Source: Nitrospirota bacterium (GTDB lineage: Bacteria; Nitrospirota; UBA9217). Taken from it: a stretch of DNA of 64,000 bases. The stretch's first letter is position 1. Every line of letters starts with the position of its first letter. This document shows, piece by piece, positions 1 to 64,000 of this stretch. The stretch lies in assembly GCA_963749655.1 (NCBI GenBank), contig CAVVOB010000022.1, forward strand, positions 64,001-128,000. Direction: 5' to 3'. The notes beneath the pieces were generated by a model, which did no database searches, was not told the DNA's origin, and saw only the letters and a list, made by a program, of their open reading frames with translations. The position numbers and the translations under genes are program-made.

Positions 1-590
1 ATCGCGAGAAGCGAAGGGATACTGTGCATACTCGGCAACCACGATGCGGTCGCTGCAGGCCTCGATCAACCGGACAATTTCAATCCTCTGGCCCGGGCCG
101 CTGTCCTCTGGACCCGGGACCAGCTTACTGCAGAGAACAGGGCATTCCTGTCCGGCCTCCCGACAGAGCGCGATTTTCGGGGTTCTTACCTGTTTCACGG
201 CTCCATTCATGACAGGGACCGCTATATCCTGCACCGGAGGATGCTGTAAAGAATTTTCGTTTCTTGTCCGGACTTCCGGGCAACATCAGGACGGGATTTT
301 TCGGCCACACTCACGTCAGGGCAGTGCTCATAGAGCAGGGGGGTGGTATTGCTTCATCACTTGCATTGGATTCGCTGGACCTCCTGTCCGGGCACCGATA
401 CCTGATTAATCCCGGAAGCGTGGGCCAGCCGAGGGACGGAAACCCGCAAGCTTCGTTTCTGATGTTCGACGATCAGGCGCGGCGGGCGGTTTTTTATCGG
501 GTTGCCTATGACATCGGAGCCTGCCAGGAAAAAATCATCCGGGCCGGTCTTCCTCCGAGGCTGGCTGAACGGCTGGAGTGGGGATCGTGA
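1..590 (+). CDS. Metallophosphoesterase family protein (5'-truncated by the window edge, one frameshift near 235-260)
   Basis: Frame 1 from base 1 reads ...ILGNHDA...LFHGS..., and frame 3 continues FFGHTH...INPGSVGQPRDG, which are calcineurin-like phosphoesterase motifs. Confidence 0.85.
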
Positions 591-634
591 GGTCCTTCAG
601 ACCTGACAAGAGAAGGGGTAAGGGGAACCTGCCG

Positions 635-838
635 TCACCTGGCAAGAAGAAGGTAGATAGCGACAGCCCATACAGCGAGGCTCAATGAAAAGCCGTGCAA
701 GAGCCCCCGCATTGCTTCAATCCGATCATCAGGGATGATGGGCGCCTCTTTGCAGTCCCCTGCAGAAGGAGTGTGCGGTCTGCGGAATCTTACCTTGCAT
801 CTTTGTGGCTGCTCTGTTGTCAGCAGTGAAATTCCCAT
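635..838 (-). CDS. Small 67-aa hypothetical protein with a C-terminal transmembrane helix
   Basis: AGGAGG Shine-Dalgarno 7 nt before the ATG, hydrophobic C-terminus (GLLHGFSLSLAVWAVAIYLLLAR), sigma54 motif upstream. Confidence 0.6.
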   Translation of the reverse strand: MGISLLTTEQPQRCKVRFRRPHTPSAGDCKEAPIIPDDRIEAMRGLLHGFSLSLAVWAVAIYLLLAR

Positions 839-888
839 TGTTCGCCTCCTGGTCGTTGTTGAAGGAATTCAATATTTACCGAATAAGT

Positions 889-904
889 TGCAAAGCGGAT
901 GCCA
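889..904 (-). promoter_or_regulatory. Sigma54 (-24/-12) promoter
   Basis: Minus strand TGGCAT-CCGCT-TTGCA matches TGGCAC-N5-TTGCW with exact spacing, about 50 nt upstream of ORF 635-838. Confidence 0.7.
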
Positions 905-1096
905 AACAGTGGTGAAAAATTTGTTTCAATATATTCATGTCTTACACGGCCGAGAATAGACGGTTCGTTCGCCGCGACCGGGTCATTTTCAACAGGTAAT
1001 CCACTTTAGTCAGTCCTATGCGGCCAGTCGATAAGGGTGGAGAAGAGAGCAGGGGGACTTTCAAACAATGCAGAAGCAACTTGAGGAAAGCCGTGA

Positions 1097-3684
1097 TCAG
1101 GCAGGCGTTTCGTCAAGAACGGACCTTATCTTCTGCAGCAGTTCGTCGATGGCGACGGGTTTCTGCAAGAAGTGCGCGTCCTGGCCGACCATCCCTTTGG
1201 TCCGTATGATGTCTCCGGTGTAGCCGCTCGTGAAGATAACTTTGATCCGGGGGTTCACTATCTTTATGGCCTCGTAGACCTCCCGGCCGTTCATCTTCGG
1301 CATGATTACGTCGAGAATGAGCAGGTCTATGCGGTCCCGGTGTTCCATGAATTTTCTGACCGCCTCCGGTCCGTCTGCAGCGTCGATCACCTCGTATCCG
1401 AAATCATCCAGCAGGTCTTTGGTCATGAACCGTACCGTATCGTTGTCCTCGCCGAGCAAAATGGTTTCGGAGCCGCCGGTGACGGCGTCGTGCCGAATAT
1501 CGGGCGCGCTCCGGCCGGCGCTCCGGGGCGCAAGCGGAAGATAGATCGCGAAAGATGTTCCGCGGCCCGGTGTGCTGGATACGGCGATGTAGCCGTCATG
1601 CTGTTTGATGATCCCGTAGACCATGGCAAGGCCGAGGCCGGTGCCTTTGCCGACCTCCTTGGTGGTGAAGAAGGGCTCGAAGATCTTCTCCCGCGTGGCG
1701 TCATCCATGCCCTCGCCCGTGTCGGATACGGTCATCAGGGCGTAGGAGCCCGGCTTCATGCCGCGGTGCGCCCGGGCCTTTTCCGGCGCCACGTTTTCCT
1801 CCCGGGTCTCAATGGTCAGGCTGCCGCCGCGGGGCATCGCGTCCCGTGCATTCGTCGCCAGGTTCATGAGCACCTGTTCCACCTGTACGCTGTCCGCGAT
1901 GACCACCAGGGCGTTGTTTCCCGCGACGGTCCTCAGCTCGATGTCTTCGCCGATCAGCCGGACCAGGAGCTTGTCGGCTTTCCGGACGATCTCATTGAGG
2001 TCCACGGGGCCTGGGTTCATGATCTGTTTCCTGCTGAATGCAAGGAGGCTTCGCGTCAGGCTGGACGCCCGCTCCGATGCGGACAGGATGTGTTCCACAT
2101 AGGCCCGGTGCGGATCGCCGTCGCTCATCCGCCGCCGCAGGATCCCCGCATATCCGACGATCGCCGTCAAAATATTGTTGAAGTCGTGGGCGATGCCCCC
2201 GGCGAGCTGGCCGACGGCCTCCATCTTCTGCGACTGCAGCAGCTGCAGCTCCAGTTTTTTCTGCTCCGTCACGTCGCGGATGATCCCCCGAAATGCGGCG
2301 AGATGTCCTGCCGCGTCCCGCACAGCCGTGCTGGTGATGAGCACGGTCAACATCTCGCCGTTCTTGCGTTTCATGTGCACTTCATAGTCCTTGGCATAGC
2401 CGGTCCGGTCCACAAGATCGACGAACCTGACGCGCTCCTCGGGGTAGACGTAGAGGTCCTGCGTGATGTCCAGGTTGAGCAGCTCTTCTTTTGATGCGTA
2501 TCCGAACAGCTCCACGCCGGCGGGATTGATATCCAGGAACCTGCCCTCCGGCACGCTGATGTAGAAAACGTCCCGCGACTCCTCGAAGAGCGTGCGGAAC
2601 TTTTCCTCCGACTCCTGCAGCGCGAGCTCGGAGCGCCTGCGCTCGGTCACGTCGGCGATGAAGTTGACCGTCGCGGGCTTTCCCTCCCAGGTCGTCACCG
2701 CGCCCCGCGTTTCGACCCACCGGGTGTGATTGCCGCGGGTAATGATCCGCAGGGGATAGGAAAAGGTGGGGGAAGCTCGCCCCGCAGCCGCTTGACATGC
2801 TGCTGCATCACGGCATCCCGGTCATCGGGATGCACGAATTCGAGGAAGGTCCTTCCCGTGAGCTCCTCCCGGTCATAACCGGTTATTGCGGCCAGGTGGG
2901 GATTGACGAACTTCAGGATGCCGTCCTGGGCCACGAGGACCCCTTCTCCCGCGTGCTCTGCGAGCTGGCGGTATTTTTCCTCCGACTCGAGCAGCTCCTG
3001 TCCGGTCTTCCTCCGCTCGGCAAGCACTTTCTTCAGATCGATGATCGCCGCGTTGAGCTGGGCCGTCTGCGCCTTTACTTCTTCAGCGAGGGAAGCCTGC
3101 TGCCTGTCGAGATCATACTGGAGGCCCAGCTCCCGGATGAGGCTCCTCTGGCCCAGATATTTCAGCAGGACAATGGACAGCAGCGAGGTGAATACAAACG
3201 CATTGGCGGCGAAGAACCCGCGAAAATCGGTGATCGTTTCGAACAGTATGATGGGAATCACGAAGATGAGATAGATAATCCCTGCAGCGACCGCATGGAG
3301 CCAGAGCTGCGCCGGGACAAACCCGATGGCGCACAGCCCGAGCAGAATGACGCCCTCATGATAGGGAGACCGGTGGCCTCCGGACCTCAGGATTATGAAC
3401 TCGAGGGCCGCCGACGCGCAGACAAGGGTGATCAGGGCCAGTGCCCGGTCAAAGACGGGGGATATCCCTCGTTGTTGAGCGGCGATCCGTGCAACGCCCA
3501 CGAGGATCGCCGCCATGCCGACGCGCACGGCAAGGAAGGACGAAAAATGTTCGGGGAGGCTGATGTAGTCAAGACATCCGAGCAGGAGAAAAATAACCGC
3601 GCCCCAGCGGCAGGCCTGGATGAGAGACGCGACGAACATCTCGTTCAGCTTTTCGTTGATGTATTTTTCTTTGTCCGCCGTCAT
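1097..3684 (-). CDS. Membrane-bound PAS-PAS hybrid sensor histidine kinase with receiver domain (frameshifted near 2700-2770)
   Basis: ORF 2695-3684 has TM helices plus a PAS domain. ORF 1097-2698 has PAS, the H-box [11 protein letters not shown], HATPase motifs (DTGEG, GTGLGL) and a receiver (LILDVIMP). The break falls within the first PAS domain. Confidence 0.9.
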
Positions 3685-3764
3685 CGTGAAAATAGAGAGC
3701 TTCGGTGATACCCTTTATTCCCGAACCCCATAACGTCCCTTCAAAGATCGCTGAGTCCGCCGTC

Positions 3765-5972
3765 TTATGGATGGATGGTCCCGACCGCGGGCTCCCGGGC
3801 GGAAACCGGCTCCAATGTCGTCAAGGGTTCCCGCGGCGCCAGTTTCGCCATTCCCGTCTTTTTGAGAAAACCGCTCTTTCCCGGCATGAAGACCGTCAAC
3901 GGAGAGTCGAGGACCGGCCATCGACCTTTGACCACATTCTCCGGTTCATTGCCTTCGAAAGCGAGGTAGCTGTACTTGTGATAGTGGGGCAGTTTTCGCG
4001 CCAGGCCGGGCAACGGCGCGGGGCCGTCGGAGGCGATGAAACTGAGGGCCATGCTGTGGTTGCGCGGAAACCGGGACGTCAGCACGAAGGAATGCGCCTT
4101 GACCGGAACCAGGTCGCCGCTGATGCGGACGGATCGGTCCTTTACCGAGACATCGTAGTTGAACAGCGCTTCGAACAGGTCGACCGCGAAGCGGTTCTCC
4201 CATCCCAAAAGCATCACCGACCGGTCCGCGGGAAGGGTTTTCAGGTCGCTGTCGAGTTTCACGTCTACTTCGTCGGGGCCTGCTTGCTTGAGGGCCGCTG
4301 CAAATTCCCGGTACGCTTGCAGCAGGTCCTCGACGGCCCCCGACGGCAGGACGACCAGCATCCGTTTTGCGCCCAGGGCCTGCGACAGCGCGGGTGGCAG
4401 CTCGTCGCGGTCGACCCTGCGGAACAGGTCGTATTCGGGATCGATGTCGAGCCGCAACGGCGTGCCGGATAAGGGGAGATCTACCGTGAGCTCTTTATTA
4501 TTCATTTCCACTACGGTCTGGACCGTCTGTTCCCGCCCCTCGATCGTCACGGCAAGGGGAACCCGCAGCCGGTATGCCTCGCCGGGCTGCTTCTGTTCCA
4601 GGCGGACCTGCAGGACCGCTCCTCCGGCTCCGTTGCTGACGAGAGGCTTCGACACCGCGAGCTGCGGCGCGCCCGTGCGCGTCACCCATTCCCTGAATTC
4701 CTGTTGAAGGTCTTTTCCCGATGTTGCTTCGAACGTCCTACGGAGGTCGTCGAAGGACGCGTATCGGAACCGGTATTGCAGGTAGAACTCGCGGAGGCCC
4801 TTGACGAACGACCCGTCGCCGAGCTCCCGGCGGAGCATGTGAAAGAACATGAGCGACTTGCCGTAGCCGATCGCTTCCGTGGCCGGGTTGTGGCGCGACC
4901 GGAACTGGTCGAGGGGGAAGTCCCAGTTGCCCTGGACGTAGTCCGCGTATTTCTGGAGCGTGGTCATGCGGTATTCTGCGCCCGCGCCCTGCTGTTCCTT
5001 GACGAGATGGTCGGCGAGGTAGGCCGTCAGCCCCTCGGACCAGTTGCCCTTCGCGAAGTCGGGAAACACGCTGTTGCCCCACCAGTTGTGCAGGATCTCG
5101 TGGGGGTAGGAGGAATTGATGATGAAGGGCAGCCTGATGATCCGGGAGCCGAGGAGCGTGAAGGAGGGCATGCCGAAGCCCGATTCCCAGAAGTTCTCCA
5201 CAAGGGCGAACTTTCGGTAGGGATAGGGCCCGATGAGCCTGCTGTACAGGGCAAGATAACCCGCTGTTGCGTCGAGGTACCGGTCGGCCAGTCCCTGGTC
5301 AGGCGTTCGGAGGTAGACCATGGCCTGGGCGAGATCGGCGGTTCTCGAGTATTCGGTGAACCGTGCCGCAACGAGATAGATCTCCTCCTGAGGCTCCGGA
5401 GATTTCCAGCGCACGAGGGTTGCGTTTTCTTTCCGGTCCCGCTTCGTGCGTTCTCCCTGGCTCACCGCGTCCCACGCAGCCGGCAGTTTGATCTCCAGAT
5501 CGAAGGTCACGAAATCGGTCTCGAAGTCGGCGTACCAGCCTGACGAGCCGGACAGGAACACGCCCTCGGATGAAATGAGCCCCGGTGTTTCGTCAATCCC
5601 CTGCGCCTGGGGCCCTCCGCGCCGTTCAAGAGGATGGTCGATCGACCCCTCATACGAAAGGGTGAACGTTCGCGCTTTTGCAGGAAGGAACGCGGTGTAT
5701 TTTTCCAGGGGAACAGCCGCCTGCACGGTCCCCTGCCGGATGATGCGTACGCCGGACGTTGCGCACGCGGGCTTCATGCCGCTGTGAAGCGTGAAGGACG
5801 CTTCCCGGGGAGAGCCGTCCGGCAGCGTAATGGCGTCCTTTGCCGCAATGCGGCCTGTCGCAGGATCGAGGGAAACGGTGAGGCTATGGTGGATATAAGC
5901 GTCCCGGGCAAACGTGGGGAAGGCGATGCAGGTCAGAACGAGACCCAGAACGGCCATTTTTTGATATCTCAT
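3765..5972 (-). CDS. Exported M1-family zinc aminopeptidase
   Basis: HEILH (HExxH) followed by WSEG glutamate, plus signal peptide MRYQKMAVLGLVLTCIAFPTFA. Start moved from 6146 to the ATG at 5972. Confidence 0.85.
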   Translation of the reverse strand: MRYQKMAVLGLVLTCIAFPTFARDAYIHHSLTVSLDPATGRIAAKDAITLPDGSPREASFTLHSGMKPACATSGVRIIRQGTVQAAVPLEKYTAFLPAKARTFTLSYEGSIDHPLERRGGPQAQGIDETPGLISSEGVFLSGSSGWYADFETDFVTFDLEIKLPAAWDAVSQGERTKRDRKENATLVRWKSPEPQEEIYLVAARFTEYSRTADLAQAMVYLRTPDQGLADRYLDATAGYLALYSRLIGPYPYRKFALVENFWESGFGMPSFTLLGSRIIRLPFIINSSYPHEILHNWWGNSVFPDFAKGNWSEGLTAYLADHLVKEQQGAGAEYRMTTLQKYADYVQGNWDFPLDQFRSRHNPATEAIGYGKSLMFFHMLRRELGDGSFVKGLREFYLQYRFRYASFDDLRRTFEATSGKDLQQEFREWVTRTGAPQLAVSKPLVSNGAGGAVLQVRLEQKQPGEAYRLRVPLAVTIEGREQTVQTVVEMNNKELTVDLPLSGTPLRLDIDPEYDLFRRVDRDELPPALSQALGAKRMLVVLPSGAVEDLLQAYREFAAALKQAGPDEVDVKLDSDLKTLPADRSVMLLGWENRFAVDLFEALFNYDVSVKDRSVRISGDLVPVKAHSFVLTSRFPRNHSMALSFIASDGPAPLPGLARKLPHYHKYSYLAFEGNEPENVVKGRWPVLDSPLTVFMPGKSGFLKKTGMAKLAPREPLTTLEPVSAREPAVGTIHP

Positions 5973-6213
5973 GGTGGATTCATTGCTCCCTGGCTGAACG
6001 GATTGCGGCTGCTGGCCCGGCCGCATGGCCGTATGATGACTATCCCAATGATTATATTCTATGCTAAAGAATGGACCGGGTAAAGGAAATTTCGCGTTCA
6101 ACAGCCTCTTGTTTTCAGGAGGAACAACGTCGCATTTGTGGTACAATAATCATGGCTTGCGGCCTCATGGAGATCAGTGGGGCGGCAAGCGCGATCGATG
6201 ACGGAGGCCTGGC

Positions 6214-6738
6214 ATGCGGAACATCATTCTCTTCATTGCAACGAGCCTGGACGGGTACATCTCCCGGCCGGACGGCGGCATCGAGTGGCTCTTTACGGAC
6301 CAGGATTACGGCAATGCTGAGTTCGCTGCCGGCGTGGACACCATCGTGATGGGACGGAAGACCTACGAACAGTCCCTTGCCCTCGGCAACGATCCCTACC
6401 GCGGGAAGGAACTCCTGGTCTTTTCGCGGAGCAGGGCCGGGGCGCGGGATGAGCATGCCCGGTTCGTTGCAGGGAACGAGAAGAGCATTATGGATGATCT
6501 GAGGCTCAGGCAGGGGAGAAACATCTGGCTCGTGGGCGGCGCAGAGCTCGTGCAGGCCTTCATGCAGTACGATCTGATAGACGTGCACATCATCTCCATC
6601 CATCCTATTGTGCTCGGGGGCGGCATTCCCCTGTTCAAGCCGCCGGTCCCGTCGGCAAGGCTGAAGCTTGTGGACTGCACGACCTTCAACAGCGGTCTGG
6701 TGCAGATGACCTATGTCCGCCGGGAGGGAAGACCGTGA
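6214..6738 (+). CDS. Dihydrofolate reductase / RibD C-terminal family protein
   Basis: IATSLDGYI, VMGRKTYE, IWLVGGAEL and PIVLGGGIPLF motifs. Confidence 0.9.
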   Translation: MRNIILFIATSLDGYISRPDGGIEWLFTDQDYGNAEFAAGVDTIVMGRKTYEQSLALGNDPYRGKELLVFSRSRAGARDEHARFVAGNEKSIMDDLRLRQGRNIWLVGGAELVQAFMQYDLIDVHIISIHPIVLGGGIPLFKPPVPSARLKLVDCTTFNSGLVQMTYVRREGRP

Positions 6739-6790
6739 ACCTTTCGGGTCTGTGGACTGCGTGCACAGCATCAACTCCCATCCATGAACC

Positions 6791-9193
6791 ATGAAGTCTG
6801 ATCAGAAGCTCATTTCCGTCGCTCTCCGCGACTTCGCCCTGCCCGCTCCCCGCACGGGCAGCATTGAGACCCATTCCGGGTACGGCCGGTCTTTTGAGGA
6901 AGGCCGGGAGATCCATGTCCGGGTGCAGCGGAAAAGGGCAAAGTCCGATCCTTCCTACGAAGCCGAGGTCCCCGTCACCTGCACATTCGATCGGGAAGGG
7001 TATCGGTTCCGCGTCGACGGCAGGATGGACGGGATCTTTCGGCGCGAGCAGCCCCTGATCGAAGAGATCAAGACAAGCTTCAATATCGGAGATCTTTCCC
7101 GCCGACTTGCTAAGAATCCCGTTGGCCATCCTTACAGCCTGCAACTGTTGACCTACGGTTATTTCCACTGGCTCGCCCACGGCACGGTTCCTGTGCTTTC
7201 ATTTCATCTTGTCTCGACCCGAAGCAGGGAGTCCCTTGACCTGGGGATTCCTCTCGATCTGCCTGCCTACGAACAGTGGCTGGACCTTCGCCTTGCCGAG
7301 CTCGTCGAGGAAACGAAAAAGGCCGAAAAGCGGGCGGCGCGGAGAAGGAAGATCGCGGCACGATTCTCCTTTCCCTTCGAAAGCCCCCGGCCGGGACAGG
7401 TCGAACTCATGCGCACCCTCGAAGAGGGAATGACGGAAAAGAGGCCGATGCTGCTCCAGGCCCCGACCGGCCTCGGCAAGACTGCGGGCGTCCTCGTTCC
7501 CCTGCTCAGAAACGCGCTGGAGCGCGGTCAGCGTACGGTCTATATCACTCCCAAGAACAGCCAGCACCTCGTTGCCGAGGACGCTGTCGAGCGCTTTCAG
7601 GCGCAGGGCATGAAGGTCAAGTCCCTCACGATCACTGCAAAAAGCAAGATCTGCTTTAAAAACGAACCGCTCTGCGACCCCGCTTATTGCGAGTACAGCC
7701 TCGACTATTACGCCAAGCTCCACCGCCATAGCGTCCTGGACAAGCTCGCAAAAAAACGAAAGCTGACGGCTCGCGCATTCCGGGACCTGGGCGAGGAGCA
7801 CGAGGTCTGCCCCTTTGAGCTGCAGCTCGACGGAGCAGAGGAAGCGGACCTCGTTATCTGCGACTACAACTACGTCTTTGCTCCGCGCTCGGCCTTCGGC
7901 AGGATGACGAAGACCGGCATCGACCAGGACGGCTTGCCGAACCTCGTGATCGACGAGGCCCACAACCTTCCCGCCCGCGCCATGGACTACTACTCGCCCT
8001 CGCTTTCGACCGTTGTCCTGGAGCAGATGCGGAGCGGGTTCAGGAGCATGCCCGCCCTCATCCGACATGAGGCCGAAGAACTGCTCGACGGCTGCATCGG
8101 CGCCATCGCCTCGTGCCGGCCGGAAGGCAGCGCTCAACCGTCAAAGATCGACCCGCCGGAGGACCTTTTCCGCGACCAGGATGGAAAACTGCGCTCATTC
8201 CTGTCCCGCTACCTCGACTCCGAGTGCGAGATAGAGCGGGGTGATGCGGTCATGAAGCTCTGTTTCTACTGGTCTGAATTCACCGAAGCTCTGGAGCATG
8301 TAAACAATCCGCTGGTCGAGGAATTCTTCACGACCTTCCATCCCCATCCCGCAGGCGGCATCGTGAAGATCACCTGCTGCGACGCCTCATCCATGTTGAA
8401 GGACTCCTATGACGCGTACGAGCAGGTGGTAGGATTCTCGGCGACGCTGAAGCCCTTCGAGTACTATGCACGGCTTTCCGGCCTCGACGCGGCAACGGTG
8501 AAGACCGCGGAATTCGGCAGCCCCTTCCCGAAAGAGCATCGCAAGCTCCTGGTCATACCGCAGATTTCGACCAAGTATTCGGACCGCGAGCGGAACTACG
8601 GCCGCATCAGCGACGCGATCGCACGGATCGCGGCACAGCGTCAGGGGAATTATTTCGCCTTCTTCCCGAGCTTTGAATTCCTCGAGCGGGTGCTGGCGTT
8701 GTTTCAGGCCCCGCCGGGCTTTACGGTCCTGAAACAGGAGCGGGACATGCGCGTTTCCCGTGTGGAGGAGGTTTTGGACCGGCTCCGTGAAGGAACGGAT
8801 CCGACAATCCTTTTCGCTGTCCAGGGGGGGACGTTCTCCGAAGGCGTGGATTACCCCGGCGACATGGCCATCGGCGCTTTCGTGGTCGGGCCGCCGCTGC
8901 CGACCTTCGATCTCGAACGGGAGGAGATGCGCGCCTATTACGAGAAGCGCTACAGCGCCGGGTTCGACTACGCCTACGCCATTCCGGCCATGGCCAAAGC
9001 GATCCAGGCGGCAGGCAGGGTGATCCGCTCCGAAACCGATCGCGGCCTCATCGTACTCATGGACAGCCGCTTCGTGCAGCCCGGCTTTTCACGCGCCATG
9101 CCGAGCGACTGGTTCGAGACGGACGCGACCGAGCTGGTATCCGAGAGCATCCTGAAGGAAGTTGCAGAGTTCTGGGGGAGACGGACCGCATAA
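6791..9193 (+). CDS. Rad3/XPD/DinG-family Fe-S DNA helicase with an N-terminal PD-(D/E)xK nuclease-like domain
   Basis: Walker A QAPTGLGKT, DEAH box, Fe-S cysteines (KIC..LC..YC...CPFE), motif VI QAAGRVIR. N-terminus has GREIH / GRMDG / IEEIKT / QLLTY. Confidence 0.9.
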   Translation: MKSDQKLISVALRDFALPAPRTGSIETHSGYGRSFEEGREIHVRVQRKRAKSDPSYEAEVPVTCTFDREGYRFRVDGRMDGIFRREQPLIEEIKTSFNIGDLSRRLAKNPVGHPYSLQLLTYGYFHWLAHGTVPVLSFHLVSTRSRESLDLGIPLDLPAYEQWLDLRLAELVEETKKAEKRAARRRKIAARFSFPFESPRPGQVELMRTLEEGMTEKRPMLLQAPTGLGKTAGVLVPLLRNALERGQRTVYITPKNSQHLVAEDAVERFQAQGMKVKSLTITAKSKICFKNEPLCDPAYCEYSLDYYAKLHRHSVLDKLAKKRKLTARAFRDLGEEHEVCPFELQLDGAEEADLVICDYNYVFAPRSAFGRMTKTGIDQDGLPNLVIDEAHNLPARAMDYYSPSLSTVVLEQMRSGFRSMPALIRHEAEELLDGCIGAIASCRPEGSAQPSKIDPPEDLFRDQDGKLRSFLSRYLDSECEIERGDAVMKLCFYWSEFTEALEHVNNPLVEEFFTTFHPHPAGGIVKITCCDASSMLKDSYDAYEQVVGFSATLKPFEYYARLSGLDAATVKTAEFGSPFPKEHRKLLVIPQISTKYSDRERNYGRISDAIARIAAQRQGNYFAFFPSFEFLERVLALFQAPPGFTVLKQERDMRVSRVEEVLDRLREGTDPTILFAVQGGTFSEGVDYPGDMAIGAFVVGPPLPTFDLEREEMRAYYEKRYSAGFDYAYAIPAMAKAIQAAGRVIRSETDRGLIVLMDSRFVQPGFSRAMPSDWFETDATELVSESILKEVAEFWGRRTA

Positions 9194-9359
9194 GAGGAAA
9201 CCCGCCTCGTCAAATAAATCCCTGAATGCTCTTTATTTCCCGGTGAAATTATTTATACTTGAGTCATGAAGGAATGAGCGGGTGTGAACGACGCAAGGAC
9301 GCCGCTCTATCGAATAACACAGGTCGTTTTACATCGGTTTTTCAAAGGCCCTGTAACGC

Positions 9360-11405
9360 ATGCCGAAAATATTGATCGTTGAAGACAGCCAGAAGCTTTC
9401 CGACCTGATCGCCAGATTCCTGAAAAAGAAGGGAATGGATGCCGAAGTCGCAAACGACGGCATCAACGCGGTCAGTTCCTTCCTGGCGGATACCTATGAC
9501 CTCCTGTTCGTGCACCGGGAGCTCCCGAGGATGGACGGCGTTGCTTTTTGCAGAAAAATACGCGAACTGCCGAAGGGGAAAGAAAGTCCCGATCATCATG
9601 ATGAGCGGGTTGCTGAAGCAGCCGGCGGACATCGCGGCCCTCAAGGAGGACCTCCGGCTCTCGGACTTTCTGACAACACCCTTTACCGTCGACATCCTGC
9701 TTTCATCGATCCTGTCCTCGCTCGGCGCCGCCCCTGCCGACGCTCCGCCCCCCCAGGCGCCGCCGCAGCCCCCGGCAGACCAGCAGGTTCGGGCGCTCAA
9801 GGGCAGTCTCGAAAAAATGCCCTTTGAACGGGTACTCTTTTACCTGCTCCAGCATAAAAGGACCGGAGTCCTGACGCTGACCAGGGATTCGGTCAATCGG
9901 ACCTATTTTCTGATCGACGGGGCCGTGACAGACCTGGACTATCGCGCCCGAGGACAGCGACTTCGGAGACTACCTGGCCGGGAGGAAGCTGGTCGAGGCA
10001 GCGGAACTCCGTGAATATAAAGAGCGGCGGAAACAGGATGGGGCCGACTGTCGGGATCTTATTCGTGAAGATGGGATGTCTAACGCCGGCGCAATTCCTT
10101 GAGGAAAACAGGAATTTTCTGCAGGATCGCCTGTTGGAATCGTTCGCCTGGAAGACCGGATCGATCACTTTTGAGCCTTCACCCTCGGCCATGAGCACGT
10201 TTCCGCCTGCGGCCGTGTTCATGCCCGCGCTGTTCTATCTGGGTTTTCACGGGATGCCTTCGCCGCCGCCGTCCGCTCCTTCATAAGCGAAAAAGGAAAG
10301 CTTTTCCCGGTCGAGGACAGCGGAATTCTTCGAGTATCAGAACCATCTTTCCGCGGACGCAGCGGTGACCGAGGCGCTCGATCTTTGTGACGGTCCGAAA
10401 ACCTGCTCGGAGATCCTCGGCTCCACCGATGCCGGAGACAGCGCGGTGCTCCTGTACACCCTGGATTACCTTAAGTGTCTTTCCTACAGCGAAACACCGG
10501 TTAAGACCTCTGTTCCGCCTCCGTTTCCCCTGCGCGAGCGGATGCGCGATGCCTGCGGACGAGAGTCACGGAAAAGTTCGAGGATCTCCGGGGAGAACTG
10601 AACGAGCTGGCAGACGAGGTCGGCTCTTTCGACCCGGCGCTGTTGACCCAGGCGGCGCCTGCCCAGACCGAGGGGCTTTCCGGTCTGGAGGAGGACTTGA
10701 AGCAGAGCTGGGAAGCGCCATCAAGGACAAGAACTATTACGAAATGTTCGGGATGACAGCAGAACAACATTCTCCTTTGACAAACTGAAAAAAGCCTATT
10801 TCGAACTGACGAAAACGTACGGCCCGGAAAAATTCTTCGCCAGCTCGAGCGAAATCATGAGCCTGGCCGGTGAGATGCTGTCCAAGGTTTCGAATGCATA
10901 TGAAACGCTGACGAACGTGGTTTCGAAGGAGAACTACGACGAGCTGTTGGCATCTCAGGAAGAGGTGCCGGAAAAGGTCGACGACAAACAGTTTTACGAG
11001 CAGATCCAGTTCCAGTCGGGGAAAGTGTTCATAGAGCAGAGTCAGTACGACAGCGCGGAGAAGGCCTTCACGAACTGCCTCACCATCGATCCGGAGAAGT
11101 CAGAGTATCTCGCGTACCTGGCCATTGCAATCTACCACAACCCCGCGAACAGGGGGAATCTCGCGGCGATCAAACGCGCGAAGGACCTGGTCAACAAGTC
11201 GCTGCAGAAGGGAAAGCTTTCCGTTGCCTACGCCCTGAAAGGCACGATCTACCTCGATGAAGGCGGCATCAATTTCGCCGAAGCGGAGTTCTTCAAGGCG
11301 CTCAAGCTCAACCCGAACAACAAGACGGCCCTCAAGAAGCTGGAGGTGATCAGGTTGAAACGGGAAGAGGAAAGCAAGGGCCTTTTCCGGAAAATATTCA
11401 AGTAG
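9360..11405 (+). CDS. Receiver-like + DUF4388-like + J-like + TPR multidomain protein (several frameshifts)
   Basis: Fragments in different frames: MPKILIVED receiver start, KGSLEKMPFERVL..RTGVLTL (DUF4388-like), KDKNYYEMFG..KAYFELTKTYGPEK..VSNAYETL (J-like), and a TPR C-terminus at 10857-11405. Confidence 0.7.
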
Positions 11406-11467
11406 GCGGGAAATGACAGTTCAGGGCTCTGAGCTGGAGGTTACTGGATTCCACTGCCTGCTGCGGA

Positions 11468-12286
11468 TTATTTCAGGCGGCGCTGGCGGAAGGCTTCATA
11501 GAGGATCACTGCTGCCGACGTTGCAACGTTCAGCGAATCTATCGTCTCGGCCATCGGGATCCTGACGGCATGATCGATGCCTGATAAAATCTCCTGCGGC
11601 AGGCCCGAGCCTTCCCGTCCGAAAACGACGGCCGTCGGCCTGGTGAGGTCGATGTCGAAGTGCGTGGTGTCGCCCATCAGCGCTGCTCCGATCGTTTGGA
11701 ATCCCCGCTGTCTGCAGGCCGCGATGAATGCCGCCGTATCTGAAACCGGTACGACCGGCAGCCGCAGAATGCTGCCCATGGAAGCGCGCACTGCTTTTGC
11801 GTTGTAAGGGTCCACCGTGTTCGACGTGACAGCCAGGCCTGATGCGCCGACCGCCTCTGCGGTCCGTATGATCGTGCCGAGGTTGCCCGGATCCTGCAGC
11901 TGATGGGCGATGATGATCAGGGCGGAACCGTTTCCCAGCAGCTGTTCTTCGGGAAATGACCTCATCCCTACGACGGCCATGACGGGCTGCGGCGTTTTAT
12001 TCTCCGACAGCGCATCCATGAGGCGTTCGGAAATCCAGAGGATCTCGACTCCCGCTGCTTCGGCAAGCTTCAGCACTCCCTTCCCATGATGCTGTACGAG
12101 AGAAGGCGCGGCCACCACGAGCTTGACGCCGGCCCGGTCCCTGAGAGCTTCCTCGACCATCTTGATTCCCTCAACGAGGTATGACTGCTCCCGCTTGCGG
12201 TGCTTCGGGTCGGCCAGCGCGTGCAGTTGTTTTACGGCGCTGTTTTCCCTGCTCGCTATCGGGGTGTGAGGTGTTGTCCGGTGCAT
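11468..12286 (-). CDS. TrmH/SpoU-family RNA 2'-O-methyltransferase
   Basis: QDPGNLGTIIRT, VFGREGSG and IPM..IDSLNVA SPOUT motifs. Start set at the ATG at 12286. Confidence 0.92.
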   Translation of the reverse strand: MHRTTPHTPIASRENSAVKQLHALADPKHRKREQSYLVEGIKMVEEALRDRAGVKLVVAAPSLVQHHGKGVLKLAEAAGVEILWISERLMDALSENKTPQPVMAVVGMRSFPEEQLLGNGSALIIIAHQLQDPGNLGTIIRTAEAVGASGLAVTSNTVDPYNAKAVRASMGSILRLPVVPVSDTAAFIAACRQRGFQTIGAALMGDTTHFDIDLTRPTAVVFGREGSGLPQEILSGIDHAVRIPMAETIDSLNVATSAAVILYEAFRQRRLK

Positions 12287-12477
12287 GCCGGACAGTATAA
12301 CACAGACTCCGACGCAGAGAAATCGAAAACCCCCTTTATCGTCAGGTGACAGTGCCCGCGCCTTCGCTTGTGTCGAAGTGAGGAGCATGAGTCCGCCCTT
12401 GTTCTTTTTCGGCGTAACCGCCGCGTTGTTTTTCTTCGTGAAAAGCCTCACTGCACTTTCTTTCGGTGAAAAACTTT

Positions 12478-12510
12478 ATACTTGACAGAAATGGTCAAGT
12501 TTGTTATTTT
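12478..12510 (+). promoter_or_regulatory. IscR/Rrf2-type operator overlapping a sigma70 promoter
   Basis: Palindrome ACTTGAC-N7-GTCAAGT within ATACTTGACAGAAATGGTCAAGTTT resembles the IscR type-1 site. TTGACA (12482-12487), 17 nt, TATTTT (12505-12510). Confidence 0.75.
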
Positions 12511-12581
12511 TAATCAGGCGTCTGAAAGGATTTAAATGGTCCTGTTTACGTCCCCCGATGCTTTCGGGGCATAAGAAAAGA

Positions 12582-13061
12582 ATGAAGCTCTCTACCAAAG
12601 GAAAATACGGCGTTCGGGCGGTTTTCGAGATTGCGCGGCACTACGGGAAAGGTCCGATCACCATCAAGGAGATCGCGGACCGCCAGGGAATATCCTTTTC
12701 CTATCTCGAGCAGATTCTGCACAAGCTGGGGAAAGCCGGCGTGATAGAAAGCGTGCGGGGCCCGGCGGGAGGATATCTGCTCGCGCGAAAGCCCGGCGAT
12801 CTGACCATCGGCGACATCGTCCGGACGCTGGAAGGCCCCATCGCACTGTCTCATTGCCTCGAACCGGGCGAGGCCGGCGATTGCAACCAGGCGGATGACT
12901 GCGTGGCGCGTATGGTATGGGTCAAGGTGGGCGCCAAGATAGAAGAGGCCCTGGACAGCATCAGTTTTGACGATCTCCTCCATCAGCATAATGAGCAGAA
13001 AGCTCCGGTCACTCTGAAACTCAGGAAGAAGACGGCTCTGGCCGGGAAGGGGGCATGTTAA
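12582..13061 (+). CDS. iscR: Rrf2-family Fe-S cluster assembly regulator (IscR-like)
   Basis: MKLSTKGKYG, SYLEQIL, SVRGPAGGY and three C-terminal Cys (C-x8-C-x5-C). First gene of the iscSU operon. Confidence 0.88.
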   Translation: MKLSTKGKYGVRAVFEIARHYGKGPITIKEIADRQGISFSYLEQILHKLGKAGVIESVRGPAGGYLLARKPGDLTIGDIVRTLEGPIALSHCLEPGEAGDCNQADDCVARMVWVKVGAKIEEALDSISFDDLLHQHNEQKAPVTLKLRKKTALAGKGAC

Positions 13062-13062
13062 C

Positions 13063-14247
13063 ATGAGAAAAGTCTATCTTGACCACGCAGCTACGACGCC
13101 GGTCCACCCGAAGGTCCTCGAGGCGATGCTTCCTTTTTTTTCCGGCAGATTCGGCAATCCTTCCAACCTGCATGATATCGGCAGGGAGGCGAAGAATGCC
13201 GTTGAGGAAGCCCGCGCGAAAACCGCCGCCCTGATCGGCGCAAAGCCTGAGGAGATTTTTTTTACCGCAAGCGGAGCCGAATCGAACAATTTTGCCCTTA
13301 AGGGCCTCGCGCAGGCGAACAGTCAGAAGGGCAAACACATCATCGTCTCGCAGCTCGAGCATTTTTCGGTGCTCCATCCGGCCAAGACGCTCGAGAAATC
13401 CGGCTTCACGGTGACGGCCCTCCCGACGGACCGTGAGGGGCTGGTGAATCCCGACGATGTGGCAAAGGCCATTACGAAAGACACGGTCCTCGTTTCGATC
13501 ATGCACGCGAATAATGAAATCGGCACGATCGAACCGATCGAAGAAATTTCGAAGATCACGCGGGAACGGGGCGTTTTGTTCCATACCGATGCAGTGGCGA
13601 CCACGGGCTGGGTACCGGTCAACGTCGGAGCTCTCGGCGTGGACGCACTCTCGCTTTCAGGCCATCAGTTTTACGGGCCGAAAGGCGCCGCAGCGCTTTT
13701 CGTCCGAAAAGGGGTCCGCATCAAACCGCAGATCGAAGGCGGGATCCAGGAGGAAGGGCGGCGCGCCGGGACGGAGAACGTGCCCGGCATCGTGGGCCTC
13801 GGAAGAGCTGCGGAACTTGCGGCGGCCGAGATCCCGCAGCGGATGAGCTACCTTGCCCCGCTTCGCGACCGTCTGCAGAAGGGCCTTCTGGACAAGATCG
13901 ACCACATGGTGATCAACGGGCATCCGACGAAGCGGTTGCCGCACAACCTGAACGTGTCGATGTGGTACGTCGAGGGAGAGTCGATGCTCCTGTTTTTGAA
14001 CATGGAAGGGATCTCGGTATCGAGCGGCTCCGCATGCACGTCGCGGTCGCTGAAATCATCACACGTTCTTACCTGCATCGGCACCGACGCCGCCGTTGCA
14101 AACGGAACGCTGCTGCTTTCGCTCGGCATGGGAAATACGAAAGAAGATATCGATTACGTTACGGAGAAGCTGCCCCCCATTGTTCAGCGGCTGCGGGAGA
14201 TGTCTCCTCTGTATGAAGATATGATCAAAAAAGAAAAAGTCCGGTGA
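13063..14247 (+). CDS. iscS: IscS/NifS-type cysteine desulfurase family protein (PLP lysine replaced by Gln)
   Basis: YLDHAATTP, HANNEIG, RAGTEN, SSGSACTS. The motif reads SGHQFYGPKG instead of SxHKxYGPKG. Confidence 0.92.
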   Translation: MRKVYLDHAATTPVHPKVLEAMLPFFSGRFGNPSNLHDIGREAKNAVEEARAKTAALIGAKPEEIFFTASGAESNNFALKGLAQANSQKGKHIIVSQLEHFSVLHPAKTLEKSGFTVTALPTDREGLVNPDDVAKAITKDTVLVSIMHANNEIGTIEPIEEISKITRERGVLFHTDAVATTGWVPVNVGALGVDALSLSGHQFYGPKGAAALFVRKGVRIKPQIEGGIQEEGRRAGTENVPGIVGLGRAAELAAAEIPQRMSYLAPLRDRLQKGLLDKIDHMVINGHPTKRLPHNLNVSMWYVEGESMLLFLNMEGISVSSGSACTSRSLKSSHVLTCIGTDAAVANGTLLLSLGMGNTKEDIDYVTEKLPPIVQRLREMSPLYEDMIKKEKVR

Positions 14248-14257
14248 GGAGGACCAC

Positions 14258-14686
14258 ATGGAACAGTACAGTTCGAAAGTAATGGAACATTTCGCCCATC
14301 CGCACAATGTGGGCGAGATAGAAAACGCCGACGGCGTGGGCACGGTCGGGAACCCGGTGTGCGGCGATGTCATGCGCCTTTATATCAAGGTGGAAGGCGA
14401 CGTGATTGCCGATGCAAAGTTCAAGACCTTCGGATGCGGCGCGGCCATCGCCACAAGCAGCATGGTGACCGATCTGGTGAAGGGAAAAACCATCAATGAA
14501 GCGCTCAAGATCTCGAACGCCGCCGTTGCGGAGGCGCTCGGGGGCCTGCCGAAGGTGAAAATGCATTGTTCCGTGCTGGCAGAGGAAGCGCTGAAATCCG
14601 CCCTCGACGATTACTACAAGAAAAAGGGCGTTCCTTCTCCGGTAAAAATATCCGCGGAAACAGGCCACGAACACGAGATGGAATGA
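14258..14686 (+). CDS. iscU: Fe-S cluster scaffold IscU/NifU-N
   Basis: GNPVCGD, FGCGAAIA and KMHCS, giving the three conserved Cys. Confidence 0.93.
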   Translation: MEQYSSKVMEHFAHPHNVGEIENADGVGTVGNPVCGDVMRLYIKVEGDVIADAKFKTFGCGAAIATSSMVTDLVKGKTINEALKISNAAVAEALGGLPKVKMHCSVLAEEALKSALDDYYKKKGVPSPVKISAETGHEHEME

Positions 14687-14777
14687 TCCGGTTGCGAATG
14701 CCGATTTCGGACCGTCGGCTGACCGGCTCATAGGATGATCGAAAATCCGCAATCCGGAAAGAGAAAAGGATTTAAGC

Positions 14778-15020
14778 GTGGATATTAAAGACATCAAACC
14801 CGATGCCGTGCTGGACTGTGTCGGCCTGGCTTGCCCCATGCCGATCTTCAAGGCCTCCAGCAAAATCAAGGAATTGAAAACCGGTCAGGTTCTTGAGGTG
14901 CAGTCCGATGATGACGGCATTGTAAAGGACATGCCGGCGTGGTGCCGGCTTACCGGCAACGAATATCTCGGCTTGACCGAGAATGGCGGCGAGTACCACG
15001 TATATGTGCGTAAGCAGTAA
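14778..15020 (+). CDS. tusA: TusA-family sulfur carrier protein
   Basis: LDCVGLACPMP (CPxP motif) and DMPAWC, 80 aa. Confidence 0.88.
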   Translation: MDIKDIKPDAVLDCVGLACPMPIFKASSKIKELKTGQVLEVQSDDDGIVKDMPAWCRLTGNEYLGLTENGGEYHVYVRKQ

Positions 15021-15334
15021 GTAAGCACTATCATCCTTATTCGCTCCGTCCGGCATTTCCGCAACACCATAAGCAGGAGACACCGTCGGGGGAAAGCGAT
15101 GCATGCCGGCAGGCGTTACCGTGTCCACAGTCAGGGAGGTTCGTGTCAGTTCGGCGTGGGTCCGACCTTTCGGCGGCCTTCGCACTGATCAGCAGTACTG
15201 CCGTTTTCACTCAACCGTCGCCCCCTGCTCGTCGGACATCGTGATATGCTTAATGATGCGGGCTGGTTCTCAGGATCGCTGGAGGGAGAAAGCCTCTTCG
15301 GAGGTTTTCCCGGTTCCCTCAGAGTGCTTTTGCC

Positions 15335-16300
15335 ATGAACGCTTCCGGAGTCTATACCGTCGTCATCGTCGGGCTCGGTGCCATCGGGACCGTTTTTGCA
15401 ACGCTGCTTAAAAAGGCGGGACACTCCGTCTTTGCGCTGACGAAGGACAAGCATCTTCCTGCTCTCGCGGACCGGAAAGTCCGGATCTCCGGTATATGGG
15501 GCGAACACGAGTCCGCGCTCGACGGCGTTTACAGTTCCATCGGCCTGCTTGCCGAAAAGCGTCCCGACATCATCCTCATCACCGTCAAATCCTATGACAC
15601 GCTCGCAGCGATCGAACAGGTAAAGCAACTAGTGGGCCGAGAGACGCTCGTAATCTCGGCGCAGAACGGCTACGGCAATTATGAAACGTTGTCCTCTGCC
15701 GTCGGAGAGGACCATACCCTGCTGGCGAGAATCATCTTCGGCGCGAAACTTTCCGCCCCCGGCAGGGCCGAGGTTACGGTCATTGCGGACGACGTACGCA
15801 TCGGTCAGCCGCACGGCGCTGTCGAGTCGGAGCGGATCCGGGAAATAGCCTCGGTTTTTACGTCAGCCGGGATACCCACCGTCTATGCGGGGAACGTCGA
15901 GGCGGTCCTTTGGGACAAGATCCTCTACAACGCGGCGCTGAATCCGCTCGGAGCGCTTCTCGAATGCACGTACGGGCAGCTTGCGGAGAACGCCGAATCT
16001 CGTCAGGTCATGGATGCGGTCATCGATGAAATCTTTGCCGTCGCACGCGCGAACGGGATTCCGCTTGCCTGGCCGTCCCCGGAGGCGTACCGCAAGCACT
16101 TCTATGGCAGACTGGTTCCTCCAACGGCAAAGCATTATCCGTCCATGTACTACGATGTAAAGGCAGGCAAGCGGCTGGAGATCGACGCCCTGAACGGAGC
16201 CGTCGTGCGGCTCGCTCGTGAAAAAGGGATCCCGGCTCCGGTGAACGAGACCGTTACAAACCTCATCAAGGCGAAAGAAATGATGGCAAGGAAACCGTAA
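15335..16300 (+). CDS. panE: Ketopantoate reductase
   Basis: GLGAIG Rossmann motif, VKSYD, QNG, WDK..N...NPL, SM..D...G..LEID..NG. Confidence 0.88.
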   Translation: MNASGVYTVVIVGLGAIGTVFATLLKKAGHSVFALTKDKHLPALADRKVRISGIWGEHESALDGVYSSIGLLAEKRPDIILITVKSYDTLAAIEQVKQLVGRETLVISAQNGYGNYETLSSAVGEDHTLLARIIFGAKLSAPGRAEVTVIADDVRIGQPHGAVESERIREIASVFTSAGIPTVYAGNVEAVLWDKILYNAALNPLGALLECTYGQLAENAESRQVMDAVIDEIFAVARANGIPLAWPSPEAYRKHFYGRLVPPTAKHYPSMYYDVKAGKRLEIDALNGAVVRLAREKGIPAPVNETVTNLIKAKEMMARKP

Positions 16301-16474
16301 ATGCCCTTTCGCTGGCCACCACAAGGAGGCAGAACGGGCGCCTGCTCCTGGTTGTGGAAGCCGACGTACTTTCTGAGCAACAAAGGCGTTTCATCGGATT
16401 CACAACCGAACATCGCCCGATGATCATTGAGAACCCGTCGGCATCCGTTTCCACACTGAATCTCGGGAGGACCC

Positions 16475-16921
16475 ATGGACGAATTTATGACGGCAGCGAT
16501 CGAGGAGGCCGCCGCCGGGAAAAATGAAGGAGGCATTCCCATCGGCGCGGTGCTGGTATACGGCGGACAGATCATCGGACGCGGTCATAACCGCCGCGTA
16601 CAAAAGGAAAGCGCCATCCTGCACGCGGAGATGGACGCACTGGAGAACGCCGGCCGATTGTCGCCCGCCATCTATCACGCTACGACCCTCTACACCACGT
16701 TGTCCCCCTGTGTCATGTGCAGCGGGGCCATTCTGCTGTACGGCATACCGCGCGTGGTCATCGGCGAGAACATGTCTTTCAAGGGGGAGGAAGCATTGCT
16801 GAGGAGCCGCGGGGTCAGAGTGGACGTACTTCAGGATTCCCGCTGTATGATGCTTATGATGGAGTTCATCCAGACCGAGCCGGACCTCTGGTTCGAGGAC
16901 ATCGGGAAAGAGGGGCCGTGA
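16475..16921 (+). CDS. Nucleoside/cytosine deaminase (CDA fold)
   Basis: HAE...SPCVMC zinc motif, GGIPIGAVL, and W.EDIG C-terminus as in yeast-type cytosine deaminase. Confidence 0.88.
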   Translation: MDEFMTAAIEEAAAGKNEGGIPIGAVLVYGGQIIGRGHNRRVQKESAILHAEMDALENAGRLSPAIYHATTLYTTLSPCVMCSGAILLYGIPRVVIGENMSFKGEEALLRSRGVRVDVLQDSRCMMLMMEFIQTEPDLWFEDIGKEGP

Positions 16922-17096
16922 ATTCTGAATGAACGGCTCCTCCCGCATTTCGGTGCCCTGCCTCAACCCATCGATTCCGCCGATTTCCTGTTTTTTTCCT
17001 TCTTGCCTTGCCATTCTTTTTGTGATACCGTTTCGCTTCTTCACCTTGGAGACAACACCCACCGGCATTCCAGGCGATCAGGGAGCGGATTTTTTC

Positions 17097-17696
17097 ATGG
17101 AAATAGTCCTTGCCACGCGCAATAAGAAAAAAATAGAAGAGATCAGGCGGATCATCGCCGATCTGCCCATAACCATCCTGTCTCTTGATGACTTTCCCGG
17201 TTGTCCTGAAACCGTGGAGGACAGGGATACATTCGAAGGAAATGCCGTAAAAAAAGCTGTTGAGGTCTGCACCTGGACAGGCAATCCGGCCCTTGCTGAT
17301 GATTCCGGCCTAGAGGTTGATGCGCTGAACGGAGCGCCGGGAGTTTATTCAGCGCGGTATGCAGGAGGCAGCAGTGTAAATGATGTAAAAAATTATGAAA
17401 AGATACTTTCCCAAATTATTACTGTTGAGAGCGGGAAAAGGGGGGCTCAATTCGTTTGTTGTATGGCATTGGCCTTGCCGGGTGGGGAAGTATATACTTT
17501 TTTTGGGTATTCCGAGGGCAGCATAAGCCTGGATCCAAGGGGAAACTCGGGTTTTGGATACGATCCGATATTCATCCCAGTGGGATACAACAGGACATTT
17601 GGCGAGATGTCTGCCTTAGAGAAGGACCACCTCAGTCACAGAGGAAAAGCTCTTGAAAAATTAGCTGAATTTCTTCATTCGCGTCCCCATTTATAA
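17097..17696 (+). CDS. rdgB: Non-canonical purine NTP pyrophosphatase (RdgB/HAM1)
   Basis: LATRNKKK, ADDSGL, PGVYSARY, GFGYDPIF and SHRGKA. Start set at the ATG at 17097. Confidence 0.93.
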   Translation: MEIVLATRNKKKIEEIRRIIADLPITILSLDDFPGCPETVEDRDTFEGNAVKKAVEVCTWTGNPALADDSGLEVDALNGAPGVYSARYAGGSSVNDVKNYEKILSQIITVESGKRGAQFVCCMALALPGGEVYTFFGYSEGSISLDPRGNSGFGYDPIFIPVGYNRTFGEMSALEKDHLSHRGKALEKLAEFLHSRPHL

Positions 17697-17845
17697 ACAA
17701 AACTAATATTCAAATTATAATTTTTAACTTGAAAAATAACTCGTTTTAAACGATTATAGGCCGGTTAAAAATCATCAAAGGGTTTGGTGCGTCCTTTAGC
17801 GTTCTCTTCCGAATAAAATCTTAATCCTACTGGAGGATCGTTCTC

Positions 17846-18496
17846 ATGGCCAAGAGAGTCGTCTTACTTGGAGCTCCCGGTGCAGGCAAAGGCACGCAGG
17901 CGAAGATGCTGATCGAAAAATACAAAATTCCGCAGATTTCCACGGGAGACATTCTGCGCAAGGCCGTGGCAGACGGCACGCCCCTCGGCAAGGAAGCCAA
18001 GGTGATCATGGACCAGGGCGGCCTCGTATCCGACAAAATCGTGCTCGGCCTCGTTGAGGAACGCATCAAACAGCCGGACTGCAAAGGCGGGTTCATTCTC
18101 GACGGGTTCCCGCGCAACACTGCCCAAGCCGAAGCGCTTGACAAGATGCTCTCCTCCATGGGGGCACCTCTCACCATTGCACTCAACATCGACGTTGATA
18201 TGAACGACCTCCTCAAACGGCTCACCGGACGCAGGACCTGCAAAGGCTGCCAGCAGATGTACAATATCTTTTTCTCAGCACCCAAGAAAGACGGAGTTTG
18301 CGACAAGTGCGGCGGCTCGCTGTTCCAGCGCGACGACGACAAGGAAGAAACGATCAAGAAGCGCCTCGATGTATATCAGAAGCAGACCGCTCCTCTTATC
18401 GACTACTACTCCAAGAAGAACATCATGAAAACGGTCATGGGAGTCGGCAGCATCAACGATATCTTCAACAAGGTCACGGCCGTTCTGGGAGCATAG
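17846..18496 (+). CDS. adk: Adenylate kinase with zinc-binding LID
   Basis: GAPGAGKGTQA, STGDILR, LDGFPR, and CxxC...CxxC in the LID. Confidence 0.97.
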   Translation: MAKRVVLLGAPGAGKGTQAKMLIEKYKIPQISTGDILRKAVADGTPLGKEAKVIMDQGGLVSDKIVLGLVEERIKQPDCKGGFILDGFPRNTAQAEALDKMLSSMGAPLTIALNIDVDMNDLLKRLTGRRTCKGCQQMYNIFFSAPKKDGVCDKCGGSLFQRDDDKEETIKKRLDVYQKQTAPLIDYYSKKNIMKTVMGVGSINDIFNKVTAVLGA

Positions 18497-18586
18497 GGAA
18501 TCACGATAGGCCTTGGGGAACCGAGGACCTATTTCCGTTTTCGTAGACATTGATCTTATCTAAATTCTTTCAAGGAGGAAAATGTC

Positions 18587-19828
18587 ATGGCACTGGTAAA
18601 GCCTCACGGTAAAAAGAAGAAGCTCATGCCGCTTCTTCTCGAAGGGGCGGCCCTTCAGAAAGAGCTCAAGAAGGCAGCAAAGCTGAAGCAGCTCAAGATC
18701 TCATCGCGCGAGACCGCAGACCTCGTGATGATGGGAATCGGCGCTTTCACGCCGCTCACGGGATTCATGACCAAGAAGGACTGGAAGGGCGTGTGCGACA
18801 AGTACAAACTGGCGGACGGCACGTTCTGGCCGGTACCGGTCACGTTGTCCGCATCTGCGGACTTCGCCGCGTCGCTCAAGAAGAACGAAGAGATCGCCCT
18901 TGTGGACGACGAGTCGGGCACGATGATGGCCACCATGAAGGTGACCGAGAAGTATGCCATGACCAAGGCCGACAAGGAGCATGAGTGCAAGCAGATCTTC
19001 CGCACCAATGATGTCGCAGGCCACCCCGGTGTGCAGAAGGTCATGAATCAGCCTGATGTCAACCTGGCCGGTCCTGTAAAGGTTCTCTCGGAGGCCCATT
19101 TCCCCGAGACCTTCAAGGGCATTTACATGAAGCCGGTCGAGACCCGCAAAATGTTCGAGGCCAAAGGCTGGAGCACGATCGCTGCGTTCCAGACCCGGAA
19201 CCCCATGCACCGTTCGCACGAGTACCTTGCAAAGATCGCCATCGAGACCATGGACGGCGTTCTGATCCACCAGATCCTCGGCAAGCTCAAAGAGGGCGAT
19301 ATCCCGGCCGATGTGCGCGCCGATGCGATCAACACCCTGATGGACAAGTACTTTGTAAAGGATTCCTGCATCCAGTGCGGTTATCCCATGGAGATGCGCT
19401 ATGCCGGACCCCGTGAAGCATTGCTTCACGCGCTCTTCCGCCAGAACTTCGGCTGCAGCCACCTGATCGTCGGCCGCGACCATGCCGGCGTGGGCGACTA
19501 CTACGGCCCGTTCGATGCGCAGAAGATTTTCGACGAGATCCCGAAGGGCGCGCTCGAGACCCAGCCGCTCAAGATCGACCACACGTTCTACTGCTTCAAG
19601 TGCGACGGCATGGCTTCGATGCGGACCTGCCCCCACCAGAAGGAAGACCGGCTCATGCTCTCCGGCACCAAGCTCCGGAAGATGCTGTCCGAAGGCGAGA
19701 ACGTACCTGATCATTTCAGCCGTCCCGAAGTGCTCGAGATCCTCAAGAAGTACTATGCGGGCCTCACGGAGAAGGTGGAGATCAAGCTGCACAGCCATGC
19801 AGAGGGAACGCATACGGAGAAGAGATAA
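18587..19828 (+). CDS. sat: Sulfate adenylyltransferase
   Basis: [20 protein letters not shown] and [13 protein letters not shown]. Immediately upstream of aprBA. Confidence 0.97.
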
Positions 19829-19888
19829 CCAAGGTTTAACGACTGCAAGAGCAGTTAACTACATTCCATAGATAGGAGGTTCAGAACA

Positions 19889-20326
19889 ATGCCGAGTTAT
19901 GTTATTACCGAGAAGTGTGACGGCTGCAAGGCGCAGGATAAGACTGCTTGCCAGTATATCTGCCCGAACGACCTCATGACCCTGAACAGGGACCTCATGA
20001 AGGCCTACAACCAGGAGCCGGATCAGTGCTGGGAGTGCTACAACTGCGTAAAGATCTGCCCGCAGCAGGCGATCGAAATCCGTGCTTACCAGGATTTCGC
20101 CCCCCTGGGTGCGAACGTTATCCCGATGCGGGGTACGGATTCCATCATGTGGACCATCAAGTTCCGCAACGGGATCCTGAAGCGTTTCAAGTTCCCGATC
20201 AGGACCACGGCTGAAGGCTCGGTCGATCCCTTCAAGGGCAAGCCTGAAGCAGATATGGCCAAGATCAAGCAGCCCGGATACTTCACCCATCATGGTGCAG
20301 GCAAGACCATGCCGGTGATCAAATAA
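19889..20326 (+). CDS. aprB: Adenylylsulfate reductase beta subunit
   Basis: CDGC...CQYICP and CWECYNCVKICP ferredoxin motifs, KRFKFPIRTT. Confidence 0.97.
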   Translation: MPSYVITEKCDGCKAQDKTACQYICPNDLMTLNRDLMKAYNQEPDQCWECYNCVKICPQQAIEIRAYQDFAPLGANVIPMRGTDSIMWTIKFRNGILKRFKFPIRTTAEGSVDPFKGKPEADMAKIKQPGYFTHHGAGKTMPVIK

Positions 20327-20332
20327 GGAGGA

Positions 20333-22378
20333 ATGACAATGGAAAAAGAGACCTGCAATTTTTCATTCTGCAAGAAGCCGGCGATTGAAGAAGTAGAGAC
20401 CGATCTCCTCCTCATCGGCGGCGGTATGGCCTGCTGCGGCGCGGCCTTCGAAGGCGCACGCTGGGCGAACCCCAAGAAAATCAAGATAACCATGGTGGAC
20501 AAGGCCGCGACCGACCGGTCCGGCGCCGTTGCCATGGGTCTGTCCGCGATCAACACCTTTATGGGTGAGAACGATCCGAAGGATTATGTAAAGATGGTTC
20601 GGAACGACCTCATGGGAATCATCCGTGAAGACCTGGTCTATGACCTCGGCCGTCACGTTGATGATTCCGTGCAGCTCTTCGAGGAGTGGGGTCTCCCGAT
20701 CTGGAAAGTGGGCGACGACGGGTTCTCGCTCGACGGCTTCCAGGCAAAGGAAGCGGGCAAGGCTTCCCTCAAGGACGGCGGCAAGCCGGTCCGCTCCGGC
20801 AAGTGGCAGATCATGATCAACGGCGAGTCCTACAAGGTCATCGTGGCCGAGGCAGCCAAAAAGGCGCTGGAGACCAACCGCGCCGCTACCGGTGTCAAGC
20901 AGAACCACTACGAGCGCGTGTTCATCGTGAAGCTCTACAACGATGCCAAGGAGCCCAACAGGGTTGCGGCGGCAGCGGGCTTCAGCGTTCGTGAGAACAA
21001 GATCTATGTATTCAAGGCAAAGGCCATGGTCCTGGCAGCCGGCGGCGCGGTGAACGTGTTCCGCCCCCGGTCCACCCAGGAAGGCCAGGGCCGCGCCTGG
21101 TACCCGGTGTGGAATTCCGGTTCCGGCTACGCGTTGGGCCTCCAGGCCGGCGCAGAGCTGACCCTGATGGAAAACCGGTTCGTGCCCGCCCGCTTCAAGG
21201 ACGGCTACGGCCCGGTGGGCGCCTGGTTCCTGTTCTTCAAGGCAAAGGCGACCAACAGCCTCGGTGAAGACTATTGCGCCAATGCGGAAGCCCTGGCTGA
21301 GGCCAAAAAGAAGTATGGCAAGTATGTCGATGCCCTCGGCACCGCGATCCGCAACCACCTGATGATGCGCGATATGAAGCTCGGCAAAGGCCCGATCCTC
21401 ATGAACACGCACCATGCCATGGAGGCGATCAACAAGACCTTCAAGGAAAAACTCGGCGATAAGGAAGGTGCCAAGAAGGTGAAGCACCTCGAGGCTGAGG
21501 CATGGGAAGACTTCCTCGATATGGCCATCGGCCAGGCCGGCCTCTGGGCCGCGCAGAACATTGAGCCGGACAAGGTCCCGTCCGAAATCATGCCGACCGA
21601 ACCGTATCTCCTTGGGTCCCACGCGGGCTGCGCAGGCTTCTGGTGCTGCGGTCCCGATGATTTGGGTGCTCCCGAAGAGTGGAACAAGAAGTGGCCGGCA
21701 GGGAACTACAACCGCCAGTCCACCGTGAAAGGCCTCTTCATGTGCGGCGACATCTGCGGCGCTTCGGGCCACAAGTTCTCCTCTGGTTCGCATGCAGAGG
21801 GACGTATCGCCGCGAAGAGCGCGATCGCGTTCCTGCTCGACAACCCGAACTACACCCCGACGATCAACGAGACCGCCGACCACCTGGCAGCCGAGCTCTA
21901 TCTGCCCTTCGAGGTGTATGAGAAGTACAAGAACCACACCACGGCACCGGAGATCAACCCGAATTACATCAAGCCGAAGATGCTCCAGACCCGTCTGCAG
22001 AAGATCGCCGACGAATATTTTGGCGGCATCTCGACCTGGTACATGACCTCCAAGACCATGCTCGAAGCAGGCCTGGGCAAGCTCCAGGTGCTCAAGGAAG
22101 ACACCTCCAAGATGGCGGCTGCCAATCTGCACGAACTGATGCGCTGCTGGGAACAGTATCATCGTATTCTCTCCGTCGAAGCCCATGCACGCCACATCCT
22201 GTTCAGGGAAGAGTCGCGGTATCCTGGCTACTACTATCGCGGCGACTTCGATCTGATCGATGACAACAACTGGAAGTGCTTCGTGAACTCGAATTACGAC
22301 CAGAAGACCGACAAGTGGACGGTCAAGAAGGTACCGTACGTACAGATGGTCGAAGATGCAGCTCCTGTAAAACATTAA
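20333..22378 (+). CDS. aprA: Adenylylsulfate reductase alpha subunit
   Basis: GGGMACCG, RSGAVAMGLSAIN, GKWQIMINGESYK, RFKDGYGPVGAW and GHKFSSGS. Confidence 0.97.
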   Translation: MTMEKETCNFSFCKKPAIEEVETDLLLIGGGMACCGAAFEGARWANPKKIKITMVDKAATDRSGAVAMGLSAINTFMGENDPKDYVKMVRNDLMGIIREDLVYDLGRHVDDSVQLFEEWGLPIWKVGDDGFSLDGFQAKEAGKASLKDGGKPVRSGKWQIMINGESYKVIVAEAAKKALETNRAATGVKQNHYERVFIVKLYNDAKEPNRVAAAAGFSVRENKIYVFKAKAMVLAAGGAVNVFRPRSTQEGQGRAWYPVWNSGSGYALGLQAGAELTLMENRFVPARFKDGYGPVGAWFLFFKAKATNSLGEDYCANAEALAEAKKKYGKYVDALGTAIRNHLMMRDMKLGKGPILMNTHHAMEAINKTFKEKLGDKEGAKKVKHLEAEAWEDFLDMAIGQAGLWAAQNIEPDKVPSEIMPTEPYLLGSHAGCAGFWCCGPDDLGAPEEWNKKWPAGNYNRQSTVKGLFMCGDICGASGHKFSSGSHAEGRIAAKSAIAFLLDNPNYTPTINETADHLAAELYLPFEVYEKYKNHTTAPEINPNYIKPKMLQTRLQKIADEYFGGISTWYMTSKTMLEAGLGKLQVLKEDTSKMAAANLHELMRCWEQYHRILSVEAHARHILFREESRYPGYYYRGDFDLIDDNNWKCFVNSNYDQKTDKWTVKKVPYVQMVEDAAPVKH

Positions 22379-22391
22379 GAACGTGAACACC

Positions 22392-22420
22392 TCCGGGGAG
22401 GGGCAACCCTCCCCGGAATT
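22392..22420 (+). terminator. Stable hairpin after aprA (terminator or RNA stabiliser)
   Basis: TCCGGGGAGGG-GCAA-CCCTCCCCGGA stem with a GNRA loop. The U-tract is weak. Confidence 0.6.
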
Positions 22421-22547
22421 TATTGAAAATTGTAAAGTGGAGTTGTTTTTGTTCAACACATCGAACGAAGGTACTTTACAGTGTTCAATCGATATCAACT
22501 TCGACGTAACGTTTCAGTTTCACTGCCTTAAGGAGGAATAGATTATT

Positions 22548-23798
22548 ATGGCGGAAAATAAGTTGTTGGTTGTCGGCGGAGGCTTCAGCGGCCTCACGGC
22601 AGCAGTAGAAGCCGCGGAAGCAGGATCCGATGTCATTATCGTCGAAAAGAACCCCTATCTCGGCGGCCGGGTGACGCAGCTGAACAAGTACTTCTGGAAG
22701 ATGTGTCCCCCAAACTGCGGCCTCGAAATCCAGTATAAGAGGATCAAGAACAACGGCAAGGTGACGATCTATACCATGGCCGAGGTGGAAAAAGTGGCCG
22801 GGACCGAGGGCAACTTCGACGTCACGATCAAGACCACGCCCCGGTTCGTGAACGACAAGTGTACGGGCTGCAACAAATGCGCCGAAGCCTGCGATGTGGA
22901 GCGGTCGAACGATTTCGATTTCGGCATGAGCAAAACGAAAGCAGCTTACCTCCCGCACAACCAGGCATTTCCGCTGAAGTACGTCATCGACGCAAAAGCC
23001 TGCAAGGGAGCGTCCTGCGCCAAGTGTGTTGCCGCATGTAAGTACGATGCAATCCACCTCGACATGAAGACGGAGACCATAAACGTGAAGGTCGGCGCCG
23101 TGGTCATGGCAACGGGCTGGAACCCCTACGATGCGACCAGGATGGACAACCTCGGGTTCGGGAAAGTCCAGAACGTCGTTACGAACATGATGATGGAGCG
23201 TCTAGCAGCGCCGAACGGTCCCACGGCAGGCAAGATCGTACGGCCGTCGGACGGCAAGGAAGTGAAGAACATCGCCTTTGTGCAGTGCGCCGGTTCGCGC
23301 GACGAGAACCATCTCGCCCATTGTTCCTACATCTGCTGCCTGGCGTCGATCAAGCAGGCGACCTACGTGCGCGAGCTTTACCCCGATTCCAAGGCGAAGA
23401 TCTTCTATATCGATATGCGGACCCCCGGCCTCTATGAGAACCGGTTCTACACCAAGATCAAGGAAGACCAGAATGTGTCCTTCCTCAAGGGCAAAGTCGC
23501 CAAAGTGGAGCAGGGAGAGAACGGCGACGTGAAGGTGACCGCCGAGGACATTCACGGCGGCGGCAAGATAACCGAGACCTTCGATATGGTCGTGCTTGCC
23601 ACGGGGATGCAGCCCTCGACAGAGTCCTTCAAAGGTGCGGGAATTGTACCGACCGCTGACGGGTTCGTGGACCAGGCAACGCTCCCGAAGGGCATGTATG
23701 CGACCGGGACGCTCAAGACCCCCGTTGATGTGGCGCGGTCGGCCCAGGATGCCACCGGCGTGGTCATGAAAAGCATCCAGAGCTTGAGGAGGAAATAG
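22548..23798 (+). CDS. qmoA: QmoA (HdrA-like flavoprotein)
   Basis: VGGGFSG, KMCPPNCG, ferredoxin insert and QCAGSRD..CSYICC. Follows aprBA. Confidence 0.92.
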   Translation: MAENKLLVVGGGFSGLTAAVEAAEAGSDVIIVEKNPYLGGRVTQLNKYFWKMCPPNCGLEIQYKRIKNNGKVTIYTMAEVEKVAGTEGNFDVTIKTTPRFVNDKCTGCNKCAEACDVERSNDFDFGMSKTKAAYLPHNQAFPLKYVIDAKACKGASCAKCVAACKYDAIHLDMKTETINVKVGAVVMATGWNPYDATRMDNLGFGKVQNVVTNMMMERLAAPNGPTAGKIVRPSDGKEVKNIAFVQCAGSRDENHLAHCSYICCLASIKQATYVRELYPDSKAKIFYIDMRTPGLYENRFYTKIKEDQNVSFLKGKVAKVEQGENGDVKVTAEDIHGGGKITETFDMVVLATGMQPSTESFKGAGIVPTADGFVDQATLPKGMYATGTLKTPVDVARSAQDATGVVMKSIQSLRRK

Positions 23799-23800
23799 GG

Positions 23801-26037
23801 ATGGAGAAGAAATACTGCGTATATATCTGCAAAGGCTGCGGCATCAAGGATGCAATGGACGTCGAGAAGGTGTCCGGGGCGGCCAAAAAGGTGCAGAATT
23901 TCAAGTTTCATGATGCCCTGTGCAGCCCCGAAGGCGTGCAGCTGATCAAGGACGATATCGCAAAAGAGGGTGTCAATACGATCGTCATCGCCGCCTGTTC
24001 GCCGCGTGCCAAGGCAGCCGAATTCACGTTCCCCGGCGTCCTCACCGAGCGGGTCAACATCCGCGAGTTCGTGGCCTGGACCATGGAGCCGAATACGGAA
24101 GGAACGAACGATGCGGCCTATGACTACATTTCCATGGGTATCACGAAAGTTCAGAAGGCCGAATTGCCTGAGCCCAATATCCTGCCTGACCTGAACAGCA
24201 CGATTCTGGTCATCGGCGGCGGTATTGCCGGCATGACCGCGGCGCTTTCAGCTGCCGATGCGGGCCAGCAGGTCGTCCTTGTCGAGAAAGACGCCAAGCT
24301 CGGCGGGTTCGTGAACCAGCTCTATAAAAAGATCCCGACCGGCTCCTATATCAACAAGCCGCTGATCGTTGATACGGAGATCGAGAAGACCGTAAGCCAG
24401 GTCGAGAGCAACCCGAATATCAAAGTATACAAATCAACCACGGTATCAAAGACCGAGGGACAGCCGGGCCTGTACGACGTGACGCTTTCGAACGGCGAGA
24501 CGATGAAGATCGGCGCCATCGTCATGGCAACGGGCTGGAAGGCCTATGATGCGACCAAGCTCGACTACCTCGGCTACGGCAAGATGAAGAACGTGGTGAC
24601 GAACTTCGAGCTCGAGGAAATCGCGAAGAAAAATAACGGAAAACTCCTCCGCCCGTCCGACGGCAAGCCGGCCCTCAAAGTCGCCTTTATCCAGTGCGCC
24701 GGGCAGCGCGATCCGAATCACCTTCCCTACTGCTCCTCCATGTGCTGCGCCACCTCGCTCAAGCAGGCGCAGTATGTCCGTCAGAACGAGCGATGCCCTT
24801 GCCATGATCTTCTACAAGGACATCCGGACGCCCGGCAGGACCGAGCTCTACTACAAGGAAGCCCAGAACAATCCGGGTATCATGCTTTCGAAGGCGGACG
24901 TGACCGGCGTTTCCGATGCCGGCAACGGCAATATGTTCGTCGAGATGGAGAACACGCTCTTCGGCCTGAAGACCGGCGAGAAAGTGAAGGTCGAGGCAGA
25001 CCTCGTGGTGTTGGCGACGGGCATGGTCCCGACCACGCGTGCTCCCCAGGAATACGCCGACGGGCTCACCAAGGCGGCGGGCGGCGGCGATGAATCCAAG
25101 AAGAACTACCTCGAACAGACTCCCCAGCCCGATTACATCCTGAATCTCGGCTATCGCCAGGGGCCGGAAATCCCGACCCTCGAAGGAGCGTCGGGTTTCG
25201 CCGATTCGAACTTCATCTGCTTCCAGTACGAAACCCGCAGGACCGGCATCTACGCGGCCGGCGGCGTGCACCAGCCCATGAACATGGCGGAAGCCATGGA
25301 AGACGGGGCCGGCGCGGCTTTCAAGGCAATCCAGGCCATCGATCACGTATCCCGCGGTATCGCGGTCCATCCCCGCGCCTGGGATGTGACGTATCCTGAC
25401 CCGCTCCTCATCAAGTGCACGGCCTGCAAGCGGTGCACGGAAGAGTGCCCCTTCGGCGCCATCGACGAAGACGAAAAAGGCATCCCGAAATACAATCTCA
25501 ACCGCTGCCGGCGGTGCGGCACCTGCATGGGCGCCTGCCCCGAACGTATCGTTTCGTTCAAGGACTACAGCGTCGATATTGTCGGCTCCATGCTTAAGTC
25601 TGTGGAATACTCCGATGATGAGGACAAGCCGACGATCATCTGCCTGGTCTGCGAGAACGACTCCTACCCGGCGCTCGACACGGCGGCTATTGCCGGAAAG
25701 AAGATCGACCCGGCATTCCGGTTCATTTCCATGCGGTGCCTGGGCGGAATGAACTCTGGTGTGGGTTGCCGACGCGCTGTCCAAGGGCGCCGACGGTATG
25801 CTGCTTCTCGGTTGCAAGTACGGGGAGAACTATCAGTGCCACTTCGTCAAGGGGAGCGAACTCGCGAACACCCGCTTCAGCAAGGTCAGTGAGACTCTGA
25901 ACCGGCTCCAGCTCGAGTCCGAGCGCGTTCAGCTGATGCAGGTCGCCATCAACGAGTATGATAAACTGCCGGACATGCTCAATGACTTTGCTGCCAGGAT
26001 CAGGGAGATCGGGCCGAATCCGTTCAGGACCATGTAA
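23801..26037 (+). CDS. qmoB: QmoB (HdrA-like + ferredoxin + MvhD domain), frameshifts near 24788 and 25755
   Basis: Three overlapping ORFs (23801-25093, 24774-25892, 25759-26037) join into a complete QmoB: GGGIAG, QCAGQRD..CSSMCC, 2x[4Fe-4S], CENDSYP, GCKYG..YQCHF. Confidence 0.9.
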
Positions 26038-26119
26038 GCCGAAAGCGGAATTCGGATTTCGGAGTGCGGAATGAAATACAAACATCACTCCTAACAAAGT
26101 AAGTGGAGGATAAGATATT

Positions 26120-27281
26120 ATGTCAGAAGCAACCGTAATTAAACCAGATTTAGCGTTTGTGAACGAGATCATCAAGGGCGGCGGCGAATCCCTGAAGAAG
26201 TGCTACCAGTGCGCCACCTGCTCGGTGGTCTGTAACGTGACGCCCGAGGGCAACCCGTTTCCCGCGCAAGGAAATGGTGCTCGCCCAGTGGGGCCAGAAA
26301 GACAAGCTCATCGCGAGCCCCGATGTCTGGCTTTGCCACCAGTGCAGCGACTGTACGGCATACTGCCCGCGTGGCGCAAAACCGGGCGAAGTCCTGAATG
26401 CCATACGGAAACAGAGCATCAAGGAAATGGCCATGGTGCCCTTTTTCGCGAAGATCGCCACGGACGCCAAACTCGTGCCGGTCCTCTTCGCCATTCCCAT
26501 GGTTCTGTTTTACGTTATCCTGGCTGTGCTCGGCAACGGCGGCTTTACCGCACCGCGGGCCGAGGGCAATATCATGGCCTACCACAAGTTCGTGCCCGTG
26601 CCGATCATCGACACGGTATTCATCCTGACGGCGATCTTCGCCGCTGTTTCGGCCTTTGTCGGCATCAAGAAGCTCTGGAGCGGCATGAAGGCCCAGGCCG
26701 GGGAGATGAAGTCCACCGGCAGTCTGGGCGGTGACATCGTCGCCTCGATCACGGAGATCCTGGCCCATACCAAGTTCGCAGACTGCAACGTGAACCGGAT
26801 GCGGCAGTGGGGGCACATGCTCCTGTTCTACAGCTTTGCCGGTCTTGCGGTCGTCACGACCTGGGCGATCGTCTATCTCTACGGCTTTGAATTGCTGGGT
26901 ATCCAGCCTTTCGGTCCATTCCACTTCGGCGAGTCTCCGTACCCGAACAGCGATCCCGTGAAGATCCTGGCGCTCATCAGCTCGATTGCGTTTGCTGCCG
27001 GCGTGGTGATACTGTTGCTTAACCGCCTTGGCAAGGCCGGAAAAGCAGGTATCGGCTCTTATTTCGACTGGATTTTTCTGACCATCGTGATCGGCGTCGG
27101 CGCAACGGGCATGCTTTCCTGGGCGCTCCGGCTGGCGGATATGGAAATCGGATACCTCGTTTATTATTTCCACCTGGTATTTGTATGGTCTCTCTTTGCC
27201 TACGCACCCTATTCCAAGTTTGCGCACCTTTTTTATCGAACCACGGCGATGGTTTTTGCACGTCGCAGCGGGCGCAAGTAG
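26120..27281 (+). CDS. qmoC: QmoC (HdrC-like Fe-S domain + membrane domain), frameshift near 26263
   Basis: [11 protein letters not shown], then FP/RKEM, then [12 protein letters not shown], several TM helices and [11 protein letters not shown]. Confidence 0.92.
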
Positions 27282-27365
27282 CAAGGGAACTGACCAGCAC
27301 GGTATCAGGCATGAGCAACATAAGGGCCATGGCGGGGGGCTTCCCCATCAGGGATCGGTGAAATT

Positions 27366-27812
27366 ATGAAAGTTAAAGAACTACTCAGTATCAAGGGACT
27401 TGAGTGCTTCAGCATCACCAGCGATCAGACGCTCCTGGACGCGGCGAAACAGCTGTCGGAATGCAACATCGGCGCTCTGCTCGTGATGGACCGTGGTTCT
27501 CTCGCCGGGATCATCACCGAGCGCGATATCGTCAAGAACGCTGCGAACGAGGCAAAACAGTGCAAGGAAGTGAAGATCAAGGATGTGATGAGCACAAACC
27601 TGCTCGTTGTCAAGCCCGGCGACGATCTTGATTACGTGATGGCGATCATGATCCAGAATAATATCCGGCATACACCGGTCGTCGAGCCCAGCGGTCTGGT
27701 GGGACTGCTCTCTATGCGCGATGTGGTGCGTGTCCTGGTCAAGAATCTCAAGGCGGAAAATACCTACCTCAAGGACATGATCGGCGGCAAGCTCGGTGAA
27801 ATGGGCGATTAG
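27366..27812 (+). CDS. Stand-alone CBS-pair domain protein
   Basis: NIGALLV..GIITERDI and NIRHTPV..GLLSMRDV. Confidence 0.88.
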   Translation: MKVKELLSIKGLECFSITSDQTLLDAAKQLSECNIGALLVMDRGSLAGIITERDIVKNAANEAKQCKEVKIKDVMSTNLLVVKPGDDLDYVMAIMIQNNIRHTPVVEPSGLVGLLSMRDVVRVLVKNLKAENTYLKDMIGGKLGEMGD

Positions 27813-27856
27813 TGAATTAATTTTGCTTCAGAGGGAGGGATGCCTGGGGGGGATTC

Positions 27857-27914
27857 GCTATTAGGTTGTTCGCGCCCAAGTCTTCTGAGATGAGCGCATT
27901 ATTATCGGATAGGC
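27857..27914 (+). ncRNA. Candidate cis-regulatory RNA in the hppA leader (resembles the DUF1646/Na+-I riboswitch pattern)
   Basis: CTAT..GGTTG - GCGC CCAAGTCT TCTG AGATGA GCGC - ATCGG ATAG, a nested hairpin. The family match is from memory and needs a covariance-model search. Confidence 0.4.
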
Positions 27915-27956
27915 AACATCAGAACGTTATAATCTAATTTAAAGGAGGAGAACTTA

Positions 27957-30040
27957 ATGAGTAACACGATTCTTTTTGCCCTCGTGTGCGGCGTTGCCGG
28001 CGTCATTTACGGCATCATGACCGCAATGTGGGTGAACAAGCAGGATTCAGGCAATCAGAAAATGATCGACATTTCCAATGCAGTGAAGGAAGGCGCTAAT
28101 GCGTTCCTGGCGCGCGAGTACAAGACAGTTGCAGTGGTCGCAGTGATTCTGCTTGTGGCCTGGCGCTCGTTCCCGCCCTCGGTATGTGGACAGCAGTCGG
28201 ATTCGTCATCGGCACGGTGGGTTCCGCCCTTGCCGGCTTCATCGGCATGTGGGTGTCGCTCCGCGCTAACGTTCGTACGGCAGCGGCAGCCAGCAAAGGC
28301 CTCCAGGCCGCGCTCAGCCTCGCGTTCAAGGGCGGCTCCGTGACCGGCATCATGGTCGTGGGCCTCGGCATCATCGGTCTTGCCGGTTTTTACTTCGTCG
28401 CTAAGACGGCTTGCTCCGCGAGCAGGTTCACACGCTCTGATCGGACTCGGCTTCGGCTGCTCGCTGATGAGCGTGTTCGCCCGTATCGCGGGCGGTATCT
28501 ACACCAAGGCCGCTGACGTGGGCGCCGACCTCGTGGGTAAGGTCGAGAAGAACATCCCCGAAGACGATCCGCGCAACCCCGCCGTGATCGCCGACAACGT
28601 GGGCGACAACGTGGGCGACTGTGCCGGTATGGCCGCTGACCTCTATGAGACCTACACGGTGACCCTCGTGGCCGCCATGCTTCTCGCCAAGACCGTGTTC
28701 GGTGCGGACAGCCCGTGGATCGAGTTTCCGCTCATGCTGGGCGGTGTTTCGATCATCGCTTCCATCGTGGGCACCTACTGCGTCAGACTCGGCAAGAACA
28801 ACTACATCATGGGCGCCCTGTATAAGGGATTGGCCGTTGCAGGCGTTATCGCGGCAGCTCGCGTTCTACTTTCGTGTCCAAGAGCTTTATCGCCGGCCTC
28901 GGCGACCAATGCCGGCGTGTTTCACGGCGAACACCGTGTTCTTCATCTCCCTCATCGGCCTTGCCTTGACCGGCCTGATCGTGTGGCTCACCGAGTACTT
29001 CACCGCTAAAGAGTATCCCCCGGTGCAGCACATCGCACAGGCGAGCCTCACCGGCCACGGCACGAACGTGATCGCCGGACTCGCAGTCAGCATGAAGTCC
29101 ACCGCACCGCCCGTGCTCGTGATCGTTGCCTCGATCCTGGGCGCCTACTGGCTCGGCGGCGGATTCTCCGGCCAGGCAGAACGCAGCATCCGGCGGCATC
29201 TTCGCCATCGCGCTTGCAGCAGTTTCCATGCTTTCCATGACCGGCATCGTCGTGGCCATCGACTCGTACGGCCCGATCACGGACAATGCGGGCGGCGTCG
29301 CTGAAATGGCTGGTCTCCCGAAAGAGATCCGCGATATCACGGACCCCCTCGATGCGGTCGGCAACACCACCAAGGCAGTGACCAAGGGCTATGCCATCGG
29401 TTCCGCAGCACTGGCAGCTTTGGTGCTGTTCTCGGAATATTCACGCTCCTTCACCGGCGGGGTTGTATCATTCGAACTTTCGAACCCCCTGGTTCTTTGC
29501 GGCTTGTTCATCGGCGGCATGCTCCCCTACTACTTCGGCGCGCTCCTTATGGAGTCCGTTGCTAAGGCTGCAGGCGGCGTGGTGGTGGAAGTTCGCAGAC
29601 AGTTTGCGGAGATCAAGGGCATCATGGAAGGCACCGGCAAGCCTGATTACGCAGCGTGCGTTGACATCGTGACCAAGGGCGCCATCAGCGAGATGATGAT
29701 CCCGGCGCTCCTTCCGGTCGTCGTGCCGGTGCTGGTGGGCCTCCTCCTGGGCAAAGAAGCCCTGGGCGGCGTGCTTATCGGCGCCATCGTGACCGGCCTG
29801 TTCCAGGCCATCGCCATGACCTCCGGCGGCGGCGCATGGGACAATGCCAAGAAGTCCTTCGAAGACGGCGTCACGGACAGCAAGGGCGTTGTGCACAAGA
29901 AGGGCAGCGACGGACACAAGGCTTCGGTCACGGGCGACACGGTCGGCGATCCTTACAAGGACACCGCAGGTCCGGCCATCAACCCGATGATCAAGGTCAT
30001 CAACATCGTGGCGCTCCTGATTGTTCCGTTGATCAAGTAA
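27957..30040 (+). CDS. hppA: Membrane-bound ion-translocating pyrophosphatase, K+-independent type (about four frameshifts)
   Basis: [48 protein letters not shown] and [14 protein letters not shown], spread over four to five frame segments. Confidence 0.93.
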
Positions 30041-30057
30041 GCAGCATTCGCAATCAC

Positions 30058-30090
30058 AAGGCTGCCCCAGGTCCTGGGGCAGCCTTTTTT
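30058..30090 (+). terminator. Intrinsic terminator after hppA
   Basis: AAGGCTGCCCCAG-GTC-CTGGGGCAGCCTT followed by a T run. Confidence 0.9.
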
Positions 30091-30217
30091 ATTCACGGTT
30101 CGGATTCCCTGCTTGTAATTTGACGATAAAGTGGTATTATTCAATCCGTTAGAGCAGTCATCGGATAGCTTTATCTTTGGAGATAGAGGTAAAGTTATTA
30201 TTCGTTTTCGTTAGGGC

Positions 30218-30742
30218 ATGTTGAGCTCTGACGTATTTCATGCGCTTATGAAGGATGCTGAGGTACTCGTAAGGGCCGGCTGTTCTGCCGACGTTGTTGC
30301 CCACTGTATAACGGTGTCGAATATGGCACTTTCGGTAGCGGAGCGTATGAAGGTTGCTGTTGATCGAGAGCTTGTACGCCAGGGCGGGCTGTTCCACGAC
30401 ATCGGCAGGTCGCGTACGCATGGGATTGAACACGCAATCGCCGGCGTAGAAATTGCGAAGGACCTCGGTTTTTCAGACGCGCTCTCAAAGATCATCGAAC
30501 GTCATATCGGCGCGGGTATCACAGCGGAAGAGGCGGAGAGACTTGGGTTGCCGAAAAGGGATTACCTGCCGCTGACAACAGAAGAAAAGATCGTCTCCTA
30601 TGCCGATAACCTTGTCAGCGGTGTGCGGGAGATGCCATTTTTTGAAGCGCTTGACCGGTTCAGGGACATTCTCGGACCTGACCACGAAGGTGTCGAACTT
30701 TTCATAAAGCAGCATCACGAAATACAAAGCTGGATGAAATAG
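30218..30742 (+). CDS. HD-domain (HDIG) protein
   Basis: HC...LFHDIGR..THGIEHA...HIGAGI...YADNL. Confidence 0.85.
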   Translation: MLSSDVFHALMKDAEVLVRAGCSADVVAHCITVSNMALSVAERMKVAVDRELVRQGGLFHDIGRSRTHGIEHAIAGVEIAKDLGFSDALSKIIERHIGAGITAEEAERLGLPKRDYLPLTTEEKIVSYADNLVSGVREMPFFEALDRFRDILGPDHEGVELFIKQHHEIQSWMK

Positions 30743-30797
30743 AGTCAGAAGAAGAACACACGAGATGCCTCGCATCAAGTGGGCGTTGAAGGGAATG

Positions 30798-31721
30798 TAC
30801 ATGAGAAAAAGCAAAGACGAAAAGAAGGATTTCGATCAGGAACTAGCTGAGGACAGCATACCGGTCGTGAGTAAAAACAAGTCCGATAAGGTCGTGCCGG
30901 TCAAACTCACCGGGGCGAGCAAGTTCAAGTTCCGCTGCCACAAAGGCGTCCGGTGTTTCACCGCATGTTGCAGCAACATCAACATCGTCCTGCCGCCGTT
31001 CGATCTTCTCCGTCTCAGGAAGCGGCTCGGCATGACGAGCGAAGACTTCATCAACACATACTGCGAAATCGAGATCCTGGCAAAGACGCTCCTTCCCGTG
31101 ATCACGCTCAAAATGCGGAACGATGAAAAAAAGAGCTGCCCGTTCCTGACTCCCGACGGCTGCACGGTTTACGAGGACCGTCCGAACATCTGCCGCTACT
31201 ATCCCGTGGGCATGGCCACGCTCAGGAAAAAGGACGCGGAGGGCGGCAAGGACGAGTTCTACTTCATGACCAAAGAGGACCACTGCAAGGGCTTCGAGGA
31301 AGACAAGGAGTGGACCATCGAGGAGTGGCGCAAGGATCAGGGGTCGGACCTGCACGATGAAATGAACCGCGGATGGATGGAGATCCTGATCAAGAAAAAG
31401 TCATTCGGCGAGAAGGAATTCCCCGAGATCAAGAATCAGATGTTCTTCATGGTCAGCACGAATACGGATTATTTACGCGAGTTCGTGTTCGGGAGCAGCT
31501 TCCTTGAAACGTACGATATCCCGCAGGAGCGGATCGAAAAAGTGCGCACCGACGATGCCGAACTCCTGAAGCTGGGGTACGAGTGGCTCAGGTCGGCGAT
31601 GTTTGCCGAAGAGACGATGAAGCTGAAAGACGGCGTTGCCGAGGCTCGCAAAGAGCGGACAGACGCTATTATGAAAAAAGTCTATGGAAATAAGCCGAAG
31701 GCAGAGTTCGGGGATGAGTGA
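30798..31721 (+). CDS. YkgJ-family cysteine-cluster (Zn/Fe-chelating) protein
   Basis: FRCHKGVRCFTACC, CPFL..GCTVYEDRP..CRYYP, HCKG. Start uncertain (30765, 30795 or 30801). Confidence 0.8.
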   Translation, partial: YMRKSKDEKKDFDQELAEDSIPVVSKNKSDKVVPVKLTGASKFKFRCHKGVRCFTACCSNINIVLPPFDLLRLRKRLGMTSEDFINTYCEIEILAKTLLPVITLKMRNDEKKSCPFLTPDGCTVYEDRPNICRYYPVGMATLRKKDAEGGKDEFYFMTKEDHCKGFEEDKEWTIEEWRKDQGSDLHDEMNRGWMEILIKKKSFGEKEFPEIKNQMFFMVSTNTDYLREFVFGSSFLETYDIPQERIEKVRTDDAELLKLGYEWLRSAMFAEETMKLKDGVAEARKERTDAIMKKVYGNKPKAEFGDE

Positions 31722-31748
31722 TCAGTAGACAGCAGGCAAGACTTCCTT

Positions 31749-32508
31749 CTAGCTGTCGTTTTGGAGGAGGATGCTCATCTCATCATAAATAGCATTGCCG
31801 ATTGTTATCCCCTGGTCAATGAATTCCGGACCATACCGCTTGCCGGTCTCGGTCCGGAAGGTTTCCTTGATTTTTTCGATGCCCTTCATTTTTTCCCGGA
31901 ACGTCCTGTGAAGGGATTCCAGCGGCGTATTCCGTGACGACACCATCAGCCACAGCGTCGTGCTGAAGTTCTCGGGGCCCCACCGGAACTTGTCCGCATC
32001 ATAGAGCGCATCGCTCACCAGTTTTCCCGCTATGTCATCGCGATCGATGGTCTCCTGAAAGGCCTCGTGGTTCCTTATCGCGTCTGCTATGTATTGCCGT
32101 TCCCTCAGCTCCATGCCGAGCCGGGAGAGGATCTTTTCCGCCTCGATGCTGCCCCGCACCGCATGATCCTGTTCTTTTCGTTTAATGTCGTGCAGGAGGC
32201 CGGCGATGATAGAGGCGGTAAAGAGCGAATCGACGCTCGGGCCGGTCAATTTTGAGTGCTGAGGCTTCGATCAGGACGATCGTTCCTGCATCGCGGGCCA
32301 CGGCCTCGCAGTGGCAAAGGCCATGGGCGCATTCCAGCTGGGACTCGTCCAGAAAGGTCCTGCAGGTTCGTATAAAGGGATGGGTCCGGAGGGTTTCCTC
32401 AGCCCGGTTCACGAATGAGGCCTGCTCCCCGTAGAAGAGAGGCCGGGGAAGAGAACGGGCGAGCGTAAGAGCCTTGTCCTGCAGCTTCTGATATACAGCC
32501 TGGGTCAT
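31749..32508 (-). CDS. HD-domain protein (frameshift near 32250)
   Basis: N-terminal part HGLCHC..VARDAG joins LLHDIKR..HA...IRNHEAF...LYDADKFRWG. Confidence 0.75.
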
Positions 32509-32711
32509 ACATTGATAATAATCGCTCAGAGCTCGTAATGTCAAGCGGAGAAGCGGCGGATTGAACAAATCCCCTTTCCTCTGGCGTTTATCCGTGTCTT
32601 TAAATCCTGCATGAACGGCCTGCCGCGGTCAGGGTTCCGGAAAAGGTTCAGATTGACACTTCGTGGCTACATAGAGTATTATTCTTTACTTCGGCTTGAA
32701 AGGAGAGCCCC

Positions 32712-34282
32712 TTGTCCGACATCCACAGCGAACGAATACTCATCCTCGACTTCGGTTCCCAATACACCCAGCTCATTGCGCGCCGGGTGCGCGAGGCCAA
32801 AGTCTATTGCGAAATCCTGCCTTATAATGCGGGCCTTGACAAGGTCAAGGCTTTCCGTCCCAAGGGCCTCATCCTGTCAGGAGGCCCTTCGAGCGTCTAC
32901 GACAGCGGCGCGCCGCTCATCGACCGAGCGCATCTCGATCTCGGCATCCCGGTCCTGGGCATCTGCTACGGCATGCAGCTTTTGACCCATGTGCTCGGCG
33001 GGACGGTGGCCAAATCGACCAAGCGCGAATACGGCAGGGCAGAGCTGAATCATTCACGAGAACGAAGGTCGTTTTCAAGGGAATCGGCGACGGGACGGGA
33101 TCACAACGCCAACTCGAAACTGTCGTATGGATGAGCCACGGCGACCGCATCGAGAAGATGCCCGAGGGTTTCCACGCTATCGCCCATACCGACAATTCGC
33201 CGACTGCCGCTATGGCGAACGAGCAGAGAAGGTTCTTCGGCGTCCAGTTCCACCCCGAGGTCGTTCATACGCCGCAGGGCGTCCAGATCCTGCGAAATTT
33301 CGTGTACGGGATCTGTAAATGTGAGCCGTCCTGGACCATGGCCTCCTTTGTGGAGTATTCCGTATCAGAGATTTGGAAAGCCGTCGGGGACAAACAGGCT
33401 GTCTGCGGCCTCTCGGGCGGTGTTGACTCGTCCGTGGCTGCCGTGCTGGTGCACAAGGCTATCGGCAAGCAGCTGACGTGCATTTTTGTCGACAACGGCG
33501 TCCTCAGGAAGAATGAAGCGGCATCGGTCCAGAACTCGTTCAAAAACATGGGGCTCAATCTCAAGTACGTGGACGCGTCCCGGGAATTCCTGTCCCGTCT
33601 CAAAGGCGTCGAGGACCCTGAGAAGAAGCGGAAGATCATCGGCAACACCTTCATCGAGGTCTTCGAGCGTGAGGCCCATGCGGTGGGCGGGGCCGAGTTC
33701 CTGGTCCAGGGCACGCTTTATCCCGATGTGATCGAAAGCGTGTCGTTCAAAGGGCCGTCGGCGGTCATCAAGTCGCATCACAACGTGGGCGGCCTGCCGG
33801 AAAAGATGAAACTGAAGCTTGTCGAGCCCCTGCGCGAGCTCTTCAAGGACGAGGTGCGCGCCATCGGGCGTGAGATGGAGATGCCCGACGACATTATCGA
33901 CCGCCAGCCCTTCCCGGGTCCGGGCCTTGCCATCCGCATCCTGGGCGAGGTGACCGAATCTCGTCTCGCCATTCTTCGCGAAGCAGACGCCATTGTCATT
34001 GAGGAGATCAAGAAGGCAGGCCTCTACAAGCAGATCTGGCAGTCCTTTGCCGTGCTGCTCCCCATCAAGACCGTGGGCGTCATGGGAGACGAACGGACTT
34101 ACGAGAACGTTGTCGCCATCCGCGCGGTCACGAGCCAGGACGGTATGACTGCGGACTGGGCGAAGGTCCCCTATGACCTGCTCGGCATCATGTCGAACCG
34201 CATCATCAATGAAGTTAAAGGCGTGAACCGCGTTTGCTTCGACATCTCGTCCAAGCCGCCGAGTACGATCGAATGGGAATAG
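32712..34282 (+). CDS. guaA: GMP synthase (glutamine-hydrolysing), frameshift near 33045-33070
   Basis: [41 protein letters not shown] and KPPSTIEWE. Confidence 0.96.
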
Positions 34283-34338
34283 GACGTATGCCGGGCCTCC
34301 GAACCGATTGAATCCCACCCTGCGGCAGAGGAGGCACT

Positions 34339-36018
34339 GTGCCGGAAGCTGTCATTGTTTACGGAATATCGAATGCAGGGGTCCGGATCGCCCACTGCCT
34401 GCACGACCTGGGCCATCCCGTGACCCTCGTTGGATGTCCGGCTGATCAGCAGGTCCTGTCCCGAACCGAGGCCGAAGGCATCACAGTCCTCTGTGCGGAC
34501 ACCGGTGACTTCCGGCTGCTTGCCCGCCTCGGGCTCGCGACTGCCCGCTCCCTGGTCCTGCCCTCCGAGGACGAGCTTTTCAATCTCCAGGCCGCGTTGT
34601 ATGCCGTGGAGATCAATCCCCGTATCACCATTGTCATCCGTCTTTTCAACCTGAACCTGGCGAAAAAGCTCGAGGAGTGCGTAGGGAATTTTCGTGTGCT
34701 AAGCGCCTCACAGGTTGCTTCCCCCAGCTTCACAGCCGCAGCGGTCATCAAAAAGAACCTGCTTTCGTTCGAATTGCACAAAACCATCCATTCCCTGTTC
34801 GAAACGGACAGCCGGCGGTTTGCCGGAAGGACCGTTGCCGATATCCAGCAGCAGGAATCCGTCATCGTCGTATCCGTGAACCAGGACCTGTTTCCGGCGG
34901 AGAGCGTAGTTGTGCAGGCCGGTGACAGGCTTGCGCTGTTCTCCCCGCTGTCACAGGCAAAAAAACTGTCCCCGCCGGCCGGTGACGACGCTGCTGACGG
35001 AGCACCTCCCGGGCAGACCGTGACACCGGACGGTTTTCTGGCATCGTTCAAGCGCCTCGATCGCATTGCGGCGGGCACGTTAGCGATCCTGGCCGCCCTA
35101 GCGCTGCTCTCGATTGTGGCGCTTCACTTTTCAGAGGGGATGGGTTTCTTCAACGCCGCCTATGTGGTCCTGGCCATGCTGACGAGCGGCGGCTTCGAGG
35201 ACACGGCGTACCGTGATTATCACCAGCTGTCGAAATTCCTCATCATGCTGCTGATGGCCGCGGGCGTATCCGCAGTGGTGTTCCTGTTCGCCCTGGTGAG
35301 CGACGTTTTGCTTAAGAAGCGCTTTGACCTTCTCATGGGAAGAAAAAAACACAGGATTCGGGACCATGTGATCCTCTGTGGCATCGGTGACGTGGGGATC
35401 AGGATCCTTGAGGACTTGCTCGTGCTGGGCGAAAAGGTCGTGATCATCGAGAAAAACGCCGACGGCAGGTATCTGGGCGCCGTGACCCGGAGGGATGTGC
35501 CGCTGGTCATTTCCGATGCGACCCTGGAGGAGACCCTCGTCAATGCGAATATCGCCGGCGCAAAATCGATCATCTGCGCCACCGATGACGACATGAAAAA
35601 CCTGGAGATCGGACTGAACGCCAGGAGCTTTCATCCCGGAATCCAGGTTGTGCTTCGGATTTTCAACAAGGAATTCGCCGAAAAGATCGAGAAACACTTC
35701 AATATTCATGTGGCACTCAGCTCGTCCAGCATCGCTGCTCCGACCTTTGCATCCGCTGCAACGGACCTGGGCGTGATCAACATGGTGGCACTTGCAGGCA
35801 GAAGCTTGGTGCTGAAGGAGCGGATCGCGAGGGCCGGCGGGGATGGACCGATCGTCGGCCCGGGCAGCGCAAAAATCCTGCTCGTCGTCAGGAACGGAAA
35901 AGATTTTCTGTTCAGGAACGGCAGCGGGGTGGAGCCCGGTGACCGGCTCATCTATCTGGAAATGATGGAGACCGCGGTCCCGGGAGGGGCGGCCGATGCA
36001 ACATCGATGAAGAGATGA
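34339..36018 (+). CDS. TrkA_N (RCK)-containing potassium-channel-like protein
   Basis: Two NAD-binding RCK domains (VYGISNAG, LCGIGDVG) flanking a 2-TM pore segment with a degenerate filter, LTSGGFED. Confidence 0.75.
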   Translation: MPEAVIVYGISNAGVRIAHCLHDLGHPVTLVGCPADQQVLSRTEAEGITVLCADTGDFRLLARLGLATARSLVLPSEDELFNLQAALYAVEINPRITIVIRLFNLNLAKKLEECVGNFRVLSASQVASPSFTAAAVIKKNLLSFELHKTIHSLFETDSRRFAGRTVADIQQQESVIVVSVNQDLFPAESVVVQAGDRLALFSPLSQAKKLSPPAGDDAADGAPPGQTVTPDGFLASFKRLDRIAAGTLAILAALALLSIVALHFSEGMGFFNAAYVVLAMLTSGGFEDTAYRDYHQLSKFLIMLLMAAGVSAVVFLFALVSDVLLKKRFDLLMGRKKHRIRDHVILCGIGDVGIRILEDLLVLGEKVVIIEKNADGRYLGAVTRRDVPLVISDATLEETLVNANIAGAKSIICATDDDMKNLEIGLNARSFHPGIQVVLRIFNKEFAEKIEKHFNIHVALSSSSIAAPTFASAATDLGVINMVALAGRSLVLKERIARAGGDGPIVGPGSAKILLVVRNGKDFLFRNGSGVEPGDRLIYLEMMETAVPGGAADATSMKR

Positions 36019-36322
36019 CGACAGCGAGGTTATCATGACGCACGATGACGCTCGGTTCGGCAGAGACCTGTTGGTACGAAGGTCTGCCTGCGCAAGCGGT
36101 CAGGAAAAGTCATGTAGGGGCTGCGGTCGTGGAGAGCGGGCCTCGCAGCGCCGCATACCGGGCTGTATCGTGACGGGTATACGTCCAAGGCGCTCCGGTC
36201 GTCGGCGGGGGTATGCTGCAGGGCCGGAATAGGGCGAGAAATAGCGAGAAATAGCAGTTGACACAGCAGGCCGAGTCAGTGTACAAAAGAGGGCGCTTTA
36301 TTCAGGAGGTACCGGGAACAGC

Positions 36323-38005
36323 ATGGCAAACGAACCGAACAAGATCATCTACTCCATGGTCGGGGTGGGGAAGTTTTACGACAAGAAGCCTGTCCTGAAG
36401 GACATCTACCTCTCCTATTTTTTTGGCGCCAAGATCGGCGTACTGGGCCTGAACGGTTCGGGGAAAAGCTCGCTCCTGCGGATCATGGCGGGTATGGACA
36501 AGGAGCATGTGGGCGAGGCTGTGCTTTCGCCGGGCTATACCGTGGGCTTCCTTGAGCAGGAACCGAAGCTCGACCCGGAAAAGACCGTGCGCCAGATCGT
36601 GGAAGAGGGCGTGCAGGCTACAGTTGATCTCCTCGCGGAATACAACAAGATCAACGAGAGTTTTGCCAATCCTATGTCCGACGACGAGATGCAGAAGCTG
36701 ATCGAGCGGCAGGGCGAGGTGCAAGAAAAGCTGGACCACGCGAATGCCTGGGAGCTCGACAGCAGGCTTGAAATGGCCATGGATGCGCTTCGCTGCCCGG
36801 CCGGGGAAACGAAGGTGAACGTCCTTTCGGGCGGTGAAAAAAGGCGGGTGGCGCTCTGCCGCCTGCTGCTGCAGAAGCCCGACATCCTGCTGCTCGACGA
36901 ACCGACGAACCATCTTGACGCCGAGTCCGTTGCCTGGTTGGAGCACCATCTGAAAAACTACGAGGGCACGGTGATCGCCGTGACCCACGACCGCTATTTT
37001 CTCGATAACGTGGCAGGCTGGATACTTGAGCTTGACCGCGGCCAGGGCATCCCCTGGAAGGGGAACTACACGTCCTGGCTCGAACAGAAGGGTGAGCGGC
37101 TGAAGCTTGAGGAGAAAACCGAAAGCGAACGCCAGAAAACGCTTGCACGCGAGCTGGAGTGGATCAGGATGTCGCCCAAGGGCAGGCATGCGAAATCCAA
37201 GGCGCGCATCAACTCCTACGAAGAACTGCTCCGCCAGCAAACCGAAGCGCGCGGCAAGGAACTTGAGATCTACATCCCACCGGGACCGCGGCTCGGCAAG
37301 GTGGTGATCGAGGCAGAGAACGTAACCAAGGCCTTCGGCGACAATATTCTCGTGGAGAGCATGTCTTTCATGCTGCCGCCCGGAGGCATTGTGGGGGTCA
37401 TCGGGCCGAACGGTGCGGGCAAGACCACGCTTTTCCGCATGATCACGGGGCAGGACAAGCCGGATAAGGGCACGATCAGGATCGGCGAGACCGTAAAGCT
37501 CGCGTACGTGGACCAGAGCCGCGATGTGCTCGACTCGAACAAAACCATCTGGCAGGAGATCACCGGCGGTCAGGAACAGGTGCAGCTCGGCAAAATGCTG
37601 ATGAATTCCCGCGCCTACGTATCGCGTTTCAATTTCGGTGGGACGGACCAGCAGAAAAAGGTGGGCGTGCTGTCGGGAGGAGAGCGCAACCGGGTGCACC
37701 TTGCGCGCATCCTGAAGGAGGAAGCCAATGTGCTGCTCCTCGACGAGCCCACGAACGACCTCGACGTAAACACCATGCGGGCGCTCGAGGAGGGGCTCGA
37801 AAATTTTGCGGGCTGCGCGGTCGTGATCAGCCACGACCGCTGGTTCCTCGACAGGATCGCGACGCACATCCTTGCGTTCGAAGGAGACAGCAAGGTGGCC
37901 TTCTTTGACGGCAATTTTACGGAGTACGAAGAAGACCGGAAGAAGCGGCTTGGGGCCGATGCAGACCAGCCGCACCGCATCAAATACAGACACTTGACGA
38001 GATAA
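36323..38005 (+). CDS. ettA: Energy-dependent translational throttle protein EttA
   Basis: [43 protein letters not shown] and PHRIKY C-terminus. Confidence 0.96.
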
Positions 38006-38099
38006 CCTGATTGCGGATTGCGAAATGCGAATTGCGGAATGAAATCCGGATAAGACTGTTCGTCCGTGTCTATCCGTGTTGCTATAGGGGAGGTTTGGA

Positions 38100-38417
38100 A
38101 TGTCGGAGTTCAAGAATGTGACCGTCGTAAAGAAGGCGAACGTCTATTTCGCGGGAAAGGTCACGAGCAGAACGGTCCTTTTTCCGGACGGGTCGAAAAA
38201 GACGCTCGGCGTGATGCTGCCGGGGGAGTTTGAATTCGGCACTGCGGACAAGGAAACCATGGAGATACTGTCCGGGAACCTCGAGGTGCTTCTGCCCGGG
38301 GAGACGTCCTGGAGAAACATCAGGGGAGGCCAGTCCTTTGAAGTACGGGCGAATGCAAAGTTTCAGCTGAAGGTAACGGAGTTGACGGACTACTGTTGCT
38401 CCTTCGTCAAGGGTTAA
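38100..38417 (+). CDS. ppnP: Pyrimidine/purine nucleoside phosphorylase (DUF1255)
   Basis: [30 protein letters not shown]...E.MEI...DYCCSF. Confidence 0.9.
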
Positions 38418-38529
38418 CGGAAGGAACGGCCTGACGCCGCAGGATCAGCATTCAAAGGGCTTGGGTCGGGAGGGGTGGCATTTTGCCGCTGACCTGCCGC
38501 CCGGATATTTTTCCGATAAGGGGGAAGCT

Positions 38530-39054
38530 ATGAAAAAGATCATTGTGATTAGTTCGGTTCTCCTTGCACTGGCAGCAGGTGCGTGCAGGCAGCAGGAGCA
38601 GAAACAGCAGGTATCCTACGCGCCTGCCGCTCCGCCGGCGGTCACAGATATTGAACAGTTTCAGCTGGCAGCCAGAAGCAATCCGAAGAGCGCGGAGGCA
38701 TGGACGAGGCTCGGCGATGCTATGATGGACTCTCAGCGGTTCAGCGAGGCGGTCGATGCCTATGCAAAATCCCTGGCCATCAATCCGAAGAATGTCAATG
38801 TCCTGGTCGACCTGGGGACCTGCTACCGCGGCGTCGGGAAATACGACATGGCTGTGAAGCAGTACCGGAAAGCGCTGGCGATCGACCCCGATTTTCCGAA
38901 TGCTCACCGCAATCTCGGTGTCGTGCTCGCCAACGACCTGCACAAAACCGATGAGGCGCTGAAGGAGTTCAAGCGGTACCTGGAACTCGTGCCGAGCGGA
39001 CCAGGGTCGGATCAGATCAGGCAGGCCATGCGTGAGTTATCGGGCCAGAAATAA
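38530..39054 (+). CDS. TPR-repeat lipoprotein
   Basis: Signal peptide with lipobox (LAAGAC) and three TPRs. Start set at the ATG at 38530. Confidence 0.85.
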   Translation: MKKIIVISSVLLALAAGACRQQEQKQQVSYAPAAPPAVTDIEQFQLAARSNPKSAEAWTRLGDAMMDSQRFSEAVDAYAKSLAINPKNVNVLVDLGTCYRGVGKYDMAVKQYRKALAIDPDFPNAHRNLGVVLANDLHKTDEALKEFKRYLELVPSGPGSDQIRQAMRELSGQK

Positions 39055-39070
39055 CGACTGCAGGGCGACA

Positions 39071-39101
39071 GGCCCCGGACGATTTCGACCGGGGCTTTTT
39101 T
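39071..39101 (+). terminator. Intrinsic terminator
   Basis: GCCCCGG...CCGGGGC followed by TTTTTT. Confidence 0.8.
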
Positions 39102-39201
39102 GTGCTCTTTGAAGAATGTGGAGTGAAAAAGGTGCTGAATCTACATTAGGTTTTCCCGATTCCGGGTCCGGCCTTCCGGCGTCGAAAGCAGGATAAACGC
39201 A

Positions 39202-40608
39202 ATGAATGATCGACAGTACAAAAAAACGGTGCTGGTCCTTATTTCCTTGTTTATCTTTCTGCATTTCCCCCTGCTGGTTCACACGGTCTCGCATTCCCAT
39301 AGCTGGCGTCAGGCAGATACGGCAGCCGTATCGAGGAATTTTTACGAAGAGTCCTTCAATTTTTTCTATCCAAGGGTCGATGCCAGGGGAGAACTGAGCG
39401 GCATAACTGGGATGGAGTTCCCGATGTATCAGTACCTGTCGGGAATACTGTATTTTGTTTTTGACACGGACGTCGACATTCCGGGGAAGCTGATTTCGCT
39501 GGTAAGCTCTGTCGTCGCCCTGATTTTTCTCATCGCGCTGGCAGCCAGCATAGACAAAACGATTACGGCTTCATCAATCGTTATCGTATATCTCACCTCC
39601 CCCTTCGTTTTCTTCTTTGCGACATCTTTCATGCCGGAACTGTTTGCTCTCAGTCTCGCACTGGCCGGGGTCTATTTTTTTACCCGTTATGAGCAGACGG
39701 GCCAGACCAACGAACTGATGGCGAGCATCCTGTTTCTTTGCCTTGCCAGCCTCTCGAGACCTTTTCTGATTTTTTTGTGCTATCCGCTGGTGCATACGTT
39801 TGTTGCCGACGTAAAAAAAGGGAAGTTCAACCGGGGGGTGTTTCTCGGAGGAACGGCGATACTCGCGGCATTCGCTTTCTGGTATTTTTACTGGTCGCCC
39901 TACCTGGTCCGGAAATTCGGTCTGGACATCTTTTTTTTCGGATCCGATTTGCACCATAACCTGGCAACCATGTCTTCATTTTCCTTCTGGTCTTTGCTGC
40001 TCAACGAAATAACCACCTCCTATCTCGGCTGGATATGGCTGCCGTTTACAGTGCACGGTTCTTGCGAATTATTTAGGAAGGGAAACCGTATCTATCGGTA
40101 TTTCCTGCTGGCCGGATTGATCGGTATTGTGGTGCTTGGATTGGTCTCGGGAAGGCACTTTTCCCCGCATTATTATTATTTGATTTGTCTCCTTCCCCTG
40201 TTGGTCATCAGCAGCGCTTTTTCCCTGGAGGCACTGTGCGGAAAGTTCAAAGTGAATCGTATGGCATTGGGCATCGCCCTCATTCTCATTATTTTTCTGA
40301 TCAAGATTCGCATCTATCGGGAAGATAGAGTTCTCATCGACACTATGGCTTCTATTCAACAGGCAACGGCGAAGAAGGACCTTGTTGTCGTAGAAACCAT
40401 AGGGGGGGTGGGCGGAGGCGGCGCAGGGAACTCTTATTCGCTCCATCATTTGAGAAGAAAAGGCTGGATTGTTACCAAGGAAGAGATAGCCTATCTCCCC
40501 TATATTCAGTTGCTGCACGATGAGGGCGCTCGATGGGTGATACCGCTGGAAAAGGGGAACTATTGCCTGTATCCGATTGCAGAGTGGGAGAAAAAAATAG
40601 CCGAATGA
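39202..40608 (+). CDS. ArnT/GT39-like polytopic membrane glycosyltransferase
   Basis: HSWRQADTAAVSRNF..F.YPRVD....MEFP.Y N-terminal loop and more than 10 TM helices. Confidence 0.8.
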   Translation: MNDRQYKKTVLVLISLFIFLHFPLLVHTVSHSHSWRQADTAAVSRNFYEESFNFFYPRVDARGELSGITGMEFPMYQYLSGILYFVFDTDVDIPGKLISLVSSVVALIFLIALAASIDKTITASSIVIVYLTSPFVFFFATSFMPELFALSLALAGVYFFTRYEQTGQTNELMASILFLCLASLSRPFLIFLCYPLVHTFVADVKKGKFNRGVFLGGTAILAAFAFWYFYWSPYLVRKFGLDIFFFGSDLHHNLATMSSFSFWSLLLNEITTSYLGWIWLPFTVHGSCELFRKGNRIYRYFLLAGLIGIVVLGLVSGRHFSPHYYYLICLLPLLVISSAFSLEALCGKFKVNRMALGIALILIIFLIKIRIYREDRVLIDTMASIQQATAKKDLVVVETIGGVGGGGAGNSYSLHHLRRKGWIVTKEEIAYLPYIQLLHDEGARWVIPLEKGNYCLYPIAEWEKKIAE

Positions 40609-40787
40609 ACGGCGCGTCATTTTGTACTGAACAGTCTGCCGTTCGGAATCCCTCGTGCTGCCAGGCGTGCACGGAAAGCTTCTGCGAGCGCAACAACGGC
40701 AGGTCCTTTTTCATAGCGCTTTCGGCGATGAGCCTGGCCAGTCCTGATTCTCGTCCCTATCGGCTCAGCAGGGAGCGCGGTACTCCT

Positions 40788-42779
40788 TTACAGGTGCGTT
40801 CCCTGCCGTGCGCGCCACCAACCGATACCGTAGGCTTCATTCAGCATTTTTTTCAATTCCGTGCCGTCGGGCAGCTGCTTGGGCAGCGGTACGCCGGGAA
40901 GGGGATGGAACTGCGGCGGCTGAGTGCTCAGGTCGGCGATATAATCCCTGCCGATGATACGGTACTGGCCGATCCCGAAGAATTTTTTTCTCGGCGCAAG
41001 AAGGTCTTGTCCCACCGAATAATAGGTGAAACCCTTCGGGGCGGCGAGCTCGACGAGCGTCGGTGCAATATCGATGTGTCCCCCGGCCGCACCATCGGGC
41101 ATGGAGATCCCGCGCATGACATCAGATCCGTATAATATGAACGGCACGGCCGACCGCTCAAAGAAGCCCGGTTTCTGGTTGATGAACTTGCGTCCGAAGT
41201 GGTCACCCGTAAAGGCAAAGAGGGTCCTGGGAAGACTTTTTTCGGTTTTGCGCACAAAATCACCGAGACACTTGTCTGCATACCACAAATGGCCCAGCAT
41301 CTTGATGGTAAGCGAGTTGTCGAAAAACGGCGCAATGTCGTCGGGAACCTTTGTAAGAGGGAATCCTTTTCCCCACACGTCTACGTTGTAGGGCGGATGA
41401 TAGCTTGTATTCAAAATAAGGTTAAAGCTCGGCTGTGAATCGTCGATCTTTTCAGACACAAAGCTGAACAAATACTCGTCATCGACGCCCCATTCGTGGG
41501 TTGCAACGCCCTTGTTCATGTTCGGCGCGCCGTAGACTTCGTCAGCACCCTGGTCCCGCGCGAAATCGCCGAACCGCTGCCAGCTCAAATATCCTCCATA
41601 AAACAGGCGCGTCCGGTAGCCCATTCTTTTGAAATCTTCAAACAGCGATGACGGATAGGGTTTGTACGAGGACCGTTGGAAATTCATTTCGATCTGGGCG
41701 TAGGGGATGCTCGTCACGACCGTGGTGAGCGACTGCATCGTGCTGTCAGAGGAAGGCAGGAAGCTCGTGAAGTGCAGACCCTTCCTGCCGAATTCCGAAA
41801 GGTTGTGTGTCAGCCCGAAGGAAGCGTATTTCGGCAGGAACGGCCATGCATCGTAGCTTTCCATGATAAATAGAAATATATGCCGGGGCGGCGTTCCTTT
41901 CGGGCCCCGGGCATGTTTTTCCATATAGGAATCGAGGTCCGGATAGTTTGCATCGGTCTCGAAGAATTCGCGGGCGGCTTTTCGAACGTCTCCGTCAGGA
42001 AGGAAGGTTTCCACACCCGCTACACCGGTCTGTAATGCATGATCCTCCACTGCGAAGAGCAGCGAAAAAAAAGGATTGACGACTGATTTGTTCAAAAAAC
42101 CGTCCGCGGTAACGGCAATGTCCTTGCGCTGGGCCGGCCGGTCTCCGGCCCCGCCGCGCACGCCGGTAAGGACCAGCCCGGCAATGACCAGGGCGGCCGT
42201 GATTTTTACAACAAGAGGTATGCGGAGCGACGCGATGACGTTGTCGGACAGGAAGCCGTTTCCGACAAAGCGGTTGTTCAGTTTCTGGACCAATGCGATG
42301 ATGATGCCGATACCCGTAAAGACAAGAATCGGGTGGTAGTTTGCCCAGATGGTGAGCAGGATCGCCTTCGTGTCGTCGTAATACAGGTTGAAGATGAAGT
42401 GGTTGAACTGGTCGTCGTATTCCCTGAAGTAAACAAAGGTGAAGATCCAGGCGATCGACGTGAGAAGAACGAAGGCAGCGCCGAATCCCTTGCGCAGACG
42501 GTGAGGGAGAGAACCAAGATCAACGAACCCCGAAACCACGCCGGCCAGAAAGGGTAAGGCGATCCAGCAGGTTGAAAGCATGGAGTCGAAGCGGAGTCCG
42601 GTAAGTACGGTCAGGAGAACGCTCACAGTGCCGCTCGCAGCTTCCATTTTGTTCCGGTAGTACGCCAGGAAAGAAAGGCGAAAGAACAGCAGGTAAAGCA
42701 TGAAAAAAAGCCACTGCTTTACGTCGCGCTGAAAGTGGATGAGGAATCGGTTGAATCCTTTTGCCGGATCGGTGTTCAT
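40788..42779 (-). CDS. LTA-synthase-family (sulfatase/alkaline phosphatase fold) membrane protein
   Basis: About five TM helices, then IMESY, TSYHPPY, YADK.LG.F, FTGDH and HIDIAPT. Confidence 0.85.
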   Translation of the reverse strand: MNTDPAKGFNRFLIHFQRDVKQWLFFMLYLLFFRLSFLAYYRNKMEAASGTVSVLLTVLTGLRFDSMLSTCWIALPFLAGVVSGFVDLGSLPHRLRKGFGAAFVLLTSIAWIFTFVYFREYDDQFNHFIFNLYYDDTKAILLTIWANYHPILVFTGIGIIIALVQKLNNRFVGNGFLSDNVIASLRIPLVVKITAALVIAGLVLTGVRGGAGDRPAQRKDIAVTADGFLNKSVVNPFFSLLFAVEDHALQTGVAGVETFLPDGDVRKAAREFFETDANYPDLDSYMEKHARGPKGTPPRHIFLFIMESYDAWPFLPKYASFGLTHNLSEFGRKGLHFTSFLPSSDSTMQSLTTVVTSIPYAQIEMNFQRSSYKPYPSSLFEDFKRMGYRTRLFYGGYLSWQRFGDFARDQGADEVYGAPNMNKGVATHEWGVDDEYLFSFVSEKIDDSQPSFNLILNTSYHPPYNVDVWGKGFPLTKVPDDIAPFFDNSLTIKMLGHLWYADKCLGDFVRKTEKSLPRTLFAFTGDHFGRKFINQKPGFFERSAVPFILYGSDVMRGISMPDGAAGGHIDIAPTLVELAAPKGFTYYSVGQDLLAPRKKFFGIGQYRIIGRDYIADLSTQPPQFHPLPGVPLPKQLPDGTELKKMLNEAYGIGWWRARQGTHL

Positions 42780-42831
42780 GGAATTGTTCTTTCGTGCGGT
42801 GACATGCGGCGGCCGCTTCGGCAGCCCCATG

Positions 42832-44697
42832 TCATGATATTTCGGCAAGTCCGGCGAGCTGCTCGTCGAACTCCCGTGCTTTCGCGTCGTGTTCCGTCGT
42901 GACAGACTCCAGCTCGGCGAAGAGCTTCTCGATCTTTGTCTTGGCCTCGTTTATGCATTGGGACAACTGCCTGATGCTCAATGCCTTGCCCTTGACTGAA
43001 GCTTCGAGCATCTCCTGGGTATCGCGCTCTACTTCCTGTTCGAGCTTCGTGATCTCCTGTTCGATGACCGTGATCCGGTTTTTGAGCGAGCTTAAAACCT
43101 TTGACTTGTCCGAAATAATGGACGCGCGCTGCTTCTTCGCGTCCTTCCGGTTCCCATTCCTGGCCGCGTCCTGTTTTTTCCCCTTCTTTACGCGCACACC
43201 GCCTTCGTCGCTCCATCCGACCCGTTCGAGGAAGTCGAGGTAAGTTCCCTCGAAGACCGACACTTCGTCATTGTCGTAAATGATGAGTTTGGTCGCGATG
43301 GCCTCGAGAATGAGTTCACTGTGGGTCACGATGATGACCGCGCCGTCAAAAGCCTCGATCGCCTCGATGAGCGAATCAATAGACTCCATGTCGAGGTGGT
43401 TTGTGGGCTCGTCGAGCATCAGGAGATTCGCGGGCGAGACGAGCAGTTTGCCCAAAAGCACCCGGCTTTTTTCGCCGCCCGAGAGCACGCTCACTTTTTT
43501 GAGTGCGTTGTCTCCTTCGAACATCATAAGCCCGCAGATCGCGCGGGCCTCGCCCTGGCCGCAGTCAGGATGGGACTCCATGACCTCCTGGAGCGCCGTT
43601 TTTTCGGGGCGCAGGCGGTTGATGTTGGTCTGGCCGAAATAGGCTATCTTGGTGTTCGGGTGGTGTTTTATTTCACCGCCGAGGGGTGACATCTCCCTGG
43701 CCAGCAGGTTGAGGAGCGTCGTCTTTCCCTTGCCGTTCTTTCCGATCACGGCGACGCGGTCCTTCTTTCCGACGGCGAAGGAAAGCCCGTCGATCAGCTT
43801 CGGTCCGTCCTTGGAAAATCCGAAGGACAGGTCTTCGACGGTCATGAGCCACTTGGCTTCGAACGGGGCTGATCTGAATTTGAAGTCCAGAGTTCTGATC
43901 TCATCGAGCTTTTCGAGCTTCTCGTGCCTGGCCAGGGCCTTGACACGCGATTGGACCGCGCTGGCCTTGGTGGCCTGGGCGCGGAACCTGTTGATGAACT
44001 GCTCCACCTCTTTGCGTTTTTTCTCGTCGTTCTGGCGCGTCTTTTCGTAGATTTCCTCTTCCAGAAGGATCTGGTCGTAGAGCTTTTGGGTGCCGCCCTG
44101 CACCTTCCGCATCTTGCAGCGGTGGATGATCATGGTATGCGTGGAGACGCTGTCCATGAAGTCGCGGTCGTGGGTGATGATGATCATCTCGTTTCGCCAG
44201 GCGCGCAGGAACTGGGTGAGCCAGCGGACGGAAACGATATCGAGGTAGTTCGTGGGTTCGTCCAGGAGCAGGAGATTGGGCTCGGACGCGAGAACCTTGG
44301 CGAGGTTCAAGCGGACCTGGTAGCCGCCGGAGAGCGACGCCGGGTGCCGGTCGAAGTCGTCGTTCGTGAAGCCGAGGCCGTGCAGGATCGCCTCGGCCTT
44401 GTACGTTTCGTCGATATGGTCCTCGTTCGACGGAAGGGCCAGGCAGGCTTCGCCGAGAACGGTCTCTTCCGTGAAATGGATATGCTGGGACAGGTGGCCG
44501 ATAGAGTACCCGGACGGTACGGTGATCGTGCCGGAGTCCTGGTGTTCTTCCCCGAGGACCATTCGGAAGAGGGTGGATTTGCCGTGGCCGTTCCTGCCCA
44601 CGAGACCGACCCGCTCGCGTGGATTGACCGTGAAGCCGACGCCGTCGAACAGGACCTGTTTGCCGTAGGATTTTTCGAGATTCGTTACCTGGAGCAT
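42832..44697 (-). CDS. ABC-F family ATP-binding protein
   Basis: Two NBDs (GRNGHGKS, GKNGKGKT, LSGG, LDEPTN), no TM segments, C-terminal coiled coil. Confidence 0.93.
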   Translation of the reverse strand: MLQVTNLEKSYGKQVLFDGVGFTVNPRERVGLVGRNGHGKSTLFRMVLGEEHQDSGTITVPSGYSIGHLSQHIHFTEETVLGEACLALPSNEDHIDETYKAEAILHGLGFTNDDFDRHPASLSGGYQVRLNLAKVLASEPNLLLLDEPTNYLDIVSVRWLTQFLRAWRNEMIIITHDRDFMDSVSTHTMIIHRCKMRKVQGGTQKLYDQILLEEEIYEKTRQNDEKKRKEVEQFINRFRAQATKASAVQSRVKALARHEKLEKLDEIRTLDFKFRSAPFEAKWLMTVEDLSFGFSKDGPKLIDGLSFAVGKKDRVAVIGKNGKGKTTLLNLLAREMSPLGGEIKHHPNTKIAYFGQTNINRLRPEKTALQEVMESHPDCGQGEARAICGLMMFEGDNALKKVSVLSGGEKSRVLLGKLLVSPANLLMLDEPTNHLDMESIDSLIEAIEAFDGAVIIVTHSELILEAIATKLIIYDNDEVSVFEGTYLDFLERVGWSDEGGVRVKKGKKQDAARNGNRKDAKKQRASIISDKSKVLSSLKNRITVIEQEITKLEQEVERDTQEMLEASVKGKALSIRQLSQCINEAKTKIEKLFAELESVTTEHDAKAREFDEQLAGLAEIS

Positions 44698-45122
44698 GCG
44701 GTGACCTTTGCGGAATAAAGTTGCGAAAACACAGCCCCATATAATAACGCAGGAGAAGGACTATGGCAAATGATTTTTATTCGGATTTTTAGTACTTTTG
44801 ATCCGAAAAAAGGGACATGAATGCCTTTCAGAGGGGAGGATATGGCGACAAGTCCCTTCCCTGACCCTGTTTGCTTCCACTGCAGACTTCGTCAAGTGCC
44901 GGAAAAAATGAGTACTTAAGTATAAAGAAAGGCCCGCCAATATCGACATTGTCTCCAGCAATCACCGAAAGAGTGAAAACTTTCACGCTGCCGGCTCTGC
45001 ATGAAATCGGACTGTCTTGACAGTGAGCCAGCCCGTTGATATGTATAAATCAGGGACGTCGACGCGCGGTATTGCTTTTTCGAACAATGGTCACTTGTGG
45101 AGCCGGTCGTCCGGCAGGCAGC

Positions 45123-45138
45123 CGGTATCGTGTTTGCA
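45123..45138 (+). promoter_or_regulatory. Probable sigma54 promoter
   Basis: CGGTAT-CGTGT-TTGCA with correct GG/GC spacing, about 90 nt before ORF 45227. Confidence 0.5.
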
Positions 45139-45226
45139 GAGGAGTTGCTGCAGGATGCTCGCATTAGCAGAGTCCCGCGTGCCGGCAGGGGTAGAGGATT
45201 TCACTCGCAGGGAGAAGGAGGCGGGT

Positions 45227-45433
45227 ATGCTCATTCGCGTAATATATCCTGACAACAGGTATGATTTCGTAAAAGACACTTTTCTCGACCAGTTGATCCG
45301 GAACAGATCGATCACGATGTTCCAGCGCAAGAGCGGATGGGTTCGGGTGGGTGTTGATCCCGTCCGGCTGAAGAGCAGGCGCGCCACGTTGCGGCCGGAG
45401 AAGGGGCGGAGCAGTCAGTCGCCGGGGCACTGA
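45227..45433 (+). CDS. GSU3473-family small protein
   Basis: MLIRVIYPDNRYDFVK..LDQLI...I..FQRKSGWVRVGVDPVR, with an AAGGAGG Shine-Dalgarno before the ATG at 45227. Confidence 0.8.
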   Translation: MLIRVIYPDNRYDFVKDTFLDQLIRNRSITMFQRKSGWVRVGVDPVRLKSRRATLRPEKGRSSQSPGH

Positions 45434-45482
45434 TCGTGAAGGCGGTGATTCGCTGAAAGCGGGGATGTCGACGGAAGGCTCC

Positions 45483-46448
45483 TCAGGCCTGCTCCAGAAA
45501 CTCGATGGCCCGTTTCTCCGACCAATAGCTGCCGTCGTGATTGAACTGCATAAACCCCACATGGCCTCCCCATTCCGGCATCTCGAGATGCACATATGCG
45601 CTGTCCGAGGCCTCCTGGACAGGATAGCATCGGCCGGTGAGGAAGGGGTCATCGAGGGCGTTTACGATAAGCGTAGGAACACGAATCGCGGGAATATATT
45701 GCCCGCTGCTGCACTTACACCAGTAGTCCTCGGCATCCCGGAAACCATGGAGGGGCGCGGTATACCGGTCGTCGAAATCCTTGAAATTTTTAATGCGTCC
45801 GTACCCTTCGTCGCTGATTAATCCCGGCATGACCTTCATTTTTGTTTTGATCTTCCCGTGGAGCGAAATGAGGAACTGCTGCATGTAGAGCCGGTTTCTC
45901 AGGCGGGACAGCTCATGGGCGCTTGCAGCGAGGTCGCAGGGGACCGAGAAAACGACTGCTTTCCCTATTCGCGGATCAAGGGCAGAGCTGTTCGCACCCA
46001 GGTAGACCAGGGACAGGTTCCCTCCAAGGCTGAATCCGATCAATGCCACCGTCCCGTAGGTCTGCTGCTGCAGCAGGTATCGGATGACGCAGTCCAGATC
46101 ATCGATGGCCCCATTATGGTACATGCGAAGCTTTCGATTCGTTTCCCCGGAGCATCCGCGGTAATTCCAGGCCAGCGCGTCCCAGCCGTGGAGGTTCAGC
46201 ATGCGCGCCATTCCCTTCACGTAGGGACGGCTGGAGTTGCCTTCCAGTCCGTGGGACAGGACAGCGATTCTCCTGCTGCCCGTCCGCGCCCAATCCAGGT
46301 CAAGAAAGTCGCCGTCGGGTGTGTCGATGCGTTCCCGGGTGTAGCGGCATCCGTCGATCGTGCGGAGCAGCGAAGGGACGATGGTCTGGGCATGACCGTT
46401 CCTGCAGAGGAACGGCGCGCGATATCGGGATGCAGGGACAAGGGGCAT
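45483..46448 (-). CDS. YheT-family alpha/beta hydrolase
   Basis: NGHAQTI, DGDFLDLDW, HGLEG, GFSLGGN, NALDDPF and GGHVGF. Confidence 0.92.
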   Translation of the reverse strand: MPLVPASRYRAPFLCRNGHAQTIVPSLLRTIDGCRYTRERIDTPDGDFLDLDWARTGSRRIAVLSHGLEGNSSRPYVKGMARMLNLHGWDALAWNYRGCSGETNRKLRMYHNGAIDDLDCVIRYLLQQQTYGTVALIGFSLGGNLSLVYLGANSSALDPRIGKAVVFSVPCDLAASAHELSRLRNRLYMQQFLISLHGKIKTKMKVMPGLISDEGYGRIKNFKDFDDRYTAPLHGFRDAEDYWCKCSSGQYIPAIRVPTLIVNALDDPFLTGRCYPVQEASDSAYVHLEMPEWGGHVGFMQFNHDGSYWSEKRAIEFLEQA

Positions 46449-46473
46449 GGGGGCCGTCTCCTCCGGCTTTCAT

Positions 46474-46833
46474 CTACAGAACTTCCTCATCTTCCTTGCG
46501 CCAGGCCGGATCAACAATGCAGATGAATTTAAGGTCATCCTTTCCGGAGTTCGTGATGCACTGTTTTGCCCGGGGAGGTATGTACACGGTCGATCCCGGC
46601 CGGACCGGCGCCGATTCTCCGTTGATGTGCATGATGCCTTCCCCTTCTATTATATAGTATACTTCGGAGGTTTTGAGCCGGTGCTCCCAGGTCGTGTCAC
46701 CGGGCCTGACCACCGCGTGGGCCAGGCTGTAGCGGAGGTTGAGGTCTTCCTTGTCAGGGTGCAGGATCTCGCGGAGCAGGCAATTGTCGCCGGCCACGAT
46801 CTCCTCGCAGTCATTTAATTCCCGTATAAACAT
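46474..46833 (-). CDS. Cupin-domain protein
   Basis: H.L..SEVYYI..GEG.M.I...V.IPP...Q.I.N cupin motifs. Confidence 0.88.
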   Translation of the reverse strand: MFIRELNDCEEIVAGDNCLLREILHPDKEDLNLRYSLAHAVVRPGDTTWEHRLKTSEVYYIIEGEGIMHINGESAPVRPGSTVYIPPRAKQCITNSGKDDLKFICIVDPAWRKEDEEVL

Positions 46834-46908
46834 GGCGTATGTCCTTATCGTCCGCACTCGGTTTCGCGGGCCGGCAGGTGAAGAGCAGCGGCGGAGTCGG
46901 TCTATGCT

Positions 46909-46942
46909 AAAAAAAGCGCCCCGGTGAACTTAACGGGGCGCT
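46909..46942 (-). terminator. Intrinsic terminator after the DUF3617 gene
   Basis: GCGCCCCG...CGGGGCGC stem followed by a T run on the minus strand. Confidence 0.8.
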
Positions 46943-46968
46943 CCGTGGACTATCCGGCCCGAGGGCGG

Positions 46969-47397
46969 CTATTTGCAGTCGCCGATCCTCCTGCCGCTGA
47001 TGTGCTGCACTATCGTTGACTTTCCCTGCTTCTTGTCCGCGGTTTCCATCTTCATGACGCCGCTGTATGCATTGTGCTGGTAGACCATTTCGCCGGATCC
47101 CCTGCTGCCGTCCTTGCACTGCATGGTCCAGTCTGCCTTGTTGCCCTGGATCTTCATGTCCTTAACTTCGCAATCGTTTTTCTTGTCCGGCGGGGGATCG
47201 TCTTTTTTGGGATCCTTCACATCATCTTTGGTGATGCACTGGGTGATTGTCGTAGGCGGCATGGAGAACGGCAAGCCCGGCATTTCCATTTTTACGGAAA
47301 TTTCCCATTTGCCGTCCTGCATCAGGGGCGGAGCGGCGAAAAGCGGTGATGCGGTCAACAAAAAACCTGCGGCAAGAACAAAAACAACGGTCTTCAT
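46969..47397 (-). CDS. DUF3617-family exported protein
   Basis: Signal peptide, GKWEI..KMEMPG...TQCIT, and C-terminal GRRIGDC. GGAGG Shine-Dalgarno. Confidence 0.8.
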   Translation of the reverse strand: MKTVVFVLAAGFLLTASPLFAAPPLMQDGKWEISVKMEMPGLPFSMPPTTITQCITKDDVKDPKKDDPPPDKKNDCEVKDMKIQGNKADWTMQCKDGSRGSGEMVYQHNAYSGVMKMETADKKQGKSTIVQHISGRRIGDCK

Positions 47398-47554
47398 CGT
47401 GTGGCCTCCTGTCACATGGAATGGGGTGATGATAACCGAAGCCCGCCGCCCTGTCAACCGTGATTGCGATGCATCCGGCCGCGCTGCTGACTGCCTTGAC
47501 AATCCCCGGTGCGGAGTATATGATGAAAAAATCTGATGCGAACAGGAGCAGCTG

Positions 47555-48253
47555 ATGGCGGAACCGGTCAGAATTCTCTACGATTTCAAAATGAGCAATG
47601 GAGCGGAGAAGGCATTCGATCTTCTACTCGAGAAGGACAACCTTGCCCTGGTCCGGGGCCGGACAGATGCTCCGCCGGATTGGGCACGCCTGGAATTCCA
47701 TCAGTGCGCAAACTGCCCGTTGAATACGACCCTCATCCCCTACTGCCCGATTGCCGTGAATCTTGCCGGGATCACCCAGGAATTCAGGGAGGTCGCCGCT
47801 GCAGACAAGGCGGTCGTCACCGTTACGGTGAAGGAGCGGGCTTATGTTAAAGAGACGTCGATCCAGGAAGGGCTGAGCCCCCTGCTCGGCATCATTATGA
47901 CCACGAGCGGTTGTCCGGTCATGGAGCCGCTCAAGCCGATGGTCAAATTTCATCTTCCCTTTGCCAGCCTGGAAGAGACGGTATTCAGGACGATCTCCCT
48001 GTTTCTCGTGGCCCAATTCATCCGCGCCCAGGCCGGGAAAAAGCCCGAATGGCAGCTTGAGGGGCTTGCCAGGATATATAACGAGGTAAAAAAGCTGAAC
48101 CGGGATTTCGGGCAGAGGATGATCACCGCCGCGCACAGCGATGCCAACGTCCGTGCCCTGGTCAAGCTGAATGTCTTTGCCGTAATGGTCCCCATGGAGG
48201 CCGAGAAACTGCTCAAGGAAATCACTCCCTATTTTTCCTCCTATCTCAAGTAG
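47555..48253 (+). CDS. Conserved hypothetical protein (DUF6901-like, Cys-containing)
   Basis: PPDWARLEFHQCANCPL...YCP.A, SGCP...LKPM.KFHLPFAS.EET. Confidence 0.7.
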   Translation: MAEPVRILYDFKMSNGAEKAFDLLLEKDNLALVRGRTDAPPDWARLEFHQCANCPLNTTLIPYCPIAVNLAGITQEFREVAAADKAVVTVTVKERAYVKETSIQEGLSPLLGIIMTTSGCPVMEPLKPMVKFHLPFASLEETVFRTISLFLVAQFIRAQAGKKPEWQLEGLARIYNEVKKLNRDFGQRMITAAHSDANVRALVKLNVFAVMVPMEAEKLLKEITPYFSSYLK

Positions 48254-48562
48254 CCTGCGTATCCACCCGACCGGCTATCCGGGGCCCCGCGCCGTACTGA
48301 TCCTCCCGTGCCGTTTCCTGTTCACCATTGGCCGCGTTGTCGGTTTTCTGCAAAATGCTTCCGATCTTGCGTTGATATCGGCCGGGACCTGCGTGACCTG
48401 CGGCTGCCGGCCGACGAGCGCGGAATCGGGCATCGTACACCCGGTCGGACCGCAGACGCTGCGGCGCGGACGTCCGGAAACCTATTGCATGCTTGACTTT
48501 AGTGCAGGCGGGATGCTATTATCCAGCCTGTTTTCGCACAAATGAAAAAGGAGTATTGACCG

Positions 48563-50335
48563 GTGAACGCACAGAAAAAGACGCATACCTGCGGTGAATT
48601 AACGAAAAAAGACGTGGGCGCGACCGTAACGCTCATGGGATGGATCAATACGAGGCGCGACCACGGCGGCCTCATCTTCGTGGATCTGCGGGACCGGAGC
48701 GGAATCACCCAGGTTGTCTTCAATCCCGGAAAGGCGGCTGAAGCGCACGCGGCCGCCCACGACATCCGGAGTGAGTATGTGCTGGCCGTAACGGGGGAGG
48801 TGTCGCTCAGGCCGGACAAAACCGAGAATTCCAATCTTCCCACCGGCGAGATCGAGGTGCTGGTGTCGGATCTCACGATCCTGAACGCGTCCAAGCCCCT
48901 GCCGTTCATGATCGAGGATGAAACCGACGTGGCAGAGAGCCTTCGCCTCAAGTATCGTTACCTCGACCTGCGGCGGCCGGCTCTCCAGCGGACGCTCATT
49001 ACGCGCCATCAAATAACCCGGACCGTGCGCCGCTTTCTGGACAGCAGCGGATTCATCGACATAGAGACGCCGTTCCTGACCAAGAGCACGCCTGAAGGAG
49101 CCCGGGATTATCTCGTTCCGAGCAGGGTGAATCCGGGCATGTTCTTCGCGCTCCCCCAGTCGCCGCAGCTTTTCAAGCAGATCCTGATGGTGGCCGGATT
49201 CGAGCGCTATTATCAGATCGTGAAGTGTTTCCGCGACGAGGACCTCAGGGCCGACCGGCAGCCCGAATTCACTCAGATAGATCTCGAGATGTCCTTCATC
49301 GACGAGGACGACATCATTGCGCTCATGGAGCGGCTCATTGCCGAGGTCGTCCGCGAGGTCAAGGGCATCGATGTTCCCGTCCCGTTCCCGCGCCTCCCGT
49401 ACCGGGAGGCCATGGACCGCTACGGCTCGGATAAGCCGGACACACGCTTCGGCCTCGAGCTCAGGGACATTTCGGAAATCGCCAAGGCGTCGGACTTCAA
49501 GGTGTTCCTCCAGGCCGTGGAGCTCGGCGGACAGGTCCGGGGTTTTGCAGCGCCGGGCATGGCGGGCCTGTCCCGCAAAGAGGTGGACGACCTTACGAAC
49601 GAAGCGAAGATCTTCGGCGCAAAAGGACTGGCGTGGATCAAGGTCACCGACGGGGGCTTTGAATCGCCGATCGCGAAGTTTTTCAAGGACGGCCAGGTCC
49701 GGGAAATAGCCGCGCGGCTCGGGGCAAAGCCCGGCGACCTCATGCTGTTTATCGCCGACAGCCCAAAAGTCGTGTTCGAGACATTGGGATACCTGCGGCT
49801 GCTCCTGGGGAAAAGGCTGAAACTCATCGACGAGAACAGACTGAACTTCCTGTGGGTCACCGATTTTCCGCTGGTGGAGTGGAACGCCGATGAAAAGCGG
49901 TACGATGCCATGCATCATCCCTTCACTGCGCCGAAGGACGAGGACCTGGAGTTTATGAAGTCCGATCCCCTGAAGGTAAGGGCCAGGGCATACGATATCG
50001 TGCTGAACGGATCCGAGATCGGCGGGGGAAGCATCCGCATCCACCGCTCGGAAGTGCAGTCCCGGATGTTCGGCCTGCTGAACATTGCGGAAGAGGATGC
50101 GCGGAAGAAATTCGGGTTCCTGCTCGAGGCGCTTGAATACGGCGCGCCCCCTCACGGCGGTCTCGCCTTTGGTCTGGACCGGCTCACGGCTATCCTCACC
50201 GGCGCCACGTCCATCCGTGACGTGATCGCGTTCCCCAAAACGCAGAAGGCAATCTGCGTCATGACCGAAGCCCCGTCACGGGTGTCCCCGGCCCAGCTTC
50301 GCGAACTCTCGATAAAGCTGGATGTGGTAGAATAA
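48563..50335 (+). CDS. aspS: Aspartate--tRNA ligase
   Basis: [48 protein letters not shown] and GAPPHGG. Confidence 0.97.
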
Positions 50336-50447
50336 GAGCAATGCGGATTGCGGACTTCGAAATGCGGAATGAACGGCAACCCCATTCCGGAACTTCAGCG
50401 TCATTTCGCGCATCCCTGCTATCCCCGGAAGCGACGAGGTTTGTGTC

Positions 50448-50615
50448 ATGAAGTGCAAGGTTTGCGGCAAGGAAATCGAACTCCGGATCGGCTGACGTAA
50501 TGTGACATTTCGCTGCACGGCGTGCGGCAAGGAATATCCCATCCAGGCGTACATCAATGAAATAGACGAAGAGATGTGGGAAAAAATATCCCGCCGTCCC
50601 TGCAACCGGGCCTGA
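50448..50615 (+). CDS. Dual-CxxC small selenoprotein, 55 aa (UGA at 50493-50495 read as Sec)
   Basis: MKCKVCGKEIELRIG-U-RNVTFRCTACGKEYPIQAYINEIDEEMWEKISRRPCNRA. GAGG Shine-Dalgarno, and a hairpin at 50512-50528 downstream of the UGA. Confidence 0.8.
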
Positions 50616-50909
50616 TCCGACAGGCTTCCTGCAGGCCGCTGCTTGGTGCAGCACCTGCGTTCGCGCAGAATGTGCTGCAGTCTCCTCAGATGATTCTCTG
50701 TAAAGTATCACACCGGGTCGCTTCCCCGGACAACAATCGCGTTGAAACTCATTATTTCTTCACCGATCGAACAGATCCAAAACATCGGACCTGTCGGTTC
50801 ATGCGCCCTGCCTGATGAATCCCTCCAGCCGCAGATCTGCGGACAGGAGTGCAGCGATGTGCTATTATTGCCAAAAGAACGGGGAATCCCCTGACGGAGG
50901 TGCACGGTT

Positions 50910-51710
50910 ATGAAGCGATGGACAGCAGCGGCATTCGCGGTCTTTTTTGCCTCGGGTTGCGCAGGCACGGTCGAGAAGCACTTCAAGGTTTTTACTGAGC
51001 CGGCTGACGCTGAAATCCGGGTTCTCTCAGGCACCGAGCTCAAGGAAATAAAATACCGTTCTCCCGCCACTATCATTGCCAAAGCTCCAACCGACCCCGA
51101 TCTGGCGAAGAAAGCCGTCCTTACCGTGCAGCGGGACAGCTATAAGTCCTTTACCATGCCGCTCATCAGCATCAAAGACGGTCAGACGCTCAGTATTAAG
51201 CTGGAGAAGCTCGTCCAGGTCCGGTACCGCCTTATGATTCAGCTGGTAAAGCCCGAAGCTTCCGATACGCTTCAGTTCCGGGATAAAACCTGTGCTTTTT
51301 CATTTGCCGTGGCCGACCAGGTGTTCCAGATGCAGTTCGAAAACCTGTCGCCTTTCAGTGCAAAGATACTGTGGGACCGCACGGAATATACCGATGTCTA
51401 CGGTCGTTCACATCGACTCATGCATTCCCGGATCCGCTACCCGGAAAGGAACAACCCTATCCCGGACCAGACGGTGCCGTCTCGTGCGACAGTGCAGGAA
51501 AGCGTGATCCCGATCAGCAGTGTGGTCGTTTCCCAGAAGAACAAGGGGTATGACCTGAAGCCGCTGTTTACGCTCGACAGTGAGGCGGCAGCGGGACTCA
51601 AAGGACATGTATTCAATCTCTTCATCCCGGTAGAAATAGACCGGCAGATCGTTCCGTACAATTTCAGGTTTCAAATAACAGAAACCATCAAAGAATCCGC
51701 GGGGAAATGA
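50910..51710 (+). CDS. Hypothetical lipoprotein (PEGA-like N-terminal segment)
   Basis: Lipobox FASGC, GGAGG Shine-Dalgarno, V.TEPADAEI segment. Confidence 0.75.
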   Translation: MKRWTAAAFAVFFASGCAGTVEKHFKVFTEPADAEIRVLSGTELKEIKYRSPATIIAKAPTDPDLAKKAVLTVQRDSYKSFTMPLISIKDGQTLSIKLEKLVQVRYRLMIQLVKPEASDTLQFRDKTCAFSFAVADQVFQMQFENLSPFSAKILWDRTEYTDVYGRSHRLMHSRIRYPERNNPIPDQTVPSRATVQESVIPISSVVVSQKNKGYDLKPLFTLDSEAAAGLKGHVFNLFIPVEIDRQIVPYNFRFQITETIKESAGK

Positions 51711-51770
51711 CAGCCCTCCGGTATGACCTACATCATAGCCTTTTTCGCCTGTCGGGAGTAGAATGGATTC

Positions 51771-52013
51771 ATGTTTAAAGAAGGCTGCCCCGGAAGCGCT
51801 GAAATACGATCGCCGAAACCGGAAGACATCCGGTGCCAGAAGTGCGGCGAGAAGATCGAGATCTGGAGCGATGAGCCCGAGACCCAGTGCAGAAAATGCG
51901 GGCACATGAACTCCCGGCCCATCGGCACTTCGTGCATCGAATGGTGCGCCTATGCCAAGGAATGTGTGGGCGCCGAGAAGCTCGAAAAGCTCCTGAAATC
52001 GTCAAAGGGCTGA
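51771..52013 (+). CDS. Small Cys-rich zinc-ribbon-like protein
   Basis: CPG...CQKCG..IEIWSDE....CRKCG...SCIEWC.YAKECVG, 8 Cys in 80 aa. Confidence 0.75.
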   Translation: MFKEGCPGSAEIRSPKPEDIRCQKCGEKIEIWSDEPETQCRKCGHMNSRPIGTSCIEWCAYAKECVGAEKLEKLLKSSKG

Positions 52014-52361
52014 GGTCCTGCCGAGGTCTGCGATCATTGCGGTCCCTCCGGCTGTGCCTGCGCCTTACCGCCTTGTCTCCCTTGTCAATTGTGCACAAGC
52101 GGGGTTCCCGGGAAGTCCTGCTTCTTAAGCCCTTCTCCGTTATTCTGTCCCTCCTCTGTTTTTCTCCATACCTCCTTGTCCCTGCCGGAAGCGACCCCGG
52201 CGCGGCGTCCGAGAACATGTCGCTGTCAGCCAAGGGCCGCGAGCTATGCGCTTTAATATGGCTTTTTGCGGGGAAATTATGTAACATTGTGGCAGGTTTA
52301 TCAAGGAGTACCTGAATATCCGTCTGCACTACGCGCGAATGCCCTGTGATCCCCTGAACGC

Positions 52362-54704
52362 ATGAAAGATCTTCCGATGTCCGAAGAACAACGGAACGCT
52401 GACCAGGCTTTGCAGATCCGCGCAGACCAGGTCAGACAACTTCACGAGAATGCGCCCCTCGGCATGATCGCGACGGTCGTTAACGCCGCGGCCCTGGCTT
52501 ACATTCTCAGGGACGTGGTCTCCCCTCAGCCCCTTGCCTTGTGGCTTGCCGGGCTGCTGCTTGTCACGGTGCTTCGCTGTTTCCTTGTATACCGGTTCCG
52601 CCGCCGGCCATTGTCTTCTTCAGAAACGGTCCGCTGGAGCCCGTCGTTTATCGCGGGCATGGCCCTGTCAGGCCTTGCCTGGGGCGCAGCCGGCGTCTTC
52701 CTCCTTCCCGCAGGTTCGTTGACCCACCAGGTTTTTATCGCCTTCGCTCTGGGCGGCATGGTCGCCGGCGCCGCAGGCACGTTTTCAGCCATCCGGAGCG
52801 CGTATCTGGCATACAGCATTCCGACGCTCGCCCCCCTGATCATCCGTTTTTTCGCCTTCGGCGACGAGATCCACGTCACCATGGGAGGGATGACCCTTCT
52901 CTTTGCGCTTCTCATCCATATTATGGCGCTGCGCGTACACAATATGTCCGTCCTGTCGCTCAAGCTGCGCTACGAAAACAGCAGCCTGGTGTCCTATCTG
53001 GCCTGTGCAAAGGAGCGTGCGGAGCAGCTGAATGAAAACCTCCGGGCCGAGATTGCCGAACGAACAAAGGCCGAGGAGTCCCTGCAAAAGCACCAGGACC
53101 ACCTGGAAGAAGTGGTGAAGGAGCGCACGGCTGAATGGGCCCAAGCCAACATTCGGCTCCAGGAGGAGATGGCGGCGCGCAATGTGGAGGAAGCCCTGCG
53201 CCGGTCAAGCGAGATTTATTTCCGGTCGCTCATTGAAAACGTCTCGGACCTCATCACCGTGCTGGACAGCGGCGCCAATATTCTCTTCGAGAGCCCGTCG
53301 ATCGAACGCCTGCTGGGATACCGTCAGGACGAGCTGGTCGGCACGAACGTCTTTTCGTTTCTCCATCCCGACGACCAATCGTCAGCCCGGGAGGCATTCG
53401 CCCGGATTGTCGCAACCCCCGGCAGCTCCGAGACGATCGAGATCCGGGTGCGCCACCAGAGCAGCGCATGGCGGATATTTGAATCGATCGGCAAAAGCAT
53501 TGTCGACGAGGCAGGGGCCGTGCGCATTGTCATCAATTCCCGGGACATTACGGACCGGAAGCGGATGGAAGAGGACCTCCTGAAGATCCAGAAGCTGGAA
53601 TCTCTCGGTACGCTCGCCGGCGGCATCGCTCATGATTTCAACAATATCATCTCGGGCATTACGGCCAATATCGAACTGGCCCGGATGCACGTGAACCGCG
53701 ACGATCTGCTCGCGACCATTCTCGAGAAGGCGGAGCAGGCGTCCGTACAGGCGCATGGCCTGACCCAGCAGCTTCTTACCTTTGCCCGCGGCGGCGGCCC
53801 GGTCAAGAAAACAATAAAAATTTCCGATCTGATCCGCGAAGCAGCGACCTTTGCCCTGCGGGGGGCTCCTTCCACCGCGACCTTTTCCCTCTCCGACGAT
53901 ATGCGTTCCGTCGAGGCGGATGCCGGGCAGCTTCGTCAGGTCATCCATAACATTGTAAGCAATGCCGATCAGGCCATGCCTCGGGGCGGGCAGATCCTGA
54001 TCTGCGGCAGGAACGTGACGATCGGGGAGGGCGCCAGCACGACTCTCGAGCACGGGGATTATGTCGAGGTGACCATTTCAGACCAGGGCATCGGCATTCC
54101 CCCGGAGCATGTTACGAAAATCTTCGACCCCTATTTTACGACGAAGCAGCGGGGGAGCGGTCTGGGCCTCGCTACGGCCTATTCTATCGTTAAAAAGCAC
54201 AGCGGCAGCATCACCGTGTCGTCCGAGCTGGGCAGGGGAACAACAATATCGTTCTATCTTCCGGCCTCTGCGCAGGCGGCTGCCGCTTCGGCTCCCCCGG
54301 GCAGCCCCCTGGTACAGGGAAAGGGAAGAATCCTGATCATGGACGATGAGGCCGTCGTTCGAGACGCCGCGGGGAGGACCCTGGAGAGCGCGGGCTACGA
54401 AGTGGAGTCAGCGCAGGAAGGGACCGAAGCAATAGCGCTCTATTGCCGTGCGCGCGAGTCCGGCAGGCCCTTCGACGTGGTTATCATGGACCTTACCGTA
54501 CCCGGCGGCGTCGGCGGGAAGGACGCCGTAAAAAAACTGCTTGAGATAGATCCCGCGGCAAAGGCAATCGTCTCAAGCGGATATTCTCAAGACCCGGTTA
54601 TGGCGAACTACCGCGACTACGGCTTTCTGGCGGTCATCTCAAAACCCTTCTTTGTTCGTGAAATGACCGAGATCGTCGCGAAGGTCGTGGCGATGAAGGC
54701 CTGA
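52362..54704 (+). CDS. Membrane-bound PAS hybrid sensor histidine kinase
   Basis: TM region, coiled coil, [24 protein letters not shown] and receiver IMDLTVPG. Confidence 0.93.
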   Translation: MKDLPMSEEQRNADQALQIRADQVRQLHENAPLGMIATVVNAAALAYILRDVVSPQPLALWLAGLLLVTVLRCFLVYRFRRRPLSSSETVRWSPSFIAGMALSGLAWGAAGVFLLPAGSLTHQVFIAFALGGMVAGAAGTFSAIRSAYLAYSIPTLAPLIIRFFAFGDEIHVTMGGMTLLFALLIHIMALRVHNMSVLSLKLRYENSSLVSYLACAKERAEQLNENLRAEIAERTKAEESLQKHQDHLEEVVKERTAEWAQANIRLQEEMAARNVEEALRRSSEIYFRSLIENVSDLITVLDSGANILFESPSIERLLGYRQDELVGTNVFSFLHPDDQSSAREAFARIVATPGSSETIEIRVRHQSSAWRIFESIGKSIVDEAGAVRIVINSRDITDRKRMEEDLLKIQKLESLGTLAGGIAHDFNNIISGITANIELARMHVNRDDLLATILEKAEQASVQAHGLTQQLLTFARGGGPVKKTIKISDLIREAATFALRGAPSTATFSLSDDMRSVEADAGQLRQVIHNIVSNADQAMPRGGQILICGRNVTIGEGASTTLEHGDYVEVTISDQGIGIPPEHVTKIFDPYFTTKQRGSGLGLATAYSIVKKHSGSITVSSELGRGTTISFYLPASAQAAAASAPPGSPLVQGKGRILIMDDEAVVRDAAGRTLESAGYEVESAQEGTEAIALYCRARESGRPFDVVIMDLTVPGGVGGKDAVKKLLEIDPAAKAIVSSGYSQDPVMANYRDYGFLAVISKPFFVREMTEIVAKVVAMKA

Positions 54705-54736
54705 AGTCCGGGGGATTATTCCTACGGTCGCAGAAT

Positions 54737-54767
54737 AAAAAAAGGCGCCTTTTCAGGCGCCTTTTTT
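54737..54767. terminator. Bidirectional intrinsic terminator
   Basis: A-tract, GGCGCCT-TTTC-AGGCGCC stem, T-tract, between convergent genes. Confidence 0.9.
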
Positions 54768-54786
54768 GTGTTCAGTCAGAACTGTC

Positions 54787-56994
54787 CTACCATGTTTCCG
54801 TTCCGTGGCAGCTGGGACTGCAGGTCGCGCCGTTGAAGTTGACGGAGCTCTTTATCGTCGCCGAAGCGGTCGCTTCCGATATCGGCGCAGTCAGAGACGT
54901 AAAGTGGCTCCCTGCCAGCTTCGTCGTATCGTGGCAGTCAGTGCACGCCCTTTGTTCACTGTAAACGTGACGCCGATGCTGGCCCGAGTAGTAGCTGTTG
55001 TTCTCCGGGCTGCCTGATGAGGAGCCGAGGACGTGGCATGCGGTGCACTGCGAGTTCACATCGATGGTTCCGGTGAGCCAGGACGGAGTGGAACCCGGTG
55101 TCGACTGGGGGGGATTCTGACCGGCCTGGGTCGATGTCTGCGTTCTTGATCCTCCGTGGCAGGAGATGTTCGAGCAGGTGTAGGTCGATGCATTGTACGA
55201 GGCCGTTCCTGATTTCGCATTATAGGTCGCGTCGAGGATCACATCAACGACATTGTTGAAATGATATGCTGTGCCCGAACCTGCGCCCTGATGGCAGGTG
55301 CCGCAGACAACAGACGAGTTGACGTTTGCATGAGGAGCGTGGCTGCCGGCAACGTTGGGGAAGGTTGTCCCGGACGGCGGCGTCCCGTGGCAGGACGCGC
55401 AGTCGCTTGTATTGATCGGCCAGGAGTGGCACGAAGCACATGACGGGCCGCTCGAGGAGACGCCGGTCAGATTTGTTCCATGACAATAGACGTTCGAACA
55501 GGAAGTCGTTCCGTTTGCGTAGGCATAGGCACTGTGGTTCCGCTGTACATCGGGGTACCAGCTGAGAAGGTGGACCTTGGTCTGGTCCTGCATATGGCAG
55601 CTCTTGCAGGCCACATGGGTGCCGCCGCCAAGGTAGTCCGTGCCGTGGCATTTCTGGCAGACCGTGTTGTCTGCAAGCGCCGATGTCTTATGGTCCGCGA
55701 CGACCCAAGCTGCCGCAGGATGGTCCAGGCCCGGTCCATTATGGCAGCTGTAACAACTCGTGCCGGTTGTTCCTCCCTGGTAGTCCGAGCCGTGGCAGGT
55801 TTTGCAGACGGAGAAATCCTGTTCCGCACTGACGCCGTGTTGTGTCGGGTCGGACCAGCCGGCAGGGTGGCCGACCTGAGCATGACAGAGCGTGCTGTTG
55901 AAACACCCGGGAGCGGTCCCTGCTGCCGCGGGCGGAGAAGGCTGCACCGAGGAGTTTGCGCCGTTCGTATGACAGAGCGCGCAGACCGTGGCGTTTCCTT
56001 CATTCGTGGTCGTATGGGTATAGGTGCCGTCGCGCCAGGGCTTGGGCGGATGGGGCGCGTTCACGCCGTGGCAGGAGGAACAGGCCGTGTTGGCAATGCC
56101 GCCGGAGAAGTCGGTGCCGTGGCACTCCTGGCATGAAGCAAAGCCGTTTGCCTGGGATTTTGCGCTGGCTCCGTGCTGGGCCGGGTCGGACCAGCCCGCA
56201 GCGTGGCCCACCGTTCCGTGGCAGAGCGTGTTGTTAAAACATCCGGGAGCGGTCCTTGCTGCCGCGGCCGGAGAAGGCTGCACCGAGGAGTTCGCGCCGT
56301 TCGTATGGCAGAGCGCGCAGACCGTGGCGTTCCCTTCATTCGTGGTCGTATGGGTATAGGTGCTGTCGCGCCAGGGCGCGGCCGGATGGGGCGCGTTCAC
56401 GCCGTGGCAGGAGGAACAGGCCGTGTTGGCAATGCCGCCGGAGAAGTCGGTGCCGTGGCACTCCTGGCATGAAGCAAAGCCGTTTGCCTGGGATTTTGCG
56501 CTGGCGCCGTGCTGGGCCGGGTCGGACCAGCCCGCAGCGTGGCCCACTGTCCCGTGGCAGAGCGTGTTGTTGAAACATCCGGGAGCGGTCCCTGCTGCCG
56601 CGGCCGGAGAAGGCTGCACCGAGGAATTCGCGCCGTTCGTATGGCAGAGCGCGCAGATCGAGGCATTCCCTTCGTCTGTCGATGTGTGCGTGTACGTGCT
56701 GCTGTCGCGCCAGGGCTTGGGCGGATGGGGCGCATTCACGCCGTGGCAGGAAGAACAGGCCGTATCGGCCATGCCGCCGGAGAAGTCGGAGCCATGGCAC
56801 TCCTGGCATGAAGAAAAGCCGTCGGCTTTCTTGGCCGCAGCGCCATGGGTACCTGCGCCGGACCAGCCTGCCGCATGGCGGCCCGTTGCGGGATCGATGA
56901 CCCTGTCTTTGCTTGCCGTGCTGCACGCCGCAGCGAGCATGATCAGGCCCGCACAGGACATGATGAGAACAACTATCCTCGTTCTGGAAAACAT
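54787..56994 (-). CDS. Multiheme c-type cytochrome lipoprotein (CxxCH / CxxxxCH type)
   Basis: Lipobox LAAAC. I count 18 CxxCH, 3 CX5CH, 2 CX4CH and 1 CX3CH in 735 aa. Confidence 0.92.
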   Translation of the reverse strand: MFSRTRIVVLIMSCAGLIMLAAACSTASKDRVIDPATGRHAAGWSGAGTHGAAAKKADGFSSCQECHGSDFSGGMADTACSSCHGVNAPHPPKPWRDSSTYTHTSTDEGNASICALCHTNGANSSVQPSPAAAAGTAPGCFNNTLCHGTVGHAAGWSDPAQHGASAKSQANGFASCQECHGTDFSGGIANTACSSCHGVNAPHPAAPWRDSTYTHTTTNEGNATVCALCHTNGANSSVQPSPAAAARTAPGCFNNTLCHGTVGHAAGWSDPAQHGASAKSQANGFASCQECHGTDFSGGIANTACSSCHGVNAPHPPKPWRDGTYTHTTTNEGNATVCALCHTNGANSSVQPSPPAAAGTAPGCFNSTLCHAQVGHPAGWSDPTQHGVSAEQDFSVCKTCHGSDYQGGTTGTSCYSCHNGPGLDHPAAAWVVADHKTSALADNTVCQKCHGTDYLGGGTHVACKSCHMQDQTKVHLLSWYPDVQRNHSAYAYANGTTSCSNVYCHGTNLTGVSSSGPSCASCHSWPINTSDCASCHGTPPSGTTFPNVAGSHAPHANVNSSVVCGTCHQGAGSGTAYHFNNVVDVILDATYNAKSGTASYNASTYTCSNISCHGGSRTQTSTQAGQNPPQSTPGSTPSWLTGTIDVNSQCTACHVLGSSSGSPENNSYYSGQHRRHVYSEQRACTDCHDTTKLAGSHFTSLTAPISEATASATIKSSVNFNGATCSPSCHGTETW
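55860..56870 (-). repeat. Three tandem ~336-bp (112-aa) intragenic repeats
   Basis: The unit H.AGWS..CQECH..CSSCH..CALCH..CFNNTLCH recurs with near-identical DNA at a 336-bp period. Boundaries approximate. Confidence 0.9.
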
Positions 56995-57075
56995 ACGTTC
57001 TGGAACCTCTCTCTTTTTTTTGGGTTTTCAGGGGGTACTACTTAAGTTAGGATGAAAACTGTCCCGATTTTAATT

Positions 57076-57104
57076 ATCGTAACGCTCTCACGCATGGCCG
57101 TCAA
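57076..57104 (-). promoter_or_regulatory. Sigma70-type promoter for the cytochrome gene
   Basis: Minus strand TTGACG, 17 nt, TACGAT. Confidence 0.55.
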
Positions 57105-57325
57105 TAGCTAATTGTGATTTGAACGTCGATTTTTGGCCGAAAGGATTACGGCTTCAGGTCCGGTCCGTTTTCATTGTTCGGGAAAATATGTACGTCAGGA
57201 AACAGATGAGAAAAGACTATTCTGCTTCGGCGGGTACATTTTAACGAGAGTTGAAGTCCTTTCGGGATGGGGGCGCTCTGTGGCTGCGAGAAAGGTGATT
57301 GGATGCCGGTTTTATCCGGGAAATG

Positions 57326-57361
57326 CTTCGCGTCTCCGTCCGGGAGCCCGGAGACGCGAAG
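57326..57361 (-). terminator. Strong hairpin after the Ig-repeat gene
   Basis: CTTCGCGTCTCCG...CGGAGACGCGAAG 13-bp stem with only a short U-tract. Confidence 0.5.
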
Positions 57362-57382
57362 TGGGATCATCATTCACTCCGA

Positions 57383-59362
57383 CTACAATGTTTTCCATAC
57401 CTCGTTCGAATAGCTGCTTTCCTGGCCGGAAATGTCAAGGTCGGTCACGGCGAAATAATACGTTCCCGCAGAGAGGTTCAAAGTATAGGTGACTACCGAC
57501 ACCCCGGGATTGGGAACGTCCACGGTTTTGTTGTAGCTCAGAGACGACGTTCCATAGTAGATCCGGTAGCTGCTGACGGCTGTCAGCGAACTCAGGGTTG
57601 ACCCGTCCACATAGGTCGTCGGAGCGTCCCAGGTCAGCGTCAGCGCACTGGTTCCTGCCACGACGGTGAGACCGGTGGTTCCTGAAACGCCGCCTGATGT
57701 CGCCGTGATAGAGGCGGATCCGGCAGCTACTCCGGAAGCAAGTCCCTTGGAACCTGAAGCGTTGCTGATGGTCGCAACGCCGGTGCTGGAAGAGCTCCAA
57801 GTCGCTGAGTTCGTCAGGACCTGCGTAGAACCGTCCGTATACGCGCCCGTTGCAACGAACTGCTGTGTCGTTCCCGCGCCGATGCTTGGATTGGACGGTG
57901 TGACGGCGATGGAGACCAGGGTCGCCGAGGTCACCGCGAGAGTGGTCGAGCCCAAGACGCTGCCCGACGTTGCCGTTATCGTGGTTGAGCCGACTGCCAC
58001 GCTGGTTGCCGCGCCCCGGGCGCCTGTTGCATTGCTGATGGTTGCAATACCGGTGCTGGAAGAGCTCCAGGTCACCGAATTCGTCAGTACCTGCGTAGAA
58101 CCGTCGGTGTAGGTGCCGGTGGCTGCGAACTGCTGTGCCGTTCCCTTGGCGATGCTGGGATTGGACGGCGTCACCGCGATGGATATGAGTGTCGCCGAGG
58201 TCACCGTGAGGGCGGCTGAACCAGAAATGCTGCCCGACGATGCCGCGACTGTGGTTGAGCCGACAGCCAGGGAAGTTGCCGCGCCCTGAGAACCTGCAGC
58301 ATTGCTGACGGTCGCAACTGCCTGATTTGAAGATTCCCAAGCTACCGAGTTCGTAAGGGTCTGCGTGGACCCGTCGGAGTAGGTGCCAATGGCAACGAAC
58401 TGCTGTGCTGTTCCCTTGGCGATGCTGGGGCTGGACGGTGTGACAGCGATGGAGACCAGGGTCGCCGAGGTCACCGTGAGGGTGGTCGAGCCTGAGATGC
58501 CGCCTGATGTTGCCGAGATCGTGGTGGAGCCGACTGCCACAGATGTTACTGCGCCCCGGGAACCTGAATCGTTGCTGATCGATGCAACGCCGGTGCTGGA
58601 AGAGCTCCACGACACGCCTTCCGTCAGATCCTGCACCGAGTTGTCCGAGAAAGTGCCGGTGGCGATAAACTGCTGGGCGGTTCCCTTGGCAATACTGGGA
58701 TTGGTCGGTGTGACCGAGATGGAGGCCAGGGTCACCGAGGTTACTGTCAGGGTGGCCGAGGCCGAGATATTTTCGGACGCTGCCGTGATCGTTGTTGAAC
58801 CGGCGCTCACAGCCGTGGCCAGTCCGCTGCTGACCGTTGCTACGGCCTGGCTCGAAGAGGTCCATACTGCTGATGCCGTCAAGTCCTGCGTCGTACCGTC
58901 TGAAAAAGTGCCGACGGCCGTAAATCTCTGCGTCGTACCCTTGGCGATGGATCCCCCTGTGGGAGTGACTGCGATGGAGACCAGCGTTGCATCGGTTACG
59001 CTGACCGTGGTATCAGCCTCAATGTCGCCCGAGGAGGCCTTGATGGTGGCAGAGCCGGATTTTTTTCCCTTTACGTGGCCCGGGCTGTCGATCTCGGCTG
59101 TCGATGAGTCGGAGGAAGTCCAGGTGACGTACTTGGTCAGGTCCCGCGTCGACTTGTCGGAGTACACGCCCGTGGCAACGAACTGTTGATCGGTGTTTTT
59201 TGCCAACGCCGCATTGACCGGGGTAATAGAAATGGAGGCGAGCGTCGCTCCGTCCCCGGTTCCCTTTGACGGCCCCTGGGGGCTGCCGGCGCCGCACGCT
59301 GCCAGGCCTGCTGCAATCAGCGAAACCGTCAGTAGAAAGAAGCCCGTCCTTGACTTGATCAT
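57383..59362 (-). CDS. Surface lipoprotein with six Big_2 (Lig-like) Ig repeats and a C-terminal FN3-like domain
   Basis: Lipobox LAAC, six L.SI.VTP..SIAKGT.QQF.A.G.YSDGS..LT..V.WSSS units, C-terminal LTWDAP..YRIYYG..YYFAVT..ESSYSNEV. GAGGAGG Shine-Dalgarno before the ATG at 59362. Confidence 0.9.
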   Translation of the reverse strand: MIKSRTGFFLLTVSLIAAGLAACGAGSPQGPSKGTGDGATLASISITPVNAALAKNTDQQFVATGVYSDKSTRDLTKYVTWTSSDSSTAEIDSPGHVKGKKSGSATIKASSGDIEADTTVSVTDATLVSIAVTPTGGSIAKGTTQRFTAVGTFSDGTTQDLTASAVWTSSSQAVATVSSGLATAVSAGSTTITAASENISASATLTVTSVTLASISVTPTNPSIAKGTAQQFIATGTFSDNSVQDLTEGVSWSSSSTGVASISNDSGSRGAVTSVAVGSTTISATSGGISGSTTLTVTSATLVSIAVTPSSPSIAKGTAQQFVAIGTYSDGSTQTLTNSVAWESSNQAVATVSNAAGSQGAATSLAVGSTTVAASSGSISGSAALTVTSATLISIAVTPSNPSIAKGTAQQFAATGTYTDGSTQVLTNSVTWSSSSTGIATISNATGARGAATSVAVGSTTITATSGSVLGSTTLAVTSATLVSIAVTPSNPSIGAGTTQQFVATGAYTDGSTQVLTNSATWSSSSTGVATISNASGSKGLASGVAAGSASITATSGGVSGTTGLTVVAGTSALTLTWDAPTTYVDGSTLSSLTAVSSYRIYYGTSSLSYNKTVDVPNPGVSVVTYTLNLSAGTYYFAVTDLDISGQESSYSNEVWKTL

Positions 59363-59406
59363 GTTGTTTTCCTCCTCTGCTAGAGCGATTAATAAACCGG
59401 TGATCA

Positions 59407-59498
59407 TCTCTGGCGGCTCGGCGGACATTGGAGCTTGATGCTCGTTAGTCCCGTTGCTCTGCGTCCCAGGGTTTCCCCTGGTTTGCTCTGAGCAGAGA
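59407..59498 (-). ncRNA. GEMM-I (c-di-GMP-I family) riboswitch, A20 variant predicted to bind 3',3'-cGAMP
   Basis: Minus strand UCUCUG CUCAG A GCAAACC AGGG GAAA CCCU GG GACGC AGAGC AACGGGACUAAC GAGC AUCAA GCUC CAAUGUCCGCCGAGCCG C CAGAGA. P1, P2 with GAAA tetraloop, P3 and the GACGC-A core are all present. Confidence 0.88.
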
Positions 59499-59563
59499 AG
59501 GTCTCGAACATGGATTTCAGCGCCGGCTATCACCAGGGCCCATGCCCTTCATTCATTGGCCGC

Positions 59564-59631
59564 ATGTTACTCGAAGCGCGAAATAGAGTCTGTGACCATG
59601 GATACAATAAATAGTGTGATCTCGATCACAC
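59564..59631 (-). promoter_or_regulatory. CRP/FNR-family class II promoter with two operator sites
   Basis: Consensus TGTGA-TCTCGA-TCACA at 59615-59630, a second site TGTGA-CCATGG-ATACA at 59591-59606, and a minus-strand -10 TAACAT at 59569-59564. Confidence 0.7.
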
Positions 59632-59842
59632 GATTAAAAGGCCCTTTCGCGAGCGAAATTTTTTTCGCGCAAATTTTCGATCGTGCCTCATAGTCGGGTC
59701 TTCGGCGTACGTGCACCGAAGCGACAGGGCGGCGGTGAGGGCCTCTTTGCGGACTGCGCGGAGCAGGGGGCGGCCGCAAGAGAGTGTGTCTGAAGTGACC
59801 GGCGTTTTTCTTCTGAAAACAGGCAATTAATCTGCTTTCCGT

Positions 59843-59871
59843 TTGACAAGGACAGGTTGATAGTTTATTAT
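59843..59871 (+). promoter_or_regulatory. Sigma70 promoter
   Basis: TTGACA, 17 nt, TATTAT upstream of the yhaM-like gene. Confidence 0.75.
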
Positions 59872-59899
59872 CACAGCACGCTACACGGAAAGGAGCGCG

Positions 59900-60962
59900 A
59901 TGCAGACGATAGCATCCCTGAAAGAAGGAGACTGGGTAGAGGAGATCTACTCTCGTCACGTCGAAGCAGGTGTCGACCGCCAAGAACGGCGTTACCTATC
60001 TGTCCATCAAGCTCTCGGATAAAACGGGGGAGATCGACGGCAGATTGTGGGACAATGCCGACGAAGTGGCCGGAAAATTCGAACGTGAGGATTTCGTCCG
60101 CATCAAGGGGATGGCGTCGAACTACCAGGGCTCCATGCAGATCAAGATGAAGACACTGGAGAAGGTCGATGATTCCCGCGTAGACATCGCCAATTTTCTG
60201 GAGTGTTCGCCGCGCAGGCCCGAAGACATGGTGCAGGAACTCCGCGCGGTCGCCGCATCGCTCAAGGAAGGATATCTGCAGCAGCTGATGAACGCTTTTC
60301 TTTCAGACAACGCCTTCATGGAATCGTTCAAACGATCGCCCGCGGCCAAGACGCTTCATCATAATTATATCGGCGGCCTGCTTGAACACGTTCTGGAGCT
60401 CATCAATCTTTCCCGGGACGTGGCGAAGCATTTCCCCTCGATCAATGTCGATCTGCTGACGGTCGGGTCCTTCCTTCATGACATCGGCAAAGTGCGCGAA
60501 CTGACGGTCAAGAAATCGATCGGCTATACGACGGAAGGAAGGCTGATCGGCCATATCTCCCTGGGATATGAAATGATCGTCGAAAAGATCAAGGCCCTTC
60601 CGGGATTCCCGCAGGAACTGACCATGCTGCTTAAACACATCATCCTCTCCCATCACGGCGAGTACGAGTTCGGTTCGCCCAAGCGCCCGAAGATCCAGGA
60701 GGCGATCGTCATCAATTACCTCGACGACCTTGCGGCAAAGATCAACAATTTCAAAACGACCCTGCAAAAGGAAAACGTGGCAGAGGGCGAGTGGACGGGG
60801 TACAGCAAAATGCACGACCGGTACCTCTACCGGCCGATGAACTCCGACGCACCGGAAGGAGAGTCGCCCGCGATCGATGAAAAAAAGCCGGTCGCTGCCA
60901 GGGCGAAAAGGGGCAACCTCGGGGGTCCGGCGGAAGTATCCGGCAAGTTACCCCTGGACTGA
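59900..60962 (+). CDS. YhaM/CBF1-family OB-fold + HD 3'-5' exoribonuclease (frameshift shortly after 59940)
   Basis: AGGAG Shine-Dalgarno, ATG 59900 MQTIASLKEGDWVEEIY, then the other frame LVTSKQVSTAKNG..L.DKTG, PAAKTLHH..GGLLEH, LHDIGK, SHHG..EFGSP. Confidence 0.88.
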
Positions 60963-61112
60963 TCGGCTACGCTCCGGGTCTTCCGCAGCTCGACGGCCGG
61001 CAATCGCGGGCATGCGCAGCAGGCGAAGAACGGCCGGAACGATCCACTGTAATAATCCAATTCATTTTACGACGTGACCTCCGGAAGAGGACTTGTCAAG
61101 GAAAGGTGCTTC

Positions 61113-62018
61113 ATGTTCGGTGTGCTTCGCAGCCTGAGCGAGGGGCTGGCCAAAACCAGGAAGAACCTCTCGGACAAAATCGGCAATTTACTGCTCGGCG
61201 AAAAGATCGATGAAGCTTTTCTCGATGAGCTGGAAGAGGCGTTGATCACGGCCGATGTCGGCGTTGAGACTGCTTCCCTGGTGCTGAAAGACCTGAAGGA
61301 GCGCTTCAAACGGAACGAGCTTTCCACGAGGGCGCAGGTGGCGGACCGATTGAAGCAGCTTCTCTTCCAGATTGTGTCGCCGAATTCCCGCGCCTTCTCT
61401 CTTCCCGCATCACCCGCTGTCGTGCTTGTCGTGGGGGTGAACGGAACGGGAAAAACAACGACCATCGGCAAGCTGGCTCATCGGCTCCGGGCGGAGGGGA
61501 AAAAGGTCATGCTCGCCGCAGGCGACACCTTCCGCGCCGCCGCTTCGGAGCAACTTTCGATCTGGGGAGAGCGGGCCGGCATCCCGGTGATCAAGCACCA
61601 GGAGGGGGCCGATCCCGGGGCCGTGGTGTTCGATGCCGTTACCGCCGCGAAAACGCGCGGTATCGAGGTCCTTATCGTCGACACTGCAGGCCGGCTTCAC
61701 ACGAAATCAAACCTCATGGAAGAGCTGAAGAAAGTAAAGCGCATTCTGGCGCGCGAACTTCCCGGAGCCCCCCACGAAACGCTGCTGGTCCTCGACGGCA
61801 ACACCGGTCAGAATGCACTGGTCCAGGCGAAAATGTTTCATGATGCCGTGGGCGTCACCGGCATCGTGCTGACCAAGCTGGACGGAACCTCCAAGGGAGG
61901 CATCATCTTTGCCATCAGCAAAGAGCTCTCCATTCCGGTAAAGTTCATCGGCATCGGAGAAGCGGTAGGGGATCTGAGGAGCTTTGATCCCAAGGAGTTT
62001 GTCGACGCGCTGTTTTAG
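61113..62018 (+). CDS. ftsY: Signal recognition particle receptor FtsY
   Basis: [27 protein letters not shown] and [10 protein letters not shown]. Confidence 0.96.
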
Positions 62019-62041
62019 CTGCGGAGACCGATACTGGCGCC

Positions 62042-62338
62042 ATGTCTAGCGAACGCGTTCAGGTTGAAATATACGGCCAGGTTTACAGCATCAAGGGCGA
62101 GGGCGATGCCGCCCGGATCCGTGAACTCGCCGCCTATATCGACAGCCGGATGAAAGAGGTCGAGAAGGGGACGGGGACCGTCGATCCCCATCGGGTCGCA
62201 ATTCTGGCCGCGCTGACGATCGCTGACGAGTATTACCGGCTGCGTGAACGATTCGGAGATCTGGCATTGTCCGCCGATCTCGCCGCAAAACGCATGCTCG
62301 CCCTTTTGGAAGCAGTGGAGGAGCCCGATAAAACATAG
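62042..62338 (+). CDS. zapA: Cell division protein ZapA
   Basis: V.I.GQ.Y.IKG....I..LA.YID..M..V......RVAILAAL.IADE, followed by 6S RNA. Confidence 0.9.
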   Translation: MSSERVQVEIYGQVYSIKGEGDAARIRELAAYIDSRMKEVEKGTGTVDPHRVAILAALTIADEYYRLRERFGDLALSADLAAKRMLALLEAVEEPDKT

Positions 62339-62496
62339 TTTGCCGCAGTGAACACGACGGGGTATTTTTAGGGTATGTCATGTGTCGAGTGAGTTGATTA
62401 TTCTTATTTTTTAATGTTTTGCCTTTGCCCACCCATCTTTTTATCCTTGCCATTTTTCTTCGATTCTGGTATATACTAATTAACATCATAAGATAG

Positions 62497-62673
62497 TCCC
62501 CTGCTTTGCGCGTGATGGATATAACTTGTTCCTCGTGAAAAAAAAATAACGGGAGCTGAAATGTGAAAAGGGTGTGCATGCCCAGATTAGACTGGGAAGC
62601 CTGAACTTTTCACCGAGGCACCCACCTGGTAAATACCAGGAATCAAGTCTATCTACACGGCAAAAGCGGGGGA
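62497..62673 (+). ncRNA. ssrS: 6S RNA
   Basis: About 177-nt long hairpin with complementary ends (TCCCCTGCTTT...AAAGCGGGGGA) and a central A-rich bubble. It lies downstream of zapA, its usual position, with TTGCCA...TATACT promoter elements upstream. Confidence 0.85.
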
Positions 62674-63151
62674 TTTTTTTACTCCCTGATTTTTGCACAA
62701 TTGTGTATAGCAACTCATGGCGTACCTGGCCATGATGCCTCAAATAGAGTGAATCAGCGCTAGCCAGCCAGAAGGGAGCAGTCAGTTTTAAGGAAGGCTC
62801 CGGCGCTTGTGATAGTGTAAATGTAACAGCGGAAGAGGAGCACAAGGATGACAGGATCATCCAAGGGCTCCTTCCCGCGCGAAGATTGATTACCAGTAGG
62901 GCAACGTATTGATGCCATGGGGAAATTTACTGTTGTACCATATAAGTACCATGAGGGAACGGGATTGAATTCACCGGGGGAGCAGTACTATCCAGCGCAG
63001 CTGAACTTTGGACAGGGAAACTCCCTTAAAAATAAACCGGTTGCCCCGCGCCTTCTCATCATCACCCCAGGGCCGAGCTTGCCTGATCCGGTCTGACCCC
63101 CTTCGCCCCCTATCACAGGTAGTCCGCGTAAGCCCTCCCGACGTATTTACC

Positions 63152-64000
63152 GTGGGCCTCAAGAATATCAAAAAGAATACCGAAGCGGAGTTATTCCCGA
63201 CAGAGCCGGCGATGCCCCCCCTTGCCTGGAGAATGCGCCCGCGCGGTCTGGACGAGTTTGCAGGGCAGGAGCATATTCTCGGACCGGGGAAGCTCCTGCG
63301 CAGGGCCATCGAGAGCGACCGGTTCATGTCGCTTATACTTTACGGACCTCCGGGAGTCGGCAAGACCGCCCTGGCCCATCTGATCGCAGAACGCAGCAGC
63401 GCTCATTTCGTATCCCTCAATGCCGTAACCGCCGGTGTTGCCGATATCCGGAGAGTGGCGCAGGACGCGGCACGGGAACGCAGCGCCAGCGGGAAGAAGA
63501 CCATTCTCTTCATCGATGAGATTCATCGTTTCACGCGGGTCCAGCAGGATGCGCTCCTTCCCGATGTTGAACAGGGGAACATCACGCTGATCGGCGCTTC
63601 GACGTCCAATCCGTTCTTCGCCATCATTCCGGCACTCTCATCCCGCTCCCAGGTCTTCGAGTTCAAACCCCTGAGCGAAGAGGCTGTCAAATCGTTGCTG
63701 CAGCGGGCTCTTGCCGACAAAGAGCGCGGGTTCGGAAGCCTGTCCGTGGCGTTGTCTTCGGAAGCGCTTGCATTTCTCGCGGCCCGTTCCGGAGGCGATG
63801 CCCGGAGGGCGCTGAACGCGCTCGAGATCGGCGTTCTTTCGACGGCGCCCGGACCCGACGGCGGCATTCTGTACGACCTGGGCGTTGCCGAAGAGTCGGT
63901 TCAGAAGAAGGCCCTCGTCTACGACGAGGACGAACATTACGATACTATTTCAGCGTTCATCAAGAGCATGCGGGGGAGCGATCCCGACGCAGCAGTGTAC
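63152..64000 (+). CDS. rarA: Replication-associated recombination protein A (RarA/MgsA), 3'-truncated by the window edge
   Basis: PLAWRMRP..LDEFAGQEH, YGPPGVGKT, FIDEIHRF..QQDALLP, HYDTISAFIKSMRGSDPDAA. Start is either GTG 63152 or ATG 63212. Confidence 0.95.
   Translation, partial: MGLKNIKKNTEAELFPTEPAMPPLAWRMRPRGLDEFAGQEHILGPGKLLRRAIESDRFMSLILYGPPGVGKTALAHLIAERSSAHFVSLNAVTAGVADIRRVAQDAARERSASGKKTILFIDEIHRFTRVQQDALLPDVEQGNITLIGASTSNPFFAIIPALSSRSQVFEFKPLSEEAVKSLLQRALADKERGFGSLSVALSSEALAFLAARSGGDARRALNALEIGVLSTAPGPDGGILYDLGVAEESVQKKALVYDEDEHYDTISAFIKSMRGSDPDAAVY

Follow-up and report, generated by a model that had tools for sequence, protein, structure and literature searches.

The locus on the minus strand of this DNA is read, with a probability of about 0.6, not as one proven operon but as two neighbouring transcription units: a lipoprotein gene switched by a cyclic dinucleotide and placed behind a CRP/FNR-type promoter, and a separately promoted gene for a multiheme cytochrome. 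The sequence examined, hereafter the window, is 64 kb of a 213,397-base contig. Its host is an uncultured Nitrospirota, a sulfate-reducing anaerobe that carries sat and aprA. The AspRS of the window is 84–91% identical to 119 other proteins among the matches listed, and six of the seven organism-named matches among those listed belong to a “Nitrospirae/Nitrospirota bacterium”, in line with a host outside Geobacter.

A first-pass annotation of the same DNA had described a single locus for attachment and electron transfer, in which a cGAMP riboswitch and a CRP-family signal would control both genes, as in Geobacter. All of the features that it listed were recovered in place on the minus strand. 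Its interpretation was upheld for a surface-gene riboswitch behind a CRP-type operator in a non-Geobacter host, whereas the co-regulated locus and the action of the riboswitch on the cytochrome were not borne out.

The GEMM-I aptamer and its ligand

A GEMM-I (c-di-GMP-I) aptamer, Rfam RF01051, lies at 59409..59497 on the minus strand. It matches the model over positions 1–87 of 87, scoring 59.3 bits where the gathering cut-off is 35 (E 4.7e-9), and it is the sole match to RF01051 in the window, even with E-values up to 1. At model position 11 the consensus G is replaced by A (window position 59487), as proposed when the element was first annotated as an A20 riboswitch; judging from alignments, this position is presumably the equivalent of Vc2 G20. 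The same column holds A in all four Geobacterales aptamers fetched. Nearly all upper-case consensus positions are kept, the exceptions being the G-to-A change at 11 and an A-to-G change in the junction past the first helix. The first hairpin carries a GAAA tetraloop, and the core is otherwise canonical GEMM-I, with GC at model positions 12–13 and GACGC at 33–37. Two non-canonical pairs, A-C and A-A, stand at the base of the second helix and could weaken ligand binding.

An A at position 20 is the published signature of cGAMP-binding members (PMC6140456, PMC6456294), and the identity of this position has been described as a selectivity factor rather than a hard filter (PMC9262584). Published A20 RNAs range from about 1200–1600-fold selective for 3',3'-cGAMP, in Geobacter, to c-di-GMP-preferring, as with Cbe 1-2 (PMC6140456). 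The values reported for the Vc2 G20A mutant are 53 nM for c-di-GMP and 120 nM for cGAMP, and those for Cbe 1-2, a natural A20 aptamer of Clostridium beijerinckii, are 30 nM and 463 nM; c-di-GMP is thus held tightly by A20 RNAs, at 30–53 nM, through a protonated adenine (PMC6140456). Compared at Rfam consensus positions, Vc2 G20A and Cbe 1-2 have the same lone G-to-A change in a standard c-di-GMP-I aptamer as the window RNA; theirs is a measured bispecificity (PMC6140456), whereas that of the window RNA is a prediction. Since its A20 lies in an otherwise canonical c-di-GMP-I core, the aptamer most likely binds both c-di-GMP and cGAMP, by analogy with these RNAs. The ligand would be a 3',3' cyclic dinucleotide with G at one position, and the one acting in vivo would depend on which dinucleotide the cell makes. 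The cGAMP ligand named in the first-pass annotation is therefore retained in part: A20 permits cGAMP, but c-di-GMP is also bound by A20 RNAs, and the core is canonical, not of the Geobacterales type.

As to a synthase, no GGDEF motif occurs in any frame of the window, and Pfam likewise gave none in the 46 scanned out of 72 ORFs of at least 180 aa. Another MAG labelled Nitrospirota (locus L019) encodes a GAF-GGDEF protein in which the Hypr signature position is Ser and the GGDEF motif is present as well. This protein scores 170 bits to a Ser-type GGDEF structure, compared with at most 109.4 bits to canonical cyclases. A Hypr-type GGDEF in a Nitrospirota-labelled MAG makes cGAMP a credible candidate for the true ligand, although L019 represents a lineage different from that of the window (46% versus 57% G+C).

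The element could alternatively be an ordinary c-di-GMP riboswitch in a cell that makes no cGAMP, with A20 lowering the affinity from picomolar to nanomolar and so raising the threshold for a biofilm-type adhesin, and with the cytochrome as an unrelated neighbour. This is judged unlikely. The best Rfam family is c-di-GMP-I, the core is canonical, A20 RNAs bind c-di-GMP at the nanomolar values given above, and the Big_2 and cytochrome genes are non-syntenic in relatives (see below), all of which fit. The published cGAMP-binder signature at position 20 and the occurrence of a Hypr-type GGDEF in at least one Nitrospirota-labelled MAG argue against it, and the data bearing on a cell that makes no cGAMP cover 64 kb of the genome.

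A predicted translational switch

A stretch of 46 nt separates the end of the aptamer from the ATG at 59362; the aptamer and the gene that follows it share a strand. The 181-nt leader has a minimum free energy (MFE) of -64.9 kcal/mol, compared with -47.5 +/- 4.0 for shuffled sequences (z -4.3; 0 of 200 as good). In the MFE fold, a 16-bp helix joins the 5' strand of the aptamer to the Shine-Dalgarno (SD) region, and an outer CAUGUU/AACAUG helix covers the start codon. The switching strand, at 59485..59512 on the minus strand, has two possible structures: the 5' half of P1 and the pocket with its A20, or the anti-SD/anti-AUG helix of the MFE fold. Its 3' partner in the sequestering helix, at 59371..59386 (minus strand), holds the Shine-Dalgarno sequence GAGGAGG (59377..59371). 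The switching strand also takes part in two inverted-repeat pairs, I1 joining 59491-59512 to 59360-59381 and I4 joining 59493-59503 to 59402-59412. When the aptamer is enforced, the fold reaches -49.9 kcal/mol, and five of the seven SD bases are then only in a weak local hairpin. The terminator scan gave no terminator-like site 3' of the aptamer on the minus strand, which points to control at translation.

From these folds the leader looks like a translational ON switch, consistent with the earlier proposal of a riboswitch that acts at translation on a surface-protein gene downstream of a CRP-type operator; the platform can pair with both SD and AUG. In the absence of ligand, 59512..59485 would pair with 59386..59360 and hide both the Shine-Dalgarno sequence and the start codon; once ligand is bound, P1 and the pocket would keep the 5' strand, and the ribosome-binding site would be free for translation of the lipoprotein with its Big_2 and FN3-like parts. 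Since sequestration is favoured by 15 kcal/mol over the aptamer fold, the predicted switch probably acts kinetically, during transcription, or might stay nearly always OFF. The switch model was drawn from one sequence, with no covariation support.

The stability of the OFF fold, the A-C and A-A mismatches of the second helix, and the dependence on a single leader sequence would also suit a decaying or non-regulating relic of an aptamer, the expression of the lipoprotein being set by the CRP-type promoter only. That explanation is very improbable. It would have to accommodate a full-length match 24 bits above gathering, with nearly all highly conserved positions kept, and a 16-bp complementarity between the 5' strand of the aptamer and the SD, extending over the AUG, which is hard to explain without a switch.

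The upstream promoter region

An exact CRP-type palindrome, TGTGA-N6-TCACA, is found at 59615..59630 (both strands, as a palindrome), within a perfect inverted repeat of 8+2+8 at 59614..59631. One such site was found where 0.01 was expected, a number reached in 1 of 100 shuffles, and it is the only CRP-type site with at most one mismatch in the whole 64 kb. It stands 118 nt upstream of the aptamer, inside a 436-nt divergent intergenic region. A weaker CRP-like site with two mismatches follows at 59591..59606, likewise without strand, its centre 24 bp from that of the exact site. Sites with two mismatches occur at background rate in the window (17 found versus 19.1 expected), so the weaker one is notable only through its adjacency to the exact site. 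Together they agree with the CRP/FNR sites of the first-pass annotation.

A candidate -10 hexamer, TAACAT, can be read at 59564..59569 on the minus strand. If it serves as the -10, the weaker CRP-like site would be centred at about -41.5 and transcription would start near 59557. The class II-like geometry of the CRP-like site depends on this guessed -10. A consensus scan gave no sigma-70-type promoter on the minus strand by the CRP-type sites, as is expected where a promoter depends on an activator. The first unit would then run from a probable CRP/FNR-family-dependent promoter into an mRNA with a putative leader of about 195 nt.

No regulator gene was identified: the Pfam scan of 46 window ORFs gave neither a cNMP-binding nor an HTH_Crp protein. 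The CRP-like site might serve a different member of the family, for example one of the HcpR type, whose consensus TTGTGA-N6-TCACAA comes from work on Desulfovibrio (PMC545781), and the effector may be cAMP, NO or some other molecule. This locus has the same core palindrome as the CRP/HcpR-type operators of sulfate reducers, and the present host is also sulfate-reducing; the flanks of the 18-nt CRP/HcpR consensus, however, are T/A, and here they are G/C (PMC545781). No CRP-type site with at most one mismatch lies ahead of sat or aprA in the window.

The Big_2 lipoprotein

The gene that the predicted switch would serve, at 57383..59362 on the minus strand, encodes a lipoprotein of 659 aa with a lipobox signal peptide, six Big_2 domains and a C-terminal FN3-like part of about 95 aa. 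The longest ORF would start at GTG 59533; this start was rejected, and the real start was placed at ATG 59362, with the stop at 57383. The signal peptide, read from the translation, ends in the lipobox L-A-A-C at residues 20-23. Pfam found Big_2 in six stretches (E 1.4e-66) and gave no match to the C-terminal part, which resembles fn3 clusters by features at 0.92, a value to be taken as a lead only. The matches among PDB sequences are the Ig-like domains of Leptospira LigA/LigB and a teneurin-like protein. Six Big_2 domains behind a lipoprotein signal peptide agree with the Ig-repeat surface lipoprotein proposed earlier, and its sequence features make an adhesin-like lipoprotein on the cell surface the most likely identity.

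Riboswitches turned on by c-di-GMP precede adhesin or pilus genes in other bacteria. They likewise connect a messenger of surface life to an attachment protein through the mRNA leader, as the element described here would do, although their hosts differ and they belong in part to another aptamer class.

The cytochrome gene and its transcription

The second gene, at 54787..56994 on the minus strand, encodes a multiheme c-type cytochrome of 735 aa that belongs to the CxxxxCH/CxxCH family and is probably a lipoprotein. It has at least 21 heme motifs (18 CxxCH, two CxxxxCH and one CxxxCH), scores 41.4 bits to TIGR01904 against a cut-off of 27, and falls in the family group TIGR01904 / PF09698, its homologs bearing the same family name. 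Cys24 is conserved without exception in the 22 homologs aligned. These features sustain the earlier assignment as a multiheme lipoprotein. The gene also contains a 336-bp tandem repeat at 55829..56822 (2.9 copies, 91% matches).

A gap of 388 nt separates the Big_2 gene from the cytochrome gene. Within it lie a strong hairpin and a promoter-like sequence, the two elements on which the first-pass annotation had based its own caveat about co-regulation. The hairpin, with a GC-rich 13-bp stem at 57326..57361 on the minus strand, begins 22 nt past the Big_2 stop and is followed by three U; the fold of 57385..57300 reaches -33.3 kcal/mol (z -2.9), and the hairpin is absent from the calls of the terminator scan. 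It is possibly a weak terminator or an RNA-stabilising hairpin. With its poor U tract and uncalled by the scan, it leaves read-through into the cytochrome gene quite possible, which would restore the one-operon reading. The promoter-like site, TTGACG-17-TACGAT at 57076..57104 on the minus strand, has 9 of 12 consensus matches and lies 82 nt ahead of the start codon of the cytochrome gene; in the scanned region four promoter-like sites were found versus 1.6 expected.

Downstream, a bidirectional intrinsic terminator at 54737..54767 (no strand assigned) consists of A6, a 6-bp GC stem extended by A-U pairs, and U7, and its 86-nt segment folds at -33.7 kcal/mol (z -5.3). It is common to the cytochrome gene and to the convergent histidine-kinase gene at 52362..54704 (stop 54704), and corresponds to the shared terminator of the first-pass annotation. 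The second unit would thus comprise the cytochrome gene with its own promoter-like site and this strong terminator. The cytochrome is probably regulated independently of the Big_2 gene and may also receive read-through from the first unit.

Gene neighbourhood in relatives

A synteny check bears directly on the single co-regulated locus. A Big_2 coding sequence is present in 2 of 80 loci with cytochrome homologs and is never upstream on the same strand: such an arrangement occurs in none of the 65 cytochrome-homolog loci having at least 3 kb of upstream sequence, and this lack of Big_2-cytochrome adjacency speaks against one locus. Nor does any GEMM-I element reach the Rfam gathering score in the 24 Nitrospirota-labelled loci (411,626 bases), a result that weighs against a riboswitch on the cytochrome. 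Eight of the closest loci were inspected. In five of them (L003, L006, L007, L008 and L010), the ORF directly upstream of the cytochrome homolog either runs on the other strand or overlaps the start of the homolog; in two (L002 and L004), a same-strand ORF of 159 aa precedes the homolog; and L001 comes without upstream sequence.

Comparison with Geobacter

Cytochromes and surface proteins of Geobacter are among the targets of its cGAMP riboswitches, and the GEMM-Ib regulon includes the tandem-riboswitch operon GSU2885-2882 (OmcAHG) and pgcA (PMC6456294). One Geobacter locus, L013, has tandem A20 GEMM-I aptamers followed by an 884-aa NHL/Ig-like repeat protein and a 942-aa CxxxxCH cytochrome, and to us it looks like an equivalent of the GSU2885-2882 operon. 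A second, L026, has an aptamer followed by genes for a putative barrel protein, for a small cytochrome and for a homolog of the window cytochrome that is 972 aa long; loci of this kind indicate that GEMM-I elements can regulate cytochromes of this family. The window shares with Geobacter GEMM-Ib a GEMM-I fold with A at the G20-equivalent, an ON logic (predicted for the window), and the order of parts, in which the aptamer comes first, a secreted protein with Ig-like repeats second and a large multiheme cytochrome of the CxxxxCH family third.

The differences are several. The core of the Geobacterales aptamers has CU at 12-13 and GGCGG at 33-37 in four of four, whereas the window has GC and GACGC; stated as the pair 12-13/36-37 (CU/GG) with GGC at 33-35, a description that is empirical, from four aptamers, and not a published definition, the window has GC/GC and GAC. 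A model built from the four Geobacterales aptamers did not match the window aptamer at E-values up to 1. The aptamers of L013 and L026 are each followed by a hairpin and a T-run and so look like transcriptional switches, whereas the window aptamer would act on the SD and AUG. The surface proteins are non-orthologous (Big_2 in the window, NHL and Glucodextran_B-type Ig in Geobacter), the window cytochrome matches the downstream cytochrome of L013 weakly, at 38 bits, and the hosts are Nitrospirota and Geobacter, respectively. The analogy drawn earlier finds a parallel layout in L013; a link between cytochrome and Big_2 is absent in the relatives compared.

These comparisons also weigh on the proposal closest to the first-pass annotation, namely that a cGAMP-selective, GEMM-Ib-like aptamer heads one operon of lipoprotein and cytochrome, running to the shared terminator, as a CRP-gated programme of surface contact and extracellular electron transfer (EET) like that of Geobacter. 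The A at the G20-equivalent position, the Geobacter regulon (PMC6456294), the part order of L013, the cluster headed by the L026 aptamer, the Ser-type GAF-GGDEF of L019 and the lack of a good U tract after the intergenic hairpin lend it weight. It is nevertheless quite unlikely, given a canonical core that the Geobacterales model does not match, the bispecific or c-di-GMP-preferring behaviour of A20 in a canonical background (PMC6140456), the synteny counts of 0/65 and 0/24, the lack of GGDEF in the window, and the different lineage of L019; moreover, a riboswitch that controls translation of the first gene would not of itself control the second. Two units, with the riboswitch serving the lipoprotein, remain the preferred reading.

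Implications

GEMM-I riboswitches ahead of adhesins, pili and cytochromes are already known, and A20 is a published mark of cGAMP binders, so the locus is no new kind of system. What is new is an A20 aptamer with a predicted translational ON platform in an uncultured sulfate-reducing lineage of Nitrospirota. Searches of the full-text literature for cGAMP, Hypr GGDEF or riboswitches with Nitrospirota or Thermodesulfovibrio yielded nothing relevant, and the combination of riboswitch, c-di-GMP and multiheme likewise yielded nothing relevant.

A more far-reaching idea, regarded as distinctly doubtful, is that sulfate-reducing Nitrospirota have a cGAMP pathway of their own, in which a GacB-like GAF-Hypr-GGDEF protein comparable to that of L019 would make the cGAMP, GEMM-I aptamers whose A20 arose independently of the Geobacter GEMM-Ib lineage would sense it, and attachment and perhaps EET via the neighbouring cytochrome would be the result. 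The GacB of Myxococcus is activated by cAMP (bioRxiv 10.1101/600031). If the CRP-type site and the GAF domain were both cAMP-responsive, the system would form a feed-forward gate, with cAMP acting at transcription and cAMP-dependent cGAMP at translation.

Since A20 arose here in a canonical core and not in one of the Geobacterales type, the RNA offers a natural test of the effect of A20 alone on the choice of ligand. Taken with the Ser-type GGDEF of L019, it bears on whether Hypr-cGAMP signalling extends past the former Deltaproteobacteria.

Riboswitch leader and lipoprotein gene

The locus is best read, with a probability of roughly 0.6, as a translational ON riboswitch for cyclic dinucleotides that probably binds both c-di-GMP and cGAMP and governs the gene for an adhesin-like Big_2 lipoprotein, downstream of a promoter that depends on a CRP-family regulator; the adjoining multiheme cytochrome gene would be a separate unit, maybe receiving some read-through. 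The parts that the first-pass annotation had listed on the minus strand, CRP/FNR sites, a GEMM-I A20 aptamer, an Ig-repeat lipoprotein, a multiheme lipoprotein and a shared terminator, are all present. The GEMM-I (c-di-GMP-I) aptamer occupies 59497..59409 (minus strand) and is matched over its full length by the Rfam model (59.3 bits against a gathering score of 35, E 4.7e-9); no further c-di-GMP-I aptamer was found in the window at E values up to 1. The lipoprotein gene behind it runs on the same strand from an ATG at 59362, preceded by the Shine-Dalgarno (SD) sequence GAGGAGG, to a stop at 57383. Its 659-aa product carries a signal peptide ending in L-A-A-C, followed by six Big_2 domains (E 1.4e-66). 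The longest ORF would start at GTG 59533, a start that was rejected because the aptamer would then be translated and the SD sequence and signal peptide of ATG 59362 would be lacking. Among solved structures, the Ig domains matched a teneurin-like protein as well as domains of Leptospira LigA/LigB. The C-terminus (last ~95-100 aa) gave no Pfam match even at E 10; by language-model features the last ~95 aa resemble fn3 clusters (0.92), which is a lead only.

The leader of 181 nt folds at -64.9 kcal/mol, compared with -47.5 +/- 4.0 for shuffled sequences (z -4.3, none of 200 as stable). In this most stable fold, 16 bp with one bulge join the 5' strand of the aptamer to 59386..59371, a region that holds the entire SD sequence, and an outer helix buries the AUG. 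The strand so engaged comprises the 5' half of the basal helix P1, the A at model position 11 and the first pocket pair; its alternative partner is 59412..59402, which gives P1. When the Rfam aptamer and P1 are enforced, the leader folds at -49.9 kcal/mol and the SD sequence is left in a weak local hairpin, no more stable than shuffled sequences. Because the aptamer fold and the SD-pairing fold are mutually exclusive, a bound ligand would be expected to expose the ribosome-binding site. A terminator scan of the minus strand found none after the aptamer. As predicted from this one leader, the element is a translational ON switch: the unliganded aptamer 5' strand would pair with the SD/AUG region and keep translation off, and with ligand bound, P1 and the pocket would retain that strand, leaving the ribosome-binding site accessible for synthesis of the lipoprotein. 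The OFF fold is favoured by 15 kcal/mol, so the switch would have to decide while the leader is being transcribed.

Candidate operator and promoter region

Upstream of the aptamer, an exact TGTGA-N6-TCACA palindrome of CRP type lies at 59630..59615 (minus reading). One exact match was found against 0.01 expected, a count reached by 1 of 100 shuffles, and it is the only CRP-type site in the window at no more than one mismatch. A second CRP-like site, with two mismatches, follows at 59606..59591 (minus reading); such sites occur across the window at background frequency (17 against 19.1 expected), so only its adjacency to the exact site counts in its favour. Between palindrome and aptamer, the promoter scan of the minus strand detected nothing of sigma-70 type, an absence that would fit an activator-dependent promoter. 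If, as a guess, TAACAT (59569..59564) served as the -10 element, the centres of the weaker and the exact site would fall near -41.5 and -65.5, respectively. The same palindrome is given as the HcpR-type signal in Desulfovibrio in PMC545781, and the effector could therefore be other than cAMP. The palindrome was also listed by the scan as an intrinsic terminator, which was rejected because no gene ends upstream on that strand. On the plus strand, a near-consensus promoter-like TTGACA-17-TATTAT (59843..59871, 11 of 12 matches) serves the divergent yhaM-like OB-fold/HD gene (59970..60962, plus strand); at about 250 nt from the palindrome, it is probably not under the latter's control.

Ligand of the aptamer

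In the Rfam alignment, the window aptamer carries an A at model position 11, where the consensus is G. PMC6140456 and PMC6456294 describe the corresponding position (G20 in Vc2, A14 in Gs1761) as pairing with one ligand base, and an A there as the mark of cGAMP-binding GEMM-Ib members. This base does not shut out c-di-GMP: in PMC6140456, bispecificity is termed widespread, Vc2 G20A has values of 53 nM for c-di-GMP and 120 nM for cGAMP, and the natural Clostridium beijerinckii aptamer Cbe 1-2 has values of 30 nM and 463 nM, respectively. The position is called "a selectivity factor rather than a hard filter" in PMC9262584.

All four aptamers found in Geobacterales loci also have A at position 11. 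Those of L013 and L026, two Geobacterales loci with homologs of the cytochrome, show, as read or aligned, CU/GG instead of the GC/GC pair and GGC instead of GAC, whereas the window aptamer keeps the canonical GC/GC and GAC. This comparison of core positions was drawn from two Rfam alignments, MAFFT being unable to align the window aptamer with the Geobacterales ones. A search with R2, a covariance model built from Geobacterales-type aptamers, did not find the window aptamer at E values up to 1. Judged by sequence, the window aptamer is not derived from the Geobacter lineage. Position A20 stands here in a canonical background, which is the setting that was measured as bispecific.

The cytochrome gene and its borders

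The cytochrome gene (56994..54787, minus strand) is separated from the lipoprotein stop at 57383 by 388 nt. The caveat raised by the first-pass annotation, that a hairpin and a separate promoter lie between the two genes, was borne out: this gap contains a 13-bp GC-rich hairpin at 57361..57326 (minus strand, -33.3 kcal/mol, z -2.9) and, by promoter scan, a promoter-like TTGACG-17-TACGAT at 57104..57076 (minus strand). Downstream, a bidirectional terminator of textbook form (A6-stem-U7, 54767..54737) is common to the cytochrome gene and a convergent hybrid histidine-kinase gene. The 735-aa product has 18 CxxCH, two CxxxxCH and one CxxxCH heme motifs and scores 41.4 bits with TIGR01904, "CxxxxCH/CxxCH domain c-type cytochrome", for which the cut-off is 27; a search of PDB sequences found nothing at E values of 0.01 or below. 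Its Cys24 is retained in every one of the 22 homologs aligned, consistent with a lipoprotein. A tandem repeat at 55829..56822 (336 bp, 2.9 copies, 91% matches) points to a recent duplication of a 112-aa heme module. With lengths between about 600 and 960 aa, the homologs differ in their module number. Repeats of this sort may also cause MAG assemblies to break off, for example at the start of locus L001.

Comparison of loci

The cytochrome and 21 homologs were aligned and used as a profile to search genome contigs; 215 stretches were matched, 187 of them relatives, and the best 80 loci were compared. The window's own genome was absent from the species representatives matched, the best hit being at 66%. 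A protein search with the Big_2 protein was swamped by repeat matches and is uninformative on orthologs. By tblastn, the Big_2 protein matched in two of the 80 loci, once 5 kb upstream of the homolog on the opposite strand (L034) and once downstream (L009). A Big_2 match lay upstream on the same strand in none of the 65 loci with at least 3 kb of upstream sequence, which speaks against linkage of the two genes. No yhaM-like or ftsY neighbour was found in the 80 loci, and no locus is thus syntenic with the window. The closest homolog (L001, 66%) begins 38 nt from its own contig end and is therefore uninformative on upstream context. Of the eight closest loci inspected, five have an ORF directly upstream that is on the opposite strand or overlaps the homolog's start; in L002 and L004 the homolog is preceded by a 159-aa same-strand ORF.

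For the riboswitch, an Rfam scan covered 40 of the 80 loci (24 Nitrospirota-labelled, 14 Geobacterales-type, L005 and L009); the other 40 were searched only by R2 and by R1, a model from the window's aptamer alone, so canonical-type aptamers there could be missed. A loose GEMM-I core regex and R1 gave nothing in the 80 loci, yet both missed four aptamers found by Rfam, and these nulls were discarded. At the Rfam gathering score, GEMM-I was absent from all 24 Nitrospirota-labelled loci (411,626 bases), as well as from L005 and L009, and present in three of the 14 Geobacterales-type loci, with four aptamers in total. In L026 the order is a single aptamer, a hairpin with T-run, a 426-aa protein that Pfam does not match, a 157-aa ORF and a 972-aa protein homologous to the window's cytochrome; the L013 counterpart of the 157-aa ORF shows weak, sub-cut-off cytochrome matches. 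In L013 the homolog is closely followed downstream by two near-identical tandem modules (L013 12900..13460), in each of which a promoter-like repeat leads into an A20 GEMM-I aptamer and then a hairpin with T-run; beyond them come an 884-aa protein with NHL and Ig-like repeats and, after it, a CxxxxCH cytochrome of 942 aa. L069 has a single aptamer in the same place.

These layouts mark the order riboswitch, Ig-repeat surface protein and multiheme cytochrome as a genuine Geobacter theme with a parallel in the window, whose parts are not orthologous to those of the Geobacter loci. The association was not seen within the window's own phylum, as represented by the 24 Nitrospirota-labelled loci. 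A cGAMP-controlled operon uniting both genes, as first proposed, draws support from the L026 cluster that ends in a cytochrome homolog, but the lack of upstream same-strand Big_2 matches in the 65 loci and of GEMM-I in the Nitrospirota-labelled ones speaks against it, and it is an unlikely possibility. The reading preferred here keeps the cytochrome gene apart from the riboswitch-controlled lipoprotein gene.

Candidate cGAMP synthase

No GGDEF-type motif occurs in any frame of the 64-kb window, itself part of a 213,397-base contig. Pfam detected no GGDEF, CD-NTase or CRP-family protein among 46 of the window's 72 ORFs of at least 180 aa, a set that left out 26 ORFs overlapping better candidates as well as smaller ORFs. 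A motif scan of the 80 loci gave three GGDEF domains. One, in a GAF-GGDEF protein of L019 (a MAG labelled "uncultured Nitrospira sp."; L019 19381..21618, with the cytochrome homolog about 7.5 kb upstream), combines GGDEF with Ser where diguanylate cyclases have Asp. Among solved structures its best relative, by far, is a "response receiver sensor diguanylate cyclase" fused to endolysin, at 170 bits where canonical cyclases reach at most 109.4; it too has Ser at this signature position and is presumably the Geobacter GacA construct. Directly behind the GAF-GGDEF gene of L019 lies one for a small-GTPase-like protein of 382 aa, with a match to the Arf/Ras family.

The combination of Ser with GGDEF is the Hypr signature in PMC6456294. 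The GAF-GGDEF architecture is shared with Myxococcus GacB, which is activated by cAMP according to bioRxiv 10.1101/600031. L019 has a G+C content of 46% against 57% for the window and so represents a different lineage. What L019 shows is the occurrence of Hypr-type enzymes under a Nitrospirota label, not in the window's genome.

Organism and other features of the window

The window's AspRS is 84-91% identical to 119 other proteins among the matches listed; seven carry an organism name, six being "Nitrospirae/Nitrospirota bacterium" MAGs and one labelled Betaproteobacteria. A sulfate activation/reduction cluster (18587..25892, plus strand) comprises sat (sulfate adenylyltransferase, 525 bits against 387), aprA (913 bits against 642) and then HdrA-like genes of Qmo type. 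Together, these matches confirm the earlier description of a sulfur-cycling bacterium outside Geobacter; it belongs to an uncultured Nitrospirota lineage. No CRP-type site with at most one mismatch lies ahead of this cluster.

A membrane pyrophosphatase gene (27957..30040, plus strand) is in at least four pieces (profile 3-69, 160-316, 327-410 and 406-688) spread over three reading frames, the first piece being cut off from the second by an in-frame stop; it is either a pseudogene or the product of assembly indel errors. The QmoB-like (HdrA-type) gene (23801..25892, plus strand) seems to be broken up into two ORFs that overlap in different frames and match profile positions 3-230 and 524-689, and the GMP synthase ORF (33131..34282, plus strand) keeps only the end of the amidotransferase domain. 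These three defects suggest several frameshifts in the contig, possibly sequencing indels. A 6S RNA (62495..62676, plus strand; Rfam RF00013, 100.6 bits) lies downstream of an ftsY-like gene and a small ORF.

Implications

The chief value of the window's RNA is that it allows an inexpensive test of two questions: whether A20 by itself signals cGAMP when it stands outside a Geobacter-type core, and whether Hypr-cGAMP signalling exists in Nitrospirota.

Follow-up and report, generated by a model that had tools for sequence, protein, structure and literature searches.

A terminator-less A-type GEMM-I leader as a candidate translational ON switch for a Big_2 lipoprotein gene in an uncultured Nitrospirota lineage

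How might a riboswitch leader without a transcription terminator control the gene that follows it? The question is raised by a leader on the reverse strand of the window, by which we mean the whole 64,000-nt stretch of Nitrospirota DNA that was analysed. The initial annotation had read it as a translational ON switch: without ligand, the 5′ strand of the aptamer would pair with the Shine-Dalgarno (SD) region, and ligand binding would lock the P1 helix and free the ribosome site. Some members of the c-di-GMP-I class are proposed to act on the ribosome-binding site. The aptamer, the helix, its exclusivity with P1, shuffle specificity, conservation, terminator absence and energetics were all computed here, and coordinates are collected in Table 1.

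Table 1. Positions of the leader elements and of the genes behind them, numbered within the window.
Feature	Positions	Strand	Basis
Start codon ATG of the putatively regulated gene	59360..59362	(-)	lipoprotein signal peptide; homologues align from residue 1
Lipoprotein of 659 aa, six Big_2 domains	57383..59362	(-)	Pfam PF02368, E 1.4e-66
Multihaem cytochrome of 735 aa, next gene	54787..56994	(-)	Pfam Cytochrome_C7 + Cytochrom_c3_2
GEMM-I (c-di-GMP-I family) aptamer, A-type	59409..59497	(-)	Rfam RF01051
P1 5′ strand, UCUCUG	59493..59498	(-)	sequence
P1 3′ strand, CAGAGA	59407..59412	(-)	sequence
A at Rfam model position 11, directly 5′ of the first P1a pair	59487	(-)	RF01051 alignment
Anti-SD helix 5′ strand, CCUUCUCUGCUCAGAGC	59485..59501	(-)	sequence and folding
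Anti-SD helix 3′ strand, GCUCUAGCAGAGGAGG	59371..59386	(-)	sequence and folding
Linker with vestigial terminator (weak hairpin and broken U-tract)	59387..59406	(-)	local folding

Judged by its sequence, the sensor is a GEMM-I riboswitch aptamer, for which cyclic-dinucleotide binding is predicted. The match to RF01051 scores 59.3 bits, well above the gathering score of 35 (E 4.7e-9, model positions 1-87 of 87) and the alignment shows the aptamer to be intact, with every conserved core position kept. P1a, which carries a GAAA tetraloop of the GNRA class, and P1b are closed by P1, the arrangement that marks GEMM-I. This 6-bp P1 (59498-59493/59412-59407) is found in the minimum free energy (MFE) structure of transcripts with 3′ ends at 59406-59397. 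The aptamer lies in cis on the same strand as the gene, its 3′ end 45 nt 5′ of the ATG at 59362, and the signal peptide encoded after that ATG contains the lipobox LAAC.

At model position 11, where the consensus is G, the window copy has A with a high posterior. By the Vc2 numbering we take this position to be G20 of Vc2 and A14 of Gs1761, the base that forms a pair with the alpha base of the ligand; the replacement of G20 by A is the GEMM-Ib signature. The C that pairs with the guanine of the ligand, C92/C75, would presumably lie in the GCC at 59414-59412, where the consensus ahead of the P1 3′ strand reads 'gCC'. In cGAMP riboswitches, A at the G20-equivalent pairs with the adenine of the ligand (PMC6140456). 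Since A occupies this position in the window copy, we infer that 3′3′-cGAMP is a likelier ligand than c-di-GMP. A59487 is no proof of cGAMP selectivity, because the G20A change alone lets Vc2 bind both ligands, the adenine being protonated when c-di-GMP is bound, and the same work also reports A-type aptamers that are naturally bispecific (PMC6140456).

An unchanged ON architecture could therefore answer physiologically to c-di-GMP, or to both dinucleotides, and this we regard as unlikely. The Rfam family matched is c-di-GMP-I, and the genome encodes at least 16 canonical GHxxGD GGDEF domains, with no SMODS/CD-NTase match at 86.6% completeness. However, it carries two A-type beside five G-type GEMM-I aptamers, which is hard to explain if all of them sense c-di-GMP, and its A-type aptamers precede lipoprotein or cytochrome genes, as in the Geobacter cGAMP regulon (PMC6456294). 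Moreover, one TM-HAMP-GGDDF protein of the genome carries the Hypr serine; it is a candidate cGAMP cyclase, and the sole candidate for that role, identified by this two-feature signature. The protein occurs in 52/60 family genomes and the Ser + GGDD[F/Y] signature is kept in 28 of the 30 orthologue loci fetched, which argues against c-di-GMP as the only signal. The validated cGAMP cyclase GSU1937 bears the same combination (PMC8835794), the likeness being one of signature and architecture only. No canonical GacA-type Hypr GGDEF (Ser + GGDEF) was present among the 28 Pfam matches in the 86.6% complete genome. A GAF-GGDEF protein was also considered as a cGAMP synthase and rejected: it has the serine, but reads GGEEF with +2 spacing, a combination that is inactive by the Goldilocks model (PMC6456294).

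The initial annotation had proposed a helix of about 16 bp between 59501-59485 and 59386-59371, with one G-U pair and one bulge, that contains the SD and excludes P1. A pair-by-pair check of the sequence bears out all of this. Eleven pairs run from C59501-G59371 to U59491-A59381 and include the sole G-U (U59498-G59374); C59490 is bulged, and five further pairs follow from A59489-U59382 to C59485-G59386. The helix takes up the whole SD core GGAGG (59375-59371), five bases that lie 8 nt 5′ of the ATG (59362-59360). Its 5′ strand takes in P1's 5′ strand together with 3 nt of 5′ flank, and extends through the pocket junction, A59487 among its bases, to the first P1a pair; in its 3′ strand GCUCUAGCAGAGGAGG, CAGAG mimics the P1 3′ strand. 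Because the same 5′ strand (59498-59493) serves both helices, the anti-SD helix and P1 are mutually exclusive.

Free folding of 59520-59340 places the anti-SD helix in the unconstrained MFE structure (-64.9 kcal/mol, z = -4.31; 0/200 shuffles fold as stably), with the SD bases unpaired at a probability of 0.000-0.004. Some of this pairing would be expected of any such leader: 5-7 bp of the helix come free, because the CU-rich P1 5′ strand inherently complements GGAGG. Could the whole helix be without function, a chance match of a P1 strand rich in pyrimidines to an SD region rich in purines? Pairing of the SD with the P1 5′ strand is modelled even in eight terminator-type leaders, and compensatory changes are absent from the alignment described below. 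However, the two-strand duplex of -27.2 kcal/mol was matched by 0/5000 shuffles (mean -10.7, sd 2.5, best -23.4) in which GGAGG was held fixed and the remaining 23 nt of the 3′ segment were shuffled. A further 9-11 bp beyond the SD (GCUC...CAGA) are conserved, and duplexes are much stronger in leaders that lack a terminator than in those that bear one. We consider chance to be a very improbable explanation.

On the leader strand, the scan for intrinsic terminators was negative from the aptamer to the start codon. The best local hairpin of the linker (59419-59414/59399-59394) reaches -5.7 kcal/mol, compared with -19.8 to -23.6 kcal/mol for the terminator stems of relatives at this position. In the majority of homologous leaders ahead of homologous Big_2 lipoprotein genes we found an ON terminator of the pilM type, in which the 3′ strand of the aptamer, GCCGCCAGAG, doubles as the 5′ strand of the terminator. 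The proteins behind both types of platform are homologous Big_2 lipoproteins of 52-65% identity. In L209, a leader from a metagenome, a terminator and a 17-bp anti-SD helix occur together.

The probability of pairing between the SD and the aptamer 5′ strand was dropped as a means of sorting leaders, the eight terminator-type leaders mentioned above also reaching at least 0.75 (RNAfold); duplex energy and length were used instead. Sorted by a terminator regular expression alone, the mean duplex is -17.7 kcal/mol without a terminator (n = 15, a set that includes L012 and L087, whose visible terminators the expression misses) versus -11.1 kcal/mol with one (n = 27). The anti-SD helix is kept in 10 unique genome-derived leaders from seven genomes and at least three GTDB genera. 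Pairing holds in 87.5% of their 160 helix cells, whereas six slid registers give 48.7-61.2%. The linker drifts across these leaders (alignment A1) while the anti-SD strand stays conserved, its 3′ strand reading GCU[CU]..CAGAGGAGG. Twelve further metagenomic leaders of the window type have duplexes of -14.7 to -27.2 kcal/mol and no terminator.

Support for the helix at the sequence level is conservation, not covariation. In the alignment 0/16 pairs are altered on both sides: six are invariant, five vary on one side and five depart only through unpaired cells. The shuffle control for covariation was uninformative (500/500), since the 5′ strand belongs to the aptamer core and does not vary. A second, GC-rich lineage comprises 23 unique leaders, and all five tested passed Rfam. 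Here P1 is CUCCUG/CAGGAG and GGAGG complements CCUCC in a register unlike that of the window copy; in 16/23 the SD pairs with this CCUCC strand at P of at least 0.9. To see whether the anti-SD platform had a single origin or several, a tree of the downstream proteins was built from the 13/20 homologues of at least 480 aa; it leaves six of ten inner branches open; the anti-SD label requires three changes on it, of which well-supported branches force only one.

Transcripts of increasing length show the anti-SD helix displacing P1 in the MFE structure from a 3′ end of 59376 onward. The masked fold lies 11-16 kcal/mol (12.7; 11.4-16.0) below the best aptamer-compatible ensemble, and in this model the gap likely exceeds what ligand binding at physiological concentration would supply. 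A path search gave barriers of 5.1 kcal/mol forward and 28.1 kcal/mol in reverse. The masked fold would therefore be effectively final, given the reverse barrier, and its greater stability means that ligand could lock P1 only kinetically, during transcription. To this extent the proposal that ligand locks P1 and frees the SD needs amending, although its ON sign is that of the relatives' terminators. The regulatory sign in vivo and the kinetic control are what we infer from these energetics and from the relatives.

The initial annotation had also suggested folding with and without aptamer constraints, and this gave a divided answer. Enforcing the aptamer raises the unpaired probability of the SD from 0.001-0.005 to 0.07-0.16, which leaves it mostly paired, now with CU-rich codons of the signal peptide. 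The cost of opening the ribosome footprint in an equilibrium model is 11.7 kcal/mol in the free and 13.2 kcal/mol in the holo state, and that model shows no ON/OFF gain for the window copy, because of this pairing with signal-peptide codons. The pairing itself is compositional background, 470/1000 shuffles being equally stable. The same model applied to relatives favours ON by 5.0-9.7 kcal/mol in 5/7, the other two giving -0.6 and +1.6 kcal/mol. The translational ON reading is supported in silico at the sequence level, by the SD within a P1-competing helix, the lack of a terminator, the conservation of that helix and the ON-type terminators of homologous leaders; covariation and, for the window copy, an equilibrium gain do not accompany them.

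These energetics bear on a further explanation, in which the leader helix is constitutive (with control exerted elsewhere, for example by Rho-dependent termination or mRNA stability) or is a decaying relic that lost its terminator, and the SD is masked or hard to reach in both states. This would fit a masked fold far below the aptamer fold, a footprint that costs as much to open in either modelled state, and a linker that resembles a decayed terminator. It would also fit three relatives that have neither a terminator nor a strong helix (L018, -14.3; L019, -10.8; L098, -11.7 kcal/mol), L098 having a degenerate aptamer. Against it, the window aptamer is intact with its full conserved core, and the anti-SD strand is constant over at least three genera despite linker drift and recurs in the 12 metagenomic leaders. 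Moreover, a strand whose targets are precisely P1 and the junction that contacts the ligand points to switch design rather than a static hairpin, and most modelled relatives retain an ON advantage. We hold a constitutive or relic helix to be clearly improbable.

We therefore favour, with a probability of roughly 0.6, an A-type GEMM-I, likely cGAMP-sensing, kinetically controlled translational ON switch for the Big_2 surface lipoprotein gene. In such a switch the aptamer would fold first during transcription, with P1 complete at 59407, and the strand GCUCUAGCAGAGGAGG would emerge about 31 nt later. Without ligand, this strand would invade P1 from the 3-nt flank and from the unpaired junction of the pocket, a step with a barrier of about 5 kcal/mol, and zip up to the 16-bp helix that buries GGAGG, from which the way back would cost about 28 kcal/mol. 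Ligand bound within the interval, with A59487 pairing to it, would hold P1 and the junction bases for as long as it stays bound; the SD would then emerge free and ribosomes could load. The interval for binding is only about 31 nt of transcription, and pilM has slow on-rates of about 2e4 per M per s (PMC9262584).

Contigs assembled from RNA libraries run through 59100-59469, from the coding sequence past the SD and linker into the aptamer, and also bridge 59445-59533. Because of this bridge the assemblies include the 5′ flank of the helix, which hints weakly that the flank is transcribed. One X2 contig ends at 59533 and continues into what we take to be Illumina adapter, so that this position may mark the 5′ end of an RNA, though the hint is weak. 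The contigs, which come from one study, give no cover at 59534-59800, and this does not imply absence of transcript. A promoter search of the leader strand yielded no convincing sigma-70 candidate. Between the lipoprotein and cytochrome genes lie 389 nt in which this strand shows nothing terminator-like, and a single promoter-like site (57104-57076); the cytochrome gene may possibly be under control of the switch as well.

On a wider scale we tentatively propose, at somewhat under even odds, that Thermodesulfovibrionia-type Nitrospirota run a Geobacter-like cGAMP circuit. Here a GSU1937-like Ser/GGDDF cyclase would feed A-type switches on Big_2 surface lipoproteins and multihaem cytochromes, and the terminator would have been rebuilt as a one-shot kinetic, SD-sequestering switch, with L209 as a dual-platform intermediate. 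If confirmed, riboswitch-mediated cGAMP signalling would reach beyond Geobacter and its relatives into an uncultured Nitrospirota lineage, and would stand once more beside extracytoplasmic and multihaem proteins. The authors of PMC8835794 anticipated cGAMP-sensing riboswitches in other bacteria. Neither 'riboswitch' nor 'cGAMP' is mentioned in the Nitrospirota literature among the matches listed. Moreover, the leaders form a natural series of platform turnover in which the aptamer stays fixed and the genes are homologous: a terminator alone, a terminator plus anti-SD helix, and the anti-SD helix alone. At about 140 nt, the leader is also compact enough to be a potential translational cGAMP reporter part.

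Sequestration of the SD by an aptamer strand is a textbook mechanism, and what we describe is an ordinary design in an unusual bacterial group. The add adenine riboswitch likewise hides its SD with an aptamer strand, in a pairing exclusive with the ligand-stabilised P1. The add switch is described as thermodynamically reversible, whereas for the window copy a reverse barrier of 28 kcal/mol and a bias of 11-16 kcal/mol predict a kinetic switch that is thrown only once. Vc2 of Vibrio cholerae belongs to the same aptamer family (RF01051), but has G20 where the window copy has A, and is described as an OFF switch for tfoY (bioRxiv 10.1101/617340), whereas the window copy is predicted to be ON. The closest parallels are the Geobacter GEMM-Ib switches of pilM (Gmet_0970) and Gs1761 (pgcA), which share the aptamer family, the A at the G20-equivalent and the ON logic, and which also lie upstream of genes for extracytoplasmic lipoproteins or cytochromes. 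For pilM and the window switch alike, the decision is expected to fall within a short co-transcriptional interval. The characterised Geobacter cGAMP riboswitches are transcription terminators, and pilM is a cGAMP ON switch by way of a terminator that uses the aptamer 3′ strand (PMC9262584), a design common to most of the homologous leaders. In contrast, the window leader has no terminator and its output would be translation initiation; the host belongs to the Nitrospirota (apparently Thermodesulfovibrionia) rather than the Desulfuromonadota, and the ligand is a predicted one. Lastly, it is the P1 5′ strand that would switch partner here, and the competitor that mimics the P1 3′ strand carries the SD itself.

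The helix of about 16 bp, with one G-U pair and one bulge, that the initial annotation placed between the aptamer 5′ strand and the segment holding the Shine-Dalgarno sequence (SD) matches the minus-strand sequence exactly (Table). Its claim that this anti-SD helix and P1 are mutually exclusive also stands, because the P1 5′ strand is part of the long helix and the two cannot coexist. The unconstrained minimum free energy (MFE) fold contains the anti-SD helix (-64.9 kcal/mol, z = -4.31, with 0/200 shuffles folding equally well) and leaves the SD bases unpaired with a probability of ≤0.004. The two-strand duplex has an energy of -27.2 kcal/mol, reached by 0/5000 shuffles (mean -10.7, sd 2.5) in which GGAGG was fixed and the other 23 nt of the 3′ segment were shuffled. 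A terminator scan found no terminator-like site 3′ of the aptamer on the minus strand. The product of the gene that follows is 659 aa long and combines a lipoprotein signal peptide with six Big_2 domains. A longer GTG-initiated frame through the riboswitch was rejected as the gene, since alignments with homologues begin at residue 1 of the ATG form.

Features of the locus, its genome and related leaders (positions are those of the window unless a contig, G000:C-number, of its own genome is given)
Feature	Position	Strand	Description
Anti-SD helix	59501-59485 / 59386-59371	-	CCUUCUCUGCUCAGAGC / GCUCUAGCAGAGGAGG; 16 bp, single G-U (U59498-G59374), C59490 bulged
P1	59498-59493 / 59412-59407	-	UCUCUG / CAGAGA
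SD	59375-59371	-	GGAGG, 8 nt 5′ of ATG 59362
GEMM-I (c-di-GMP-I) aptamer	59497-59409	-	full-length; Rfam 59.3 bits vs gathering 35
UGAUCA, two copies	59401-59406; 59356-59361	-	self-complementary; just past P1; overlapping the start codon
Palindrome	59615-59630		TGTGA-N6-TCACA, perfect, 16 bp; ~115 nt upstream of the aptamer, divergent intergenic region
Multihaem cytochrome	54787-56994	-	735 aa; three near-identical repeats of ~110 aa, several CxxCH per repeat
6S RNA	62495-62676	+	RF00013, full-length; 100.6 bits vs gathering 46.4
Second A-type aptamer, L004	G000:C22:35650-35782		133 nt; large P1b insertion, then GGCGG/U8 terminator, then lipoprotein gene
G-type aptamers, L001, L003, L005, L006, L007	own genome		terminators in 5/5
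Ser/GGDDF protein, L146	G000:C19:4721-6337		TM-HAMP-GGDDF; GYANGS, Hypr serine
Asn paralogue, L145	G000:C13, 652-2040		TM-HAMP-GGDDF; GYAHGN
GAF-GGDEF protein, L129	G000:C14, 760-2052		Ser at specificity position, GGEEF, two extra loop residues
Apparently split REC-PAS-PAS-GGDEF-EAL gene, L137	G000:C28, 1453-2880 + 393-1400		just downstream of the L007 riboswitch
Ten anti-SD leaders			window, L009, L010, L015, L017, L020, L038, L039, L093, L094

Position 11 of the Rfam model, directly 5′ of the first P1a pair, is a consensus G and here A59487; we take this position to be G20 of Vc2, going by Vc2 numbering. As described in PMC6140456, Vc2 G20 recognises one guanine of c-di-GMP, adenine replaces it in cGAMP-binding riboswitches (A14 of Gs1761) and pairs with the ligand adenine, and Vc2 with the G20A change alone accepts both ligands. 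The window aptamer scores as a GEMM-I member and, by the G20-to-A criterion, would belong to the GEMM-Ib subclass. Its own genome holds seven GEMM-I aptamers, two with A at this position (A-type) and five with G (G-type). The A-type pair is made up of the window copy and another on its contig but outside the window, each in front of a lipoprotein gene. The presence of two aptamer types within one genome suggests two ligands. The five G-type aptamers carry a swap at the first P1a pair, reading AAAG-CC...GG-AAAG where the Rfam consensus has GC...GC.

A cGAMP synthase was sought among 28 Pfam GGDEF matches and by a six-frame regex scan of the whole genome, in which 16 of 22 matches had the canonical Asp. 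The Hypr signature is Ser at position 348, which is Asp in canonical GGDEF enzymes (PMC6456294). One GAF-GGDEF protein has the Ser, but with GGEEF and longer spacing, a combination with two extra loop residues that is predicted to be inactive in the published Goldilocks model. Another protein, of 539 aa and TM-sensor-TM-HAMP architecture, combines Ser with GGDDF, whilst its paralogue has Asn. In signature and architecture alone, this candidate fits the description of GSU1937, the second validated cGAMP cyclase of G. sulfurreducens, which has the Hypr serine, a GGDDF motif and an N-terminal transmembrane domain and is described there as being without an EAL or HD-GYP domain (PMC8835794). Matches to the candidate occur in 52/60 genomes of the same GTDB family. 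The Ser + GGDD[F/Y] motif is present in 28 of 30 fetched orthologue loci (no motif in the other two), and all five genome handles, each one genome's label, with an anti-SD leader fall among the 28. No SMODS domain was found in the window's own genome (86.6% complete). The apparent split of L137 into two frames falls inside the GGDEF domain and may reflect either a frameshift or a fault in the assembly. A59487, the two aptamer types and the Ser/GGDDF candidate, evidence at the level of signatures, make cGAMP in our view the more probable ligand (about 60-65%).

Scanning named genome contigs for the A-type 5′ core gave 77 stretches. Since 17 fixed bases should match about 70 times by chance in a scan of that volume, only matches with at least 70 nt of aptamer aligned were kept; 71 pass, representing 51 unique leaders. 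The overwhelming majority are in records named Nitrospirota, Nitrospirae, Thermodesulfovibrionia or Thermodesulfovibrionales, and many have exact counterparts among the leaders of the window's GTDB relatives. One was too short, leaving 50, and most of these run from the aptamer into ...CUGGCGG and a U-run, a terminator whose 5′ strand is the aptamer 3′ strand GCCGCCAGAG (stems of -19.8 to -23.6 kcal/mol in three examples). They share this design with the characterised pilM cGAMP riboswitch, where, according to PMC9262584, ligand prevents the terminator and turns expression ON. By eye, 13/50 leaders lack that terminator. Ten of the 13, from seven genomes and at least three GTDB genera, carry GCU[CU]...CAGAGGAGG 5′ of the start codon; L018, L019 and L098 (the last with a degenerate aptamer) do not.

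Duplex energies were calculated for the 19-nt 5′ strand paired with the 28 nt preceding the start codon, leaving out 8 leaders with no usable start or landmark. The ten anti-SD leaders range from -14.7 to -27.2 kcal/mol (mean -21.2) and the other 32 from -5.7 to -15.6 (mean -11.1). Because this grouping was made partly by eye, the leaders were regrouped by terminator regex alone, giving means of -17.7 without a terminator (n=15, including two visible terminators missed by the regex) and -11.1 with one (n=27; one-sided Mann-Whitney p = 0.0005, the sequences being kin and not independent). Both platforms precede homologous Big_2 lipoproteins; the window protein is 62% identical to that of terminator-type leader L014 (residues 1-487) and 61% to that of anti-SD-type L010 (1-494). 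At the place of the relatives' terminator, the window linker (59406-59387) retains a hairpin of -5.7 kcal/mol, and its U-tract is broken. A poorly resolved tree of 13 of the downstream proteins could not decide whether the anti-SD platform had a single origin.

A scan fixing only aptamer core, GGAGG and ATG recovered at least 121 metagenome loci with at least 102 unique leaders. At least 12 further window-type metagenomic leaders lack a terminator (duplex -14.7 to -27.2 kcal/mol). One A-type metagenome contig, L209, has both a terminator (10-bp stem and U6) and an enclosing 17-bp anti-SD helix (-21.8); it could be a dual-level switch, and it is a plausible evolutionary intermediate between the platforms. 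Among the matches listed, at least 23 leaders form a separate GC-rich A-type group with P1 CUCCUG/CAGGAG, in which GGAGG directly complements CCUCC of the P1 5′ strand; the SD is paired to that strand at P≥0.9 in 16/23 of those listed. All 12 leader representatives tested, five of them from the GC-rich group, passed the Rfam gathering score (39.6-68.4 bits). In the GC-rich group (L284, L183, L255, L232 and 19 others) the linkers contain long GC hairpins that lack U-tracts.

In the alignment of the ten anti-SD leaders (A1), 87.5% of 160 helix cells are paired vs 48.7-61.2% in six slid registers. Columns 9-27, being aptamer core, do not vary, zero pairs have changes on both sides, and the column shuffle control (500/500) is uninformative. 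The comparative support is conservation of a strand without other obvious constraint (GCUC...CAGA), not covariation. In 8 terminator-type leaders the thermodynamic model too pairs the SD with the CU-rich P1 strand (P≥0.75). This strand has built-in SD complementarity, which leaves just 9-11 bp, those outside the SD, as specific to the anti-SD platform.

The masked fold, containing the anti-SD helix, lies 12.7 kcal/mol below the best aptamer-enforced fold, and the ensemble gap ranges from 11.4 to 16.0 kcal/mol with the choice of 5′ end. A reversible thermodynamic switch is unlikely with so large a gap and was rejected. In a growing-transcript series, P1 is in the MFE of transcripts that end at 59406-59397; the vestigial linker hairpin is a competitor from 59394 onwards, and at 59376 the anti-SD helix has become dominant. 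A direct path search gave barriers of 5.1 kcal/mol from apo aptamer to masked fold and 28.1 kcal/mol for the reverse, the modelled invasion beginning at the 3-nt flank CCU and then passing through P1. From the energy gap, the transcript series and the two barriers we infer a one-shot kinetic switch. Ligand would have to bind within the ~31-nt interval between P1 completion and emergence of the SD strand, and would then protect P1 and the junction bases (including A59487) needed by the invading strand for about its residence time. For pilM, PMC9262584 gives a residence of minutes (off-rate ~0.004 per s) and an on-rate of ~2e4 per M per s; with so slow an on-rate, high ligand concentration or pausing would be needed.

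The folding check proposed at the outset, with and without the aptamer constraint, raised the unpaired probability of the SD from 0.001-0.005 to 0.07-0.16. With the aptamer enforced, the SD mostly pairs with CU-rich signal-peptide codons near 59345-59331, and this predicted pairing argues against the simple picture. In one of the aptamer-enforced folds the two UGAUCA copies pair with each other; the hexamer is not conserved in relatives. A ribosome footprint model put the opening cost of the window copy at 11.7 kcal/mol free vs 13.2 holo; ON was favoured by 5.0-9.7 kcal/mol in 5/7 relatives, with -0.6 and +1.6 in the other two. Local downstream fold energies are alike in the anti-SD (-11.4, n=10) and terminator (-10.6, n=31) groups, and 470/1000 shuffles of the coding part are equally stable; the downstream SD pairing is compositional background. 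We still favour an ON sign, because the upstream competitor is present when the SD emerges and the downstream one is yet to be transcribed. The translational ON switch of the initial annotation is thus supported in silico with amendments: control would be kinetic rather than at equilibrium, cGAMP is the likelier ligand, the helix shows no covariation and the window copy no footprint gain.

The locus is present as contigs in four soil metatranscriptome runs of one study. One RNA-library contig (59100-59469) links the CDS and SD to the linker and the greater part of the aptamer; a second spans 59445-59533 before running into foreign letters, presumably sequencing adapter. No differences were listed within 59371-59469 in these contigs. 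They show only that the helix 5′ flank occurs in RNA-library assemblies, being blind to RNA ends and strand, and DNA may be present; an RNA 5′ end near 59533 is weakly hinted at. The palindrome further upstream, which we take to resemble the CRP/FNR-type consensus, is the sole match in the window (chance expectation 1.35 with one mismatch allowed), and in the terminator scan it also shows up as a hairpin with a T-rich tail behind it.

Among the literature matches listed, we found no report linking Nitrospirota with riboswitches or cGAMP, and it is in this phylum that the proposed anti-SD A-type GEMM-I switch sits. Among riboswitches generally, an expression platform in which the P1 5′ strand sequesters the SD is standard; it differs from the terminator platform that the characterised Geobacter cGAMP switches use.

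Follow-up and report, generated by a model that had tools for sequence, protein, structure and literature searches.

A conserved A20 subclass of GEMM-I riboswitches in Nitrospirota with 3',3'-cGAMP as its putative ligand

Which second messenger is read by a GEMM-I riboswitch that carries an adenine in place of the ligand-contacting guanine, and whose host belongs to the Nitrospirota? The question is raised by an RNA encoded on the minus strand of the DNA analysed here, a 64,000-nucleotide stretch of one contig (hereafter, the window) from a genome of 4.27 Mb in 39 contigs that is 86.6% complete. The RNA has A at the position equivalent to G20 of the Vc2 aptamer, and the original prediction, made from the letters alone, took this base as a signature of 3',3'-cGAMP sensing. 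In Vc2, the base found here contacts the ligand at its alpha base; what G20, A47 and C92 do is described in passages of PMC5888326 and PMC6140456.

The GEMM-I assignment held. When the whole window was run through cmscan, RF01051 (c-di-GMP-I) was matched at 59409-59497 on the minus strand with 59.3 bits and an E value of 4.7e-9, over the entire model (positions 1-87 of 87) and above its gathering score of 35 bits; the same match had an E value of 7.3e-11 in a scan of the whole genome, and 14 control genomes gave 0 matches. The window holds one further Rfam match above the gathering score (two in all), a 6S RNA (RF00013, 100.6 bits) at 62495-62676 on the plus strand, immediately preceded by genes for ZapA (62042-62338) and an FtsY-like protein (61074-62018). 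The bases named in the original prediction (G14, C17, A18, G19, A20, G21 and C22), the GAAA loop on P2 and the 6-bp P1 all agreed with our reading, and A20 together with the retained A47 and C92 equivalents could be read in the RF01051 alignment (Table 1). The Vc2 numbers G14-G19 are assigned to J1/2 bases 59493-59488 and are assumed here to be correct; the internal loop of P3 presumably resembles a tetraloop receptor, to which the GAAA loop may dock. A47 is the intercalating adenine (PMC5888326, in part), and C92 is Watson-Crick paired to the ligand's beta guanine (in passages that include PMC5888326 and PMC6140456).

Table 1. Features of the riboswitch locus, with two candidate synthase genes found elsewhere in the same genome (G000)
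Feature	Position	Strand	Description
GEMM-I aptamer including 6-bp P1	59407..59498	-	RF01051; member of the A20 'class 2' subclass
P1, 6 bp	59498-59493 with 59412-59407	-	Sequence reading
J1/2	G(59493) C U C(59490) A(59489) G(59488) A(59487) G(59486) C(59485)	-	Direct alignment reading
A at the Vc2 G20 position	59487	-	RF01051 model position 11, the base just 5' of the P2-opening G-C pair; T on the plus strand
P2 hairpin	59466..59481	-	GAAA tetraloop 59475-59472; changes on both sides in 4/6 pairs (28-sequence alignment)
A47 equivalent	59460	-	RF01051 alignment; adjacent base 59459 is G, Rfam consensus is A
C92 equivalent	59413	-	RF01051 alignment and structure line of the related RF03167 model
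Alternative (OFF) helix, 5' strand (predicted)	59485..59501	-	Pre-P1 bases, P1 5' strand, J1/2, A20 and G21-C22; pairs with 59371-59386 in the minimum free energy fold
Alternative helix, 3' strand (predicted)	59371..59386	-	Contains the Shine-Dalgarno sequence GGAGG, 59375-59371
Big_2 lipoprotein, predicted regulated gene	57383..59362	-	ATG at 59362; 659 aa; signal peptide, lipobox-like L-A-A-C; Pfam Big_2 x6, E 1.4e-66
Multihaem cytochrome c	54787..56994	-	735 aa; 18 CxxCH; Pfam Cytochrome_C7 and Cytochrom_c3_2
P0004	C14:23695-24948		GAF-GGDEF; Ser at GacA-348, Tyr at GacA-304, GGEEF; outside the window
P0003	C19:4721-6223		G-Y-A-N-G-S, Ser348, GGDDF; Pfam 4HB_MCP_1, HAMP and GGDEF only; no EAL or HD-GYP

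As the original prediction itself cautioned, the specificity call depends on a single base, 59487, and public sequence data agree with it. No difference at this base was listed in the Logan contigs of four runs (two RNA and two apparently DNA, from three studies; bin 59486-59506), whose cover reaches to about 59533, and one DNA contig over 59150-59500 had just three differing letters, none of them at 59487. Because these are contigs, and one of the runs is possibly the source sample, this amounts to weak independent support; the conservation of A20 across the subclass described below is the stronger support for the base. A metatranscriptome contig (59445-59533; run X2, depth 60.8) was seen to end at 59533, about 35 nt upstream of P1, in what appear to be sequencing-adapter letters. 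This is a weak hint of an RNA end, given that contigs cannot show transcript ends.

Seven GEMM-I RNAs, all above the cut-off, are encoded in the genome, five with G20 and two with A20; the second A20 RNA is a paralogue encoded beyond the window on this contig. Both A20 RNAs have a Vc2-like J1/2, a GAAA loop, a G after the A47 equivalent, and a C, not U, opposite the A that closes P3. We use the name class 2 for the A20 type with a Vc2-like J1/2 and a GAAA loop, and it accounts for 11 of the 35 aptamers taken from this genome and 20 relatives. An alignment of these 11 sequences (A1) had compensatory changes in 10 of the 22 predicted pairs. The covariance model built from A1 (R1) gave its training members 89-104 bits (103.9 bits for the window RNA, which is one of them) and one non-training member 70.6 bits, while the other GEMM-I RNAs compared reached at most 64.8 bits. 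At 70 bits or more, R1 found 62 matches in 38 of 151 Nitrospirota genomes: the window genome and 21 of 27 others in its own family (f1), 4 of 6 in f2, 3 of 3 in f6, 7 of 11 in f8, 1 of 3 in f13 and the single f14 genome. At this threshold there was none in f3, f5, f10 (27 genomes), f11, f16 or f17. A20 was invariant in the 11 training sequences and in all 27 non-training class-2 sequences (38 in total, from six families), and the A47 and C92 equivalents were invariant in the class-2 alignments A1 and A3. The sole G20 match in the same R1 search was a different RNA, with 51.5 bits.

The predicted structure was also examined in a 28-sequence alignment, which was fitted to the model and leans towards the structure. 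Changes on both sides were found in 12 of 22 pairs, a number equalled by 0 of 500 shuffles, and 97.9% of cells were paired as against 31-48% when the partners were slid. The three-helix architecture of P1, P2 and P3 is thus backed by covariation. A chance RF01051 match, or a decayed remnant with no regulatory role, is ruled out for practical purposes by the RF01051 score and the covariation in 10/22 and 12/22 pairs: an E value of 4.7e-9 is hardly compatible with chance, 97.9% of cells pair and the covariation exceeds that of every shuffle, and the place of class 2 before orthologous Big_2 lipoprotein genes has been kept in several genomes. Judging from these comparisons, the riboswitch is real, A20 is under selection, and class 2 is a separate A20 lineage that some of the Nitrospirota have conserved. 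That the window genome encodes both G20 and A20 RNAs argues for two distinct signals.

We compared class 2 with the GEMM-I RNAs that have been characterized. With Vc2 it shares the GAAA scaffold, C17, A18 and G19 of J1/2, the G21-C22 pair, A47 and C92, where the Vc2 J1/2 letters are assumed to be right. Vc2, however, has G20 and is specific for c-di-GMP, whereas A is the natural and invariant state of class 2. The closest tested analogue of the class-2 pocket, which it resembles, is the engineered Vc2 G20A. This RNA binds both c-di-GMP and cGAMP, a protonated adenine being what lets it and natural A20 RNAs take up c-di-GMP; several natural A20 RNAs, Cbe 1-2 among them, are bispecific (passages of PMC6140456). 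Support for cGAMP sensing from outside Geobacter comes from the A variant of D. acetoxidans, whose aptamer binds cGAMP markedly better and c-di-GMP only slightly less well (PMC9481103, in part). The D. acetoxidans and Cbe 1-2 RNAs, which are likened to class 2 here by description and not by sequence, are natural GEMM-I RNAs that have A at the specificity position beside G20 relatives, as class 2 does. The published A20 RNAs considered here range from about 1200-1600-fold selective to bispecific. Class 2 could be a working GEMM-I riboswitch that responds mainly to c-di-GMP, or to c-di-GMP and cGAMP alike, with A20 tuning affinity and not the identity of the signal. The protonated-adenine mode and the barely lowered c-di-GMP affinity of the D. 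acetoxidans variant would fit such a response, but a change of A to G was never seen in the 38 class-2 sequences of six families, even though G20 riboswitches are present in the same genomes. We hold a response of this kind to be unlikely but worth serious consideration, and return to it below with the GGDEF proteins.

As regards the label GEMM-Ib in the original prediction, A20 is present, but the RNA differs in sequence from the validated Geobacter type, which has AAU-A-CU before P2 and a GCGA-like loop where class 2 has its Vc2-like J1/2 and GAAA loop; such likeness in sequence does not by itself define GEMM-Ib. Nor did the Geobacter-type deltaproteobacterial setting apply, the host being a member of the Nitrospirota. 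Geobacter GEMM-Ib RNAs (Gs1761/pgcA and Gm0970) and class 2 have in common the GEMM-I fold, A at the G20 position and a retained C92; both lie upstream of surface lipoprotein and cytochrome genes, with class 2 also found before pilM, and the hosts of both encode Ser-type GGDEF proteins. With R1, however, the classical Geobacter type scores 20-31 bits and class 2 scores 70.6 bits or more. No class-2 RNA was found in 41 Geobacteraceae-family genomes, in which the best R1 score was 64.8 bits, and no class-2 J1/2 occurred in the best 30 loci of these genomes. GEMM-I RNAs lay upstream of pilM at 7 of 30 Geobacteraceae-family loci with E <= 0.001, and the four alignments shown were all of the AAU-A-CU A20 type. 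We take this type to be the validated GEMM-Ib because the Gs1761 residue numbers (A11, A14 and A41) fit it and because of the pilM context, and not from published sequences. The AAU-A-CU type, partly in tandem, is also present in a genome from the genus to which the window genome belongs and in two more Nitrospirota genomes, one of them in the window's family; it was absent from the seven GEMM-I RNAs of the window genome itself.

Beside A20, class 2 departs from the Rfam consensus at several conserved positions, for example in having G beside A47 (in the majority of members) and C, not U, opposite the P3-closing A. These departures could mean that the subclass senses some other nucleotide signal, such as c-di-AMP or another mixed cyclic dinucleotide, and in vitro each of the three cyclic dinucleotides can be a product of Hypr enzymes (PMC6456294, in part). 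However, the same two departures occur in Geobacteraceae-family GEMM-I RNAs, and the C92 equivalent, which pairs with guanine, does not vary in class 2. A signal of this sort therefore seems improbable.

The leader of the window riboswitch was folded to examine how ligand binding might be coupled to expression. In its minimum free energy fold (-58.7 kcal/mol; z = -4.32 against shuffles for a 161-nt version), the Shine-Dalgarno (SD) sequence is sequestered, whereas a fold forced to form P1 and the G21-C22 pairs had -50.6 kcal/mol. Tertiary contacts together with tight ligand binding could, we infer, pay for the gap of about 8 kcal/mol. Of 11 related leaders that were folded, nine had a recognizable SD sequence, and in five of these nine (four beyond the window leader) it was paired with the P1 5' strand and the bases just before it; three of the nine had a terminator involving the P1 3' strand, and the remaining one paired the SD sequence elsewhere in the aptamer. 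Terminators that compete with the P1 3' strand are carried by the paralogue and several other class-2 members. Since every platform competes with P1, all of them predict ON switches. At the window locus, the absence of ligand would allow 59485-59501 to pair with 59371-59386, burying the SD sequence and keeping translation off; ligand binding would favour P1 and the binding pocket, free the SD sequence and turn translation on. The physiological ligand in this scheme would most likely be 3',3'-cGAMP, although an A20 RNA may accept c-di-GMP as well. The predicted translational ON logic draws on a thermodynamic calculation and on the recurrence of the pairing in orthologues, and it is the logic reported for the Geobacter cGAMP riboswitches, which are ON switches; the platforms differ in that the window riboswitch would act by SD sequestration and Geobacter GEMM-Ib acts by a terminator.

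The aptamer lies in the 5' leader of the Big_2 lipoprotein gene on the same strand, with 44 nt between its 3' end and the ATG at 59362. The C-terminal domain of the lipoprotein was read as FN3-like, a reading that no Pfam match backed. A scan for sigma-70 promoters found no minus-strand site upstream of the aptamer. The multihaem cytochrome gene follows after a gap of 388 nt, in which a weak promoter-like site (57104-57076, minus strand) was present and no terminator-like site was found on the minus strand; the riboswitch is thus possibly also in the leader of the cytochrome gene through a shared transcript. A 75-aa ATG open reading frame with no obvious features (57146-57373, minus strand) lies inside this gap. 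None of seven loci found with the cytochrome as query had a class-2 RNA (the only match scored 23.9 bits), and the cytochrome link therefore appears, as far as seen, to be specific to the window locus. The genes downstream of other class-2 RNAs encode orthologous Big_2 lipoproteins, a small lipoprotein, proteins that we read as FN3-like, and a membrane protein, and in two f6 genomes (G017 and G075) pilM follows. The G20 riboswitches of the window genome precede other kinds of gene, for example one for a response regulator with a GGDEF domain.

Two loci with more than one aptamer were observed. In a genome of the same genus (G002), class-2 RNAs at C1:471945-472037 and C1:478744-478836, about 7 kb apart, each precede a Big_2 lipoprotein gene. 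In genome G101 (locus L213, 1501-1593 and 2001-2085), a class-2 aptamer on the minus strand is preceded, at a distance of about 400 nt and in the same orientation, by a G20-type GEMM-I RNA, and the pair may be a two-signal tandem arrangement.

A cGAMP riboswitch calls for a cGAMP synthase, and the original prediction pointed to GGDEF proteins with the Hypr Asp-to-Ser substitution. The window genome had 31 GGDEF matches, and the region of GacA residue 348 was readable in 25 of them, with Asp in 20, Asn in 3 and Ser in 2 (residues 348 and 304 are numbered after PMC6456294, known to us in part). The search therefore did yield proteins with the substitution, P0004 and P0003 (Table 1), but their motifs are GGEEF and GGDDF, and no GacA-type Ser/GGDEF protein was found in this 86.6% complete genome or in its family at E <= 1e-60. 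A CD-NTase was also considered as the synthase and set aside, there being no PF18144 match in the same 86.6% complete genome. Two further GGDEF domains of the genome have Asn at GacA-348 together with GGEEF (C35:83708-84178 and C30:349721-350191). Four others occur in two or three adjacent pieces (C28:108469-108940, C18:117259-117730, C2:9226-9695 and C12:5867-6342), of which the first lies downstream of a G20 riboswitch; these splits may be frameshifts or assembly errors, with the pieces presumably in different frames.

The best PDB match of P0004 was a fusion of G. metallireducens GacA (6d9m, E 3e-32), in which its Ser aligned with Ser348 and its N-Y-R with the N-Y-R that includes Tyr304. 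Both P0004 and GacA (GSU1658 / Gmet_1914) are GAF-GGDEF proteins, but P0004 has GGEEF and not GGDEF, and it is without the Rec domain. It therefore has the Ser/Thr at 348 and the non-Arg residue at 304 that characterize Hypr enzymes, but not the GGDE[F/Y] motif. The family of P0004 was matched in 27 of 27 f1 genomes, and every row examined, 16 from the genus and 23 from f1, kept Ser and GGEEF (39 rows of 56-76% identity; loci L177-L192 and L236-L259); N-Y-R could be read in 21 of these 23 f1 rows, a count that covers f1 rows only. According to passages of PMC6456294, the combination of Ser348 and GGEEF was inactive in GacA and WspR mutants, natural Ser/Thr enzymes in a 2014 data set had only GGDE[F/Y], and a 'Goldilocks' model holds that Asp is required at the third position of GGDE[F/Y] when Ser348 is present. 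In a tree of these proteins, a canonical Nitrospirota Ser/GGDEF clade (100/99) and an f1 GGEEF clade (100/100) were recovered. In this tree P0004 fell outside the canonical Hypr clade, a tentative placement given the weak support of the deep branches (80/74 and lower).

P0003, with its N-terminal four-helix bundle and HAMP domain and its Ser/GGDDF, looks like GSU1937, one of the sources of cGAMP in G. sulfurreducens; the two were compared by description only, from part of PMC8835794. Relatives of P0003 in f1 had Ser with GGDD[F/Y] in 20 of 29 rows examined, whereas seven were an Asn paralogue and two were unread. From their sequences we infer that P0004 and P0003 are candidates for the synthase.

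Outside f1, GAF-GGDEF proteins of the canonical Ser/GGDE[F/Y] form were found in 11/11 genomes of f8, 5/6 of f2, 3/3 of f6, 3/3 of f13 and 1/1 of f14. This form was shown in 28 of 29 rows examined across the phylum, the remaining, unread row being the only one from f14. Such proteins are common outside f1; of the GGDEF domains examined, 1 of 18 in G019 and 1 of 15 in G017 had this form. The reported share of Hypr GGDEFs among GGDEF domains is 0.17% (PMC9140294, in part); by our own reading, the N-terminus of the G017 protein is Rec-like. All six class-2 families therefore encode a GAF-GGDEF protein with Ser at GacA-348, in the GGEEF form in f1 and in the canonical form in the others. Five families (f9, f10, f11, f16 and f17; 69 genomes) had neither class 2 nor a canonical Ser/GGDEF protein at E <= 1e-60, and in f3, f4, f7 and f15 a Ser/GGDEF protein was present without class 2; this family-level co-occurrence is not phylogenetically independent.

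The GGDEF proteins bear in two ways on a riboswitch that answers mainly, or equally well, to c-di-GMP. Most of the readable GGDEF domains of the window genome (20/25) are Asp-type, and the Ser candidate found throughout f1 has the GGEEF motif that is predicted to be inactive, as such a riboswitch would have it; against this, class 2 co-occurs with Ser-type GGDEFs at the family level. Taken together, a cGAMP-responsive ON switch is favoured by the presence of both G20 and A20 RNAs in one genome, by a gene context like that seen in Geobacter and by the association of class 2 with Ser-type GGDEFs at the level of families. It is made less certain by the likeness of the pocket to Vc2 G20A, by the bispecificity of several A20 RNAs found in nature and by the unusual motifs in f1's only Ser-type enzymes. 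On balance, we think it fairly probable that the window RNA is a working GEMM-I ON switch with 3',3'-cGAMP as its physiological ligand, a plausible ligand preference that is derived from one base and its comparative context. A bolder proposal is that some of the Nitrospirota have a cGAMP pathway of their own for surface and electron-transfer proteins, in which a cGAMP-selective, Vc2-like A20 class would be served in f1 by the GAF-GGDEF protein with Tyr304, Ser348 and GGEEF, active as a synthase despite the 'Goldilocks' rule, by which substrate is not bound when Ser348 is combined with GGEEF. This we put forward as a speculation that is considerably more doubtful than a cGAMP-responsive switch as such.

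That GEMM-I has A20 variants, and that these are linked to cGAMP, was known before, and what appears to be new is class 2 of the Nitrospirota. No full-text article on Nitrospirae that dealt with cGAMP and a riboswitch was found, a search combining Hypr, GGDEF and Nitrospir returned a single, unrelated review, and the articles found for GEMM-Ib since 2019 did not, by title or abstract, concern Nitrospirota; in the literature searchable here, no cGAMP pathway is described for this phylum. With a pocket like that of the bispecific Vc2 G20A, class 2 offers a natural test of the selectivity of A20 aptamers. The Ser/GGEEF family would likewise be a natural exception, the combination of Ser348 and GGEEF having been published as inactive and absent from nature (passages of PMC6456294), and its conservation makes it a natural test of the Goldilocks model of substrate recognition by GGDEF enzymes. 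If class 2 does sense cGAMP, Geobacter would not be alone in using riboswitches to place its surface lipoproteins, pili and multihaem cytochromes under the control of cGAMP; anaerobic members of the Nitrospirota, a phylum sparsely represented in culture, would do so too.
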